Of a DNA stretch of 64,000 nucleotides, positions 1-64,000 are shown piece after piece. Position numbers and translations under genes: made by a program. The notes below the pieces were generated by a model. It was not told where the DNA came from and ran no database searches. It saw only the letters and a list, made by a program, of their open reading frames with translations. Origin of the DNA: Blasia pusilla (taxonomy: Eukaryota); NCBI GenBank assembly GCA_050084515.1, contig CM114271.1, forward strand, positions 30,442,001-30,506,000, given 5' to 3'. Numbering within the stretch: the first letter of the stretch is position 1; every line of letters starts with the position of its first letter.

Positions 1-429
1 TATATACCCTAGGATTCATCCTAGACTTCTGCAAGGAGACCGTTGCTTATCGGCCAGGATGGCGGTCAGGTGACGGCCGGACGAGGTGGACGATCATGAG
101 GCGAGTCTATGACCACGTTGGCAGCTTTCACAGGTAGTGTTAGCTGACCAGGAGAGTTGTCGTAGGGGAACGCACATGCGGAGGATGTCCCAGTAGCGGA
201 TTGTCCCACGTAGCGACAGGCCATGGCGAGTGTCTCTTCCCATGTTGGCGAGGCCTCTTCACCATTGTGGGGTATGACTTGAGAGCTACAGCGGATTGCC
301 GATGACCTCGTGAGGCAGGCGTGGAGTCATGTTTTTATACCAGAGCAGCGAGAGTCACGTGGCGATCGGGTTCTTGGAGTGGAGACGTTGACCCCACTGG
401 ATACCACACCCGTTGTGTGGCAGTGCCTA

Positions 430-1080
430 GAGGAGGGTGTTAGGGTGTTAGATCTCTTCGGAGGGATTAGCACCGGATTGGCTGCACTATTGCAGGCGGG
501 CATACGGGTGCATCACTACCTTTATGTGGAGAGAGATGAGACCGCGCGGCAAGTATCATTATGTCACGTGGCGAGATTGGTCCAGAGGTATCCTGAGTTG
601 TTGCCGGGATCTCAACATACGCTACCCACCGACATCTCTTTGGTGGGGGCGCAGGATCTGGATAGAGTTGGCACCATTCATTTGGTGATTGCTGGATGGC
701 CATGTTGGGTCACGTGCCCATCATCCACGACTGCGGTGGACGAACCTGATACCATGAAAGGTACTGAGTCAAGCATACGGTGGAGTCCAGAGAGCACCAC
801 ATCTCACAGTGGATGCTATTTTGGGCTCAGGGCGTCGATCTCAGGTGGTGACACGAGATGATAGACCACCGTTGGCCATGGCCAATAGGGTGGGGGAGTT
901 GAGGGCAACCTTACCTACATTGGTGAGCTTCCCAGCATCCCATGCCTTTCGTCAGGGAGGGCCAGGCATGATTTGGGATGAGGTGACCGGAGCATTGGAG
1001 GAGCAGGGATGATTGAGGCATCCCGGAGACAGGTGTTGGGGCAGGCGATGGACCTTAAGTGTCTCACATGGATAGTCAGC
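430..1080 (+). pseudogene. DNMT3-like cytosine-5 DNA methyltransferase domain inside the retrotransposon pol
   Basis: Motif I VRVLDLFGGI (DLFGG at 451-465), motif II YLYVE, motif III DI, and motif IV LVIAGWPC (catalytic PC at 700-705). After a frameshift come a motif VIII-like GSRAHHPRLRWTNLIP (~707-754), a TRD-like segment (809-1012) and motif X-like RRQVLGQAMDL (1024-1056). Motif VI (ENV) and most of IX appear deleted. Confidence 0.88.
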
Positions 1081-1371
1081 CTAGGTATGGCTGAGCAGAG
1101 ACGGATGCGAGTGTCATCCATGCCGTCACGTCCACGTACAGGGTCTGTACAGGCATTGGCTGGGGGCGAGACGAGGAGAGATAGGCACCCATGGACTTCT
1201 TGGGACGTCGTTCGAGCAGAGAGTGCAAAGGCGGCTAGAGTAGCACATGTTTATTTTTCGGATGTGAAGCATGGTGTAGGAGGTCAGAGTCGATTGGCTG
1301 TTGCGGAGGTAGCTAGGGTTGCTACATAGCAGCCAAAGCCGGAGGTTGCGTCCTCTCCGAGTGAGGTCACG

Positions 1372-2800
1372 ATGGAGACTTGGGAGCATGTGATAGGTCT
1401 CAAGTTGATAGGAGGAGAGCGACGGCGGGTTCATAGGTTTCTGAGAGGGCATGTCAATTGTTTAGCCTTCAGTATGAGAGACTTGGGTACGCTGAAGGGT
1501 CCCAGGATACAGATTGAGTTGGCTAGTGATACGCCGATCTTTCGTCGACCCTACAAGTATTCTGATATGGAGCGAGCCTTGATTCAGAGCAAGAGTCAGG
1601 ACTTGTTGGAGGCAGGACTTGTGGAGTTATCACATGGGGAGTATGCATTTGCCACAGTCATGCCGGCGAAGAAGGATATGTATGGCAATTGGACGGATAG
1701 GCGGATGTGTGGAGATTACCGTCCTATCAATCGACAGACGAGGTCAGATCGGTATGCCATGCCTACTCCTGAGGAGATCTTTGATGCGGTAGGGCATGTA
1801 GAGATCTTTAGTACTTTAGATGTCCGTGCTGGCCATCATCAGCTTCCTATCAGGTTGGAGGACAGGGAGAAGACAGCATTCAGGGGGATAGATCGGTTTG
1901 GGAGAGATTTCTTGTATCATTGGCGGTTCTTACCATTTGGGTTGAAGAACGCGCCTGCAGAGTCTCAGAGAGTGATGGATAGGATTCTGGCTGGCTTGGA
2001 TTTTATACGATGTTACATAGATGATATTCTTATCTTCAGTTCCACGGTTGAGGAGCATGAGCGACACTTGGAGGAGGTGTTTCGGCGATTGCAGTTACAT
2101 GGACTGAAGTTACATCCAGGCAAGTGCAGATTGACTACTTGGGACACACCATATACCCGAGTGGGTTAGGCGTTCAGCAGATGAAGGTAGAGGCTATTGC
2201 GTAGATTCCACGCCCTACAGATGTGAGTCGAGTCCGAGCATTTCTTGGACTGGCGAACTTCTATCGACGGTATGTCAAGGGTTTTAGTGCGATCGCAAAG
2301 TCTTTGACCTTGTTGACGAGACTTGATCAGGTTTGGTTGTGGGGAGATGATCAAGAGCAAGCATTTCAAGAGCTCAAGGACACGTTGACGTCCTCACCCA
2401 TTTTACAGAGACTGGTTAGGGGTCGCCCATTCCAGTTATATACGGATTGGAGCATGTTGGGTCTAGAAGCAGTGCTTACTCAGAGGGATGTCGAGGAGAG
2501 GGAGTTCGTTGTGGCTTACGCGAGCCGATCAAACAACATTGCAGAGGCGAAGTACTGCTCCTACGAGGGAGAGTGCTTGGCTGTAGTGTGGGCCGTGGCA
2601 CATTTCAGGTGCTATTTATTCGGCAACCCTTTCATACTTATCACTGATCATTAGCCGTTGAGGTGGTTGATGGAGTCCAACAAGCTTACGGGAAAGCTTG
2701 CCATGTAGGCTCTATTACTACAGGAGTATGAGTTTGAGGTGGTTCATAGGTCAGGTCGGCTGAACCAGGATGCGGATGGGTTGAGTCGTAACCCATGTCC
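1372..2800 (+). pseudogene. Gypsy reverse transcriptase and RNase H
   Basis: RT: RMCGDYRPIN, FSTLD, PFGLKNAP, YIDD (2014-2025). RNase H: FLGLANFYRR, LYTDWS, VAYASRS, YEGECLAVVWAV, ITDH, ending NQDADGLSR. Confidence 0.95.
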
Positions 2801-3149
2801 AAGTCAAAGAGACGACATAGGAGCTTGATGGCACGGAGAGAGTGATGAGGAGATCGTGCCCGATTGGCATGCATATGCCTATCTTTGTTGGTTGACTATG
2901 GCAGGTCAACCATAGGTGATGACTCCAATGGTGGGGTTGGATGATGAGTCTTTCGATCCGGAGGTTAGTGAGGAGGCAACAGGTGGTCGTGATATCCATG
3001 ACGATGTGGAGGTTGTGGAGTTCTTGCGCACTGACATCATAGCGAGTACAGTGAGTGCTAGGGAGCGGGATCGGATCCTACAGAGAGCCAAGAGGTTCAA
3101 GTGGGAGGGGACTCATATTTTGCGGGTATGGGGAGATGGTAGGATACGA

Positions 3150-5410
3150 GTGGTACCCCATCCTTTCCAACGAGCACGTGTAGTGCGACATGCCCATGAG
3201 GAGTTGGGATATTTTGGAGTAAAGCGTTGTCGTATAGTAAAATCAACCAGTATGTAAATTCCTTTGTCATTAAGTGTTAGATAGAGTTTCATTAGTATTA
3301 AGTAAATTGGCTTAGAAAAAGAAAATTCTTATGTTTAAACCTCTTTATGGTGCCTCTTTTATGCGGGCCCAACTTTGGAAAAGGAGATAATAAATAAAAG
3401 ATGACTTTATAAAAGTAAAGTAGTTGCTTTAATGAAAAACAAAAGTAGTCTTGGTTGGTGGCTAGGTTAGTTGGGGTAATTTGGAAAATATCAAGTGGGT
3501 AAAAGAAGATATTTTGGAAGAGATAAGAGGAAATTTACTTGTGTCAAAATGTGATTGGTTAAGCCTTGAGAGGAAGCCATGTGACACAAGATAAGATAAG
3601 CTGTATTTCGTACTCTTGTGGATCCCTTGTGAGTTTATAAAGAGGAGGGACCTTCAAGGGTTCATCACTTTCTATTCCACATCTTGAGTCTTTCGTGTCA
3701 CTCTTGAGTGTATGATTTTGGGATTGCTTGCTCTTCCAATGAGAGTGGATCATCCCTGTTGGGAGAGTAACTTGACCATGGTCTATTCTTCGAGAGGTTT
3801 CGAGAGTGTGGTGTGTGTGTGGAGATGAGAGGTTTGTTACCTTAGAGGAGTTTAGTCATACTAAAATAGTGAATGTTTTGGCTTGTTACTTCCCCAATGA
3901 GAATGGATTACCCCTCTTGGGAGAATAACTCCGCTAAAACCCATTCTTGAGGAGAGTAGAGAATGTCTGTTAAGCATGGATAGGGATGGAGCACGAGTTG
4001 TGCCCGACTTTCCTTTCCTTAATCCATACCATGTCAAGATACTCTTTGTAGATAGGCACTGGTTCACTCGCTATTTAGTTTATCACTTTGGGGAGGCGTT
4101 CATGAACTAGGTCATTCAATCTCCAACTCCGGTGATCCTTCCTATCGTCACATATGGAAGGACATGGGATTGTACTTTGTATATCCTTATATAGCGATCC
4201 ATGGACGTCAATAGGCCTGCTCAAGTAGGATTTAATACTAGTTGTGCTATCTTCCTCGTAAACAAGCGTAAAATAGTTTATAGGGATTTTATAGTTATGA
4301 ATTTTGGGATCCGATGTTATGAGGAAGTGATCGCCTCGACACTTCCATTTGTGATACCTGTCGTGAGAGAATGGAGAGTATACATAATAATTTTATATTC
4401 AAAAAGGAGATCTTCTCAGAGAGTTCATCTTGCATCGACTGCGTCTGCCGCAACTAGAAGGCCTGCCCTTACTCGAAGAAAGACTCTCGACACGACAACG
4501 TACTTACAACTTACTTCAGGTGCAGTATTGGTGGCGCGGCATGCATACTGGGGTACAACAGTTTGTGGCCAGATGTATGGTATGTGACAGAGTGTGAGCA
4601 TCCTTCAATGTTCCCACTCTGCAACTACATCCTTTGCCGATTATGGGTTTAGGTTATCGATGGAGTTTAGACTTTGCGGGACCTTTGCCTTTGACGGGAC
4701 GTCATCATAGGTACGTGTTGGTCATGGTGGAGCATTTCTCCAAGTGGATAGAGTTGGTGGCACTACCAGACAAGGCGAGCGAGGGAACAACTTATGCGTT
4801 TCTAGATCGTGTGCTTAGTCACTTTGGTGCACCGGCGGAGGTGTTGACTGACCAGGGTACCGAGTTCAGGGGAGAGTTTCAGGCCTTGTGTGATCAGGCG
4901 CTGATAGATCACCGCACCACATCCTGAGATGGATGGGTTGGCAGAGAGAGTGGAACAGATGGTGAAGAGAGGATTGCACAAGAATGGCTTGCAGCGGAGA
5001 CAGTTGAGGGAGTGGGATCTACAGTTGCCATGGTTGGCTATGGGTTATCGCTTTAGTCGGCAGGCATCCTTGGCGTCATTTTCACCGTACTTTTTGCTCT
5101 TTGGGAGAGAGCCAGATTTACCTACAGCGATTCGACGTGACATGGCGGAGGTGTTAGATCTTGATGATCCAGATGTGTGGGTATAAGCATGTTCTCAGAG
5201 GGCAGAAGTTTTTCGTAGAGTTATGCCTATGGTCTTTGAGAACTTAGCTATTGCCCAGCATAGAGATACATTGAGGTACACAACCATTCGTGGAGGAGGT
5301 TATCGTCCAGGGATTAGGAGGTTTCATCCTGGAGATTACGTTTATTTACAACAGGCGGCACCCACGACGCTAGATGTCACTGCAGGGCGCACGATCCTAC
5401 GTGCGCGCGA
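3150..5410 (+). pseudogene. Gypsy integrase (split by nested solo LTR)
   Basis: Zn-binding region HAHEELGYFGVKR resumes after the insertion as TYNLLQVQYWWRGM. Core motifs WSLDFAGPLP, LTDQGTEF, GLAER and SPYFLLFGRE, then RRFHPGDYVYL. Confidence 0.93.
3228..4497. mobile_element. Solo LTR (1270 bp) of a second LTR family, nested in the integrase
   Basis: Termini TGTCGT...ACGACA form a perfect 6-bp inverted repeat. Flanks are gcgt (3224-3227) and acgt (4498-4501), a 4-bp TSD with one mismatch. Removing the insert restores the frame GVKR-TYNLL. Confidence 0.88.
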
Positions 5411-5555
5411 GGTATTATCGACTGGAGTCCTCATGTTGGAGGGACGGGATGGTATGGTTTGGACGGATCATGTGCGCAATTGTGCGCCATGTCATCTTCC
5501 GAACGTAGATGGGAGGGTGGATCCGAGCTTGGCAGTGGTACCTGCAGGCTTGAAG

Positions 5556-5696
5556 TGTATGTTGTGCCAATCTGCGATGGGTGCAGCCACCATGTTGGTA
5601 TGTGATGGTTGTTCTCGAGGGTGGCATATATCATGTCTAACCCCCCCTCTTGATGTGGTTCCCACGGGACGATGGATGTGTCTGAGATGTGTATAG
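5556..5696 (+). other. PHD finger (C4HC3) at the pol C-terminus
   Basis: CMLC...MLVCDGCSRGWHISCLTPPLDVVPTGRWMCLRC, in frame with the integrase C-terminal ORF 5223-5696. Confidence 0.93.
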
Positions 5697-5774
5697 GGTA
5701 GTAGGTCATGTCAGAGAGATGTGATATTTTCTTTTTGGAGTTGGGGGGATCCAACTGCCAGCTAGGGGGGCGGT

Positions 5775-5910
5775 TGTGTGATCTCCATGTATATGTATGA
5801 GTTGATTTTTGTACATGTGTGGATCGACCCGTGTGTGGGGAAGATCGGTGTTGTGTGGTGTAGATGTGAACAGCGGTATATGTTGTGTAGCGATATGTAT
5901 GCGCACGACA
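5775..5910 (+). repeat. Truncated 3' LTR of the DNMT/PHD Gypsy
   Basis: Lies directly after the PPT and has TG...CA ends. Its 136 bp match the reverse complement of 52982-53117 with about 6 mismatches (counted by eye). Confidence 0.85.
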
Positions 5911-6628
5911 CCTTGCTTTTCAAGGAGAGCTTCACTTCTTTCGAAAAGAAAAGTACCAAAAGAGGTAACCCCCTCCTCAAATTATAGTATAGATACCAGT
6001 TTATAAATATCGTGAGTACTATATGCATAGGGATTCGGGCAAGGTTCGGGAAGATTTTTTTGATATGCCAAGCGATTACTAGTAATATATATAGTTACCC
6101 GGTTTTTTTTCTTAAGTCATCGGCTCTGGCTGGAAATTTTTCATTTTCCAGGTTCATTTTTTGGTAAATTTCCATTTTATTCGGTGAAATTCACAAAAAT
6201 TAAAAATTTTCCGTGCCGAATTTTAGTCTCGATTCCTAGTCACCAGCGAGTTTTTGGCTTTTTTTATAGTCACTGGGAAAAATTCGGCCGTTGAAATTTT
6301 TGTAAGTAAATCTTTGGCCAGCAAGTATGGTCGGAAGATTTTCAGCCAACAAGCAGCGTCCTCTCTTTCCCCATTCATTCACTATCTTTACTCCAACATT
6401 CTAAGCAACCTAACTTGCAACACTCTAAAAAATTTCAACTTCAAACACCTCATGTCACTTGGTAGTAAATCACATATCATTTAGTAAGATATCCTTGGTA
6501 GGAGTTGAACCTGGTTCCTCCCACCAGTTGGGAGCCAAGGATCCTCCCCCTCTACAATACTTGGAGCCCCAAAGCTCCAAGTATTCTAAAAGGGCCCTAC
6601 AAAACCAACAAATCTAAATCAGAATATC

Positions 6629-8839
6629 CTATTTTATAGAAACTGCATTGTTGTCTCCTTCTACTTCTAATTCTACCTCTGAAGACAAATATTTTTCTGG
6701 ACTAGCAAAGATATATCTAAAATGAGCAGAATTTTTCCATAACACAAAAGACTCACCCAACAAGTCCTCATAATCAGAGGAAGGGCCTTCTAAGGCAATC
6801 CTCAAAACATCTAAGTATTTTGTAGACAACCTATTGCAAGATTTGCTCTTGATCATATTTTGAATGGAGAAAGCTCTCTCGCAAATAGCAGTACTCACAC
6901 ATTGGACTGTAGCAATATTTGCTAAAATCAACAAGTTTGAAAACTTACATTGCAAAGAGGGACCCCAACTTACCATAGCCCATAGGTCCCTAAAGTTGCG
7001 ATCCTTCCACTCTATGGTAGCCATCAGTTTGAAAGACTGAAACTCTTGTTTCACAATAGGAGAGTTAATCAAAGCAGGTTGCAATTGACCTCTAAGAGGT
7101 AATTGAGCTCCAAAGAAACCACAAAAATCATCTAAATCTTTACAGCCCTAGCTATTCAATCCCACCTGTCTAGAAGGCATGTGTAAGGGGTTTAGAATTT
7201 TCATTGCACCAATAAGATGGTTATCTCGAAATCGATCTTGCAAAGCTGAACATACACTTTCAACAAACTTGTTCTGAATGAATAATGCAGCCTCTAGATC
7301 CCTACTTGTGCGATCTCGAGACATCTCTATACTATGGAACCTTTTACCCCTTATCTCAGACTGTAAACGTTGGAGATAAGGGGATCAGGTAAAATGTGAT
7401 AACCTATGTCTTTAGAGAAGGTCGATGCATTCAAGTCATGTTTTTCCATCACAAAATTCATAGTGATGGAAGCTATCTCGGAATTAACAATGCTTCCTAT
7501 AGTGATAACATCCACAAACTTGTACTGGAAAATATTGCTCAAATTTGCAAGCATGGAAAGGATATCATCTAGAAAATACAACTGATAGATCATTTGGAAT
7601 GATCTTAACTTGTTAAATAAATGAGCAGCATTTCCATCATCCTCCGAAGGACAAAGGTCCCTAAAATAAATCAACACCGATTCTAGAGAATCACACAATG
7701 TGGAAACGACTTGCCATCGAGATAACCAACGTATTTTATGGTATCTCTTCATCACTCGTTTGGAATCATTGAACTTTTCCTACAAAGTGGACAAAAGTGT
7801 TCTCCTTTTGGAGGACCTCCTGAAGTAACCAGAAACAACATTGAGAATGGAATCCACTTCACTAGAGACTTCCTTGCAATCAACAACTTTTGCAGCAGAC
7901 AAAGCACCAAGATTTGTCTTATGAGCAACACAATAAACAGATAGAATATAGGGGTTCACCTTTTGCTTCATTTGTGAAGCTACCTCTGTCTGGCTACCTA
8001 CCATTGTCGAGGCACCATCACAACCAACGGCAACCATTTTAGAGAATTCTAACCCTCCATCCTTGATGAGTTGCAACAACATTTCAGTAATAACATTAGA
8101 AGACTTTGACTCACACTGAAGAAATCCGAGAAAACAACACTGTGCCTGTCCCTCTTCAATGAAAGTGGCAAACAAAACCAAATGACCAGTAACATATATG
8201 TCTGTGGACTCATCAATCATAATACCAAAAAAGGGAGAAGCTTGAACTCTTGAAAGAGTTCTTCTTAGCAAGACTTGGTTGATGAAATAAGACATTTCAC
8301 TGCAACTCCTTTCATCATGATAAAGATCTCTTGTAATAGGTGCGTTTACAGAAAGCAATAACTTACACAGATTGGGAAATTTCAGAAATGGCATAGCCTC
8401 CTTTGCAAGGAAGTATGCACACTTGAACAATGTAAGGAAGGCTACTTCATAGGTCCGGTTTGTGGTTGGCCATCGACTTCTTACCTCCATTAGCAGCCCA
8501 TGAGAGCTTGATATGCTCATTGGACGTGGCGTGGTCAGTGAACGCAGAGACTTTGCAATTAATTGCCCCATCTTTAGCAAAAGCAATCTTCCCCTTCCCC
8601 TTCCTACAGACTTTACAAAAAATCCTACCAAGACCTAAATCATAATCGATCCAGTCATACATTGAGTACCACACATCCTTCTAGGCAGTGCAAACTTTTT
8701 CAGGTAAGGCTCCACTACTACCTGATGCAGGTTGTTAATCTTTATCATCAGATGAGCCAGATAATGCAATGATATCTGGCACATTGTTTCGAGGTCCCTT
8801 ATCTAAGAATGAACTCATCGTCTTTTGTCTCTTGGCCAT
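6629..8839 (-). pseudogene. hAT-superfamily transposase (ZNF862/DUF4371-like), frameshifted
   Basis: N-terminal TTF-type Zn finger (W..YDW...IFCKVC...HATSNEH), MIDESTD, GCDGAS, CVAH, RWLSR and the dimerisation motif STAICERAFS. Candidate ATG at 8839. The element probably spans ~6.0-10.6 kb, with a candidate right end ...acccctg at 10577. Confidence 0.9.
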
Positions 8840-10639
8840 AATAACCAGTGAACTAGACTCGCATGTGAATCAATCTCTCTCTAAATGAACCCTAAATCAG
8901 AAAACATTTTAAACAGAGACATGTCTACAGAAGAAAATTCACAACAAAGGCTTGTGCAAAGCTAGTACAGAGAGGTAGCTATGGAAGAAATGCAACATGT
9001 GCACATCTCGGAAAGCTTCAAACTCATTCCCCAAGAGGATTTCCAAATAGTGGAATGAGGACTTCCAAATAGTGGGCACTAGGCACTGCTTGAGCGGTTC
9101 TCGGGGAGTCAGAAACTCAGCCGAATCTGCATAGTAACGAAAATTGAGAACGATTGAGTGGAGTCACGAAGCTGCGGAGACACGACAGAGATGCAGGCAC
9201 TTTAGAACTTCCTCAGAGCTGGACTGTCATGAAGCTGCGCAGCTAAGAGAGAAGGCACTACTACGGAGTCCAGGAGAACAACTTGCGAAACAACCTACGA
9301 AGTCACGGAGCCCAACCTGGAGAACAACCTGGTCCCAAGCTCAACGAAGCTACGGCTTCGTAATGAAGAGAAGTTGCGGCTAGCCGTGGAGCTCGCGGAA
9401 GCCAGAACTTTGTAACTACCAACACGAACTGCGAATTTGGGGAGCCAATGTGCAGAGTACGTTGGGGAGCCAACATAGAAGAGCAACAAACCGAAGATAA
9501 GCTACGGAGCGGAGAGAAAACAAGCTGTGAAGCGCACAAATCTGCTCCACACATACAAACTCGCAGAGTCCGGGAGAAGACAACCTGCTTCAATGCAGGT
9601 TTATGGTGGACTGCTTCGAAGTCAGCAATGAGAAAACGATGATGAGTTGCGGAGAGGGAGGAGTCTAGACTCCAGAGTGCAGCAAAAATCTATGCATCGT
9701 TGAGCAGCAACGGAGTCGGGTCCTTCTGGGAGAATCGGAGCTGCGGAGAGACGGGTACTTGGAGTTGGGGAGCAGCGGACTGAAAGGAGTTGGGGAGTGA
9801 GGAGTCCTGACTTGAGCGAGTTTATGTACTGTGCAACTGTGCAGCGCCGTCGAGTAGCAATGGAGTCGGAACTGTTGGGCCTTTTGGGAGCAACGGACTG
9901 AGCGAAGTCAAGGAGAGAGCAGCGGATCGAGCAGAGTCGCGGATAGAATCAAAGCTACGGAGAGTGCGGGGAGTCGGAGCCTCGGAGTCGGGGAGAGAGC
10001 AGCGGAGTGGTAGAGAGAATAGTGAGGATTGAGCTCGGGAGGGCTCGGTCTGAGGGTACTACCCCATGGCCCCACACGCTTGTCACCCAGCCGTGTCGCC
10101 TCTACCTGCCCGTCTCGGGCTGCCCCTCCTAAATCTTCACTTGAAGCCGTTGGATTTGAGTCGAACGGCCACCGCCTTAGGAGAAAGAGCGACGAGCTAG
10201 GGTTTGAAATCCTTCCCTCAAATTTGACGGTGACGATCTGCTATGCCTTTGGAATTCTCATCCAACCATCAGCTGTCTCCTCCAATCCCCCCTTGCCACG
10301 TAAGCCTAAAAATCGCCGGCCATCAAAATTCAAATCGGCTGTATTCCGGGAGGCTCATTTCAGGGAGCCGTCGGTTTCTGCTGATTTCAGACGGACGGCG
10401 GCTATATTCCGACGACTCCCTGCCGGAATGGGGATACTTTCCGTCATTCCTCTAGTGGCACGGTCACTTGCTAGAATGGCCATGTCACTCGCCGGGAACC
10501 CTGCCGGAACTTTGCCGAGCCAAACGGGAAAACGGAAAATCGAAAAGACTGCCGGCTAGCACTACTCGCGACCCCTGATCTGTGAAAACATTGGTTTATA
10601 TGGGTTTAGGGTTTCGGGATAAGTAGCAGGGAGCGACCA

Positions 10640-13389
10640 ATGTTGCGACTGTTACCGATCAAGGGAGGAAACTGCTCACTGGAATGAGGGATTGGGTTCG
10701 CGGAGAGGTCTGCGGGCGGGATTTATCTTGCGAGGGATGGCGCGGAGTTCCACCTGGAGTTTGTTGAGGACGTAATCGAAGATCTAGCTCTTAAGGTTTG
10801 GCAGACCTGTTGCCCGGGAGCTGCGATGGGGGAATCGATGAATGAGATGATGAATGAGGTTAAGAAGGCGGTGGAGGACAATATGATGCCCGTTCAACGT
10901 TTCATTTACTTCACATTGCAGGTATGTCTATCACGTGAAGAATTATGCGATTGGAAGTTTTATGATGACTCGCTGTGGAATTATGCTGTGACATCATCAT
11001 TCAAAATAGATTGGTTAGATGCCCACTTGATGGTTGTCTGCGCCTTACATGCTATTCTAAGGCGATACGTACCAGTAAGTGAAGTGAAATTGCAGAGTTT
11101 CAGACCTGAACGTGCAAATGTCATGGTTTGTTGTGATCACAGAAGTCTTTCTACGAATGTGGAGTGAACTGCTTCAACAATAGCAAGGCCACTCAGTCTG
11201 AGATTCAGAATTGCTTAAACAAATGTCAAGTCCCTTTGCAACGAGCGCAAGCAGTGGTCGACAACGAATTAACGAGGTTTCAGGTAAAAATTGTTTGCAT
11301 CGAGTATCCCAGAACTTGATAGATTTGAGTCATTCTTCATCGTTGGAAGAGTTCAATCTGAAGCCAGCAATCATACAATGTGCTACTGAGGTGGTCTCCT
11401 GCCTCCTTCGAGGGTTGACCGGAAGTCTTTTTATGAGCCACCTGGGCATGGAGACGTTTTTCTTCCGACGCGTTAAGCAATTATGGTTTAGAAGGCTTCC
11501 TTCGCATCAACATGATGACGCTCAGCACATTCGAAATTAGCATTACTCTGTAGGAATTAGCGCTAGTTTGAAATGGAATGTTGTTTCAAATATTTCTGAG
11601 GACTCTCACCGTACCATGTCAGCATTTCCAATTCATGGATGGATGTACCTCTTCTCCTCTGTTCACATAAATTTCTGGTACCTCTTCTCCAGGAGCGTTT
11701 AGAACGTAGCTTCCTGACATGTCGTGACAAAATAGAGGCATATGGTGGATCGATTGAAGAAGATGACAAAAAGGTGAAACAGATGGAGAAGTGTATGGAG
11801 GTGTCTTTGCGGGAACACATGAAGACACTGCCTCGTCTTGCAAATAACATTCAAGGGAAGATTTCAACATGATTTCCAGAATGGAGTGGGGCGACTTTTG
11901 TTAGCGTCGAGTCTCACAATTTCCGACTAGATGAAATATTTTGCCAACAATCAAATTGCAAGAAATGGGAGTCTGTGATCTTCTCAGTTGAGCCACACAT
12001 GGTAAGGGCTTTGGATATGCGGGAAAAGAATTAATAATACTGAGCTTATACACTGCCGACTCCTGCCTGTCACTCATTTTTAAGTACGGATTCCGAGTGG
12101 TCCGTAATCAGTACGTCTACTTCTTTGGGCCTTTTGGTGTCACTGTAGTTGTTGACATGTTCTAGCCCTTCCTCCAGACACTCACTTGTCCTATCTCCAG
12201 TCATTTCTCTGCCCTATCTCCAGGTACTGCGGGAGCATGTTCATGAAGCAACGGAAGTCTCTCCCTGCACCTTCCTCTACCGCAAATTACCTGGTGGAAT
12301 GGAGCGAAGACAAACATGTTTCTATGGCACAACAATTGGTTGGGATCTTGAAAGCGGGACTAGTGATATGTCTATGGCCTTTGGGTACAAGAAGCTCTAT
12401 ATGGACCAAGGGTCAAAATTAGTAAGGCTTATCTTGAGGCATAGAAAGTTGTTGAGTTGCTGCTCACTTTCAAGTAGGCAGCAAGACGAGGTTTACCAAG
12501 TGAATGAGTATTTGTTCAAGATTGAGATGTTGGGTAAACCTGCCCAGTCAAAAATTAATGAAATTGGGAGAATTTTCTGGTCTTCTGGTATTGATACCAT
12601 TGTTTAGCTCATGCAGTTAGTTATCTATATTCTGTGTGTGTAGGTGGTTGGTGCAGTGAAAATCTCAGACAGCGTCTCATGAACACATTAACAGTGACCC
12701 TTTTGAAACACTTGTAGCGGGGGAACATACATGTTACTAGCAAGGCGCATCTGCCCTTCCTTCTTCATAGGAGTCCAGAGCAGCAACTGTCTTTTATGTG
12801 TGTATTTCAAACTTTTGTACTTTGGTCCACTAGACAATGTGATCTTCTTGGTGGGAAGGAATGAGCCCGTACCTTTCATTCCAGGATGCTATGCAGCGAA
12901 GGCACACTCGAAGGGCAGTCGATTACCTGAGGCACGTGGACCTGTTACAGTTGGGGGGATCTGGGAATCATTTATGCTGAAGATCATAGTTATTGGACTA
13001 TCATTCTCGATGGTTGTGCCAGTGTACAGTACTCTGATTGCATTTAGAATATTTTCATGCAGGTCTATCATCTATCCCACTTTCTGCTCTAATTTTAGTG
13101 TTTAGTACGAGTGTAAGAATGACGTGTGTTATGTGACAATTAAAGGGGAATTACCAACAATTTTGTCTAAATCAAGGTGTGCATGAAATCGATGTGGAAT
13201 CACCGAAAGGGCTACCAAATTTTTCCTGTGGGATTGCAGGAAATCGCTCAGAAGATAGATGGGAACACTTTCTGTGGAATATTGTCTTTGAATAAGAGCA
13301 CTGTGGTACTACCTCCTGAGGTTCTTGGGGTACAACTTAATGGCAAACAGCTGCCACATTGCACAAATCTGGCAAGGTATAGGAAGTGA
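10640..13389 (+). pseudogene. Degenerate multi-exon gene of unknown function
   Basis: Coding-like segments are bounded by plausible splice sites (CAG|gtatg at 10921, ctccag|GAG ~11693, ATG|gtaag at 12001, ctccag|GTA ~12224) but contain in-frame stops. No domain was recognised. Confidence 0.35.
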
Positions 13390-13658
13390 GGTTCTCAAGA
13401 CCATCTCAAATGAATACAATGCGCTGCTGTTATGGAAAGATAACCCTCGGAGATCCAAGATGGGGACCATATCACAAGACTGAATGAAATGAATAAGGTG
13501 ACCTGTTCTGGTAAGATACCGTCGCTAAGTCGTCTTCGGCTATCGCATTCTTTCGTCTGGAACGGAGGGAAAGAATAAAGGAGAATCTTGATTCTGACGT
13601 GACTAGTATGATCGAACGTATTAACGTCTGGTAAGTAAGGGGTTTTAACATTGGGAAA

Positions 13659-15699
13659 CCTTCAAACTCATGGCCATACATACCGCGATGAAATTTGCCT
13701 TGGCCAGGCATGGGCATGGGTAGCCTAAAGTTACTATTTATCAATCTACTTTCATTCTCTTCAAACTTTGTTATGTTGGTCAACTTTCTAAACAAAAAAT
13801 TTTCGGCACTAAAACGTTAAATACTTTCCCAAACAGCAAGGAGAAAGCATTCAAAACCAATTCACCGAAAGAAGAATGACCTAATTGGTAAGAAAATCAT
13901 GATTCGCGCTGGAGCATCGAGATCATAATTGGAAGTGAGAATTATAAGGTTTACTCCAATCTCTTGAAACATATCATTTTATCCTAATTAATTTTTTTAT
14001 AGTGATAAGTTTTTTCAATTTCTTGCTTTAGAAAATTTTGGTTCATTTTCTCCTTTCATTGAGTCTTCAAATAAATACATATTATTGGAGAGTGTCTTTT
14101 AGTTTTGCAAACACTTCTCTTTTTGACACTTTTAGTCAATAAGATCGTTCAAAATTAATTTAAAATTGTATTTGAGAATTTTACAAATTAATTATGGGAG
14201 ATAATTTGAACCTGTTCGTCACATGGGCTTACATTAGTACACTAGTTTGCAACTTCAAAACCTACAATCAGAATCGCAACACACAATGCACAACCATTGG
14301 TGTATACAATTCACAATTCTAACAGCCGACACGCCACCAAACGTCTCCGAGTTTGGCTCAGGCTCACTTACCTCTCAATTCTTCGATCCTATGCTCAACG
14401 TGGGCTCACTTCTCTCCTTTGGAAGAACCAAGACAACTGATCATAGCTCTATGCCAACGGATCAAGATTGGATAGCGCTTCCGCATGTCTCGCCGAAACG
14501 ACCATACTAGGACCTCATAACTCTCTCACTCTTAGCACAATTCAACCTGGCTAACCTGAAAACGAGCTCACTCTCATCCAAAAAACAGACCCTTAAGCGG
14601 CAATTTGTCTCACTCTCTCCCTCGGTCCCTAATCTTGCTCACGAACAATGTTCACCCCCACTAAAATCACCATTTCCGTTTTCTACTCTTCCGTAGTCTT
14701 GATCTTATTGACCCCCTTGGCTTGTCTACCAAATCCTGAACGTTCTACTCAATTTCTCACTGTGTTCAAACACTCAAAAAAAGGCGTATGCTTTGAAGCT
14801 TTCCAAGGACACTAGCCTTGTCCAAAGTGCTTCGTGTTTATTGCCCCATTTGGGCTTTGTAGTGACCTTGATACATGCTCAACTCCAAGAGTGCTACGCA
14901 GCATTTCGGCTCTTCACGCTCTGAGACCCCCACATACTCCCTGTACTTCACTCGCGTCGGTGTTTGGGTACGACTAGTACCAGCTGCGCTTCGCGTGTCT
15001 GACCTCATGTTCCACGTGGCATCTTGGCGCCCGCAAATCTTGTGTGCCCCATAGCCTAACTCCTACTTGGACTCAGATTAGATTGCGGCCGCCCGGGTGT
15101 TGGTTTTGGCGGCTGGGCTAGTTAGCGTCTTGGTAACTTGTTTTGCCTTTGCTAACCCAAGTTAGCGGAGATTCATGTCTCATCCGCACATGGACTCTTG
15201 GACCCAAGGTCTGAGACCACGGTTCTCCATGCCTCATCTCTTAAACCTGATTTGGTCGAACCTAAACCTAGACCTTGGCTTCTGTCTTATCATGACGGGC
15301 GATTCCTAGTGGTGTCATCGTGGCCCATTTCAACAAAAACAAGGGTCAGCGGCGTTACCTAGCAGCGGTGTGTTTGGGTCTTCTCAACTTTAATTTTTTC
15401 ACAGAAAACTCTGATTTCCATGCTACATCACTACAGTTGAAATACTAACTAACCCTTTGAAATTGTGTGAACATTTCAGGTCATTCGTTTTAAAAAAAAT
15501 GGTTTTCAATGCTATCTCCTTGCTTTTAGGGGGAAGTGTTTTATGTTTTAGTGCCAGGAAATTTTAATTTGGAAAGTTGACAACATAATAGAGGTTGAAG
15601 AAAATGAAAATAAATTGATAAATAGTAGATTTAGGCTACCCATGCCCATGTATGGCCCGAGAAATTTTCATCCTATATATATGGCCATGAGTTTGTAGG
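13659..15699. mobile_element. Non-autonomous long-TIR (MULE/foldback-like) element
   Basis: 13659-13882 and 15478-15699 are diverged inverted copies (shared core catgggcatgggtagcctaaa..tactatttatcaat). No ORF or TSD was found. Confidence 0.6.
14064..14245 (+). mobile_element. Short non-autonomous Helitron-like repeat
   Basis: Shares atattattggagagtg...ttaattatggga with 52621-52790. It ends in a degenerate hairpin (cctgttcgtcacatggg) followed by (c/t)tagt. Confidence 0.45.
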
Positions 15700-15711
15700 C
15701 CATGTATACCC

Positions 15712-15722
15712 GATAGATAGAT

Positions 15723-15758
<36 letters not shown>

Positions 15759-15770
15759 AGAGAGAGAGAT
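15712..15770. repeat. Compound microsatellite (GATA)n(TA)n(GA)n
   Basis: Read directly from the sequence. Confidence 0.9.
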
Positions 15771-16729
15771 CTCAAGTAGCTTCCAATTCTAATTCAAGGT
15801 TTATGGAGATTAGGGGTTATGAGTAAAGCTTAAAATTTCATTTCATTCTAGAGTTTATGAGAAAAAAATTAAACTACCCGAAAATCAGGTCAAAATTCTA
15901 GTTAGAAAAGTAAAATTAAGGCATTTTTCTTGAAAAAAAAATAGAAACGTATAATTTTCCGAGAAAAACGTCAAGAACATAGCTCTAATCCTTGCTCTAA
16001 CCCAAATTTCTAAGTTTCACTCATTTTCTCTCTCTATCTATATTATTACCGTCACATGGGTTCCCTATTAGTAGAGAGTTTGCCCATTTCACTTGGGCAA
16101 AAAGAAAAAAATTTACTAGCATATAATTGGGCATTGTAACTATTAATTGGAATCCAACTATTATACTTAGTCTAGTGTAATCTAATTATTATACTAGTGC
16201 AAAGCACATGTTTGGAACAATAAGTTTAAACATGTGATTTAAAATTCTTTGTTTGCTCATTCAATCCCCAATGAAACTTTGTCATATGATTTTTTAATTT
16301 GTTTCATATTTTCTACAAAATTTTTGAATGTTTTACTGCTTATTTACTAGTTCTCTATTTTTTTTCCACAATTCTTGATTTCCCCGTTGAAAATTTTCCT
16401 AAACTTTCAGTTTCCTGTCATAAATTGCTAAACTTTGTTTTGTGGCTTCACAACAACTAGCCTAAGACTTAAGAAAAATTTTCATATATTTAATTTTATT
16501 AATTTGGGAAAAAATAATGTTTCCCTCTTACAATCCCCATCCTTCAATAAGTAAAAGAAAATAAGTTATTTTGATGATTTTTTTCCCAAAAGAGGGATTA
16601 AAACTTTCTAGCTTGAAAATTAAAAATAATCTAGAAAAAAAATGTCTTCCATTATTTTGAAGAATAATTCGTATTCCATTAGTGTCCTATTATCCTTTTC
16701 ATTTTTTCCCAAAAGGAAAATTAAGTGGG

Positions 16730-17560
16730 CCTCTAGCTCAGGCGTCTCCCATGCTGAGCCGCATAAAGCCCATTAGCCTGGGGTATTTGCAACGCTATGG
16801 AGACCAGCGCCTACAATAGAGAATCGAAGTAGCTAAGGACAACCCATTTCTCGATTGGAGATGATGGCCGCAGTCCGTAAGGAACGAGTCAAACCTCTCC
16901 CCCATAGCCCCGTACATCTCTATGGCCAGGGGGATGAAGATGTGTCCCTCGTGAAGTCGATTGTAGATATGTGTCTTCTTCACCGCCGCCGCCGCCGCTC
17001 CTTGTAGCATTCGCCCTTGGGCCACCACTTGGGCTCGCAGTGCCTCCCGCGTAGGATATATAACTACCACGACCTCCACCACCACCTCAGCCTCTCGTGT
17101 CATGTAAAGATCAGCTCGAATAAGGGAATCCCGCATGGAGTAGTGCCTCTCTCTCTGCACATGGAAGCCACTCTCCCGAGCAATCCTGAACATGATATCC
17201 CGCACTGCATAGTGAGTGGCTATCCTCTCACCCCCAACTGGACAGCGTGCCAAATGCACACCAAGTGGATCCACGCTCCGGCGACATTCACAGTGTGTCG
17301 AACCAACCACCGATGGTTGGGGGAGGCCCAAGCATTAGGAAAGGGAAGACTCTGGCTCTCGACGCAGTACTGGAAGAGGCGGTTCTCCTGGTGCACATAG
17401 AGCAGCAGACTCCTGGAATCCTTGGATAGAAGGCCAAAACTGCGTCAGCTCCTGAGAGGGAGCGGAACATCTTTGTCGCACGACAAGGATAGTCTAACAT
17501 CAGATACAGGTAAGTGGAGAAAGCAACAATCTCGTCCCAACAGATCACGCCCGAGGACAC
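16730..17560 (-). mobile_element. 3' fragment of a CRE-like (RLE) non-LTR retrotransposon
   Basis: CECRRSVDPLGVHLARC..GGER...H zinc knuckle, followed by the restriction-like endonuclease signature RADL...AAAAAVKK..Y...FIPLAIEMYG. Homologous to 59163-59842. Confidence 0.8.
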
Positions 17561-18455
17561 CGGCTGGTTCCATCGCCAAAACGGAGGGCTTTCTAGTGAG
17601 TGTAGTAGTTCTACGCACCGTCCGTGTAGCGGAAATCTCGAGCGCCTTGTCCACTCCATTTCTTGAGCTCCCGGGTCACACTGAAAGTTTGGAAGCGTGC
17701 AGGTGCGGGCCACGAGGCCGGGAGATCGAGCTCGTTAATTCTGCTTTCGTACATTCGTGTGAGGGTGAAGGATATAGTAGTTCTTGCGGTGGGGTTGACG
17801 GACGGCTCGCCAAACTCATCTGTGCCCCGTGTGAGGTCTCTTAGCTTCCGAGTAAGCCTGGGAGAGTCTCTATCACGGACGCTTTACTGGAAATGCGACT
17901 CGTGGTCTTCGTCGACATCGGTCGGAAATAACCTGGGAACGATCTGCTTTTTGCGTCGTCATCTGATGGAGAGGATGGTCACATGGAATGGGAATTGAGA
18001 GGACCCTCCAATCTCAATTGATCTCCGTGCAGCAATTGCGAGCCCGTGTCGACTGGACTTGCTTAGGTTGACTTTTCGTCATTGATTGGGGCGAGCGGTG
18101 GTCGCTCAAACATGTTTAGGTTGGATTGCCCCTGTTACGTGGGAGCCTGAAGATGCGAACATCTGCTGGGAATCACCGAAAGGCTTGCGGAAGGCGATCT
18201 GTGAGAGCGAGTTCAGAAATTCATTATGTTCCAACAGAAAATTATCTGTGAGGGCGAGATCAGAAATTCATTAGGTTCCAACAGAAAATTGCGCCCAGCG
18301 TTTTGCTAAAATCATGAGGAGCTGCCGGTGTTCCAGCGTAGGCGAACAACAGACACGGCCGCGAAAAAGCCTGGAGATGGGGTATTTGGTGGAATTGCCC
18401 GATCGATTGCGAGCGATTTGACTGTTTTTCTCTTACACCGCCCAGATGTACCTGA

Positions 18456-19187
18456 ATGGAGTTTTTCATGGAAGATCTGAGAAAAAGTGCCCAAAGTTGG
18501 TCGGGGTTCGTGCCCAGTTCGTTCAGGAGGGTTCAATGTGAGCTGGCTGCGGCCTCCGAAAGGCTGCTACATCCATGGCTTCGCATCCCTTTGCTGGCGA
18601 TGGTGGATGCCACATACTGTGCTCTGTTCGGAACGGCAGGACTGGCAATCTGTTTGATGGGTTGTATGTTCGTGTTCCTTTTGGGTATGGTAATGTTGGC
18701 TCCTCCTCTGACTGTTCTCTACTGGCTGCGTCCCCTTTTCCCTCCTTACTCATCGTCGTCTCCCCATGTTCAATACCTTGCTGCGCTCGTCGCGTTGGGC
18801 AGTCTCACGCTCTTCTGCATGCTGTCCTACATGGACGAGCGTGTGAAGGAGGATCCGCGCTCCAATGTGTTGGATTTCTGGACTAGTTTTGTGAAGCCTC
18901 TCCCTATGCTTCTACAAGTCGTGTGCGTCTATGGGTTTATTTCTCTTTTCACCGCCTGTTGTGCCGTATTCACTTTCGATGTGAGCCTGGGATTCTATTG
19001 GAGTTTCTACGCGATACTGAACTTCCTCTACTTCTCTTACCGTCTCATTGTCAACATCCCCTGGTACGGTCTATTGCTGGCGACTCTGCTTGTCCCAGTT
19101 CTCGTTATAAGCTTGTTTCGTTGGATAAAGCTTCCCAAGAGCGAAGAGGATGAGAGGCAATTGGTGCGAAGGGGTCTGCCGGTGTGA
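18456..19187 (+). CDS. Intronless multi-pass membrane protein (243 aa), family unknown
   Basis: Uninterrupted ATG-to-stop ORF in non-TE, CG-retaining DNA, with about 5-6 long hydrophobic segments and a charged C-tail. Confidence 0.6.
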   Translation: MEFFMEDLRKSAQSWSGFVPSSFRRVQCELAAASERLLHPWLRIPLLAMVDATYCALFGTAGLAICLMGCMFVFLLGMVMLAPPLTVLYWLRPLFPPYSSSSPHVQYLAALVALGSLTLFCMLSYMDERVKEDPRSNVLDFWTSFVKPLPMLLQVVCVYGFISLFTACCAVFTFDVSLGFYWSFYAILNFLYFSYRLIVNIPWYGLLLATLLVPVLVISLFRWIKLPKSEEDERQLVRRGLPV

Positions 19188-20204
19188 GGTTCTTCTCTGC
19201 AGGGTGCTGCCACCACTCTAATGTATATACCATTTATTTTATAAGAAGGTTTTGCTCACTGGTAATTTTGTCCAACTCTGTGGGATCCCGCACGATGATT
19301 TGGACAACAACGTGTGCTTTGTGATGTGCAGTGGCTTTGTCGAGTCCATCTACTCGTTTTATAGTTGTTGCCGTCTCAGTGATGAAGACTTGTGTATGTT
19401 TTGAGTAGAACTCCAGCGTTTGTGTAGAATCGAGGGCTTGGGAAGCCTGTCCATGGCTTTTGGAATGACGCGAACGCCTGCTGTATTTGGGTGGGTGAGG
19501 CTGATCATTCTTTCGGATCATGATTTTTAATTACCCTGACTCGGAGGTAAGTTTCCGTTCAAGCAATCCAGTAATTGTTCATCTGGGACTGGAAAATGCG
19601 GGGACTCACCTCCGCAGTAAGATCTCTCGGAGCCGAGGCTTCAATCGCTCCAACACTATGTATTTGATTCCACACCTTGCATATGCGCTTTTGCAATTAG
19701 GGGGCCTACATTCAGTATCAGGCTTCCGAGGCTGATCACCAGAGTTGCGATATCCTTACAGTGTTTATTGGAAGCTGCGAATCCATGTCCATATGACAAA
19801 CAATGCTCCAGCCTCGACATTTTGTCCACACCAGTGATGTCCAACTCCGATTCCCTTTCTACTATAGTGTACGGTTGCAAAACTCCATCAGTACTTACAG
19901 GGCAGTGATGAGAATCGAGTTTCTGTCAACTCAAGTCCACGAGTCATTTGGCCTTCCCAGTGCAAGGCTATCGCTGGTGTTTGGTGCCCAGGCCCAGCAG
20001 CAGCCATTCATGGATCAGCCTTATGGTGAAAATTCTTTCAGAGAAGTGTGTACCACATGTTGCTGCTCAGTAGGTCAGTAAATTTCCCTCGGTTGAAGCA
20101 ACTAGTGTGCATGCACAGACGTTACGTTTCTGCATTTGAAGAATATGCGACAACCGCTGCGGAATGGACACCGTTGGTCTAGCACACATTCGCACCGTAC
20201 TTAC

Positions 20205-20501
20205 AGGTAGCACTGACCAAGATGTCCATTTTTTACAGCTCTGATCGAAAGCCTCCCCAAAATTGGTCTCCTTTTCTTCACTCTTCCGATTGAAAGCTTC
20301 ACCGAAAATGCTCTCCATTTCCTCTCTCCTTTGGATCGAGGGACTCTTACTGAAGTGGTCTTCATGGTATACCGGTATCCGATCGCAAAGCTCCTCCCAC
20401 AATGTTCTCCGATTATCCACGTTTCCCGATCTACCGAATATGCTGTCCGTATCTTCTTCACGTCCGATTCTGAGGCTCACGCCGTGCTCTCTCATGCGCA
20501 T
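20205..20501 (-). CDS. Possible first exon of a small gene with three EExxxxFG repeats
   Basis: EEDTDSIFGRS / EEMESIFGEAF / EEKETNFGEAF, followed by a strong donor CCT|gtaagt at 20204. A candidate short last exon (QHVVHTSLKEFSP*) lies near 20020-20061. Confidence 0.3.
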
Positions 20502-22099
20502 TATTAGGGCGTCTCATGGACGCCTAAATCCCCGTCTTCTTACGGCCGGCTGTCCAAGACCACTGGTTACCGAATATGTCCGGATTGAACTTCCTCATAC
20601 ATAAATGGACGTAGCCCCTATTTTATGGCCAAGGGCTTGAATAAAAAAATTGACAGCCTGCAAAAGAGATGCCCTATTCTTTGGCCAAAGAATGGCCATC
20701 GATGATATCATTTCCCTCTAGTCCATAATGTATTGGTATGGTTGTAGTCACAATTGCTAACTTATCATGCGGCCGGACAACCTTAGAACTCTACACATCC
20801 TCCAAACATTGATCTCTATCATATGTGAAGATTGAAACTTATAATAAGAATACATAAAATGTCTCTCCAAACGTTGGAACATACTCTTTCATATTATAAA
20901 AGGGTTAAAATGTGTTGACCTTTTATTTATTGGAAATCATACCACACATTAAAATTATGGATGCAATTATCCAAATTGATGGTGCCTAGCCAAAAAGCAT
21001 ATTGTATGCCTCGTGGACACATGTCATCCATGTCTCTCTCCACACAACACTCTTGAAATCTTTAATCTTGTCACCATACTCATTATCAAATGATGATAAT
21101 GCAATCCCAGATGGGAGCTTAGGGTTGTATCCCTCTTTAATATTTCTCATGTAAAATCAAATTAAAAATTCTGTACACACCCAACTACACTCTCAAAACT
21201 TCACAAACATAATCCTTAAGCCAAATCCATCATCTATCGTGAGGGGAATCTGGTCTCTAACACTCTACTTCCAATCGAACTCTAGAAAAGGAAGTGTCAC
21301 AAAGGCTTAACATGAGCAATGTGTCTCTTGAATGCCATCTTTTCTATTCATAGACATTGTGGAAGAACCAAAGAGCCCTCCCTCACATATAGTCCAAATT
21401 GGAAACCTATGCTCCTAGGTTATCATATGACCTTGTACATCATATCCTTATTTTTTTAGCCTATCAAAAAATTAGGATCTACTTATATTAACGTAAAAAA
21501 AGAAAAAGATGCCATCCCACGGTCTGGAGTTATATTTGATTATTTTATTATTACGAAGAAAATTTATTGTAAAAATTCATATACCATTTATGAAATTTTT
21601 GCAATGCATTTGGTTCCACATAATAATGTTGATTCTCACAATCTTGGCTATACCATTGTCAATGAATGTATCATCATTGTCAATATTGTTGTGCATATCC
21701 TTGGATATGAACAACATCAATATCTAAAATTTAGCTACAACTTGTACATCTGATTTTCTTCACACATTTTGTAGGGGTTGACTAAACATAATAACAATCT
21801 AAATTCAATCTCATTTCTCATACTATGATTTATTTTCATCAAATGTTAGATCTCCACAAATGCAAAAATACTTAGTAAAAGGATTTTGGCATCTACGACA
21901 CTCAGAATCTGTAGCATACGTGGCTATCTAAAGATTAAAGATAAATTTTTTTTGACTCTTTATACTTCTTATTTGGAATGTAAAGAATATATCTGTACGA
22001 TCGAATATCTCCACGAATGAGAGATCAAACTTCTTCCATGTCTTAAATACTTTTCTTTCAAGAAATATATATACCCTTGTCTTTTTAGACATTATCAAG

Positions 22100-22170
22100 T
22101 GGTCATTTGAAGGATACAAAATACTCACCACAATAGCGGTGGTGAGTATTTTATATCCTTCAAATAACCA
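22100..22170. repeat. Near-perfect hairpin (32-bp arms, 2 mismatches, 7-nt loop)
   Basis: tggtcatttgaaggatacaaaatactcaccac-aatagcg-gtggtgagtattttatatccttcaaataacca. Confidence 0.9.
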
Positions 22171-24432
22171 AATTTTTTTCCATCAGATAATACAACTAAA
22201 TCTGAGACAAAATTTGAATGTCCGACTACCCTTGGTCGTCAAGAGCTTTATTTTTCTACACCTTCATGCCTTAAATTAGGAAACACCCCCTTAGGGTCGG
22301 TGCGTCTTAATACAATATTGGACATTTGTCATATAATCACTATTGGGCCATTCTAGTTCTTCATATATTCTTGCTTGTAAGTGAATTCTTTGAGGTTATT
22401 TGACTTACTTGCTAGATCAAATGGAATCAAAACTAAAGTTCTCGTACTAACAGCCTTAGCATCGATCCTATAATTTGCATGTTTAACTCCTGTAAAAAAC
22501 TCAATTTGTTCCCTAAAATAGTGAAGACTAAAAAAATTCTTTATCATCAACGAAGCTTAAAAACCATAAATTTTTGAATTCACCATAGTTGATGAATTTG
22601 GAATCCCTTAAGTAAGATTTACACTATATACTCCCGCTTCATTAGAAGTAAGAGTGAGACGGATGGAGAAGAAAGTAATTAAAAGAGGATAGTCTAGATG
22701 GGAAAAAAAAAATGCTAGAAACGGTTGGTGCAAGATCATAATTACGGCCTCTACAAGTGATCATGACGTGTGTTATAAATTCTTGATAGTGGTGGCTCCA
22801 CGTTGTTGTTTGTAGTTCTAGATGCAGAGGCCATCCAACGGTGACTGAACGCTACGTGTCACTACAAGGATGGTCATGCTACGTACTAGGTTTCCTAGCC
22901 CGAGAGCATCCTAGGGCAAGTATTGTGGCTACACTGCCTAACGCCGCGTGCAGGAGTATGGCAGCCTTCTCCCAGGTTTCTCACGCTCGATCTATTTCGC
23001 TTCATTACATGGATTGTAGAGCAGGTACGCTTGGTTCGTTGTTTCTTGGTTCGTGCGATGGAAGGCTCGAGGGAGGCACGCTTTGCACTAAACTTCCAAG
23101 CTCCCAACCTGACGCTCTACCTGCCAGTTGTATTATCTAGTTTGGGCACTCAATGCTGTTTTCCTTTCCATCTCCCTTCAATGTTTTCCTATCCATCCCT
23201 CTTCATTGATCGACCGAGCTTCTCCTTTCATCCGGTTCTGATCTTGCGCTCTCAATCATTTGCTTTGCACAAGTTACTCTCGGTCTGTGACTGATACTCA
23301 ACTCCATTTGCTTTGGATCAACCCATTTCATGTTCGACAGCTTTTTGCCTTTGTAACGGCTGCGGTGCTTACTACTTAGTTATTGGCGCTCGAGCAGTTT
23401 CGGGCTCCATCACGAATCATTTACGGCGATTGATTGCTCATTTCCTTCTCGCCGGTTCTTCCTGTAATTCAGACTTTCTTGCAAACTCTCTTCTCTGGTT
23501 TAGGGTCTATTCTCCAAGGTCTACTGCTTTACCTATTTTTTTGAGCTCCACTTCCGACGGCTATGCGTACTTCAAGCAAATTTTGACAAAGCTTCGTGAT
23601 TCCGAGCCATGTTGGATTCTCAACATCCACTTCTCTGAGCACCATTAATCTGATCGGCCCTCTTTGTATGAAGAGAAGCCTAGATTGATGGTTCCAACTT
23701 AGACGTCGAAGGAGTCATAGTAATATGACATTGGTGGTCTACGGAGTAGCGTTACTAGGATTATCTAACCCTATCTATTATCTAACCCTAAACCCTTTAT
23801 TGCATCAGGATGCGGGGCACCCTAGTGCAATATAGGGTTACATAATCCTGATGCAGAAAATTTTTCTATTAATAAAAACAAAGAAAAATAGGTAAAAACC
23901 CTAGTTTCCCGAGGAGTGAAATAGTCGGGAGCCGCAGCGGTAGGGCATTCTCCTATGTCGAGTTATCTCCATGTTCAAGTTGCATCGAAGCTCTTATGTG
24001 AGCGCGCGGACGGACTAGGCCACTTTGTATCTCTAAGTTTTGTAAAGATTTCAGTGATTTCGTCACTTTTTGTTTTCTCACAAGCCATGCAGGATCCAGT
24101 ACTGCTTGTACTCAAAGCTGATTGTTGCGTCTTACTTCTTGCGGTGAGAGTCATCGATCAGCTGTATGTAGCTCTCCTTGTGTGCATCTCTCCTTGGTAC
24201 TCTTTGACAATGCTGCTACTCACAATGAGGTAAGCTCTCTTAGCTTCCGCTTCTCTTCTCATCACTCCTTACCCATTGCTTTCGTATTTTTTCATAGATT
24301 TTCATTCGACTCTCCCACCCAAGAATCCAATAGAGAACTGTCCACAATCTTCTCTAACCACCCAGCAGTCAAACCTTATTCTTACTCCTACCGGTTGGTG
24401 AACAGTCAACGTATATAGTCCCTACTTAATGA

Positions 24433-24642
<210 letters not shown>

Positions 24643-26599
24643 ACTGCAACTCACAGGAACTTCACACATTCAACACCGCAACGATAAAAAAATCAATTTC
24701 CTCCCCTTAATTCTCTAGATGAACACCCATAATCTCCAGCTACCGCGCTCCGAGCTACACTCCCCGATTTCACCACTCTTCATCGTCTCTCTCACTCAAT
24801 CCTCCACCACAAAGCTCCTAATTCACGCTCTTGATTGCAACTCATGCTTCAAGCCCCTGCTTGAAGCTCCTCTTACTTGCTCAATCTCCTTCATGTGCGG
24901 AAATGCTAATGTGCTACGTGAACTGAGCTCTCCTTCTCTTGAATTGATCCACAATCTAATCAGGTAGATGGCTGACAGTGCCATTTTTCTTCCATGCCCC
25001 TCTGAAATCCACACCAATCTCCACATGATGTAGAGTAAGCAGGGAAGTTATCTGAGTCTTCACCAAGATCCATTAAGACTATGTGGTTTGATGGAGTAGA
25101 GGGCTTGTGGCCTGCACGCTGCCAAGCGAGCCAACGAACGAGCAAATTGATGCTCACTAGATTCTAGAAGCCAAACCCAGGAAGACCTGTTACAATTTCA
25201 ATAGTGAACTTGGAGTCCTAACTGAAGAAATGCACGGTAGTCTGGGAGTCGAGTAGTCGTGTGGAAGTTTTTCTCATTAATGGTCTTCCTTGACCGTCAC
25301 TATAGTCAATGCATCTTCACCGACTTGCTTCTTTAGTCGCATGTCTCATGCACATACCCTATTCACAACACATCCATCCCTCCGGAATCCACATTCGTTG
25401 TATGAGTTCGTTTGGCGGCTCTCCAAGTCCGACACCGTTTCCTGACTTCTTAGGGAACCTTGCACATTGAAGTGGAGTGGAGTGGATGGATTAGAGAATG
25501 TTTGGTATTTTGTGAGGCACAAGTTGTATGTGCCATTATGGGATCCAAAGCAGGGGGTGCTTTTTCTAGACAGATTTTCCGAGCTCATTGGTTTTCCCTA
25601 GAAACTTGATAGAGTGTGATCGGAAATTTCCTAATACTTGCCGGTTTTTTTTCATTTTTCACAAAGAAAAAACGTAATCCTGGTCGGATTTTTCAAACTA
25701 TTTCTACTCGGATCCGGAGTTTTGAAAGCGAGTGCCAACGTTCAGCCAGTGCCCTTTCTTATCAGGCCCCTGGCTAATAACTTAGCTCTCTTTACAAACT
25801 GACAAAAGTATTTCTGAGAGAAGTTTAGTGACACTTGTGGAGCGGAGCAAATTATTTCTTTGAAATTGGAATCGACAAAGTCTTGTACTCAATTCAACAT
25901 TGACAAGCATTCACTGCACTCCATTAAGCCTCTCCTGTCCCCTGTCAAATATTTCTTAGTTGGGGTTGGCCTGTGTAGTCCTTTTGGAACCCCAGGGAGT
26001 GATATTTCCACCTTGCCCTGGATCTCTTCCTGTCCATCGATTGCATTGGGTTCGGACACTCCTTTCTCTTCTGCAAAGATAGACATTGTGAGTTTTTTGT
26101 TGAGAAGGTCCACCTTCATCTATATCCGGTAATTCACAAGTGCTCATCTTCTTCTCAACATACTTGTCCGGTGAGGTGCCTAGCTTTGTTCAAATCTTTG
26201 CATATGCTTCCTTGTTTTGTCTATGTAGAGTATTTTTCATTTTTCATAGTATAGCTATTGGTAATGCCATTGCAGGATCTTATTTTCAGCTATATGTAAT
26301 TGCCATGTTCTAAGTTTATGCTGTGGCTTGTCCTGCATGTGTAACTACCGTGAGCTGTTGTTTTCCTCAAGTAGTGCTCTATTTTTTTTTAGCCATTTCC
26401 CCTACACTGGCCTTTCAATCACTTGCACTAATGGGAAGAGGAATACTCCAACTTCATACCTCAAGTTCAAGGAAAGACCTAGTGAAAAAAATGATAGGTC
26501 TCAATAAAAGAAGGTTATCGGAGCACTGACTGCATGTACGTAGGAGAATTTCCCATCTCATAAAGCTTGCCTGTAAGCCCCATTGCATGGACTGGTCAT

Positions 26600-29500
26600 G
26601 TGTTGATTCCTACCTTTGTACCTAGCGTGCAATATGCTCATAAACTATCAAGTGTTGTGGATATTGCGGTGTTGTGCAATTTAGTAATGCAATTTAGTAA
26701 CCCTCGAACAAAAATATGTATTGTTGAAGACCGAACCAATCCGCCATATGCATTATGCAATGGATTCATGAGAGATTACATAGTACCTCATCCACGTCAC
26801 TTCCATGTCTGTGATACTTGCATCTCATCTGGACCTCGCACACAAATCAATGTCTATATGACTCCAACTTACATTAGGCAATTGCTTAATGTGGAACCAC
26901 TGCAATTGTAGCTCCTTTCCATGGTTGACTCTAGATTAGGTGTAGAAAAGAAATTCAATGGCTTCCACATGGGATTTTTCACGGTAATATCTCTGCTAGA
27001 TTCACCTTTCATTGGTTTCAATCTCGAGCCAAATAGAATATTAAGAGAATCTCCTATTCTACATGCCATGCAAGAGATACTGAAAATAAAGCTTGAAATC
27101 AATCCATTGTACAGAGATTACAGAGCACTTATACAATTTCCAAATCCTTCATCTGGAATAATTATCCTTCATGAATCATTGGTCCAGAGAATAATTAAGG
27201 CCTCCCAAGAGAAAGGAAAAGTCACACACAGTATGAGCCACGATCCTTACCATCCCGATCTCCATATCCTTTAGGATGTTGCCTACTCCCTACCTATTCA
27301 AAGACGAGCTTCCATAAACATATTTGATAATGGTAGTATATCTCTGAGAGCAAATGCATATACGCGTGATAAGCTCTTGACTGATATATTCGGTGCTTCA
27401 ATAGATCCAAAACTCACGCTAGAGACTGCATCCTTCCCTTTCTTGTTCCCCTTCCATCGAGGCTATTTCAAAGGGAGCTCAACATTCTCTGACTATAATC
27501 GTGCTTGGAGCCGCCAATTGTTTAGTCCATTCTCTTTGTTTAAGCCTTATGCTTTATTAATGTACCATATACGACAAGCAATCGCCTTATGCTCTACTCA
27601 AAACATTTGTTCTAAGTAGGGAACTAGACTGACTTCCTAGAGATAAGCCCCATTTAAGTGATGCAAGCTTGTATCACCATCTTTCTAAATATTCAATTAG
27701 CCCTTAGATCCCAGGAAGCCTTTCATGGCATAGAAGGCATTTGAAAGATCTAAAGGCTATGTGTACACAAATGGGGCATGCCACATTTTTTCTTAACACT
27801 AACTTCCGATGAAGTATCTGCAACAAGATGGAATGAATTTTCTGATATCAAAGCTATACTTGCCAAGTTCAACCCGAACTTTACTTGGCGCGATGCTCCA
27901 ACTGAGTGTGCACTATTATTCCTACCAGGCTGCATTCTTTCCTGTCTTCATAAATATTTTCAGGCCCACATCTTTTCTGTAGAGTCGCAGAATATTTGCT
28001 CCGCTATGAGCTACAAGGCAAAGGTAGTTTGCATTGCCATATGATTTTGTGGCTCCATCCTGATGATGTTTACCGAATTGCATCAGAAATATGTTCATAT
28101 ATCCCATGTGCTGACCCTAGGCTGCATCTCCTGCATTCCTGGTCTACCCTCCGATCAAGTGATGAACTGTTAGGCCTAGTGCTTCAGAAGCAATTGCACC
28201 GCTGCAAGGAAGGAGTTTGCATAGTGAGGAAGCCATCCCAAAAACCATACTACCGCTTAGGATTCCCTGCTGATGTGAATCCTAATCTGCAACCATTTAT
28301 CGATCCACGTTCAATGAAGTGGAGTTACTTTAGGCCCTTAGCTGAGGACCGTAATGTCATTCCATACCATCCCCTAGTGCTCCTGCTCTGGGGAGCGCAC
28401 ATGAACATTCAAAGGGTAACCAATGTTGACTGGTCATTTTATCTTCTCAAGTATGCTTTGAAGTCAGAGCCCACTGGGTCTTTAGATATTGATACTAAAT
28501 CAGCTAAATCTCTCGGACTTGGTGGATTAGATGACATTAAGTTACGTCTTGTCTCCGGGGTTTTTCTAAAAAAACCTGTCTCATCTACAAAATCTGCACT
28601 AACCTCTCTTTAGATTCCAATTATATATAGGTCACATGCCATTCACTATGTTGATTACAACCCTCCCTCAAGGAGAACTTATCTCTACAAATCCGCATCT
28701 ATACCATGCATTCATCCCACAACTCTCTACGCAAGTAGGCCAACTGGCCTTGAAGAACTATCATCTTTGCTTATTGGAATAGGTACAAGATCTTGAAAGC
28801 CTATCCAAAGAATCCAAGTAATAAAGTTGTTGGATTGGATCACTTAGGTAATATTATGAGTAGGACTAACCGTCTTGTTAGATTCACTCAATTCCATCCA
28901 CTTCATCAATGGAACAAATTCTTTTATTTAGTGCTTCTAGAGAATGTCCCTTTTAGATCTAAGGGAACTCTCACATCATTCTAGGCCCACAATTGGATGT
29001 ATCTACAAGAGTGCGTTCATAGGAAATTAATCCAGGATATGCCTTACATTCATAAGCTCATTAGAGAACACGCAGTCAAAAACTTTGTGGAGTCAAGTGC
29101 ACGAGGCAAAAATAATTGCTAAAGCAACTAGCATTCTGTGACTGAGCTTGACATGGATATAGGTTCTTTTATCAATTTTGAAACTATTCATAGTGAAGTT
29201 GTCCATCCAGACAAAGAGGATTTGCCCAATCAGCCTGACATTGCAATCCTCAATCCTGAAGAGAAACTCCTATTTGCCCATATCACATCTCTTACATCTA
29301 ATTTAATCTTCCTTAAAGGAGGACTTGGTTGTGGTAAGTCTTTCTTTGTGAGATTCATGTATGATTACTCGAAAGCTATGGGAATGTCACCTCTACTCAC
29401 TGCAACAACAGGTATTGCCGCTGTTTGATTTCATGTAGAAGCTCTTACAGTTCATTCTACTTTCAACATTCCCATCTGTGGTGATATGCTAACTATGCAC

Positions 29501-30480
29501 GCTACTTCAGATCCTTACATGAGACTTAAGGCTGCCCAAGTAATTGTAGTTGATGAGTTCTCAATGCTGATAACTAAGCTACTATAAATTATAGTGATGT
29601 GAAGTCACAAAATGCAGCAGCCAGAATTTGCTTGGTGGAAAGTTGCTCATCCTTGTAGACGACCTATACCATCTTCTGCATGTTTGCAACCATAAAGTTT
29701 CAAATATATGTCATGGTTGCCATATTACTTCTTCTACTTTCTTGGAAAATGTACTCTCCTTTGAATTGGTTATACCTATACGCCATTCAAGTGATCCTCT
29801 TTATAATCAGTTCCTAACTTCTATCAGATCTGCTCTTCCAACACAGGCCCATATTGATGACAATCTACGATCCTGCTTTGTGTCTGAGTATGAGGCTACA
29901 GATTTCATCACTTCTAGCACAACAATCATTTGTACTCATTGTGACGACGTTGCCATGTTCAATCTCCTATCACTTAGAAGGATTTTTGGAGATGCCTCTA
30001 TTATGAAAGTTAGCGTTATTTCTACCGCTCCTTCATAACCAAAATTTGATATCTGGTTAAACGATGATTCTTTTCACCAACTACCGTTCGTTGCACTTCA
30101 CTCTCGAGTTATGATTACATCTAATGTTAACTTGAAGTGCGAGGCAGCCAATGGATCTCTTGGTACAGGGTCTTATCTTATTTATGAGGACAATGAGTAA
30201 GTTTATATTGGTGTCACTCTTCAATCCAATGGACATGCTATCAAGATATGTAGAACCAATTTCTCTACTCTGAGATATGACTCGAAGCGTAAATTTATCG
30301 AGAGATCATTTCCACTTATTAGGTTATGCCATGACGGCCCACAAGAGTTAAGGTTCTACCGTGGAAGATCCTTGTTTGTTGGTTGTTCAGTCAATTTTTG
30401 CTATGGGATTATCCTATGTTATGCTATCCAGAGTAAAGAATAGGAATCAGCTGCGCATATTAGGATCATTGGGAGCCTAA
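26600..30480 (+). mobile_element. Helitron Rep/Pif1-helicase pseudogene
   Basis: N-terminal CGYC...CDTC; FPFLFP; PHFFLTLT; HUH motif YELQGKGSLHCHMILW; YLLKYALK; Walker A KGGLGCGKS; TATTGIAA; DEFSML; GGKLLILVDD; terminal YVMLSRVKNR. Termini were not fixed. Confidence 0.93.
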
Positions 30481-30559
30481 TGACTTCCTAGTGTTTGATC
30501 AAGGAGTTGCAAGTGATCCTATTTTTTTATTGCTATCTATTCTGTAGCACTTACTTAAG

Positions 30560-32870
30560 CATGTCTGCCAGAGCCAACTCAAGCGGGGACGTAGTGTGAG
30601 ATCTGCCTCTCACTTGCACCAAAGTGAGCAATTGCCTTTGTATGAACATGAACCGAATCCCGAAAATGTACCGGATTTTCAATCTCAGCGACAAAATCAA
30701 GCCCCCACTCATGCAGAAGTACATGTTACTCCCTATGCCTTCCTTCCCTCATTTTCTATTCTGCCCTTTGGTGCTATATCTAATTCATGACCCATAGGTG
30801 CCCTCAAGCTACTTGGACTTCGCTAGCATGATACTTTCAGACATCCAAGCGCAGCCAAAGAATTCAAGCCTAGGTTCAAATTTCCCACAGAGAATCAGAT
30901 CAAGTACATGGACAACCTAGGGATGGTCCCAACCTTCCGAGAACATGGTGTAATAGGAAGGTAGATCCAAAGTCGCATTAGCCAATGCCAACTCTGACAT
31001 GCTAAGTTCCGACGTTTGAACAAGGATGCATCAACATCAAGTATTATTACTGATATTCTGTAGTTTTCCTTTTTGATTTATCTTCGGCTCTCTACTCATA
31101 TGATATTAGCTTTCATGTAATTTATTTTAGGAATCCAGAAGGAAGTTCTCAAGTACAAGAATGTCGACTTCAAAGAGACTTCACTGATAAGAAAGGACCA
31201 TGCTAGACTCTTTAATCTTGTATCTGGTGGAATAAGGCTGGATCAACTTCGAGTCTTGAGGCACCAAATGCATCTCCCCCTACACATGTTATTGGACCTT
31301 AACTCCGCTAAAGCTACTCATCTCATTGATAGAATGAAGATATCCCAAGAGAATGGGCAACTCCCAGATTTTGAGCCTATTCCTATTGACGTGGATTATC
31401 CCCCATATTTCCCAATACTGCCAGAGTTTGATGATGTTATCATCTTGCCTTTTGATCCTAATCCTAATGTTGCTAATTCTCCAATCAAGAATGTCCATGA
31501 CCCCACTGGTAGCTCTATGCTCCCTCAAACCAGCTAGTTCCTCTCAACAATGCAGTCTCCTAGCAAAAGGAAATGCACTTAGCCAGGTGTATTTCTGATG
31601 CTGAGTCAGCCATTGTTCATTAGTTCTCATTAGTCTAATGTATTGGGTACTTTGTGCATTCTGTTGCGTTTCTTGTGAAATTTTTCTGCCCTTATGTTTG
31701 AATTTCCAAATGCATGCTTTTTATCTCCATACGTGCTAATGATCAACTCATTTCATGTGTAGGTCTTTGTTGGGAATTTTCTAGCCATAACTACACACAA
31801 TCGATTGTGTTTATGGCCTTGACAATTTGTACAAAATTTTGCACTAGTTTAGCCATATGGACTCATCTGGTCAGCTCATCCTGGCTTCTATTTTCCAATT
31901 TAATTTCAGTAATTTTGGTTTCTCCTACGCTTGGAAGTTCTAGGACACAATACTGCACAATAAATCTATACCCTTCTTAAATTTTAATACATTATGCTCC
32001 AACCATGGTATGTACAATGTATCTCAAATTTTCTCATATATTAGATTGCTCCATATATGTTTCTTATTTTTGTCCACTTTGTCTCACCAAGTTGACATTT
32101 CTACTTTCTTCTTCTCCACATTGCCATTTCTCCTTTAATGCTCAGCTTAAGTGATTACTTTATTATGTTTGTGGTACTACTTCTTCTTCCGCACAATTTT
32201 GCATATGGTTTTTCAGCTTGCTCACTTCATTGTCCAATATCCACCTTCTGCACTACATTTAATTTCATATTTGTGGTATTGTGTAACTCTCACTAGGTTG
32301 ATTTGTACTTTGATTATTTCTCCATTACACTTTCAACCCCTTTTTCTCATACTTGTGCATCTGATGATGACAACAACATGCTATCTCATTTCCAGCTCTT
32401 GTTACACCTCCATTGTAATTTCTTGCTCGTTCATTTCCCACTTTGTGTCTCATCTACGTTTGTGGTTTGACTTTTCTTTCCTGTTTCAGATGAACATATT
32501 CTTTCAGGTTTGCGGTGATGACCACAAATGCTGAGATTTTCAACAAGGGTACACTGGGAATTTTGCAAAATGGGATCAGGATGAATGCAGCCAATCTGCA
32601 AACATCTATGACTCCATTCGTCAGTCTTTGGACGATGGTGAAAGGCACTCGCTACGCCTTAATGCAAAGATATCATATTTTGTTGATTTCTTACAACTTG
32701 AGCAGGATGCACGTTATTCTATTGGAATTGAACTGCATGATATCAAGCAGAAAATTAAAGATGCTAGGGCAGATTTCAAGGACTTTTTGAATGATGTCCA
32801 AGATTACATAGACAAGGATCCTAAGCTTGCTCTCCAAGCTTCCATTATTATGTCTCTTCTTAGGCCATAG
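30560..32870 (+). pseudogene. Degenerate spliced coding remnants downstream of the Helitron helicase (possible cargo or accessory gene)
   Basis: Exon-like pieces follow polypyrimidine/AG acceptors (ttttag at ~31130, tttcag at ~32507), and there is a coiled-coil-like ORF at 32628-32870. No domain was recognised. Confidence 0.25.
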
Positions 32871-34034
32871 TTAGCCTCTTGCTCCTGCTAATGCTCAACT
32901 AGTTCAATTATCAGCTCTGCATCACCTGCTAGTCCTTGCGCTTGCTAAAACTACATGCCCATTATCAGTTACATCATATTCAGATATATGTATCCACTTT
33001 TGCAATGAGCATTAGCTTACACCATTTCAGACCATTTCAGTCTACATCAGAACTTCATTTTGTCACAATTTTGAATTCGGCATATAAAAATAAACATATT
33101 TCCAAAATCTCTTCATTTCTATTCCAATCAATCCCTCGAATGCTAGTGTGTTATGAATCTCATAGGTTCGGCTCACTCTTGCAGCCTCTTTTTCAAATCT
33201 TCTTGAATTCGATGCTTGCGCATTCCATGCTTTGAGAACAACAAGCTCATGAAGGCACCTCTATGCACACAGTATTATGTCCAACACACTCCACTCAATT
33301 TTTCGTTGCTTATTAATGCAGGAAAAATCTTAGAGAATGTCCATATGTGCATTCTATATTTCTTATTATAGGTTTCGTATCACAAACTCCCACTTGTGCA
33401 TTTCCAACATAGTCATCAAAATGTTACACTTCTTTTGATTCTTTCCTGTTCAAATCAAATGCTATGACATGCCATTTGAGCTTTGTGCTCCGCAAGCTGC
33501 TCCACTGCACTACCTCAACCTTACTACATAACTACATCCATTTACTAGTTGCAGAGAACTTTTACCCACCCTGCGCATCCACTGTTCTCCGTGCAACGCA
33601 AATCACAAAGCAACTTCCAACCTTAATCAGTTTCGTAACAATATTATTAAAACAAATAATGTGAACTACATAGACAAATTAAAAATACCATCTGTATACC
33701 ATGAACAACTAACTGAAAAAACATGTTATTACCCGGATGGTGTTTCCTTCAATTCCAACTTCATATAATCTATTTTCTGAGGAGCTGCCAAATGAGAACG
33801 CACCTGTATATTTGAGAGCCAGAAGAATTCAGCTACAGAAAGCCAACGCATTGTTGCGCCGTTACTTTATTACAGGGCCTCCAATACCAGCCATCTATGC
33901 CTTACTAGTTCATTCATCTCCTATGAGTCCCGTTATTAACTTAGCAATCCTGGGCCGCACCCTAGTTATTATTATCCTCAAAACTGGACTCCTGAGCTGC
34001 GGCAAGCAGGAGACCTCCGACATGACGGGCTCAT

Positions 34035-34736
34035 TCAGCGGGTGTGGCGATTGCATGGCCAATTCAAATACCAGGGCAACGTATGCAGAGGATCGTCGAA
34101 GACTTTCATAATGAAGGGGGGGATGTGGAGAGGGAGAAGGATTCGAGGCTTCACGGTGACGCGCTCCATGGCGGGGGAGCTCTCGGAAGGGCCTGGCCCG
34201 GAGTCGTTGGCAGCCATAGCCTCCGGGGCCGGAGCTCCACCGGCGTCTTGCAATTGAACTGCGGCTACTGGAGGAGGTGGGATCGGCCAAAGCGCATCCA
34301 ACTGCCATTTCATAATGGAATCGTCGTGAGGTCGGCCCTTCATCCACACCCACGCTCCGACGCTGTTGACAGACCACCTGATAGTCCGCATGCTGTTGAA
34401 CTCCGGGAACTTCCACTTCTTCTCGTGGTACTTCCTGTCCCACACTATGAAAGTCATGGTGTGTCCGGTGTGATTTGTGACGGTGCAGTAGAAGAAGCTG
34501 TGGAAAACGGGGCTCGTGACGTCGAACGGGAAGGTGTAGCTCATGTCGCCAGGAAAGATCCTCCTCGCGAGCTTTTCGATGGAATTATCCGCCGTGTGGC
34601 AACGCACCGATAGACCGTCTTCGATTTCCGTCGTGATCATCACGTTGTAGTCCCTGTCTCCGCCAGCGACCTGGGGAATTATGAGCATGAAAGCCGCCAG
34701 CGCAATGCGAAGCAAAGACGAAATCGGGAGCGCCAT
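34035..34736 (-). CDS. Secreted S-protein homologue (plant self-incompatibility S1 family)-like protein, 233 aa, with Pro/Ala-rich C-terminal extension
   Basis: The start is taken at the internal Met (MALPISSLLRIALAAFMLIIPQVAG, a signal peptide). It follows the SPH pattern V.I.....L.V.C...D......G..Y.F.F......FYC.......F.VW......W.V...G. Intronless. Confidence 0.7.
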   Translation of the reverse strand: MALPISSLLRIALAAFMLIIPQVAGGDRDYNVMITTEIEDGLSVRCHTADNSIEKLARRIFPGDMSYTFPFDVTSPVFHSFFYCTVTNHTGHTMTFIVWDRKYHEKKWKFPEFNSMRTIRWSVNSVGAWVWMKGRPHDDSIMKWQLDALWPIPPPPVAAVQLQDAGGAPAPEAMAANDSGPGPSESSPAMERVTVKPRILLPLHIPPFIMKVFDDPLHTLPWYLNWPCNRHTR

Positions 34737-36456
34737 TTTGTGTATCCGAGTTGGTCCGATATGGATCACTCCCATACTCGTCCAAGGCGGAGCCGTACGT
34801 CGATTTGTGAATCGTAGTTCCTGCGCGGGCGCGATTTCGAAACTCGCACTCACCTCACTCGGACCCGACGTTCCGGCATATCTGCGAGAGCTGTAGGGCC
34901 CGTGGTAGCACACATTGACCCCTGCCCATGGATAGTTGAGGCAAACAAAAGAGAGGATAGATTTTCGGTTTGCAGGGTTTAGAAGAATCGGTGTCTTCCA
35001 CGCTAAGACTGTGAAATCAAATCGCACCCGACGCTCAGTAGCGGCATCAGAAAATCGGACCAGAGACTCACGACATTCCAAACGAGAATAGAGCCAGAGG
35101 ATGAAGCAAATTCATTTCTCTTGACCCTCCTCCCCCGCCAGTTCACCTCTCGAGCAAAGATCGATTCCATGCTCCCTTCTCCGAATTGGACATTGAGATG
35201 CTGCTTACAGTCCTCTCGGACTCGTGGGAATCGAAGAAGCCACAGTTCATACGGGAAGACATCTCCGCTGACTGTGGGCCGATCAAAGATTAGCTGCGTA
35301 AGAAAATGCCTAACGATCGACATCATTGCACTCTCGGGTCATAGATCCTTCACAGGGTGCGGAGAGACACCGCCCCACATTCAAGAGTCATGTCCCATGC
35401 TATCACCATACATTTTCATGGCCGACGGAGACCTCGCTGTCCGTTTAGTGTATCCGTAGATTCCGTCCGTGGACGCATCAGAATTAACGAACGTCTCTCC
35501 GGCTTCCGGGGTTACAGGTACCCTAAAAATCGCACTCTGCACTTATTCATGTAACCATTATTCATGCAAGCAGCGAGAGGGCAAGAAAATATTTTCTATT
35601 TTATGGATAGTAGAAAAATAAAATTTTTATATGGATTTTAAAAAAAAATTCCGTGAAATATGATTAATATCTCGTAATAATATGACACGAATTTTCCAAT
35701 AGTTTTTTAAAAAAATATTGGGAATCAATACCTCAAAAGTTTTCCATGAATTGTGTCCAAGGTATGTGTAAGGGCTTTAGCACAACCCGATGTCATAGGG
35801 TTCATAAGTAGAATCCATGCTTGGTTGGAGAATGATGAGTTATTACTATTTGTGCTATACAATTATATGAAATCACGCGAGCATTTTTTAGTCAAGGTTT
35901 TAGGCTAGAGGAACCATCCCTCTTCGAGTTTCATATGCAAGAAGCGTAAATAAAATATATTAGATGGATATTAATTTTTTGTACTATAGAAATTCGATGG
36001 AAATTAGATATGGAATCACTTTTTTAAGAAATAAAACTCTCTTAGGCTTCTTCATTGGATAGTCTTTTCCCTTCTTGATTTGGGAGGAAAACCCCTTGGC
36101 TTTTCGAAGCCCCATCTCCCCAATTATGAAAGAAAATCACTTTGTTTTTCTTTTCTCACCATTATCAAATTCCCACTCCTTTTCTTTATCCCAAAATTTT
36201 TTAGAATCTTCTAAAACATTCTTACTTACCAAGCTCAATAAATTCTAGACCCACATTTTTAGAAATCATTTGGTAAAATATTGGAAGAGTTCATGATTAA
36301 TACAAAAATTGGGAAAATAGAAAGGAGATTGCACTTTTCTTTTCTTGTAGAGTTAAAAACTTATGCCTTTTTCAGTTTTTTCTCCCCTTAGCTTAGTACA
36401 AAGAAACCTTAAAATAAAATTAGCTTAGAAAGGCTTTATATTTGACATGCATACAT

Positions 36457-36532
36457 AGCCTTGTCATGAAATGGCTTACACCTTTAAGAATATGAGCCTT
36501 GTCATGAAATGGCTTACACCTTTAAGAATATG
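36457..36532. repeat. Exact 38-bp tandem duplication
   Basis: agccttgtcatgaaatggcttacacctttaagaatatg x2. Confidence 0.9.
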
Positions 36533-36652
36533 ATTAAATACTTTAGAAAAAAACTCATGTGAAATCCTCTATTTCTTTAATGTATTAATTTCTCTTTGCG
36601 CCTCTTATATTGAACTCCATATACTTTCTAAAATATACCTTGTGTAATCCTA

Positions 36653-36655
<3 letters not shown>

Positions 36656-36695
<40 letters not shown>
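36656..36695. repeat. (TC)20 microsatellite
   Basis: Read directly from the sequence. Confidence 0.95.
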
Positions 36696-36700
<5 letters not shown>

Positions 36701-37754
36701 ACTTGCCTCTCATATCCAAACTTACAAACTACATTTTTTTTCTTTATGAGGTCCTCCCTTGATGAAAATTTATGCATAATGATAATCTTGCATATCCTCA
36801 GATCCGACAGGAGTTTGAATAGGTAGTAATTTTTTATCTTCCCCTCCCCGTAATCAAGTAAGGTGTTTCAATAGTATCTGAGCTAGAAACTAAGTCGTCA
36901 AGGAGGAGGTGTGGTCGGTCACTTGAGATGCACCCACCAAGGCAATTCAGAACTTGAGTTCCAAGTGACCTCCACACCTTGTCAATGGAACAGATGTTTA
37001 TAGTCCAACTCTAAATCATGAGAATTAGGAACTTTAGTTCCTAAGTAGTGTGGGGGTCCATGGGGAGTGTAATTAGTAAACGAGGAATATAGATCAAATG
37101 GAATTACATTAATAAATATAGATACTATAAATACCAAAATACGAAACCAAGATATGTAAACTAGGATTTTTTTGTTAGGATTTGCGTCTTGCAATAAGGG
37201 CCTTAAGGATTTAGCGTTCAGGGAGTAGAAATTTAATTTCAAATATCCTTGGTCATTCCTGCTTACAACAACCTTGCATTTAGAGCTATAGTTTTGAATA
37301 GAAGGACGTCTTGTGCATATGCGCAATTGGAACTATAGTTCTGAATCAGCCCAACCAGCCCCAATAGTCTTATAGCTCAAACTATGATTCTAATCCTGCA
37401 CCTAAGGGCATGACTATCTAGTACGGTTTGATGCTTTGGTGTGCTAATGGTACCTCGGTTCAACGTCTAGAATTGGATCTTGATATCCAATTCACTTGTA
37501 TTTGAAACTATATGTCCAAATTAGCCCAACCCACCCAAATAGTATGATAGCCTAAACTGTGATTCTAGTCCCTCACTTAGGGCAAGCAACATCATAGTTG
37601 GATCCTAAGATCCAAATCAGCTGCAGTGGGAACTATAGTTCCAATGAACTCGGCATCCCAGCAAAGACCTCATGCCAATTTGTGCTTTCGAAACTATAGT
37701 TTGGAATAGCTGAGCTCGCCCCAATCACCTCAAATTCCATTTCAGGTTCCAGAA

Positions 37755-38520
37755 TTGAGAATTCGACCCAACTAGTACTTGGGACGAATTGGGGCTTAAG
37801 GACCAATGTAGCTTCTAGAATAACTTCTAGCTTCGACTTAAGTACCTAAACGATGAGCATTCAGAATTATTCTAGTTCCGAATGACATTGTTGACCTCTA
37901 TCGAGACTACCTCATAATCGGAACTATAGATCTAGTTCCACAAATTGAAATTTGGCCCAACTACCTAAATGATGAGTATTTGGAACCCTAGTTCCCAATG
38001 ATATTGCTTACCTTTGCCGAGACTACCTCATAATTAGAACCACTTTCTGAAATGAAAATTCCACCTACCTACCTAAATAATGAGTATTCAAAATTCTAGT
38101 TTTGAATGACATTTCCAGCCCCTATCGAGACTCTATCACAATCCAAACTATAGATCAAGTTCTATTAATGAGAACTTGACTCAACTACCTAAGCAATGAG
38201 CATTCGAAACTTTGGTTCCAAATGACATTGCTAGAGTTTGTTGGGATTACCTCACAATTGGAAGTATTCCAAAAATGAGAAATGAACCCAACTATCTAAA
38301 CGATGAGCATTCAGAATTCTAGTTTGAAATGACATCGTTGGCCTCCATTGGGAGTACCTCACAATTAGAACTATAGATCGAGTTTGAGAAATGAGATTTG
38401 AACCCAACTACCTAAACGATGAGCATTTAGAACTCTAGTTCCAAATGACATCATTGGCCTCTCTTGGAACTGCCTCACAATCAAAACTAAAGATCAAGTT
38501 CGAGAAATGAGAACTCTACC
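37755..38520. repeat. Degenerate tandem array, about 6 units of 107-119 bp
   Basis: The anchor a(c/t)ctaa..(g/a)atgag recurs at 37844, 37963, 38071, 38187, 38294 and 38410. Confidence 0.85.
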
Positions 38521-38616
38521 AAACCACATGGGAACTAAGGGTTTTGGGCATAAGGTTTAGGAGTTAGGGCGTAGTTGGAACTAGAGTTCCTAATGAACTT
38601 GGCAACCCCTCTGTCA

Positions 38617-38686
38617 ATTCTACTGAACCCTTCCAAACTACCTAGTTCCTAACGGAACTAGGTAGTTTGGAAGGGTTCAATAGAAT
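38617..38686. repeat. Near-perfect hairpin (33-bp arms, 1 mismatch, 4-nt loop)
   Basis: attctactgaacccttccaaactacctagttcc-taac-ggaactaggtagtttggaagggttcaatagaat. Confidence 0.92.
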
Positions 38687-39867
38687 GCAACCTACTAGTT
38701 GGATCTTCAAATTGCTTAAATGACATGAGCATTTAGAACTGTAGTTCCTCACTATATTCTGATCCCCTTTACAAATAGATCAACATAATGTGGTTGCCAT
38801 TCAAGTACGCTTAGAACTGGGAAATAATATCCAATTTGAAATGCATATGCTTGTGGAAAAATAGATACAGCAAACAGAGGTTCATTAGACATAGAGTGCA
38901 TCCAAAGTCCTATAGAACAAAGAATGAGAGAGACAAAAAAACCCTAAACCTTCATAAGCAACCTCCCTTTAGGGTCGGAAGTCATAGTATCTCAAACCCT
39001 TAGAGCATTTTTTTTAATCTCGTCAGTATTGACGTCACAATGAATATTCCTATTAAAACAATTCGCCTCACAATTGAATTCCCGCATCTTCCTACAAAAG
39101 TTTGAGAATTCCTACAAGGAGCTTGCATTCTTCCTTCGCTTCTAGAGACTACAATATCCACCTTTAATACAGAGAGATCGCTAGCATAAGAGCGACCAAA
39201 GAAAACGTTGCTACTTATACTTGTCAATCATGCCAGACTCAATATTCGACTAGCCGTCTAGATTTGATGCCACGTGTTGGGGGAGAGGCGGAGCAATCCG
39301 GTGTTGGTTCTCTAACCCGGTGGAATCCAGACTCCAAAACTTTTGAACCTTTGGATAGTCTGGCTGTATTCTGAAGATCTTAGGATGATCCGTTGGTTCT
39401 TTGAGAAGCTATTTGCACGCAGGGGAGAAGTTGGGCCCGGTATCTGTACAAAGCATGATGAAGTATGAAGTAGCCTTCAAGTATAGTGTCGGGGTGACGG
39501 GAGGCGAGCCTCAAACAGGTTGTGCAAGGCGGGACCGTGGGCGAAGGCCATAGTTTGTCCCGGAAACTCAATCAATGCGCGTAGGGTAGCGCCTACCTCG
39601 AGCTGCCCCGGGCCCATGTTTCAGGTTCGGGAGCCCCGGGATGGAGAGGTCGCGACGGAGGGTAAAGAGGTCGCGACGGAGTATGAGAGGTCGCGACGGA
39701 GGACAGGGAGTCGGACGTCCAGAGACAGACGCCGTCCGGAGATGGACGGATTTAAACGGACGCCGTTTGGATCTAAACGGACGGGACGGGAGGGTAGGGA
39801 GGACGGGGAGGGATGGACGTCAGTTCCCTCCCCGGCGTTAGGGCTCGAGCGGCTCGAATTCCTGGCA

Positions 39868-40428
39868 AGTCTCGAATTCTTGGAGGTTGTTGTTGTTGCG
39901 GGAGGACGGGGAGGGATGGAGAACTGTTGTTGCGGGAGGACGTTAGTCTCGAATTCCTGACCGACAAACTTTTTGAGTGAAATCGCAAGTCTCGAATTCC
40001 TGGCCTGGCCTTGGAGGTTGCTGTTGTTGCGGGAGGACGTGGAGGGATGGAGAACGTCTGGGGCAAGACGGTGTTAGTCTCGAATTCCTGACCGACAGCA
40101 TTTTTTAGCGAAATCGCAAGTCTCGAATTCCTGGCCCGGCCTTGGAGGTTGCTGTTGTTGCGGGAGGACGGGGAGGGATGGAGAACGTCCGGGGCAAGAC
40201 GGTGTTAGTCTCGAATTCCTGACCGACAGCATTTTTTAGCGAAATCGCAAGTCTCGAATTCCTGGCCCGGCCTTGGAGGTTGCTGTTGTTGCGGGAGGAC
40301 GGGGAGGGATGGAGAACGTCCGGGGCAAGACTGCGTTAGTCTTGAATTCCTGACCGACTGCATTTTTGAGCAAAATCGCAAGTCTCGAATTCCTGGCCCG
40401 GCCTTGGAGGTTGCTGTTGTTGCAGAGG
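39868..40428. repeat. 131-bp tandem array (~4.3 copies) just inside the left TIR
   Basis: The anchor (c/t)gaattcctgaccgac recurs at 39950, 40081, 40212 and 40343. Confidence 0.95.
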
Positions 40429-42002
40429 ATCACACAGACTTTCTTTTCTGGGGTTTCCGCTACTTGGCAGGGGCGATACGTGTTTACTGGCCTGTGAAGG
40501 GATTCGGGACGTACATGAAGCCAGGGATGCAGACGTTTTGCGAGGCTAAAGGCGCATGGTCTCTTAGCAGGGCCGAGTGAGACATCAGCAGACTGGAAGC
40601 TGGAAGCATTCAGATTTCTACGAGGAAACGCAGTCGATGTGCGTTGATTGATAAAGCCGGGGGCCGGATGCGTCTTGCAATTTAACTGCTGTTTCTGAGC
40701 GGGCTTTCTAATCTCTTGCCGGCGGTGAAAGGCGAATAGCATAGGGCACATGCAGGTCGCAAAGCTGGTACGTCAACAATGCTCGTATGCAGCACTTCCA
40801 ATGTTGAGTGTAGAAAATACCTCAATTTTTCATCTGCTTTTCAGCAACACTTACTGTTCGTCCGGATGTGTTTCAGTACCTGTTTGACCGGGTTGATGAA
40901 GGTGCTATTCCCGTTTAGTGTCGTCATGCCTCGTTAATCCTCACGCCCCGATCGATTTCTTTGTAATTGCCACTAGATGCTTCCACTGATAGTTTTACTG
41001 AAAGTTCCATAGTCTAAGCTCCAGAGTTTCTTGCAAACTAATGGATACACGTTTAAAAAAAAGTAGGAGGTGGAAAGAGTGATTTTCAAAGGCTGCCATC
41101 GCTTTCAAGGACAGAGTGTCGTGGTGGCATCTAATTCCGCCATACTCTGTTTTGAGGGATTTGGTACTCGAAGGAACGCAAATTCAGATCAGTTCGTTCT
41201 GAAAGACATGACCATGGCTTTGGAAAGTTAGATTCGAATGGTTAGGAGACACGGACTAGAGGTTATCAACCGTCCCTCCTATTTTGGGTCGAGCAGATAC
41301 ATCGATTCTTTGACTCCTTTTTTCTCCATAAGTCGAGCAAAAGCAAAGCATCCTTCCCTCACACCATTGTATCCCGGTGATCTCTTCCATGGCTTTTACC
41401 GTCAGATGCGGTGTTCTCACTGCGTTCACCGCTGCTATCTATGGGCAAGCTTCTCTGTCAAAAGGTTCTCGAGGGCTTTTCGGTTTCGCGATGAACCGTC
41501 GATCTCGTAATGCTTTGCATCGTCGCGATTACCATTTCCTTTCCTATGGAAGGTTTAGTATGATGAGACACTCGACCACCTTGAAACTTGCTGAAAATTC
41601 TAAAGATATCCCTTTCTCGAACCAAGTAATTGTTCCTAAAGCAATAACACACCTCTCTCAACGGTGTCATCATCCTCGGAGATTTCTGAAGCAATTACGC
41701 ATCATGCCCACGAGTTGTGGATAAATTCACCTTGGCAGGCCTGCAAGACGAATCTCTTCGGCCATGGGCGCTTTCTAGGGTGTCCATACTGTCATGCTTG
41801 ATTCCGGTGTCTTGGGGTTCTTGCTCTATTCAGGATCATGACGGCAAATCCGATCTGCTTAAACCGACTACGTGATTTGGGATAGCCGAACTGGCTGGTG
41901 GGTATTCACATTGTCGCTGCCCTCTCTTGCCGCTGGATATTTTGGCCTTAGTCTGGTCATTGGGGTCTGTGGGCATTTGACAATTTATCGTAGTTTGGCA
42001 AT

Positions 42003-42083
42003 AGTGAGTACGATAGGGGAGTCAACACCTTTTCACGAGAAGGACGACTGTTTCAAGTGAAGTATGCTATCGAAGCTATTAAG
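42003..42083 (+). pseudogene. PAE: Captured exon of 20S proteasome subunit alpha-5
   Basis: Translates [27 protein letters not shown], versus the conserved [27 protein letters not shown], and ends at a GT donor (AAG|gt, 42084). No other exons were seen. Confidence 0.88.
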
Positions 42084-42529
42084 GTACAGGTAAAATCTGT
42101 CAAGAAGCTCTGTGAGACTGTCAGACTGTTACTTTGGTCATTTTTTGGACTTGTTCTTGGACATCTCTCCACTCCTAAGTTTGGTTCCAAGAGGGTGAGT
42201 CTATTAATATGTATCCAAAATTCTCAAATTGTATCCCAGATTCTACTTGAAGCTAGACTTTCTGATGCTTGCATCCCTATAGCCCATTTATCTCGAACTT
42301 ATTTTTTCATCATCAAAATGGGACTGTTGGGGCTTACGCGGTTCTTCTATGAATAGGGTTTACTTTTCTTTGACATCAATTTGTGCTTCAATCGTTACTC
42401 ATGATAATGTTTGTGCTCCTTTGTGAATTTTGGAAACAAGCTGCTAGCAATTCGGACCATCTTGGACAAGGATTAATCAAACAAGGGTTCTCATAAGCTT
42501 CTTGAATTGTGCTTGTTTTTGGTATTGTG

Positions 42530-45500
42530 TAGGTTTGAAGATCATTAGTAACACTAGAAGTCCGCCATCAACAGTTACGTTTTTTGAGGCAGTAGGGGAG
42601 GTAGGTTTAAAGCCACCAAGGATCAACATGTTATGGCCATGTCGGGTCAGCCGAAGTTTTTACATGCCAAGGGGTTGCGGTTGTTGGGAATTCAGGTTAA
42701 CAAACCTGAAAACGTGACTGGTCTTCTGTCAAGGAACCAGTGCAATCTTCAGACATGGGTCAGCCCATCAGTACATAGCAGTTCTAGTTCAGATTTTTTT
42801 CTACCTGATATTGTGTGCAAGCGCTTGCATCCTCACTCCAGATTGTATTTGGATGAGTGGACTGTCTTAGGGTTTCCGTTGGAAACTTATAAGTGTCTAG
42901 AACAGGCACCGATACATGTTGGATTTAATGTTGCATTCTCACCCAAGGCCCGGTTTGTGGGGGACCATATATGGTTAGACTCTTACTTCCAGACTGAATT
43001 TCTAGTGGTGGAAAACTAGGGAGGTAAGATGAATGATGTCCGAATTAAGGACATCAAACATTTCATGGGGGCATCCAAACAGAACATGCTTGCCAAGATT
43101 GTTTGTACAATCCGGTTAAAGAGGAGAGTGTCCACCTCTGAGGAGAAGGACCCTGTTCCTTGGGTTATCGGAGTTACTCCTAAAAATATCTACCTTTTCG
43201 ACCAGACTGATGTGGATGACAAAGCACCGATTGGGAATGAGCACATTTCAGATTTGTCCGAAGTACTGAGTTCCATGACCCTTCTGAAGTTATCTCGGGG
43301 TATTCCTCGGAACCTTGTTTCCTTTTGGAATTTTTTGTTTTACCTTTAGCGTGATTACATTTGCGGTATTTACATTGTACACCTGAATTCCTCATGCATG
43401 TATGTTGTTCCCCATTGGCAAGGCTAACAAATTCGAGTCTTTGTCGTCTTGTGTTTGGCAGGTAGTTGGGGCTCCTCAAGACCTTGACCACGTGGGCCAT
43501 GTTAGGTTTAGGGTAGAAGTAGGTTTTCTTATTTTTGTATGCGTTCACACATTTACATATTTCGGATTCTTTGGGATGTTCATACAGATTCTTAGTGTCA
43601 GTATGAAGTAGACTTAGTGTGTCAACTTCTCAGATATAGATGACCCGGTGACAACCAGGACATCCTGCGTTTGGCTAAAGTATTATAGCCAAAACCAGAA
43701 TTTTCCTGGGATGGAATTTGAGGATATGTATCCTACAAATTTCGGTAGGAGCTTCGAGGGTATGGATCTGAGGAGAGGAATTATGTATCTACATTCTAGA
43801 TACAGAATTCTAGCTTACATTTTTTGCTTTCATTTTTAGAAGTAAGTTTTTAAATTCCAGCTTTGCATTCCAGCTTTAAATTCTAGCTATGCTTGTATCT
43901 GTTGGTGTGTTTACATGTGAGTGAGAACTTGTTGTGGATACACTCCAGGTTGAAGCCCAACCAGCAAACATGTTTGCTGCATTTAGGGGCAAGAGTGTAG
44001 GTCCTCCAGAGAAACCAGCCGCACAAACCTCCCTTTGGCGGGACCCGGTCGAGTGGGTTCATTATTGCTACTCAAAGGAGCATAAGCAATTCGTGTGCCT
44101 GTGCTCCAAGTGCATCGAGTACTTTTGTGGGCCAGAAACTTTTAACTCGCACATTGCATCACATTGGTTGAGGCCGGTGCCTGGAACACCAAGGGCGAGT
44201 GGTAAGAAGAAGGTGGAAGCAGACTACGACCGAGACGACGTGGAGGATGAAGATGATGGTAAGGGTGTAGGACTTCTTCTTCTTCATACGCAGTTAGGGA
44301 GATGGTAGCAATGTTTGGTGTATGTGCTCTATGATCCTCAAGACTTCATTCATTTATGTTCCAAAATTGTGCAGGGAACCAGGCTACCCCATCTGCAGCC
44401 AACTTGCGTCTGCGAGGCACCGTGCAGCAACGCTGGGCTCATCGCAGAAAACAAAAGAAGGCTGCTCTGTTCAGTAAAGCGAAGGAGCATTCGAAACGGG
44501 CAGCGGGCCCGTTTGTACCTATGCCCATTTTGCCAGATCTTTTGATTGCTTTTGGGGGCTATAGGACAGAAGAACACGGTCATATCTCATGGGCAGGTTT
44601 AGCTAGGATACACGAGTATGAGAAGGTCCGAGAGGAGCTAGAGAGTGCCCTTGTGTGCCCTACCACCACTGTCAGGGGATGGATTGAGTCGGGCCGCCGG
44701 CTTCTCCCTACTACTATCCCTGTAGATAGAGGTCAGCGTTCCACCCCTCGGAGATGCATGGCCGCTTTCCATCATCTAGCCGTGAGTGTGGATCATGGAT
44801 GACAGGAACCGATCGATGGGATCTTTGGAGCGAAACCAGGCAAAGATCAGGTTGAACATTCCTGCATGTTCTAGATGAAATGCGCCGAGCACAAAGGCAT
44901 GCATGGTACATCAATGAGGAGTACTACCTCCCACGCTTCAAGTTTAACTACAAGATCTGGAAAGAGAAGAGTAAACCTAGCATTCTTGCCAAGTTCAAGG
45001 ACAAAGTCTCTCGCATGTATGTGGATGGGGTCGGCTGCTCCCTTGCTGATGCGGTTGTCGGGTATAGTCTTTGCTTCATTTCATGCAAATTTCTCAGTAT
45101 GAATTGTCGAAGAGTTGTGAGTTCATGATTTCCCATTGTATCCCTTGTAATTCCGCATTGTCTCTAACAACTTGTAGATGTGCGGGGTGGCTGGATGTGG
45201 AAATCATAGATTCCAGTGACTCGACTCGGATGGTACACATCTCCCAAGTCCCCAACCCACCACGCATAGTACCGGGCGCCATGTGATACAGGAGGAGCAG
45301 GCGCCAAGCGAGGGTGGTGAGGAGGGTATTGCGGGAGATCATGTCGAGCAAAGTGAGGAGGACACTGTTTTGATTCAGATGCGGAGGAGACCAGCGACGC
45401 TTCGGACACGTAACGTGCGTGGTGAGAAGGTGCAGAAGCGAGGCAAGGGTGCGGTAGGATCTCGGAAATCCCGCCGGCTGAACCCGGAAGTTGACATGGA

Positions 45501-45960
45501 ATCTAGCCCGGTCATAGATAGTCATGGGCCAGGTGATGATGAAGGCCCAATTGAAGACTCGCATACCCCCGATGAAGTGGTCTTGCAGGAGGACCCACAA
45601 ATCATGGAAAGAGCACCCAAGGGCATGACTAAAGAAGAAAAAGCCCGAAACAGGAGGATGATGATGGCTTCACAACATGTGTCTTGCATTCTGCTCATTT
45701 CTGTCGATGATATTGTTTTATTGTATGTCTTCGGACCATCTCCAGTAATTGTGCTTGTGTTGATATGTTGTAATGTGTTCAGAACCCTGCAGATGGGACT
45801 CTGAAGGACCGGGGCACAAGCCATGAAGACCCTTTGGTCTTACCTTCGCAGGACGGTATTGAAGGGGTTAGTGCTGACGAATTTCAGGCCACACCTTTAC
45901 CCGAGTTCTGCACTCCAGCATTGCGGCCTCTAGATGGGATGTCTTCAAGTCCTTGACCAC
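42530..45960 (+). pseudogene. MULE-internal multi-exon accessory gene with a C2H2 zinc finger, convergent with the transposase
   Basis: ORFs 42633-43019 and 43029-43349 share a frame across a single stop. Further exons have AG/GT borders. CSKC-IEYFCGPETFNS-HIASH is C-x2-C-x12-H-x3-H (~44102-44164). The C-terminal part is acidic/basic and low-complexity. Confidence 0.55.
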
Positions 45961-46368
45961 CACGTGTGATCACATTTTGGTGAGTGTGTTCCTGGGATCA
46001 TGCGATTTTAATGTTTTGATTATCCTTTCATCTGGTGATTGGCATTTAATCTCTCCGACCTGTGTGTGAACTTTCATTGTAGAGGTTGCTGTCATACTTT
46101 TTGATGTGTTTCCTCGGCGATTATGACGACATACCTTTGGACCACTTGCAGGTAATGTGTCGCTTCTCTCTTTGGTCTTACTTTCCCTGGTGTCAATTCT
46201 TTACAAATGTGTTGTGTATATGACGGTTACTACTATCTGAACATGCTTCTGTAGCGTATGTGTGTGCAGGTGACTTTCTGCAGAAATTTTCAAGCATTTT
46301 GGCGGGAGTTCATATCATCATATTTTGCGGATGTTTAGGACTTAGTTCATGATCAGGGCGATTCCTTA

Positions 46369-46608
46369 GAGTAAGTATAGGAGAGTACCTACCTGGCACG
46401 TAGGCTCTGAAGTTCTAGCTTTCTGCTTTGGACAAACCAGAAACGGGCAGATTTCTGTTCTTAATGTATGGCCTTATGGTTCATGAATCTGAGTAAGTAT
46501 AGGACAGTACCTACCTGGCACGTAGGCTCTGAAGTTCTGTCTTTCTGCGATTCCGGGACAAACCAGAAACGGGCAGATTTCTGTTCTTAATGTATGGCCT
46601 TATGGTTC
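46369..46608. repeat. ~122-bp tandem duplication beginning with a splice-donor-like gagtaagt
   Basis: Two near-identical copies start at 46369 and 46491. Confidence 0.88.
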
Positions 46609-47509
46609 TTCTATTTTGTGTAGGTGCAATGCAGGCCGTTTGGTGTATCGCTTCTGGGGCACATTTTCCCTTACCATTTTCTGTGTTATGAAGGTCTATC
46701 CAAGAAGTTTAGGTTACCTTAGTTGGGCTATAGGTCATGGTCTGCTGAACTATTGTGGATGAAATGGTATGGACCAAAAGGATACCATTGTCAATCAAAT
46801 TAATCATACAACTTGTAGAGCTATTCTTGATCTTTGTCCCTAACTTTGTACTCTTGAATGATACCTTAAAAAATTCCTCCTTAACTTATTCCGATGTGTC
46901 TTACATGTTATGAATGATCACATGTGCCTCCACTTGTAATTGGTGGTAAACTTTGTAATCCTGTAAGGATCAATGTTTTGTCCCACGCTTGTCGATTCCT
47001 GAATTTCCAAGAAAGTAAAGCACTCATGTGTAATCACCTCATGAATAGATAGAGTCCATGACACCCTGTTCAAAAATAAAAGACAAATGGTCGAAACACT
47101 CAGAGCAAATACAAGTTTAGTGATCAGAAATGCAGTGACACGAAAAATGTATGAACAGCGAAATGTAGGTGTTCATTCATGAACACCTCAAAGGCTGTGT
47201 TTCAAGGGCATTTGCTTCATACATCGGACAATCAATTCTAGCCTTCTTGTTGCGTATCCCCCAGTCGTCAATCCACTGTGACAATCTCGGTTAGATACGA
47301 TTTTAATCAAGCCCTAATTAGGGGAAGGTCACCTCACACCGCTAAATGTTTACGAAGAGGCACGACCCTCAGGGGTAGGGTTCGTGGGCCCACGAGGTGT
47401 TTTTTTTAGTTACGACTATAGAAGTAGTCAGAACTATATTACAGAAGTTCTCTAAAATTGACACAAGTGCGTGGCGGTGCGGACATGCCCCTAAAGTATG
47501 CCGCACGGT

Positions 47510-47643
47510 GTTGCGGACGTGGTTCGGGTTCAAACATACCTCGTTGCGGACGTGGTTCGGGTTTAAACATACCTCGTTGCGGACGTGGTTCGGGTTCATA
47601 CATACCTCGTTGCGGACGTGGTTCGGGTTCAAACATACCTCGT
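47510..47643. repeat. 33-bp tandem array, 4 copies
   Basis: gttgcggacgtggttcgggttcaaacatacctc x4, with single substitutions and no spacers. Confidence 0.95.
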
Positions 47644-47978
47644 ACGTTTACTACATCCATAGAAAACCGACTGTGGTAACCATAGTTTGGATGCTTGAAT
47701 ATTAATTGAATTGGGTTCGAACTATTACTATACAAAACCGTGAAGACAGGTTACTATGGTTCACAATATGGCCTACACGATGGTTACTATCGTTTGGATG
47801 CTTGCGTAAAAACAGAACATGATTGCTCGCCGTACATGAAAATGGGACATGGTGGACATGAACATGAGAAGGGAACACATTTCTCGTGCGTAAACATCCG
47901 GTACATAAAAAATACATTTTTTTTGTTGAACACCACATTTCTTGTGTTCTGTGCTAATATGTGAAATTCGGAAATGCT

Positions 47979-50900
47979 TCATGAATCATGAATCTGGGAA
48001 TCCTGTACTACATACAAATTATCGGGTCTTCTTGAGTACTCATCGGATTGACTACCCTCTGCAACATATCGCTCTTCATCCAACAGACTATCAAGTATGA
48101 CATCTGCAGTGGTTCTCTTTGTAGTAGTGCTGATTTTGTAGTTCTTATGTGGCCTTGTATCAACCAGAGGCCATTCAGACTGTTGAGTATTCTCCTTAGT
48201 TGCCTCGCTTTCATATTGGCTCACGATAGCGTCCAAATCAAGATGATTACATGCATCTGCTTCCAATTCCGCCTCCATGTTCTGATATTTTGATCGTTTC
48301 ACTCTGGGAAAGGACTCCACCTGATTCATTGTTGCTTGGGGTTGATTCTTCCATGTGGAACGTGTGGAATGTGAATTCCTTCTCTGATGCATCCGCTCAA
48401 ACCAACCCATCCGTCGACGCAGCCGACGATCTTGAGAATTGCCTCCAACAAAGGGTTCAGGGAAGTGTTGTCCAATGTTCATTACATTTTTTGGAAGTTC
48501 TGTGTTCGTCTCTATCCGCGCCTTCAGGTTCAGAAGTGAGTCCATATCCTTCTGCAAAAGTACATATAAATGTTCAAGAACACTGCAGAATGGGACTCCA
48601 ATGGTTGTGGCCAAGCATTTTTCCACCATCTCTCGAACATCTTCCTGAGTTGTTGCTTGTGATACAACTGTAGGAGTAGTAGCTTGCACCTCTTCTGGAT
48701 AACCAACACCGTAAGACAAGTTTGATTCCACTGGTGTGTCTCCATGTTGCTCCTGTGCATGCCTTTGCACCATGTTTTCCAACCCACCAGCTTTGCTACC
48801 AAAACGTGTGCCAAGGAAAGACAACAACTCTACTTTAGAGTGCCCACTCAACAGTAAGCACTTCACCTGATACAATTAAAAAAGTCTCAGTAGGCTGCAT
48901 GTAAAATCCTCGTACATCTAGTGCAGGAATAAGACATACTTAATACATAGGACTGTTTGATTTCAGGTGGGACTATAGCTTGGTCACCAAATCTGGGGTG
49001 CAAGAAACACACCTGATGTTTGCACGTGAATCCTTCATTGGCACGAGAGCATGTACAAGCAACATCTTTCTTGTCGTAGTCAACCACATCATGCCAATAG
49101 TCGGGCTTGGAGCAACTCTTCACCATTGCGCATTTCCTCCCATCCACCAATTGAAATGTGACATGGCTCTCTGGGATATCACTTGCCCTTCTAATAGCCA
49201 TGAGAATGACTTTCTGGATTGCCTTGTTCCTCACCATACCCTCTCGTTTCAAAAATCCCAAGTACCAAAAGAAATCTTCTATTTCCCCGCATAAGATCTG
49301 CACAAGCCATATGAGCTTCCTGGTGGGTTTTGTAGGCATGCTAGAAGTGAGATGCATCTTCAGAGTGTGGTGCCACCTTTCTATCGCGGCATTTGTATCT
49401 TGGTTGGATCTTGCATGCTTACGATAGCCCTTTGCCCAAGTAACAATCTTAGGATGCCAATAGTTTAAATAGTATTTCACAAAGTGACGTTCAGTTGCAG
49501 CCCACTTGCGCATGAAACAATACGAGACATCCACAGGATCTGGGACAGGCAACCATTGCTTAATTAATATGAACCCTACTCCCACAACGGACATATCTGA
49601 GAAACAATGAAACAAACTACTATTATTGACTCACATAGAACATACCTTCTTCACGTGAGTACATGATACCACCCAAGTCCCTGTTCATATCGCTTTTGTA
49701 ATTGGACAACGGACTCGTTGGTGCAATTGTTTTTAACCAATTCTTCGACATGCCATAGACACACAGGTCTATGGGAACATCAGGAAGACTTTCTCGATTG
49801 CAGATTGTTCCTCTTTGGAGTCGTCAACTATGAAGCATGACAGTTTCCAACCGGGGCTACCAACCGACGCAAAATCTCTTGTCATATATGTATCTGCCCA
49901 ATCCTTGATATGGGCCAATGCATCCACTAGATCCCGATGTTGATGCCCTGTAAAATGGCCCATACTAGAGGTAATCCGCTCTGAAACTTGTCAAAACCAA
50001 AGAACGTGAATAGCGATACTCGAACATAGAAAAGAGTGTGTTCAGAACCATTTGTTCATGTACATATCTATTAAAGTGAACACAACGTTCCAAATGTTAC
50101 CATTTCTGCCAGATCGTGCAGCAATTTTCAAATGATAGCACAGAAGTAATGTAGCCTATAAACTCCTCTAAGAGAATGACATTACAGTTCTGAGAATGTT
50201 TGAAATTACCTCATATGTGTTTGTGCCATGAGTGGCATCCATGGAGATGGCTCCACCGTTACCAAGATGCAAAAGATTCTGAAGCATCCAAGGTGTAGAA
50301 ATGACCAGGATGAAAGGTTGGCCTAAACTTGAAATGGCCTCCCTGTAGTGTATAACATTTTCAGGATGAGCTGCAAGCCAATGTTGGATTGCAGTGGCGT
50401 CATCGGTTCCATCATACCCCCCTTCGCGTCTTCGCATTGAATGCTTGATATTAAGGATGTCTTGTGGTTTTAACATAGCGTCCCCCGCCCCATGCTTGTG
50501 CCTGATTAGGATTATCGAGAATGTGTTTGGGGAATCCATCTCCTATGCTCCTTCATGATATTTAAGGGGCTCACGTTCACTCATAATAACCGTTCAACAA
50601 AATCCCTACAATGAGAACTCAACTGGGCAATAATAGCATTCGCAATGTCCATGATCTGTCTAAGTCCCCATGGCATATACTGACCCGCCTTATCGACATG
50701 CTTGGAATGCATATGCCTCAACATAGAACACCCAGGCGGTCCTTTGAGGTTACAACGGCAAAGTGAAATTGGCATCCACGCCCCGAGAGACGGCCCAAAG
50801 CCGTGTACTTTGGCTTTACGGCCTACTACCCTTACCTCCCTTGCAGCGCAGGTTTGAATCAAAAACCTCACTTGGCAGAGAGGTCCAGACGGTATTCCTA

Positions 50901-51069
50901 TGATCCTGGGGTCCATATGAACACCAATATCGAACTGTAACATGTATGTTCCCTGATTTGTCGGTATTCCTTTTCCTAAATGTGGTCTAGAAATGTGGTC
51001 TTTGTTCTTCACCATGAATGAAGTCTTCAACCCTATCTGAGGGAATCCATGCCTCTTTTCTATTGCCAT
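47979..51069 (-). pseudogene. MULE/MuDRA-type transposase with SWIM finger (spliced, disrupted)
   Basis: ISMDATHGTN (first D), FIVDDSKEE (second D), TNAAIERWHHTLK (E) and SWIM CTCSRANEGFTCKH. Introns and frameshifts lie between the blocks. Confidence 0.9.
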
Positions 51070-52620
51070 ACCAAATCAAATGCTCGCTCAAAAAAGGACC
51101 AGGGAGAGGGTTTTGGATGACATCGCATTAAAATGCAGTTGAATATTTCTTGAATTTCACCATGGCTATAAGCTGTTCAAGGATTCAAGTGCAGGCTCCA
51201 ATTAAAGTGCAGACTTCAAGTGCAGGCTTAAAGTGTGAATTCTGTCCATTCGACCTGGGCAAGACCGGACAGTACATAAATGGAACCGAACACCAAAATT
51301 ATAGTGCACATAATAATATACATGTTTTCCTGGATTACGATCTAAGCTTTTATCTATCACCATGGCTGAATGTGTGGCACTGATAGCTACTTACGTGCAA
51401 ATTGGCAAATGATACTCACGGACGCAAAGAATCTCTTACATGAAAGTTACGGAGTGGACCCCATCCGCCTAATCCGGCTTGAAATCCGCGGTCCGCAGCT
51501 CGCAGCAGTTCGACTTACAACTAATCAAGCTCGTAATGAAATGCTAATACGCTGATAATCACAGCTAATCACGGTCTCTGCTCTTCCTTGTTCCCTGTTT
51601 CTCCTCGCGCGCCCTTTGTATTCCTCGGTTCCGGGTCTTCCGCTCGTAATCAAATGCTAATCCCTCCGTGTTCGGTTTCTACCGCTCTTCTCCGTTCTTT
51701 CCAAAATGATCGAATCCCCTAATTCCCGCCCTAATACCCGTCGATAAATTCTGTCATTTGAATGGACGGACGAGCGTAAATGCGGACGGACGCCGTCCGT
51801 CTCCGGACTCCGTCCGTCCGATTATCGCCGTCTCGTTTAGATCCGTCCGTCTCCGAATGCTGTCCTCCCTGTCCTCCGTCGCGACCTCTTTACCCTGAGT
51901 CGCGACCTCTCCATACCGGGGCTCCCGAACTGAAACCTAGGCCCGACCGGCTCGAGGTAGACGCTACCCCAGGCGCCTTGAATGCGATTCGGGACAAAGT
52001 ATGGGCTTCAACCATGGGCTTAGGGCGTCCACCTAGCTTTGCATGGCCCCATGAGTGGCGGCCCCCATAATGTATATGGGAGTAACATCTGCTGACGTGG
52101 GACCCTAGAGTTTGGGTAATAGATATAAGGGTAACCATGATGGTCCAACCGGTTTGAAGATGCCCTCGTTTGACTGTCCGTGTCATCGGTCCAACCTCTA
52201 GTTCAAGGTGGGAACCATAGAGTACCCAACTAAATTGGTGGGTGGATTTGTCCCCGGATGACATCACACTTAGATTACATTAACCTACTTGGACCGATTT
52301 CAAATTTCAAATTCGTACATTCCAGATTAAGGATCTATATCAAAAGTGGATTTGGCTCATTAGATCAAAACCCCACGTATCAAAATTATCCGAGCCACTC
52401 CTCAATCAATTATGAAAACAAATGGCTAAGCTTGACCAAAGGGCATGGATTGATAAGCTCACATTTCAATTACTTCAAATCCGATATAATCGTCGTTCAT
52501 CCCATTATAATCATTTTTTGCTCATTCTTAAATAAACCCAAATTATCTTAGGAGCCTAGTCTCCCAACCTTCTCTAAGACTTTCCCTCCTAGTTCGTTGT
52601 TTTAATATGTATTGTCGAAA

Positions 52621-52800
52621 TCTATGTCTATACCTATAATATTATTGGAGAGTGCCCCTTCATTTTACAAACTCTTCTCCTCTTCACACTTAACAATTTC
52701 AGCCATTAGGATCGCTCGCCTTGAACCAATAGGATTGGTCGAAAATGATTTAAAATGCCAATACTTGAAAGTTAATTATGGGAGGTAATTCATTTGAGAT
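52621..52800 (+). mobile_element. Helitron-like 5' end (A|TCTAT...) of the same repeat family as 14064-14245
   Basis: a|tctatgtctatacctataatattattggagagtg, with homology to 14077-14200. Confidence 0.45.
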
Positions 52801-52981
52801 TAATGGTAGGGGGCGGCATATTGTAGGCTTATGAATTAAATATCATTATGGCATTTACACACAAGTCAAGTCTTTTTTCTTTCATCTTTCCTTTCCATAT
52901 GGATTCCACTTATGATATCTTCCCAAATGAATTTCTTCTTCTCTAAAAGGGGCCACAAAATCGAATCTGACTATTAAACCT

Positions 52982-53588
52982 TGTCGTGCGCATACATATC
53001 GCTACACAACATACATTGCTCGTCACATCTACACCACACAACACCGATCTTCCCCACACATGGGTCGATCCACACATGTACAAAAATCAACTCATACATA
53101 TACATGGAGATCACACAACAAAAATAAAGAGTAGTAAAAACGGCATATCCGGCCTAAAACTCCACTCCTCAATCTACATCGGCATATCGAGCCTCGTCCA
53201 CCCTGTGCTATCAAGGAATCCGGACGCTAGCACCCTAGTCCTAGCTCACACATATACAAGGGAGGTGCTCCAACCTCAACATGAGATAGATGGCTTAGGA
53301 AAGCCATCTTCCTCTCTATATAGGTTGGGAAGAGCCTTTTGGCTCTTCCTAAAAATAACCCTTCCTTGATAAACTCGCGCAGGTTGCAGGGGCGGGTGAC
53401 CTGGTCAACAAGTCACCCGGTTGTAAAAGACCTCAACATGAAAGTCGCCAGAAACGACGTTCCTGACACAATGGACCTATCCTCAACCTCATCCGACACT
53501 GTGGGACAAAGTTACACTCAAGATAGTCCGCTCGCTCCTATGCCCTATCCACGATAGATCTCGGCCTATCGACTACTCAGATGTGACA
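52982..53588 (-). mobile_element. Solo LTR (607 bp) of the DNMT/PHD Gypsy family
   Basis: TGTC...GACA termini and a perfect 4-bp TSD acct (52978-52981 and 53589-53592). The terminal 136 bp match 5775-5910. Confidence 0.9.
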
Positions 53589-56215
53589 ACCTTCAATTCT
53601 TACTTCATCATGGTCGCTTGATAAGAAGTTCATCATGAAGACAAGATCCACCAACTTTCAAATAATCTTGTACTAAGTGGGACACCAACTCTAAAACTGA
53701 GGATTTGCATCACTTTTTCATGAGTAGATTTTATTAGAATAGCCAATTGCAATAGGAATTCTAAAATTTTATAAATTCAAAATAAGTTTACTGGGAATGC
53801 TTATGAATGTCTTAAACAATGATTCCTCTGACCTCAATGGAGATTAATCACATTTGCAATCAAGAGGATGCTCCTCTCCCAATGTGGGCGCCACTCTCCT
53901 AGTTGGATCTCAAGCTCCAATTCAACGATGATTAAAAGCTAGCATACCAATTCTATCTAACCTACCCAACCACGTGAGATGGGTGTAGCCTTGCACCGAG
54001 CTTCTTGGAACAACTCCTACGCTTGAATTGGATCTTAAGATCCAATTCATGTGTTATTGGACAACATGTCTTTTCAATATCTAACCGAAAATTCAGTGAA
54101 TCGTCCGGAGTGCTTGTCCCATTTTGAGGAGATCAAGGTTGCATGTGGACAAAGTCCGTGTTCGTGGACATGTCCATATTTGTGGACTTATGTCCGTCCT
54201 ATGGAAGGATTTGTCTGTATGGGCCCCACCTTTCCCTTCTTTCTCATTCTCCTTTCTTGCCTTAGTGTTCCATACTCCCCCATTTCTTCCTCCCTCCTCC
54301 CTCATTGCTCCTCTCATCGTTGTCTTGACTTCCATCATGGACTAAAAGTGTGGATTCCACCTCTTGGAACCCATGTCCGTAGACATGTCCAGATTTGTCC
54401 GTCTTAAGGAAGGACTTGACCATTTTTGTGCAACCATGGAGGAGATGTGCCATAGATTCTTTTCAATTGAATCTAAAGATCCAATTGAAAGTCATTCGAA
54501 ACTACAGTTCCAAATGACCTTAAGCCCATATATGGCACGTTTGACCTCCAAACTTATATCCTCTCCAGGTTACCTTAGGTGGATATCCCTTACTTGTATC
54601 GGAACTATAGTTCGAAATGAATAACAACCCTAAAGGAAACCCTCTCGATTATAAATCACATCTCTTTAAATATCTTGCTCACGATTCAAATCTTAAGTAC
54701 CACCCATTGGTGTAACACCTATCACACAATCTCTAAGAGTGCTATTCCCCTCGGCCTGCCCCAGAGCCCGCCGCGGGTGCCCGCGTCCGCAAGGATTTGG
54801 ACTTTATTTGTGTGCAACCCTAGGAGTGGGTTGGAGCTCATTTGTAACTAGAGTTCCAAATGCTTTTCAATTGGCTCTTAAGATCTGATTTTAGAGGTAG
54901 GAAAAACTCCTTCTATGGGAAACTACAAAACCACCCCAATAGGACCTTTAAAAGTTGCTCTTAGTAGCACCTTGGAAATAGTTAGAGATAGGCGGTGGGT
55001 CAAAGATCCTTTGGAACTAGAGTTCCAAACGCTTTGGAATTGGAGCTTAAGATCTGATTTCGGCGGTAGGTATTTGGAACTATAGTTTTGAATGTTGCTG
55101 AAGTGATTTTTTTGTACCTTTGTTTCTTAGGAGAAGAGGATTCGTGCAATTGATGTGACATGCATAGTAGGCATAAAAGAACCGTCGATGGACTTCAGTT
55201 CATCGACGGATTAGTCCTCTTGTATGGAAAGGACCAACTCAAGAACTTCAAGACAATTATAACAAGATCCATATATGAAAAAATTACTCCCTAAGACATT
55301 AAGTAACAAAGGAAATTGAAAAGAAAAAAATAAAGACATGAGAAGAAAATGAAAGTCATACATCCACTTTTGCAAGGAATAGAAGAAGAATCATGAGGAT
55401 ATTTCATACATCAAAAGACTTAGAAAAGCTAGAGGAACCCTATGACCAAGTGAAGTTTGTTGGAAAGCCAAGCTAGCAAACCATTTAACTATGTAGACAG
55501 CAAACCATTTAACTTATGTGTTCCCTATAGTGCCGTGAATTTGAGTTTGATTAACCATGCCATCCAGCTGAGACTCAAATTAAGAACACACGTAGCACGC
55601 ATCCACTTAATAAGCGATCTCGTTGATTTCATACGATCTTTACTATTCCTATTCGTGTATTGCGCCAAAAGCAGTGTTGCATATTTAGAAGCTAAACGAT
55701 ATTTGCTCTCTTCAAAAGTTCGTCTTGCTTGTCTAATATACGAAACTATATCTAAAGACCGAATCACGATCGAAACTGATCGACATACATGTGGCCGTCT
55801 ATACGAACTCCTATATTCTACGAACGTGTATCCGTTCAAAGTGATCAACACGTGGGTGTGCTTTCGGATGAAACTGATAGTATGTGGGAGAGCTTAACCT
55901 GATAACATTTGGCCGTCGATCAAAGTGAGTCTAGGCCTATGGAAATGAATCCAATCAGATGTTTAAGTTCTAACACTATGATAAGGCGAATTTGAACGAG
56001 CTATGGCACGCACGATAGCCCCACCTGGATGACAGTCGCACATAACTTCACTGAAATGGGGGCAAGAGATCAGATCTCTGGCCCCCCACCCATTTCGAGA
56101 CTGGGAAATCCTGCCGTTCAACCACCCAATTCCCGGAAAGAAGGGCAGCTGCTTTGTTTGCACTAAGTGGAAGGTGCGGTTTACGAATCGCGAGCAGGGT
56201 CACTGCAGTGTTTGT

Positions 56216-56222
56216 TATAAAA
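56216..56222 (+). promoter_or_regulatory. Candidate TATA box of XTH
   Basis: TATAAAA about 180 bp upstream of the ATG. Supported by position only. Confidence 0.3.
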
Positions 56223-56397
56223 GCGCCGCCAACGTCTCCAGAATGTAGCCTGATAAGCGGAAGCAATTTCGTCTTCGAATCCTGTCCCATCATAGCTAGC
56301 GTATCGTTGCTTCCAAGTGAGCTGAGCGTGTGGGCCTTCTCCAATTTTACTCGCTCGCATAGTAGGGCTCCGGGTCTGTTCTCGGAAGACTAGGGAG

Positions 56398-58342
56398 ATG
56401 GGTACCATTGGATACAATACTGTCATGTCAGTGATTTTGGTTTTGATGGCCAGATTAAGTCCTGTAGCACCACAGCCAGAAAAAGTTGTGCCACAGAAGT
56501 TCCAGGAAGATTTCAAGGTATCTTGGTCCCAAGATCACGTCAGAGTGCTCGATGGGGGATCATTGGTTGAGCTGACATTGGACAATAAATCAGGTATGTA
56601 TCTACCTACGCGCATTTGCATCTGTAGTTCTTCGTAGTGTTCCGCACAACATCATGAACGTAGGTTGATTGGATTTTCGATTGCATAGCCACATACAAAT
56701 ACTCAGACCGATAGCTGCAACGATCTGGAACTCGAAAACGAGCACATTAATTTGGATTGGAGCAATGGATAGCATGACAGTCGATCCCAATCGCGCAGGA
56801 TCTGGACTTCAGTCGGTTTCGGAATACACGTATGGTTACTTCTCCGTCAGCATGAAACTTGTTGCGAACAACTCAGCCGGGACAGTAATTTCATTTTACG
56901 TAAGATTTACCCTGCCACATACGTACTCCTCGAAGTATGGAAAGGCCTTCATTTTTTTTTCCCCCTAGATGCGCTCACAGGACGCACAGTGTTTGGATGA
57001 GTTTCTAGCAAACGGTGTTCATCTACGCGCCTCGATGAGTTTTTTTCATATGAACAAGACTTTGGTTTAAGGTTGAGAGCTCGTTCGTTGAAACTCACCC
57101 ATCGCTGCGTTGGTTACCACAGTTGTTTTCTAGCGGGGACAATCACGACGAGGTGGATTATGAGTTTCTGGGAAACTCCACTGGAGAACCGTATACTCTG
57201 CAAACAAACGTTTTCGCCAATGGCATAGGTGAAAGAGAGGAACGAACCAGCCTCTGGTTCGACCCGACTACTGCATTCCACTCCTACACGTTCTTGTGGA
57301 ATCACGTGCAGATTGTGTAAGTCGATCGATCTTGTCGGTAATTTTACATGTAAGCGTCGAACATAATATTCAGCTGAAAAGGCATTCGGGATTGCCAGAG
57401 TTCTATAAACCTGCGCAATCCCCGTCGAGCTGCATAACGTAATGAATGCGAGATTCTTGGGCTCATCCTGTTCTCCTACATCCGACCCAAGAATGTGAAC
57501 GGGAATTTCTCGTGTACAGCAATTGATAAGACACTTCCCGGTTTGGATTGTGCAGCATGGTTGTCGATGACATTCCCATCCGAATATTCAGAAACCTGCA
57601 GTCTCTGAATGCGACACTGTACTATCCGTCGTTGCGGCCTATGGGACTGTACTCCAGTCTCTTCGACGCGAGCTCATGGGGTACTCGCGGCGGTCTGGTG
57701 AAGATCGATTACAGCGCAGGACCGTTCGTCGGAAGCTACTCGGATTTCAAAGTGGACGCTTGCCGCAACTACTTGAAGAACGATATCAACAGCACCATGC
57801 AGGCCGACGGCACCACGCCGATCGACGGCGAGTGCTACCCGACTTGTCCTGACGGCTCCGCGCCGTGGGAGGCCGACTGCGGCCGGACGTGCGACGACGG
57901 GTCCACGCCGTTGGACACGAATTGCACTCTGGTGTGCGACGACGGTACCCTAACGGCCGACTGCGTTCCGTTTTGCGCTGACGGTGCCATGCCCACCACG
58001 CACTGCGATTCATCTTGCGACGACGGTTCCGAGCCGACGGCCCATTGCAGTCCAAACTGCGCTGACGGTACCGCGCCCACTAACGTTTGCGGGGACCCGA
58101 CTTGCGCCGACGGTACTATGCCGACCCCCTGCAATCAGACGAGTAGTTCTTGCGCCACGGACTGGCAAAACAATTGGTGGGAGGGAGAGGCGTTCACGAA
58201 CCTCAATGCCTCGCAGAGAACCCAAATGCTCGAAATTCGCAGTAAGTACATGATTTACGGGTACTGCACAGACAGCCGCAGGAACCCCACAGTTCCCTTT
58301 GAGTGTCCCTACAACAATCTGGAAACAGCGGCGGGATCTTAG
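56398..58342 (+). CDS. XTH: Xyloglucan endotransglucosylase/hydrolase (GH16), 425 aa; exons 56398-56593, 56799-56899, 57123-57316, 57556-58342
   Basis: Signal peptide, catalytic [11 protein letters not shown] with an adjacent N-glycosylation site, WGTRGG and C-terminal [11 protein letters not shown]...PFEC. All introns are GT-AG, with typical 101- and 194-nt internal exons and an intact frame. Confidence 0.97.
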
Positions 58343-59162
58343 AGGTCGATTCCCTGCGAGGGGTCGGGGATTTTTCGGCCCCAAACTTTTGGGCGCAGGA
58401 AAATCCTCTCTCATTTGAATATTTAACCATTGGAACCGTTCTTATGTGTGTACGACAACGTCGTCACGAGTAAAAGGACTCTCCACGGAATCGATACCTC
58501 AGAAGCCACGGCTCTGCATGTGCATCTCGCCGGCGAGCGTGACTCCGAGGTCCCTGAAGCGAGTTCTGCTGTAGATTTTGGAAAATGATATCTCGCAGCT
58601 TCAGTTAAAAGCTTTATGGAGGTCGCAAGATAAACCATTCCCGACAGTTGCGTAAACGGGAAGTTGCGTCACCGCTGTTCGACTCCTTCGAGCAGAGGGT
58701 GAACACTGACTAGTTATGGCTATGTTTAGAACCATTTCGATGAAAAAAAAACGAGTGATGGAAACCCATCGGAAGTACAAAAGAGGGGACTCAAAGAGTC
58801 AAAACCTGAAGGCCACAACAAGACCAGAAAAGGAAGAAGGGGGCATTCCCCCCTAACAACGAAACTCACCAAAAGCAATGTGGATCGACTTGGCTATGTC
58901 TCATAGCTATGTGTATAGTGTAACTTTGTTGCACTAAATAAATGCTCTTCGCGTATGGGAAACCAAAGTTATGACAAAAGCCATAAACAAACAGAGATTC
59001 CTTTTATGCTTTGTATCCAAGGCTTGTATTGATATATCCACATTATTATAAAATAAACCTCAAAAGAGGACAAAGAAAGGTAATAATATCTCACAAGAGG
59101 AGACAAAAAATGCATAAAAGAATGCAAAAAGAAAATGGCAACAAGCCAACGCAAACACCGGC

Positions 59163-62100
59163 TCAACGAGCTACACGATTGATAGCTTGAAACAAATCTG
59201 ACAAGAACACGAGTGGTTGGTTTCGGACGTGAATGGACGACGAGGCGGCGACCCCCACCACCTCTGCACGACGTATCAATGCCAAGGCTTGTGCACGTTG
59301 TAAGGCCACTGAGATGCATTGCCGAAAATAAGTAGTAACTACCGAGAGAGAAGGACTATGGGAAGGGGCAAGGTGATGATTCTCGAGGGAGTGGTAAGCA
59401 CATGTTTTCAGGAAAGTATCAAAAGACACATGTAAATGACCGAATACTTCCACTGCAAAAGGAATAAATCTATCAGTCGCATGTCTCATAGCATAACTTA
59501 ACTCCTTGATTCTTACTGCAACTTCGGTCGCCAAACCTTTGGTATGTGCGGCTCGACACACCAAATCAGAAAGTGTTGGATCAGCAACCACCACATCACC
59601 TAGTGTCCGAAATCCACCTCGAGACATAACAAGATCCACTCTCCGACGAGAGGTTGCTTGTGTGGTTGAAGGTAGGACATGGAGTTGCTCTTGCCCAACG
59701 GTGTATCTGCAAAGATTTGAGCCACCGATGCTCTTGCCTCTCTAATGACATCATGTGTGGCCGTTCGTTCTCCACCATGTGCACATCGGAGAATATGGAT
59801 ACCCTTGGCATCAATGGGATCCCCATACACAATTCGGCACACCTAAGAGAGAAGGATGGGGAAGTCAAGACGTGACGCAAAGCTATCGAGAATATACTTG
59901 AGGAAGACGAAATGGAAGAATAAGAGGATTTGCAGTAAGCCACGCTCCTGCTCGGTAACCGCAGACATGAACGAGACGAGCTTGATTAGCGTCGGAGGAT
60001 GCCTCGGAGAGAATCTTTGGAAAAGTTGATTTGATGCAGATTCTCGGGAGATATGCTCTTGAAGTCGATCAAGCCCTTCCGTAATCGGTTGACTGAAAGG
60101 GGTAGAATTGCTTGTGTAGCAAGAGGAAGAAGAGCTCATGCAGATCTCGGTTGTTGTTGAAATAACAAGTCCCCTCCTCTACATGGGCGATATGATCCAT
60201 CAAGATAGGTGTATCTCCTTGGAGAAACCTTGAAGCCATAATCGGTGCTACCAACGCCCAAATCCCCAAAAAGGCTGCAGGAGCAGATGCGACTGTGGAG
60301 GACAGTCCCACCCCTCCAAAAGAAATAGGCAAGATAGCTTGTCGAGAAGCAAAGACACCATCCTCTCCCTCAAAGGTATTCGGGCCAAGAAGTTGAGCAA
60401 AAGTTGCCAAGATAGAAGCATCAAAAGAGGCCAACCGATGTAAGAACCTTGAAGTGGGAGGACAAGTGCGAAGAAGGTAGGAAGGACATCGTAGAAAAAA
60501 TTGGGAGAGAATCCCATAAGCCTCTTGGGGATCCCCAAGATGAGGTAACAAATGAAGCCATTCCACGTCTTTCAAAAGGGCCTCATCCAAGAACTTTGAG
60601 ACATAGTTGATGAAGCCAATTGGGACCCCAAGAACTCTAACCCCTTCAATGTAGATGGGAAAATCAGGAGTAGGTGGGGTGAATGTTGAGGGAAGGCATG
60701 AAGGAGACCATACTCCATATTTACTAGGTTGGACTTTAAGGTTCAAGAAAGAGAGTTGCTCCACAAAATGGGTATAAGCAGCAACCACTTCAGAATGAGG
60801 ACCTATAATGTAAGTGTCATCAGCAATAGAAAGAAAAGGCAAGATGGAAATGCTTGCGCTGATGCTCGAAGGGCATGAAAATAGGCAATGGCAAAGAGTG
60901 GGCCCTCCATGCGATCAACTTGACATGTGCCACAAGCTGATTGTAAAATAATATATTCCACAGAAGTAGCATGATGGGAATAGATAATGGGCGTATCATA
61001 GGCATAGAAGGAGCAAAAAAATGGAATGAGGCTTGCGAGTTGTCCTCCTGCACAACGTAACTCCTCAAAGATGGCCGACGAGCGAATTGAATCGTTAGCC
61101 ACATCGACTTGAATTGCTACCCAACGGATGAATATCAAGAGTGGAGCGAATCCCATGCACCACTGACCTCACAACCTCCATGAGTTGTCACTCCAAATTG
61201 ATGAGGAAATAAGTGGGCACTAAAGTGAGGACGAAATTGCAAGCATAGGGATCGACTAACCAAGCGGTATAAAACCTCTCCAATAGCCAAAGGGCGTACA
61301 CCTGAAGGAGGCTTATCCATAGCCAACAAACGACAAGCCCCTAAGAGCCTAGAGATAGAGAATGGGAGATGACCTGCCGCCATATGAGCACACACCTTAT
61401 ATAGAGAGACAAAGCCACTTGCTGAATCTCTTTGGGATAAAGCAATCGCGAAGATGCTAAAAACCATCCACGATAGCCCGCTGCGATAAGCGAGGAGTAT
61501 GTATGAAAAGCCCTTGTGAAAACCTCCAAGTCAAAGTCCGTTGTATAGTCTTCCACAAAAGATGGAGCATCACCACTTGAAGGAGGTTGAAGAGCTTCTT
61601 AGAGAGCCACTGTTTCCGCACTTGGAACCGCCGGAGAAAGAGGACCGAATGCTCGAGCTGCACCTGAAAACTCACCAACCTGCCCCAAAAGTAGACTTCG
61701 TTGAAGGCATTGTTGTATTGAAGGCCTCCCATGATTGGTATGTTGAGTGGGATGAGCCGCAGCTAAGGCCTCTGCTCGAAGTACATGCTCATTCTGAAGA
61801 TTCTCCCAATCCCTAGACATAAAGCGTTGAATACGTGTGGAGGTTTCACGATGACCCGTTGCACCACCCCTTGGAGGGAGGACTAAAACCCATTGTGGGA
61901 AAAGTAATAGGAGATACCAAGCATTTATATCTGTGGGATCACGCACTAACCTTTCTAATGGGAAAAGCAAAGCTTGTTGGGTGATGGGGCGAAGAGCAAT
62001 AGGAATGCGAGTGTAGAGTCTAGGACAAAGAAGACCTGGATAGAAAGAGCAAAGGAGATCAATTTGGCTTAACCAAGTCCAAGCAATTGTTGTGGGGAGT

Positions 62101-62704
62101 GCAATAGGAGGTGGTATCGGGTTAGGGATCGACAGTACCGCTGATGTCTTTTGATCCCATTAGGAGCAAACTCCTTACCACAAGGTATGCAACGAACCTT
62201 TGGTACAAATGGAGAAATAGAAGGGTTACAAGGAGAGGAGGTGGGAGGTGCAAGAGATGGTGATGGCCGACGATGAGGGGGTAAGTAGGTTGGGGAAGGA
62301 GGAGGAGGAAGAGGGGAGATTCGGGTAGAATAGATGGTAGTTGAAAGCAAGGGCATAGATGAGATATGTGGGGATGGCAAAGTAGAAGGATTCGGTAATA
62401 ATGGATCAAGATTAGGCTCAATAGGACAATGCGAAGAAGGGAGAAGAGGAGAATCCGGAAGAAAAGTAGCGAGTGTAATGGGTGTATTAGCATCTGGAGG
62501 AAAATGGCGAGATCTACGATGAGGAGGTGAACCAGGGGGAGAGGTTACGGCTGTAGGAGGGCGTGTAAAACCAGATAAGCGAGTAAATGGAGAATCCAAC
62601 TCCATCTCTGATGACATAGAAGTAAAGGTAGGCAAGTCTTCGAAGACAAGAAAAGACATATGAAACGTGGTTTGGAGAAAGCATGAGGATAACGAGCAAA
62701 GCAA
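59163..62704 (-). mobile_element. Near full-length CRE-like (RLE) non-LTR retrotransposon, frameshifted
   Basis: Pro-rich N-terminus and Zn finger CIPCGKEFAPNGIKRHQRYC. RT motifs KPPSGVRPLAIGEVLYRL, HQFGV..GGCE, DVAN, GPLFA, IADD and LPISFGGVGL. Then HILRCAHGGER..TH and the RLE region (DVVVADP...KE..Y...FIPFAVEVFG...SVALQR). Confidence 0.9.
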
Positions 62705-64000
62705 AATTAGTGGAATCCGTCCAAAAGAAATTTAGATGGAGAGATGAAGATTAGGCAATACCGAATTTATGATTGAAAGTTACTATAAGAAAAATTAAAA
62801 AAAAAATTGAAAAGGAAAAGTGATGTATATGGCATCGGAAGAGATGGCTCAAGAATATGAATTTCTAATGTCCTTAAGGAGATGGCAAACGTATGTTGGG
62901 GCGAAACAGTAAGGTAAAGAGTTGAAAGAGCAAGTAAGACTTTTGGGAGGAATTGACCTAAAATAAACCCGTACACAAAAATAGGCGCCTAAAGAGAAGG
63001 AAGAAAAACTAGAAAACCTACTTGATATCAAAAGAACCAGCTCGTCAAGACGATCGAAACAGGCCCAAACACATCCAAAACCGACATTCTAAAAGAAAGT
63101 TATGAAAAAAATTAGAAACACCAAAAAAGAGGATGTAAGGAGTAAGTGAGCCACCCACCAATGACCGCTATGAAGGAATGAGTTCGCAATGTTGGGCCCA
63201 GCTCGTATCAAAATATCCAGAAAAGCAAGAGGAATCCCTTAAATCGATGGTAACCTAGTATCACTCTAAAAGGAGAGCGCTATGTTTGAAATTACGTGTA
63301 GGAATCTATGAGCACATTTAGGAGAGAAGGAGGTCCAAAGATCCCAAGAACTTTGGAAAACTCAATCTTAAGTGGAAAAAAGAAGAACCCAAAGTTCAAA
63401 CTTGAGAAGATGAACACATTGGGCCTTAGATTGAAAAGATTGGATCACCATGGAAATAGTTAGAAACAAAATTCTAGACGTCCCTCCATCTCCTCCGCCA
63501 TAGTCCTCCTCCTCCATGTCTCCTCCCCATAAAGAATCCACATATTCACATACGGCTTCTCATAAGGAGCTCTATATGATAATCGGTTTTGTAGTAGAGC
63601 ATGGTTGGCCCATCTCGTTTGCAGATGCTTCTAGCATTTTAGAGCAAAGTTATTTTATATGATATAGCTACTAGGGATATTATTCTATGAGCCGTGTGAG
63701 TAGCATACACATACTACTCTTAAAGAAGGCCTCCATAAAAGGTTGTATCCAAAAGGAGGTGTAGGGACTTCTACCATTTTAGAGCAAACCTATTTCACAC
63801 TTCAAGGTATATCTCTACTTCAACTAGGCAGAGATAGAGGGGCTCATATTGGGGTCATGCTCCTAGGGTAGTGGCAAATTGGAAGGTTAGGACCTATTCA
63901 AAGAGGGATGGGAACCTTGGCTACTTTTCCTCGGTGATGGAAGTATTTGGTTGTGTCCATGCACATTTTGTGGAGATGCTTGAAACAATGAAGAGGAGGG

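What the first reader, a model, noticed from the sequence alone, without database searches (positions are those of the whole stretch)
1..5910. Gypsy retrotransposon carrying both a DNMT3-like methyltransferase (writer) and a PHD finger (reader) in an apparent land plant
Seen: C5-MTase motifs I, II, III, IV (GWPC), VIII-like and X-like lie in the pol region upstream of RT, and a complete PHD finger is fused after the integrase. Known: motif VIII/X wording resembles DNMT3 (AHRARYFWGNLP / RQRLLGRSW). From memory, DNMT-bearing retrotransposons have been described in dinoflagellates and the charophyte Klebsormidium; I do not know them as characterised in land plants. Inference: the family encoded its own epigenetic toolkit, perhaps methylating its cDNA or insertion site and choosing targets through histone reading. 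This copy is dead: the ENV motif is deleted and there are frameshifts.
Basis: partly seen in the sequence, partly recalled or inferred. Interest (0 to 1): 0.88.

Follow-up and report, generated by a model that had tools for sequence, protein, structure and literature searches.

The report
Dead bryophyte Gypsy element with DNMT3 and PHD
This is a broken copy of a plant jumping gene whose family carries its own DNA-methylating enzyme and a histone-reading finger; the kind was known from one green alga and is shown here to live in liverworts and mosses too.

Summary
Window 1-5910 (+) is the 3' 5.9 kb of a Ty3/gypsy-type retrotransposon: protease end, DNMT3-like domain, RT, RNase H, integrase, a complete C-terminal PHD finger and a 138-bp terminal repeat. 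The copy is dead: about 230 bp (76 codons including ENV) are deleted from the DNMT, frames shift, there are at least 10 stops, and 1.27 kb is inserted in the integrase zinc finger.

The DNMT is not a one-off capture. Collinear relatives occur in Marchantia polymorpha, Calypogeia fissa, Sphagnum fallax, Klebsormidium nitens and 80 metagenome loci. One relative (L018) is intact: ORF1 protease-DNMT, an in-frame TAG, then ORF2 RT-RH-INT-PHD.

Relatives' DNMT domains match only DNMT3A/B/C at the top of sequence, profile and fold searches. They keep the catalytic residues and evolve at dN/dS about 0.13.

In RT trees the window sits with liverwort copies in the clade that holds the Klebsormidium element, the published KnitGypsy-Dnmt3 kind. 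A sister chlorophyte clade has the order RT-RH-DNMT-INT-PHD.

The '607-bp LTR' was not found; relatives carry split direct repeats (A...B-A-B). Verdict: a new, land-plant member of a known kind. Function remains inferred.

The parts
3..89 (+). C-terminal remnant of the aspartic protease region (frame 3); the element's 5' part (5' repeat, gag, most of PR) lies before the window start
   Evidence: tblastn of L018 ORF1 residues 800-828, E 3.3e-4; same motif 'RPGWQSGDG' in P0010 and P0013
385..705 (+). DNMT3-like domain, N-terminal third (frame 1): motif I 445-489, motif II stretch 517-540, motif IV GWPC 685-705
   Evidence: phmmer best hit 2.9e-45; 58-62% identity to Marchantia ORF1 proteins; DNMT3A E 0.004
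704..705 (+). Deletion junction: about 230 bp (76 codons: QGHS to ENV, motifs IV-end to VI) missing, with a frame change from 1 to 2
   Evidence: blastn window 434-704 / 704-947 against L022 12546-12832 / 13062-13305; L018 ORF1 residues 1033-1108 unmatched
707..1003 (+). DNMT domain, middle and late part (frame 2, one stop): motif VIII-like 707-748, 'LPTLVSFPASHAFRQGGPGMIWD' 911-979
1009..1326 (+). DNMT domain end (motif X-like 1024-1071) and ORF1 tail (frame 1); 21 codons including ERERAMGF lost before it
1327..1335 (+). In-frame ORF1 stop with its context, TAG CAG CCA (= UAG CAR YYA); the RT ORF follows in the same frame
   Evidence: same place in 23 of 56 related loci; motif definition from PMC3542737 (passage)
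1330..2169 (+). Reverse transcriptase (YIDD at 2014-2031)
   Evidence: Pfam RVT_1 7.6e-26; 77% identity to Calypogeia fissa P0248
2127..2915 (+). RNase H and linker (frame 3, with stops)
   Evidence: Pfam RT_RNaseH_2 6.4e-30 on 2205-2654
2916..3227 (+). Integrase N-terminal region up to the first half of the HHCC zinc finger (HAHEELGYFG 3189-3218)
3228..4498 (.). About 1.27-kb AT-rich non-coding insertion that splits the integrase zinc finger; not part of the family
   Evidence: window 3226/4499 map to adjacent bases 15668/15667 of L022; RNA reads skip 3227 to 4523 (11 reads in 3 runs)
4499..4927 (+). Second half of the HHCC finger (CMVCDRV 4574-4594), a stop, then the DDE integrase core (frame 2)
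   Evidence: Pfam Integrase_H2C2 2.4e-8 and rve 1.7e-15
4920..5555 (+). Integrase C-terminal region (frame 3, one internal stop at 5184-5186)
5556..5696 (+). PHD finger (Cys4-His-Cys3) at the C-terminus of the integrase, then the pol stop codon TAG
   Evidence: Pfam PHD 1.9e-10, 41 bits against cut-off 24
5773..5910 (+). Terminal repeat unit 'B' (TG...CA), the element's 3' end
   Evidence: 95.7% copy elsewhere in the window; its last 40 bp are conserved in the 115-bp B repeat of relatives; reads run on unlike behind 5910
52982..53119 (-). Second copy of repeat unit B, without any coding part of the family next to it
   Evidence: its upstream flank equals the commonest flank before 5773 in DNA contigs of run X1

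Best explanation
Shown: window 1-5910 is a decayed copy of a Ty3/gypsy-type retrotransposon. It is cut at its 5' side by the window edge. It belongs to the green-lineage 'Gypsy-DNMT3' clade, on the streptophyte branch that also holds the Klebsormidium nitens element.

Shown in intact relatives: members encode ORF1 (gag with a CCHC knuckle, aspartic protease, and a DNMT3-like C5-methyltransferase domain with motifs in canonical order). ORF1 ends at a positionally conserved in-frame UAG/UAA followed by CAR. ORF2 follows in the same frame: RT, RNase H, DDE integrase, C-terminal PHD finger. The ends are split direct repeats (A ... B-A-B, or a single B), not a plain LTR pair.

Inferred mechanism:
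- ORF2 is made by stop-codon readthrough. The methyltransferase would then be produced with Gag-PR, in excess over RT and integrase.
- The methyltransferase puts 5mC on the element's own cDNA or on DNA at the new insertion.
- The PHD finger on the integrase tail tethers the integration complex to histone H3 tails, as the chromodomain does in chromoviruses. From its nearest solved relatives, H3 unmethylated at K4 is the likely target.

This particular copy can do none of this: it has lost the catalytic core and every long ORF.

My confidence is about 0.9 for the anatomy and family assignment and about 0.3 for the functional steps. The figure given is for the anatomy and family assignment.
For: Domains in the window.

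Collinear relatives:
- Window 387-5682 aligns in order with L001, L022, L005, L016, L027 and L034.
- The window's DNMT ORF is 58-62% identical to the Marchantia proteins P0166, P0172 and P0169 (P0175 57%), and the RT piece is 73-79% identical to P0175 and P0172.
- The RT is 77% identical to Calypogeia fissa P0248.

Intact relative L018:
- ORF1 is 1369 aa with DNA_methylase at 51.1 bits (cut-off 22).
- ORF2 is 1047 aa with RVT_1, RNase H, Integrase_H2C2, rve and PHD (2.6e-10).
- The two are in the same frame with one stop between them.

The in-frame stop:
- Present in 23 of 56 loci examined, and in 23 of the 26 with RT identity of 51% or more to the window.
- TAG in 16 and TAA in 7; the next codon is CAA or CAG in 23 of 23.
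- The exact CAR YYA context is present in the window, L018, L028 and L029.

DNMT3 likeness:
- phmmer with P0021: 29 of 29 PDB hits are DNMT3A/B/C.
- Profile A1: the top 29 are DNMT3A/B/C at 7e-16 to 2e-13. Next come M.HaeIII and tobacco DRM at 8e-6.
- AlphaFold model of the L018 domain: pLDDT 95.9. The Foldseek matches listed, ranks 1-50, are all DNMT3A/B/C entries, TM 0.79-0.83 normalised to the methyltransferase-domain targets (0.41-0.55 to longer chains).

Constraint:
- The catalytic Cys, the Glu of ENV, and the His and Arg of motif VIII are invariant in 40 sequences of both architectures.
- DNMT dN/dS is 0.13 for L018 against L029 (dS 0.26) and 0.12 for L018 against L028.
- PHD dN/dS is 0.047 with dS saturated.

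Trees:
- All DNMT/PHD-lineage rows separate from the outgroup rows (97 FastTree; 99 SH-aLRT IQ-TREE).
- The window groups with Calypogeia and Marchantia rows (98 and 97).
- The Klebsormidium row falls inside the DNMT-before-RT clade (92).
- In the DNMT tree the window sits with six Marchantia rows (99).

Repeats:
- A...B-A-B is seen in L012, L026 and L034; L001 shows B-A and is then cut by the locus end.
- A single terminal B, as in the window, is seen in L022, L005, L006, L011 and L027.
- This matches the legend of Fig. [quoted passage not shown]

Transcription of the family in the labelled organism: sense-oriented RNA-seq reads, nearly all 95-99% alike, lie at depth of about 1-11 over the coding parts in three runs.

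PHD: the nearest solved fingers are CHD4, PHF12, Cph2, PHF21A, KDM5 PHD1, KAT6A, ATXR5, UHRF1, DPF3 and AIRE. That these mostly read unmodified H3K4 or the H3 N-terminus is recalled, not tested.
Against: - The window's own DNMT pieces do not reach PF00145 at any threshold tried. For this copy the domain call is therefore by homology only.
- No copy from the window's own genome other than this one could be read, because no genome is held. Family structure comes from other genomes and from metagenome contigs of unknown host.
- The loci were fetched with an ORF1 (DNMT) query. They cannot show how many family copies lack the DNMT.
- 20 of the 23 stops are followed by CAA CCC or CAA CCT, not the full YYA. 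7 are TAA, and an ATG three codons later in that subfamily leaves other ways to express ORF2 open.
- Several DNMT-before-RT proteins (P0171, P0178, P0188) show no PHD at E<=0.001. The Klebsormidium protein is partial and ends before the place where a PHD would be.
- The KnitGypsy-Dnmt3 domain gave no methylation in yeast, which the authors called inconclusive.
- The split between the two architectures in the DNMT tree is weak (79), with one row on the wrong side.
- The trees use subsets of rows (see full report), and one is FastTree only.
- dS is saturated for all pairs but L018/L029.
Confidence: 0.85

Rival explanations
1. The DNMT-like domain of the family is conserved but is not a DNA methyltransferase in the life cycle. 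It could methylate RNA, or serve as a DNA- or nucleoprotein-binding module of the Gag-PR product.
For: KnitGypsy-Dnmt3's domain produced no DNA methylation in yeast (PMC5890265, section read). The same paper raises RNA methylation for a LINE-borne DNMT. In the bryophyte subfamily the domain sits in ORF1 with gag and protease rather than with RT and integrase.
Against: The catalytic Cys of PCQ, ENV and the motif VIII His/Arg are invariant in 40 divergent sequences. The fold matches DNA-bound DNMT3A/B structures best. The yeast result was called inconclusive because human DNMT3B also failed there. SymbioDIRS-Dnmt3 domains do methylate CG.
Confidence: 0.2
2. The two architectures (PR-DNMT-RT in streptophytes, RH-DNMT-INT in chlorophytes) arose by two separate captures of a DNMT3-type gene, not by one capture followed by a move inside the element.
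For: The insertion points differ. The split between the two sets in the DNMT tree is only weakly supported (79), and no host DNMT3 outgroup was available. Recurrent capture of DNMTs by retrotransposons is documented (PMC5890265 abstract; bioRxiv 10.64898/2026.05.21.726589, section 8 read).
Against: The two sets are each other's closest relatives in RT-RH trees against 24 and 13 outgroup rows (97 and 99). Their DNMT domains match each other at E 1e-40 to 1e-65, but human DNMT3 only at about 1e-10 to 1e-16. Both carry the same integrase-C-terminal region plus PHD, 43-48% identical over 165 aa.
Confidence: 0.2
3. The DNMT piece is a one-off: a host DNMT3 fragment captured by this copy, or a nested or chimeric join of two unrelated elements, one with DNMT and one with PHD.
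For: The copy is heavily rearranged (a deletion, a 1.27-kb insertion, frame changes). No second coding copy lies in the window.
Against: The same order PR-DNMT-stop-RT-RH-INT-PHD is found in one uninterrupted pair of ORFs in L018, and collinearly in many loci. P0278 has DNMT end, RT, INT and PHD in one protein. Contigs of DNA run X1 cover the DNMT bins at word depths of the same order as the RT-INT bins (3,482-25,541 against 11,830-47,057). The tool warns that this depth is not a copy number.
Confidence: 0.02
4. The Marchantia-type 'genes' and this locus are domesticated host genes (a host DNMT3 paralogue with retroelement-derived parts) rather than transposon copies.
For: Marchantia models such as Mp_8g17980 are annotated as proteins, and one UniRef name begins 'DNA (cytosine-5...' (truncated in the listing).
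Against: The proteins carry gag knuckle, protease and RT parts. Most related loci, and the window copy, are riddled with stops. Terminal repeats flank them. Reads 95-99% alike and very high contig word depth show many diverged copies.
Confidence: 0.03

Closest known systems
KnitGypsy-Dnmt3 of Klebsormidium nitens (de Mendoza et al. 2018, PMC5890265; abstract and sections 9-11 read)
   Same: A Gypsy-type element with a non-rearranged DNMT3-like domain inside its coding region. The domain is under purifying selection: Ka/Ks below 0.2 there, 0.12-0.13 here in relatives. Its repeats are 'the same as a DIRS retrotransposon'. A Klebsormidium protein (KFL_009030040, P0240) has DNMT before RT-RH-INT and falls in the same RT clade as the window.
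   Different: The hosts here are land plants (liverworts, a moss). The nearest subfamily splits the coding region at a conserved in-frame stop, so the DNMT ends ORF1. A PHD finger ends the integrase; the paper's main text never mentions PHD (0 occurrences), and P0240 is cut before that point. I could not see its figures or supplements. I did not confirm that P0240 is one of the published copies.
Chlorophyte Gypsy elements with a PHD finger, e.g. Gypsy-7a_cRei of Chlamydomonas (PMC9940879, passages read)
   Same: A green-lineage Gypsy polyprotein with a PHD finger as accessory domain, suggested there to guide insertion.
   Different: In Gypsy-7a_cRei the PHD is listed between RH and INT and no DNMT is described. 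Here the PHD is C-terminal to the integrase and a DNMT3-like domain is present.
Chromoviruses (Ty3/gypsy with an integrase C-terminal chromodomain)
   Same: A histone-mark reader fused to the integrase C-terminus. This is the analogy for targeting and is recalled knowledge.
   Different: Chromodomain-bearing rows fall in the outgroup of the RT trees.
SymbioDIRS-Dnmt3 / SymbioLINE-Dnmt (dinoflagellates), and EpiLTRs with DAM + DNMT + chromodomain (bioRxiv 10.64898/2026.05.21.726589, section 8 read)
   Same: Retrotransposons that carry DNA methyltransferases, some together with a chromatin reader.
   Different: These are different retrotransposon classes or RT lineages. The EpiLTR DNMT is sister to DNMT4, not DNMT3.
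Host DNMT3A/B (animals) with PWWP and ADD domains
   Same: The catalytic domain is the best sequence, profile and fold match. Pairing a writer with a PHD-type H3-tail reader recalls DNMT3's ADD domain (recalled).
   Different: No PWWP or ADD was detected in ORF1 of L018. The PHD lies about 1,400 residues downstream, beyond a stop codon. Motif IV reads GWPCQG rather than the GSPC seen in the DNMT3 alignment.
Type I leaky stop of tobamoviruses (UAG CAR YYA; PMC3542737, passage read)
   Same: The six bases after the ORF1 stop fit the consensus exactly in the window and in the three intact or nearly intact relatives.
   Different: Readthrough was not measured. 20 of 23 related loci have CCC or CCT in place of YYA, and 7 have TAA.

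Membership tests
Ty3/gypsy (Metaviridae-type) retrotransposon | pol domain order RT - RNase H - integrase | tested here: met
   Pfam hits in that order at 1330-2169, 2205-2654 and 4391-4927
Ty3/gypsy (Metaviridae-type) retrotransposon | gag with CCHC knuckle and retropepsin upstream of pol | tested here: inconclusive
   The window holds only the protease end (3-89). Relatives P0171, P0176 and P0178 have zf-CCHC and Asp_protease.
Ty3/gypsy (Metaviridae-type) retrotransposon | a pair of long terminal repeats | tested here: not met
   No LTR pair in the window. Relatives have split direct repeats A...B-A-B or A...B. The 5' end of this copy is outside the window.
Gypsy-DNMT3 lineage (KnitGypsy-Dnmt3 kind) | DNMT3-like domain, motifs in canonical (non-DRM) order, inside the element's coding region | tested here: met
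   Motifs I, IV, VIII and X lie in that order at 445-1071 between the protease end and RT. DNMT3 is the best match for relatives.
Gypsy-DNMT3 lineage (KnitGypsy-Dnmt3 kind) | RT groups with the Klebsormidium DNMT-bearing element | tested here: met
   The DNMT-before-RT clade includes P0240 and the window, SH-aLRT 92, and is separated from the outgroup at 99. In the FastTree run P0240 is unresolved at the base of the ingroup.
Gypsy-DNMT3 lineage (KnitGypsy-Dnmt3 kind) | [quoted passage not shown] | tested here: met
   dN/dS is 0.13 and 0.12 among L018, L029 and L028. This applies to relatives only; the window copy itself is decayed.
Gypsy-DNMT3 lineage (KnitGypsy-Dnmt3 kind) | DIRS-like arrangement of repeats | tested here: inconclusive
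   Seen in relatives L012, L026 and L034. The window shows only one B unit at its 3' end, and the 5' end is missing. The published figure is not visible.
DNMT3 family of host C5-methyltransferases | catalytic domain closest to DNMT3 by sequence and fold | tested here: met
   29 of 29 phmmer hits; the top 29 profile hits; every listed Foldseek match, ranks 1-50; the window fragment's top 27 hits
DNMT3 family of host C5-methyltransferases | PWWP and/or ADD reader domains N-terminal to the catalytic domain | tested here: not met
   L018 ORF1 shows only Asp_protease_2 and DNA_methylase at E<=0.001. So it is a DNMT3-like domain, not a DNMT3 orthologue.
DNMT3 family of host C5-methyltransferases | complete catalytic motifs (PCQ Cys, ENV) in this copy | tested here: not met
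   GWPC is kept but ENV and its surroundings are deleted. The motifs are complete and invariant in relatives.
PHD finger (PF00628) | Cys4-His-Cys3 zinc-binding signature above the Pfam threshold | tested here: met
   41 bits against cut-off 24, full profile 1-47; ligands listed
PHD finger (PF00628) | binding of a defined histone H3 tail state | not testable with these tools
   Only the nearest solved fingers are known; their specificities are recalled.
Type I programmed stop-codon readthrough | UAG followed by CAR YYA | tested here: met
   Window TAG CAG CCA; L018 and L029 TAG CAG TTA, L028 TAG CAA TCA; consensus from PMC3542737
Type I programmed stop-codon readthrough | measurable readthrough product | not testable with these tools
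   No proteomic or reporter data are available.
Chromovirus | chromodomain at the integrase C-terminus | tested here: not met
   No PF00385 in ORF 5187-5696; a PHD is there instead.

The most novel reading that the evidence does not exclude
A single ancient retrotransposon clade spans the green lineage, from prasinophyte-grade and core chlorophytes to liverworts and a moss. It has carried a DNMT3-type writer and an H3-tail-reading PHD finger together since before the chlorophyte-streptophyte split. The methyltransferase module has moved once between the RH-INT linker and the PR-RT junction.

In bryophytes the writer is translated with Gag-PR upstream of a programmed UAG readthrough, so it is made in capsid-level amounts. 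There it methylates the element's own cDNA or its landing site, while the PHD steers integration to H3K4-unmethylated chromatin. The result would be a self-silencing, low-damage insertion strategy that is still running in land plants.
Probability: 0.3. Interest if true: 0.72.

Novelty: new member of a known kind. Interest (0 to 1): 0.5.

Why it matters
Retrotransposons that encode cytosine methyltransferases turn the usual picture, in which the host methylates the transposon, on its head. In the text I could read, the only green-lineage case was one charophyte alga.

This locus and its relatives put the same lineage into land plants, including the genetic model Marchantia polymorpha. Mutants, methylomes and transformation exist for Marchantia, so the open question of what a transposon gains from its own DNMT could be tested there.

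Three points sharpen the hypotheses:
- The writer sits before a leaky-stop context.
- Split direct repeats are combined with a DDE integrase.

The locus itself is only a fossil.

Tried and rejected
- Pfam on the window's own DNMT pieces: no PF00145 at E up to 1 or 10. In relatives the Pfam match lies mainly in the deleted motif IV-VI part.
They gave only the 138-bp pair.
- Local alignments compared the sequence after 5910, and the sequence upstream of the second B copy, with the A repeats of L012 and L001. None was above shuffled controls (z from -1.4 to 2.0).
- tblastn of the element's ORFs against the window: self hits only.
- Whole-genome search: no genome is held.
- The look-up of encoding contigs: stated closed, not called.
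- Homologue search with the XTH-like ORF to name the host: 265 candidates, none at E<=0.001. The Atlas gave only 'Streptophyta' clusters at scores of 0.87-0.88, below the 0.9 lead level.
- Sequencing-run index: no RNA holder listed.
- CpG observed/expected: the element at 0.72 is like the rest of the window at 0.69 and like relatives at 0.53-0.75. This gives no signal for or against.
- Literature: four-term and phrase searches, and six Marchantia gene identifiers, found no description of DNMT-bearing Gypsy elements in bryophytes. That library lacks most subscription journals, and supplements were closed.
- A host-DNMT3/DRM outgroup for the DNMT tree could not be obtained from the tools. The trees are therefore unrooted on that question.
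- Complex prediction was not used; no binding claim is made.

Full report
WHAT IS IN THE WINDOW.

Stop-to-stop ORFs on the + strand of 1-5910, scanned against Pfam, give:
- RVT_1 at 1330-2169 (7.6e-26).
- RT_RNaseH_2 at 2205-2654 (6.4e-30).
- Integrase_H2C2 at 4391-4597 (2.4e-8).
- rve at 4598-4927 (1.7e-15).
- A full-length PHD finger at the end of ORF 5187-5696 (1.9e-10, 41 bits against a cut-off of 24).

The first 89 bases encode the end of a retropepsin region, so the window cuts the element at its 5' side.

- Motif I at 445-489, a motif II stretch at 517-540 and GWPC at 685-705, in frame 1.
- 'GSRAHHPRLRWTNL' at 707-748 and 'LPTLVSFPASHAFRQGGPGMIWD' at 911-979, in frame 2.
- 'RRQVLGQAMDL' at 1024-1071, in frame 1.

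The window's own pieces do not reach the Pfam DNA_methylase model (0 of 4 pieces). A direct PDB search with 385-705 finds DNMT3A at only E 0.004; its top 27 hits are all DNMT3A/B/C. The domain call for this copy therefore rests on relatives.

THE COPY IS DEAD.

Against the intact relative L018:
- ORF1 residues 1033-1108 are missing. These are the end of motif IV through ENV, about 230 bp by DNA alignment to L022.
- Residues 1209-1229 (ERERAMGF) are also missing.
- The reading frame changes at least six times.
- Ten stops lie inside the aligned pieces.
- About 1.27 kb of AT-rich non-coding DNA (3228-4498) splits the integrase HHCC finger.

RNA reads from the labelled organism jump from 3227 to 4523 (11 reads in three runs). 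Other copies therefore lack that insertion.

NOT A ONE-OFF.

An exhaustive phmmer of ORF 283-861 found 414 proteins at E<=1e-3. Named ones include Marchantia polymorpha and Calypogeia fissa proteins.

A search with the intact relative P0021 returned 97 long proteins. Among them are four Marchantia models, a Klebsormidium nitens protein, and proteins of Scenedesmus, Haematococcus, Monoraphidium and Cymbomonas.

A search with the window's RT returned, as best hits:
- Calypogeia fissa at 77% identity.
- Marchantia models that carry PF00145 plus RT.
- A Sphagnum fallax model that patches DNMT, RT and integrase parts.
- About 1,040-aa proteins with RT-RH-INT-PHD. One comes from a transcriptome, and one cluster has 226 member sequences.

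A scan of JGI metagenome contigs with an alignment of 16 ORF1 proteins gave 80 loci. The window aligns collinearly with many of them from 387 to 5682.

FAMILY ANATOMY.

L018, a 9.3-kb contig, is intact:
- ORF1 is 1369 aa, with Asp_protease_2 (weak) and DNA_methylase at 51.1 bits against 22.
- One TAG follows.
- ORF2 is 1047 aa in the same frame, with RT, RNase H, integrase and PHD.

Related ORF1 proteins carry a CCHC knuckle. The ORF1 profile also touches retroviral nucleocapsids and a Copia capsid protein in the PDB.

The stop is positionally conserved. It is present in 23 of 56 loci examined, and in 23 of the 26 with at least 51% RT identity to the window. Of the other three, L006 has a sense codon there and L013 and L030 are misaligned. 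About 30 loci of a more distant subfamily read through without a stop. Of the 23 stops, 16 are TAG and 7 TAA, and the next codon is CAA or CAG in all 23.

The window (TAG CAG CCA), L018 and L029 (TAG CAG TTA) and L028 (TAG CAA TCA) fit the tobamovirus type I readthrough consensus UAG CAR YYA exactly (consensus from a passage of PMC3542737). The degenerate subfamily has CAA CCC or CAA CCT.

That ORF2 is made by readthrough is my inference. If so, the methyltransferase is made with Gag-PR and in excess over RT and integrase.

THE METHYLTRANSFERASE IS DNMT3-LIKE AND CONSTRAINED.

- phmmer of P0021 against all PDB chains: 29 of 29 hits are DNMT3A/B/C.
- The ORF1 profile: the top 29 are DNMT3A/B/C (7e-16 to 2e-13). 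Then come M.HaeIII and tobacco DRM (8e-6), M.HhaI (7e-5) and DRM2 (4e-3). No DNMT1 appears among the 60 shown.
- An AlphaFold2 model of the L018 domain, built on a 40-sequence alignment, has pLDDT 95.9. The Foldseek matches listed (ranks 1-50) are all DNMT3A/B/C entries, with TM 0.79-0.83 normalised to the methyltransferase-domain targets and 0.41-0.55 to longer chains.
- The catalytic Cys, the Glu of ENV, and the His and Arg of motif VIII are invariant across 40 sequences of both architectures.
- Nei-Gojobori estimates over 328 codons give dN/dS 0.13 for L018 against L029 (dS 0.26) and 0.12 for L018 against L028 (dS saturated).
- ORF2 domains, including the PHD, give 0.03-0.05 with saturated dS.
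- No PWWP or ADD domain is detected. This is a DNMT3-like domain, not a DNMT3 orthologue.

TWO ARCHITECTURES, ONE CLADE.

Pfam positions and a BLAST-based table of 180 proteins with RT-RH coverage show:
- DNMT before RT in 13 rows. These include the Klebsormidium and Marchantia proteins, metagenome proteins and L018.
- DNMT after RNase H and before the integrase in 67 rows. All the named ones are the chlorophyte proteins, and 55 of the 67 have a PHD.

Trees:
- FastTree on RT-RH, 92 rows. These were all 13 'before' rows, all 15 ORF2-with-PHD rows, 26 of the 67 'after' rows, 13 near rows, 24 randomly drawn other Gypsy rows, and the window. The DNMT/PHD lineage falls on one side of a branch (97) and the 'after' rows form one clade (95). 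The window groups with Calypogeia and Marchantia rows (98).
- IQ-TREE quick on 55 rows, with seven long-branch rows dropped and the rest subsampled at random. It gives 99 for ingroup against outgroup, 99 for the 'after' clade and 92 for the 'before' clade. The 'before' clade includes the Klebsormidium row and the window.
- The DNMT tree (57 rows, no outgroup available) places the window with six Marchantia rows (99). It splits the two architectures only weakly (79), with one row misplaced.

The PHD-bearing integrase tail of the window is 43-48% identical over about 165 residues to that of the chlorophyte proteins.

One capture followed by relocation is the simpler reading. Two captures are not excluded.

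ENDS OF THE ELEMENT.

After the pol stop (5694-5696) comes a 138-bp unit (5773-5910, TG...CA). It recurs at 53119-52982 on the other strand, with no coding part beside it.

In relatives, a 343-bp repeat A lies upstream of ORF1 in 8 loci. A 115-bp repeat B lies after the PHD; its last 40 bp are conserved with the window's unit. Nine loci have at least 340 bp after B:
- Four continue B-A: L012, L026, L034 and L001. A second B follows in the three that are long enough.
- Five end with a single B, as the window does: L022, L005, L006, L011 and L027.

This A...B-A-B layout is the split-direct-repeat pattern. It agrees with the legend of Fig. 4c of PMC5890265, which says the Klebsormidium element has repeats 'the same as that of a DIRS retrotransposon'.

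Reads that run on behind 5910 continue in several unlike ways (agreement 0.57-0.69). Contigs reaching 5773 from the left mostly carry the flank seen at the second copy. How the single-B form arises is not settled; recombination between B1 and B2 is my guess.

EXPRESSION AND COPY SIGNAL IN THE LABELLED ORGANISM.

Three 2026 RNA-seq runs of the same (coded) species label place 531, 875 and 690 reads on 1-9000. Almost all are 95-99% alike rather than 99% or more, so they come from sister copies. First mates fall on the minus strand. For the usual stranded libraries this means sense RNA.

Depth is about 1-11 over the coding parts and 100-200 over the inserted repeat. Contigs of the best DNA holder cover the DNMT bins at word depths of the same order as the RT-INT bins, and 10-1000 times above the flank 6001-9000. 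The tool warns that this depth is not a copy number.

THE PHD FINGER.

Its nearest solved relatives by sequence are CHD4, PHF12, Cph2, PHF21A, KDM5 PHD1, KAT6A, ATXR5, UHRF1, DPF3 and AIRE. From memory, these mostly read unmodified H3K4 or the H3 N-terminus rather than H3K4me3. This is a lead for the targeting hypothesis, not a test.

WHAT IS KNOWN.

- PMC5890265 (abstract and sections 9-11 read) describes KnitGypsy-Dnmt3 in Klebsormidium only. Its main text does not mention PHD, Marchantia or liverworts. It reports no activity of that domain in yeast and calls the result inconclusive.
- A 2026 preprint (10.64898/2026.05.21.726589, section 8 read) refers to 'streptophytes (Gypsy-DNMT3)'. It describes other elements with DAM + DNMT + chromodomain.
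- PMC9940879 (passages read) describes a PHD finger in Chlamydomonas Gypsy-7a_cRei.
- Searches for bryophyte cases and for six Marchantia identifiers found nothing. The library is incomplete, supplements were closed, and the figures of PMC5890265 may already show more than its text.

VERDICT.

The locus itself is a fossil.

The family is a land-plant branch of a published kind. It adds three features: an integrase-fused PHD, a DNMT placed in ORF1 before a leaky-stop context, and a sister clade across the chlorophytes. These features are worth a specialist's attention but are not a new category. Function is still untested.

Noticed in passing
window 3228-4498: A 1.27-kb AT-rich (39% GC) non-coding insert inside the integrase. 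It is far more abundant than its host element in RNA (depth 100-200 at 3300-3600, sense to the + strand) and in DNA contigs. Many reads show other flanks at 3183, 3227 and 3228. It is probably a separate high-copy, transcribed non-autonomous repeat.
   Followed up: partly
window 6629-8634 (-): ORFs of 172 and 284 aa next to the element. The first has a weak hAT C-terminal dimerisation match (21.0 bits, just under the 21.4 cut-off). This is a decayed hAT transposase beside the element's 3' end.
   Followed up: partly
window 57530-58342 (+): ORF with Glyco_hydro_16 and XET_C (xyloglucan endotransglycosylase/hydrolase) matches, the only clear host-gene piece seen. A homologue search with the whole stop-to-stop ORF found nothing at E<=0.001.
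   Followed up: partly
window 37826-38597 and 39879-40402: Two tandem arrays: units of about 223 bp (4 copies, 61-73% alike) and 131 bp (262-nt register, 90-92% alike).
   Followed up: no
window 27954-28613 (+): Weak Helitron_like_N match (21.4 bits, below the 28.9 cut-off).
   Followed up: no
window 1-6000: Strong positive GC skew (0.19-0.27) and CpA excess (observed/expected 1.54) on the element's sense strand. Intact and decayed relatives share the CpA excess (1.36-1.53).
   Followed up: partly
proteins P0190, P0195, P0198, P0222, P0206, P0242, P0244: Proteins of Scenedesmus, Haematococcus, Monoraphidium and Cymbomonas have the order RT-RH-DNMT3-like-INT-PHD. I found no description of DNMT3-type Gypsy elements in chlorophytes in the papers searched.
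   Followed up: partly
proteins P0038 and P0041: P0038 (1417 aa) carries both a Dam adenine-methylase match and a C5 DNA_methylase match. P0041 has a G-patch domain between its DNMT and its integrase.
   Followed up: no
L032, L038, L050 and about 30 further loci: A more distant metagenome subfamily (about 40% RT identity to the window) has no stop between DNMT and RT. The ORF1/ORF2 split is therefore a subfamily trait.
   Followed up: partly
window 606-680: RNA reads from sister copies skip 73 bases here (10 reads in three runs). This looks like an indel difference among copies inside the DNMT N-terminal part.
   Followed up: no
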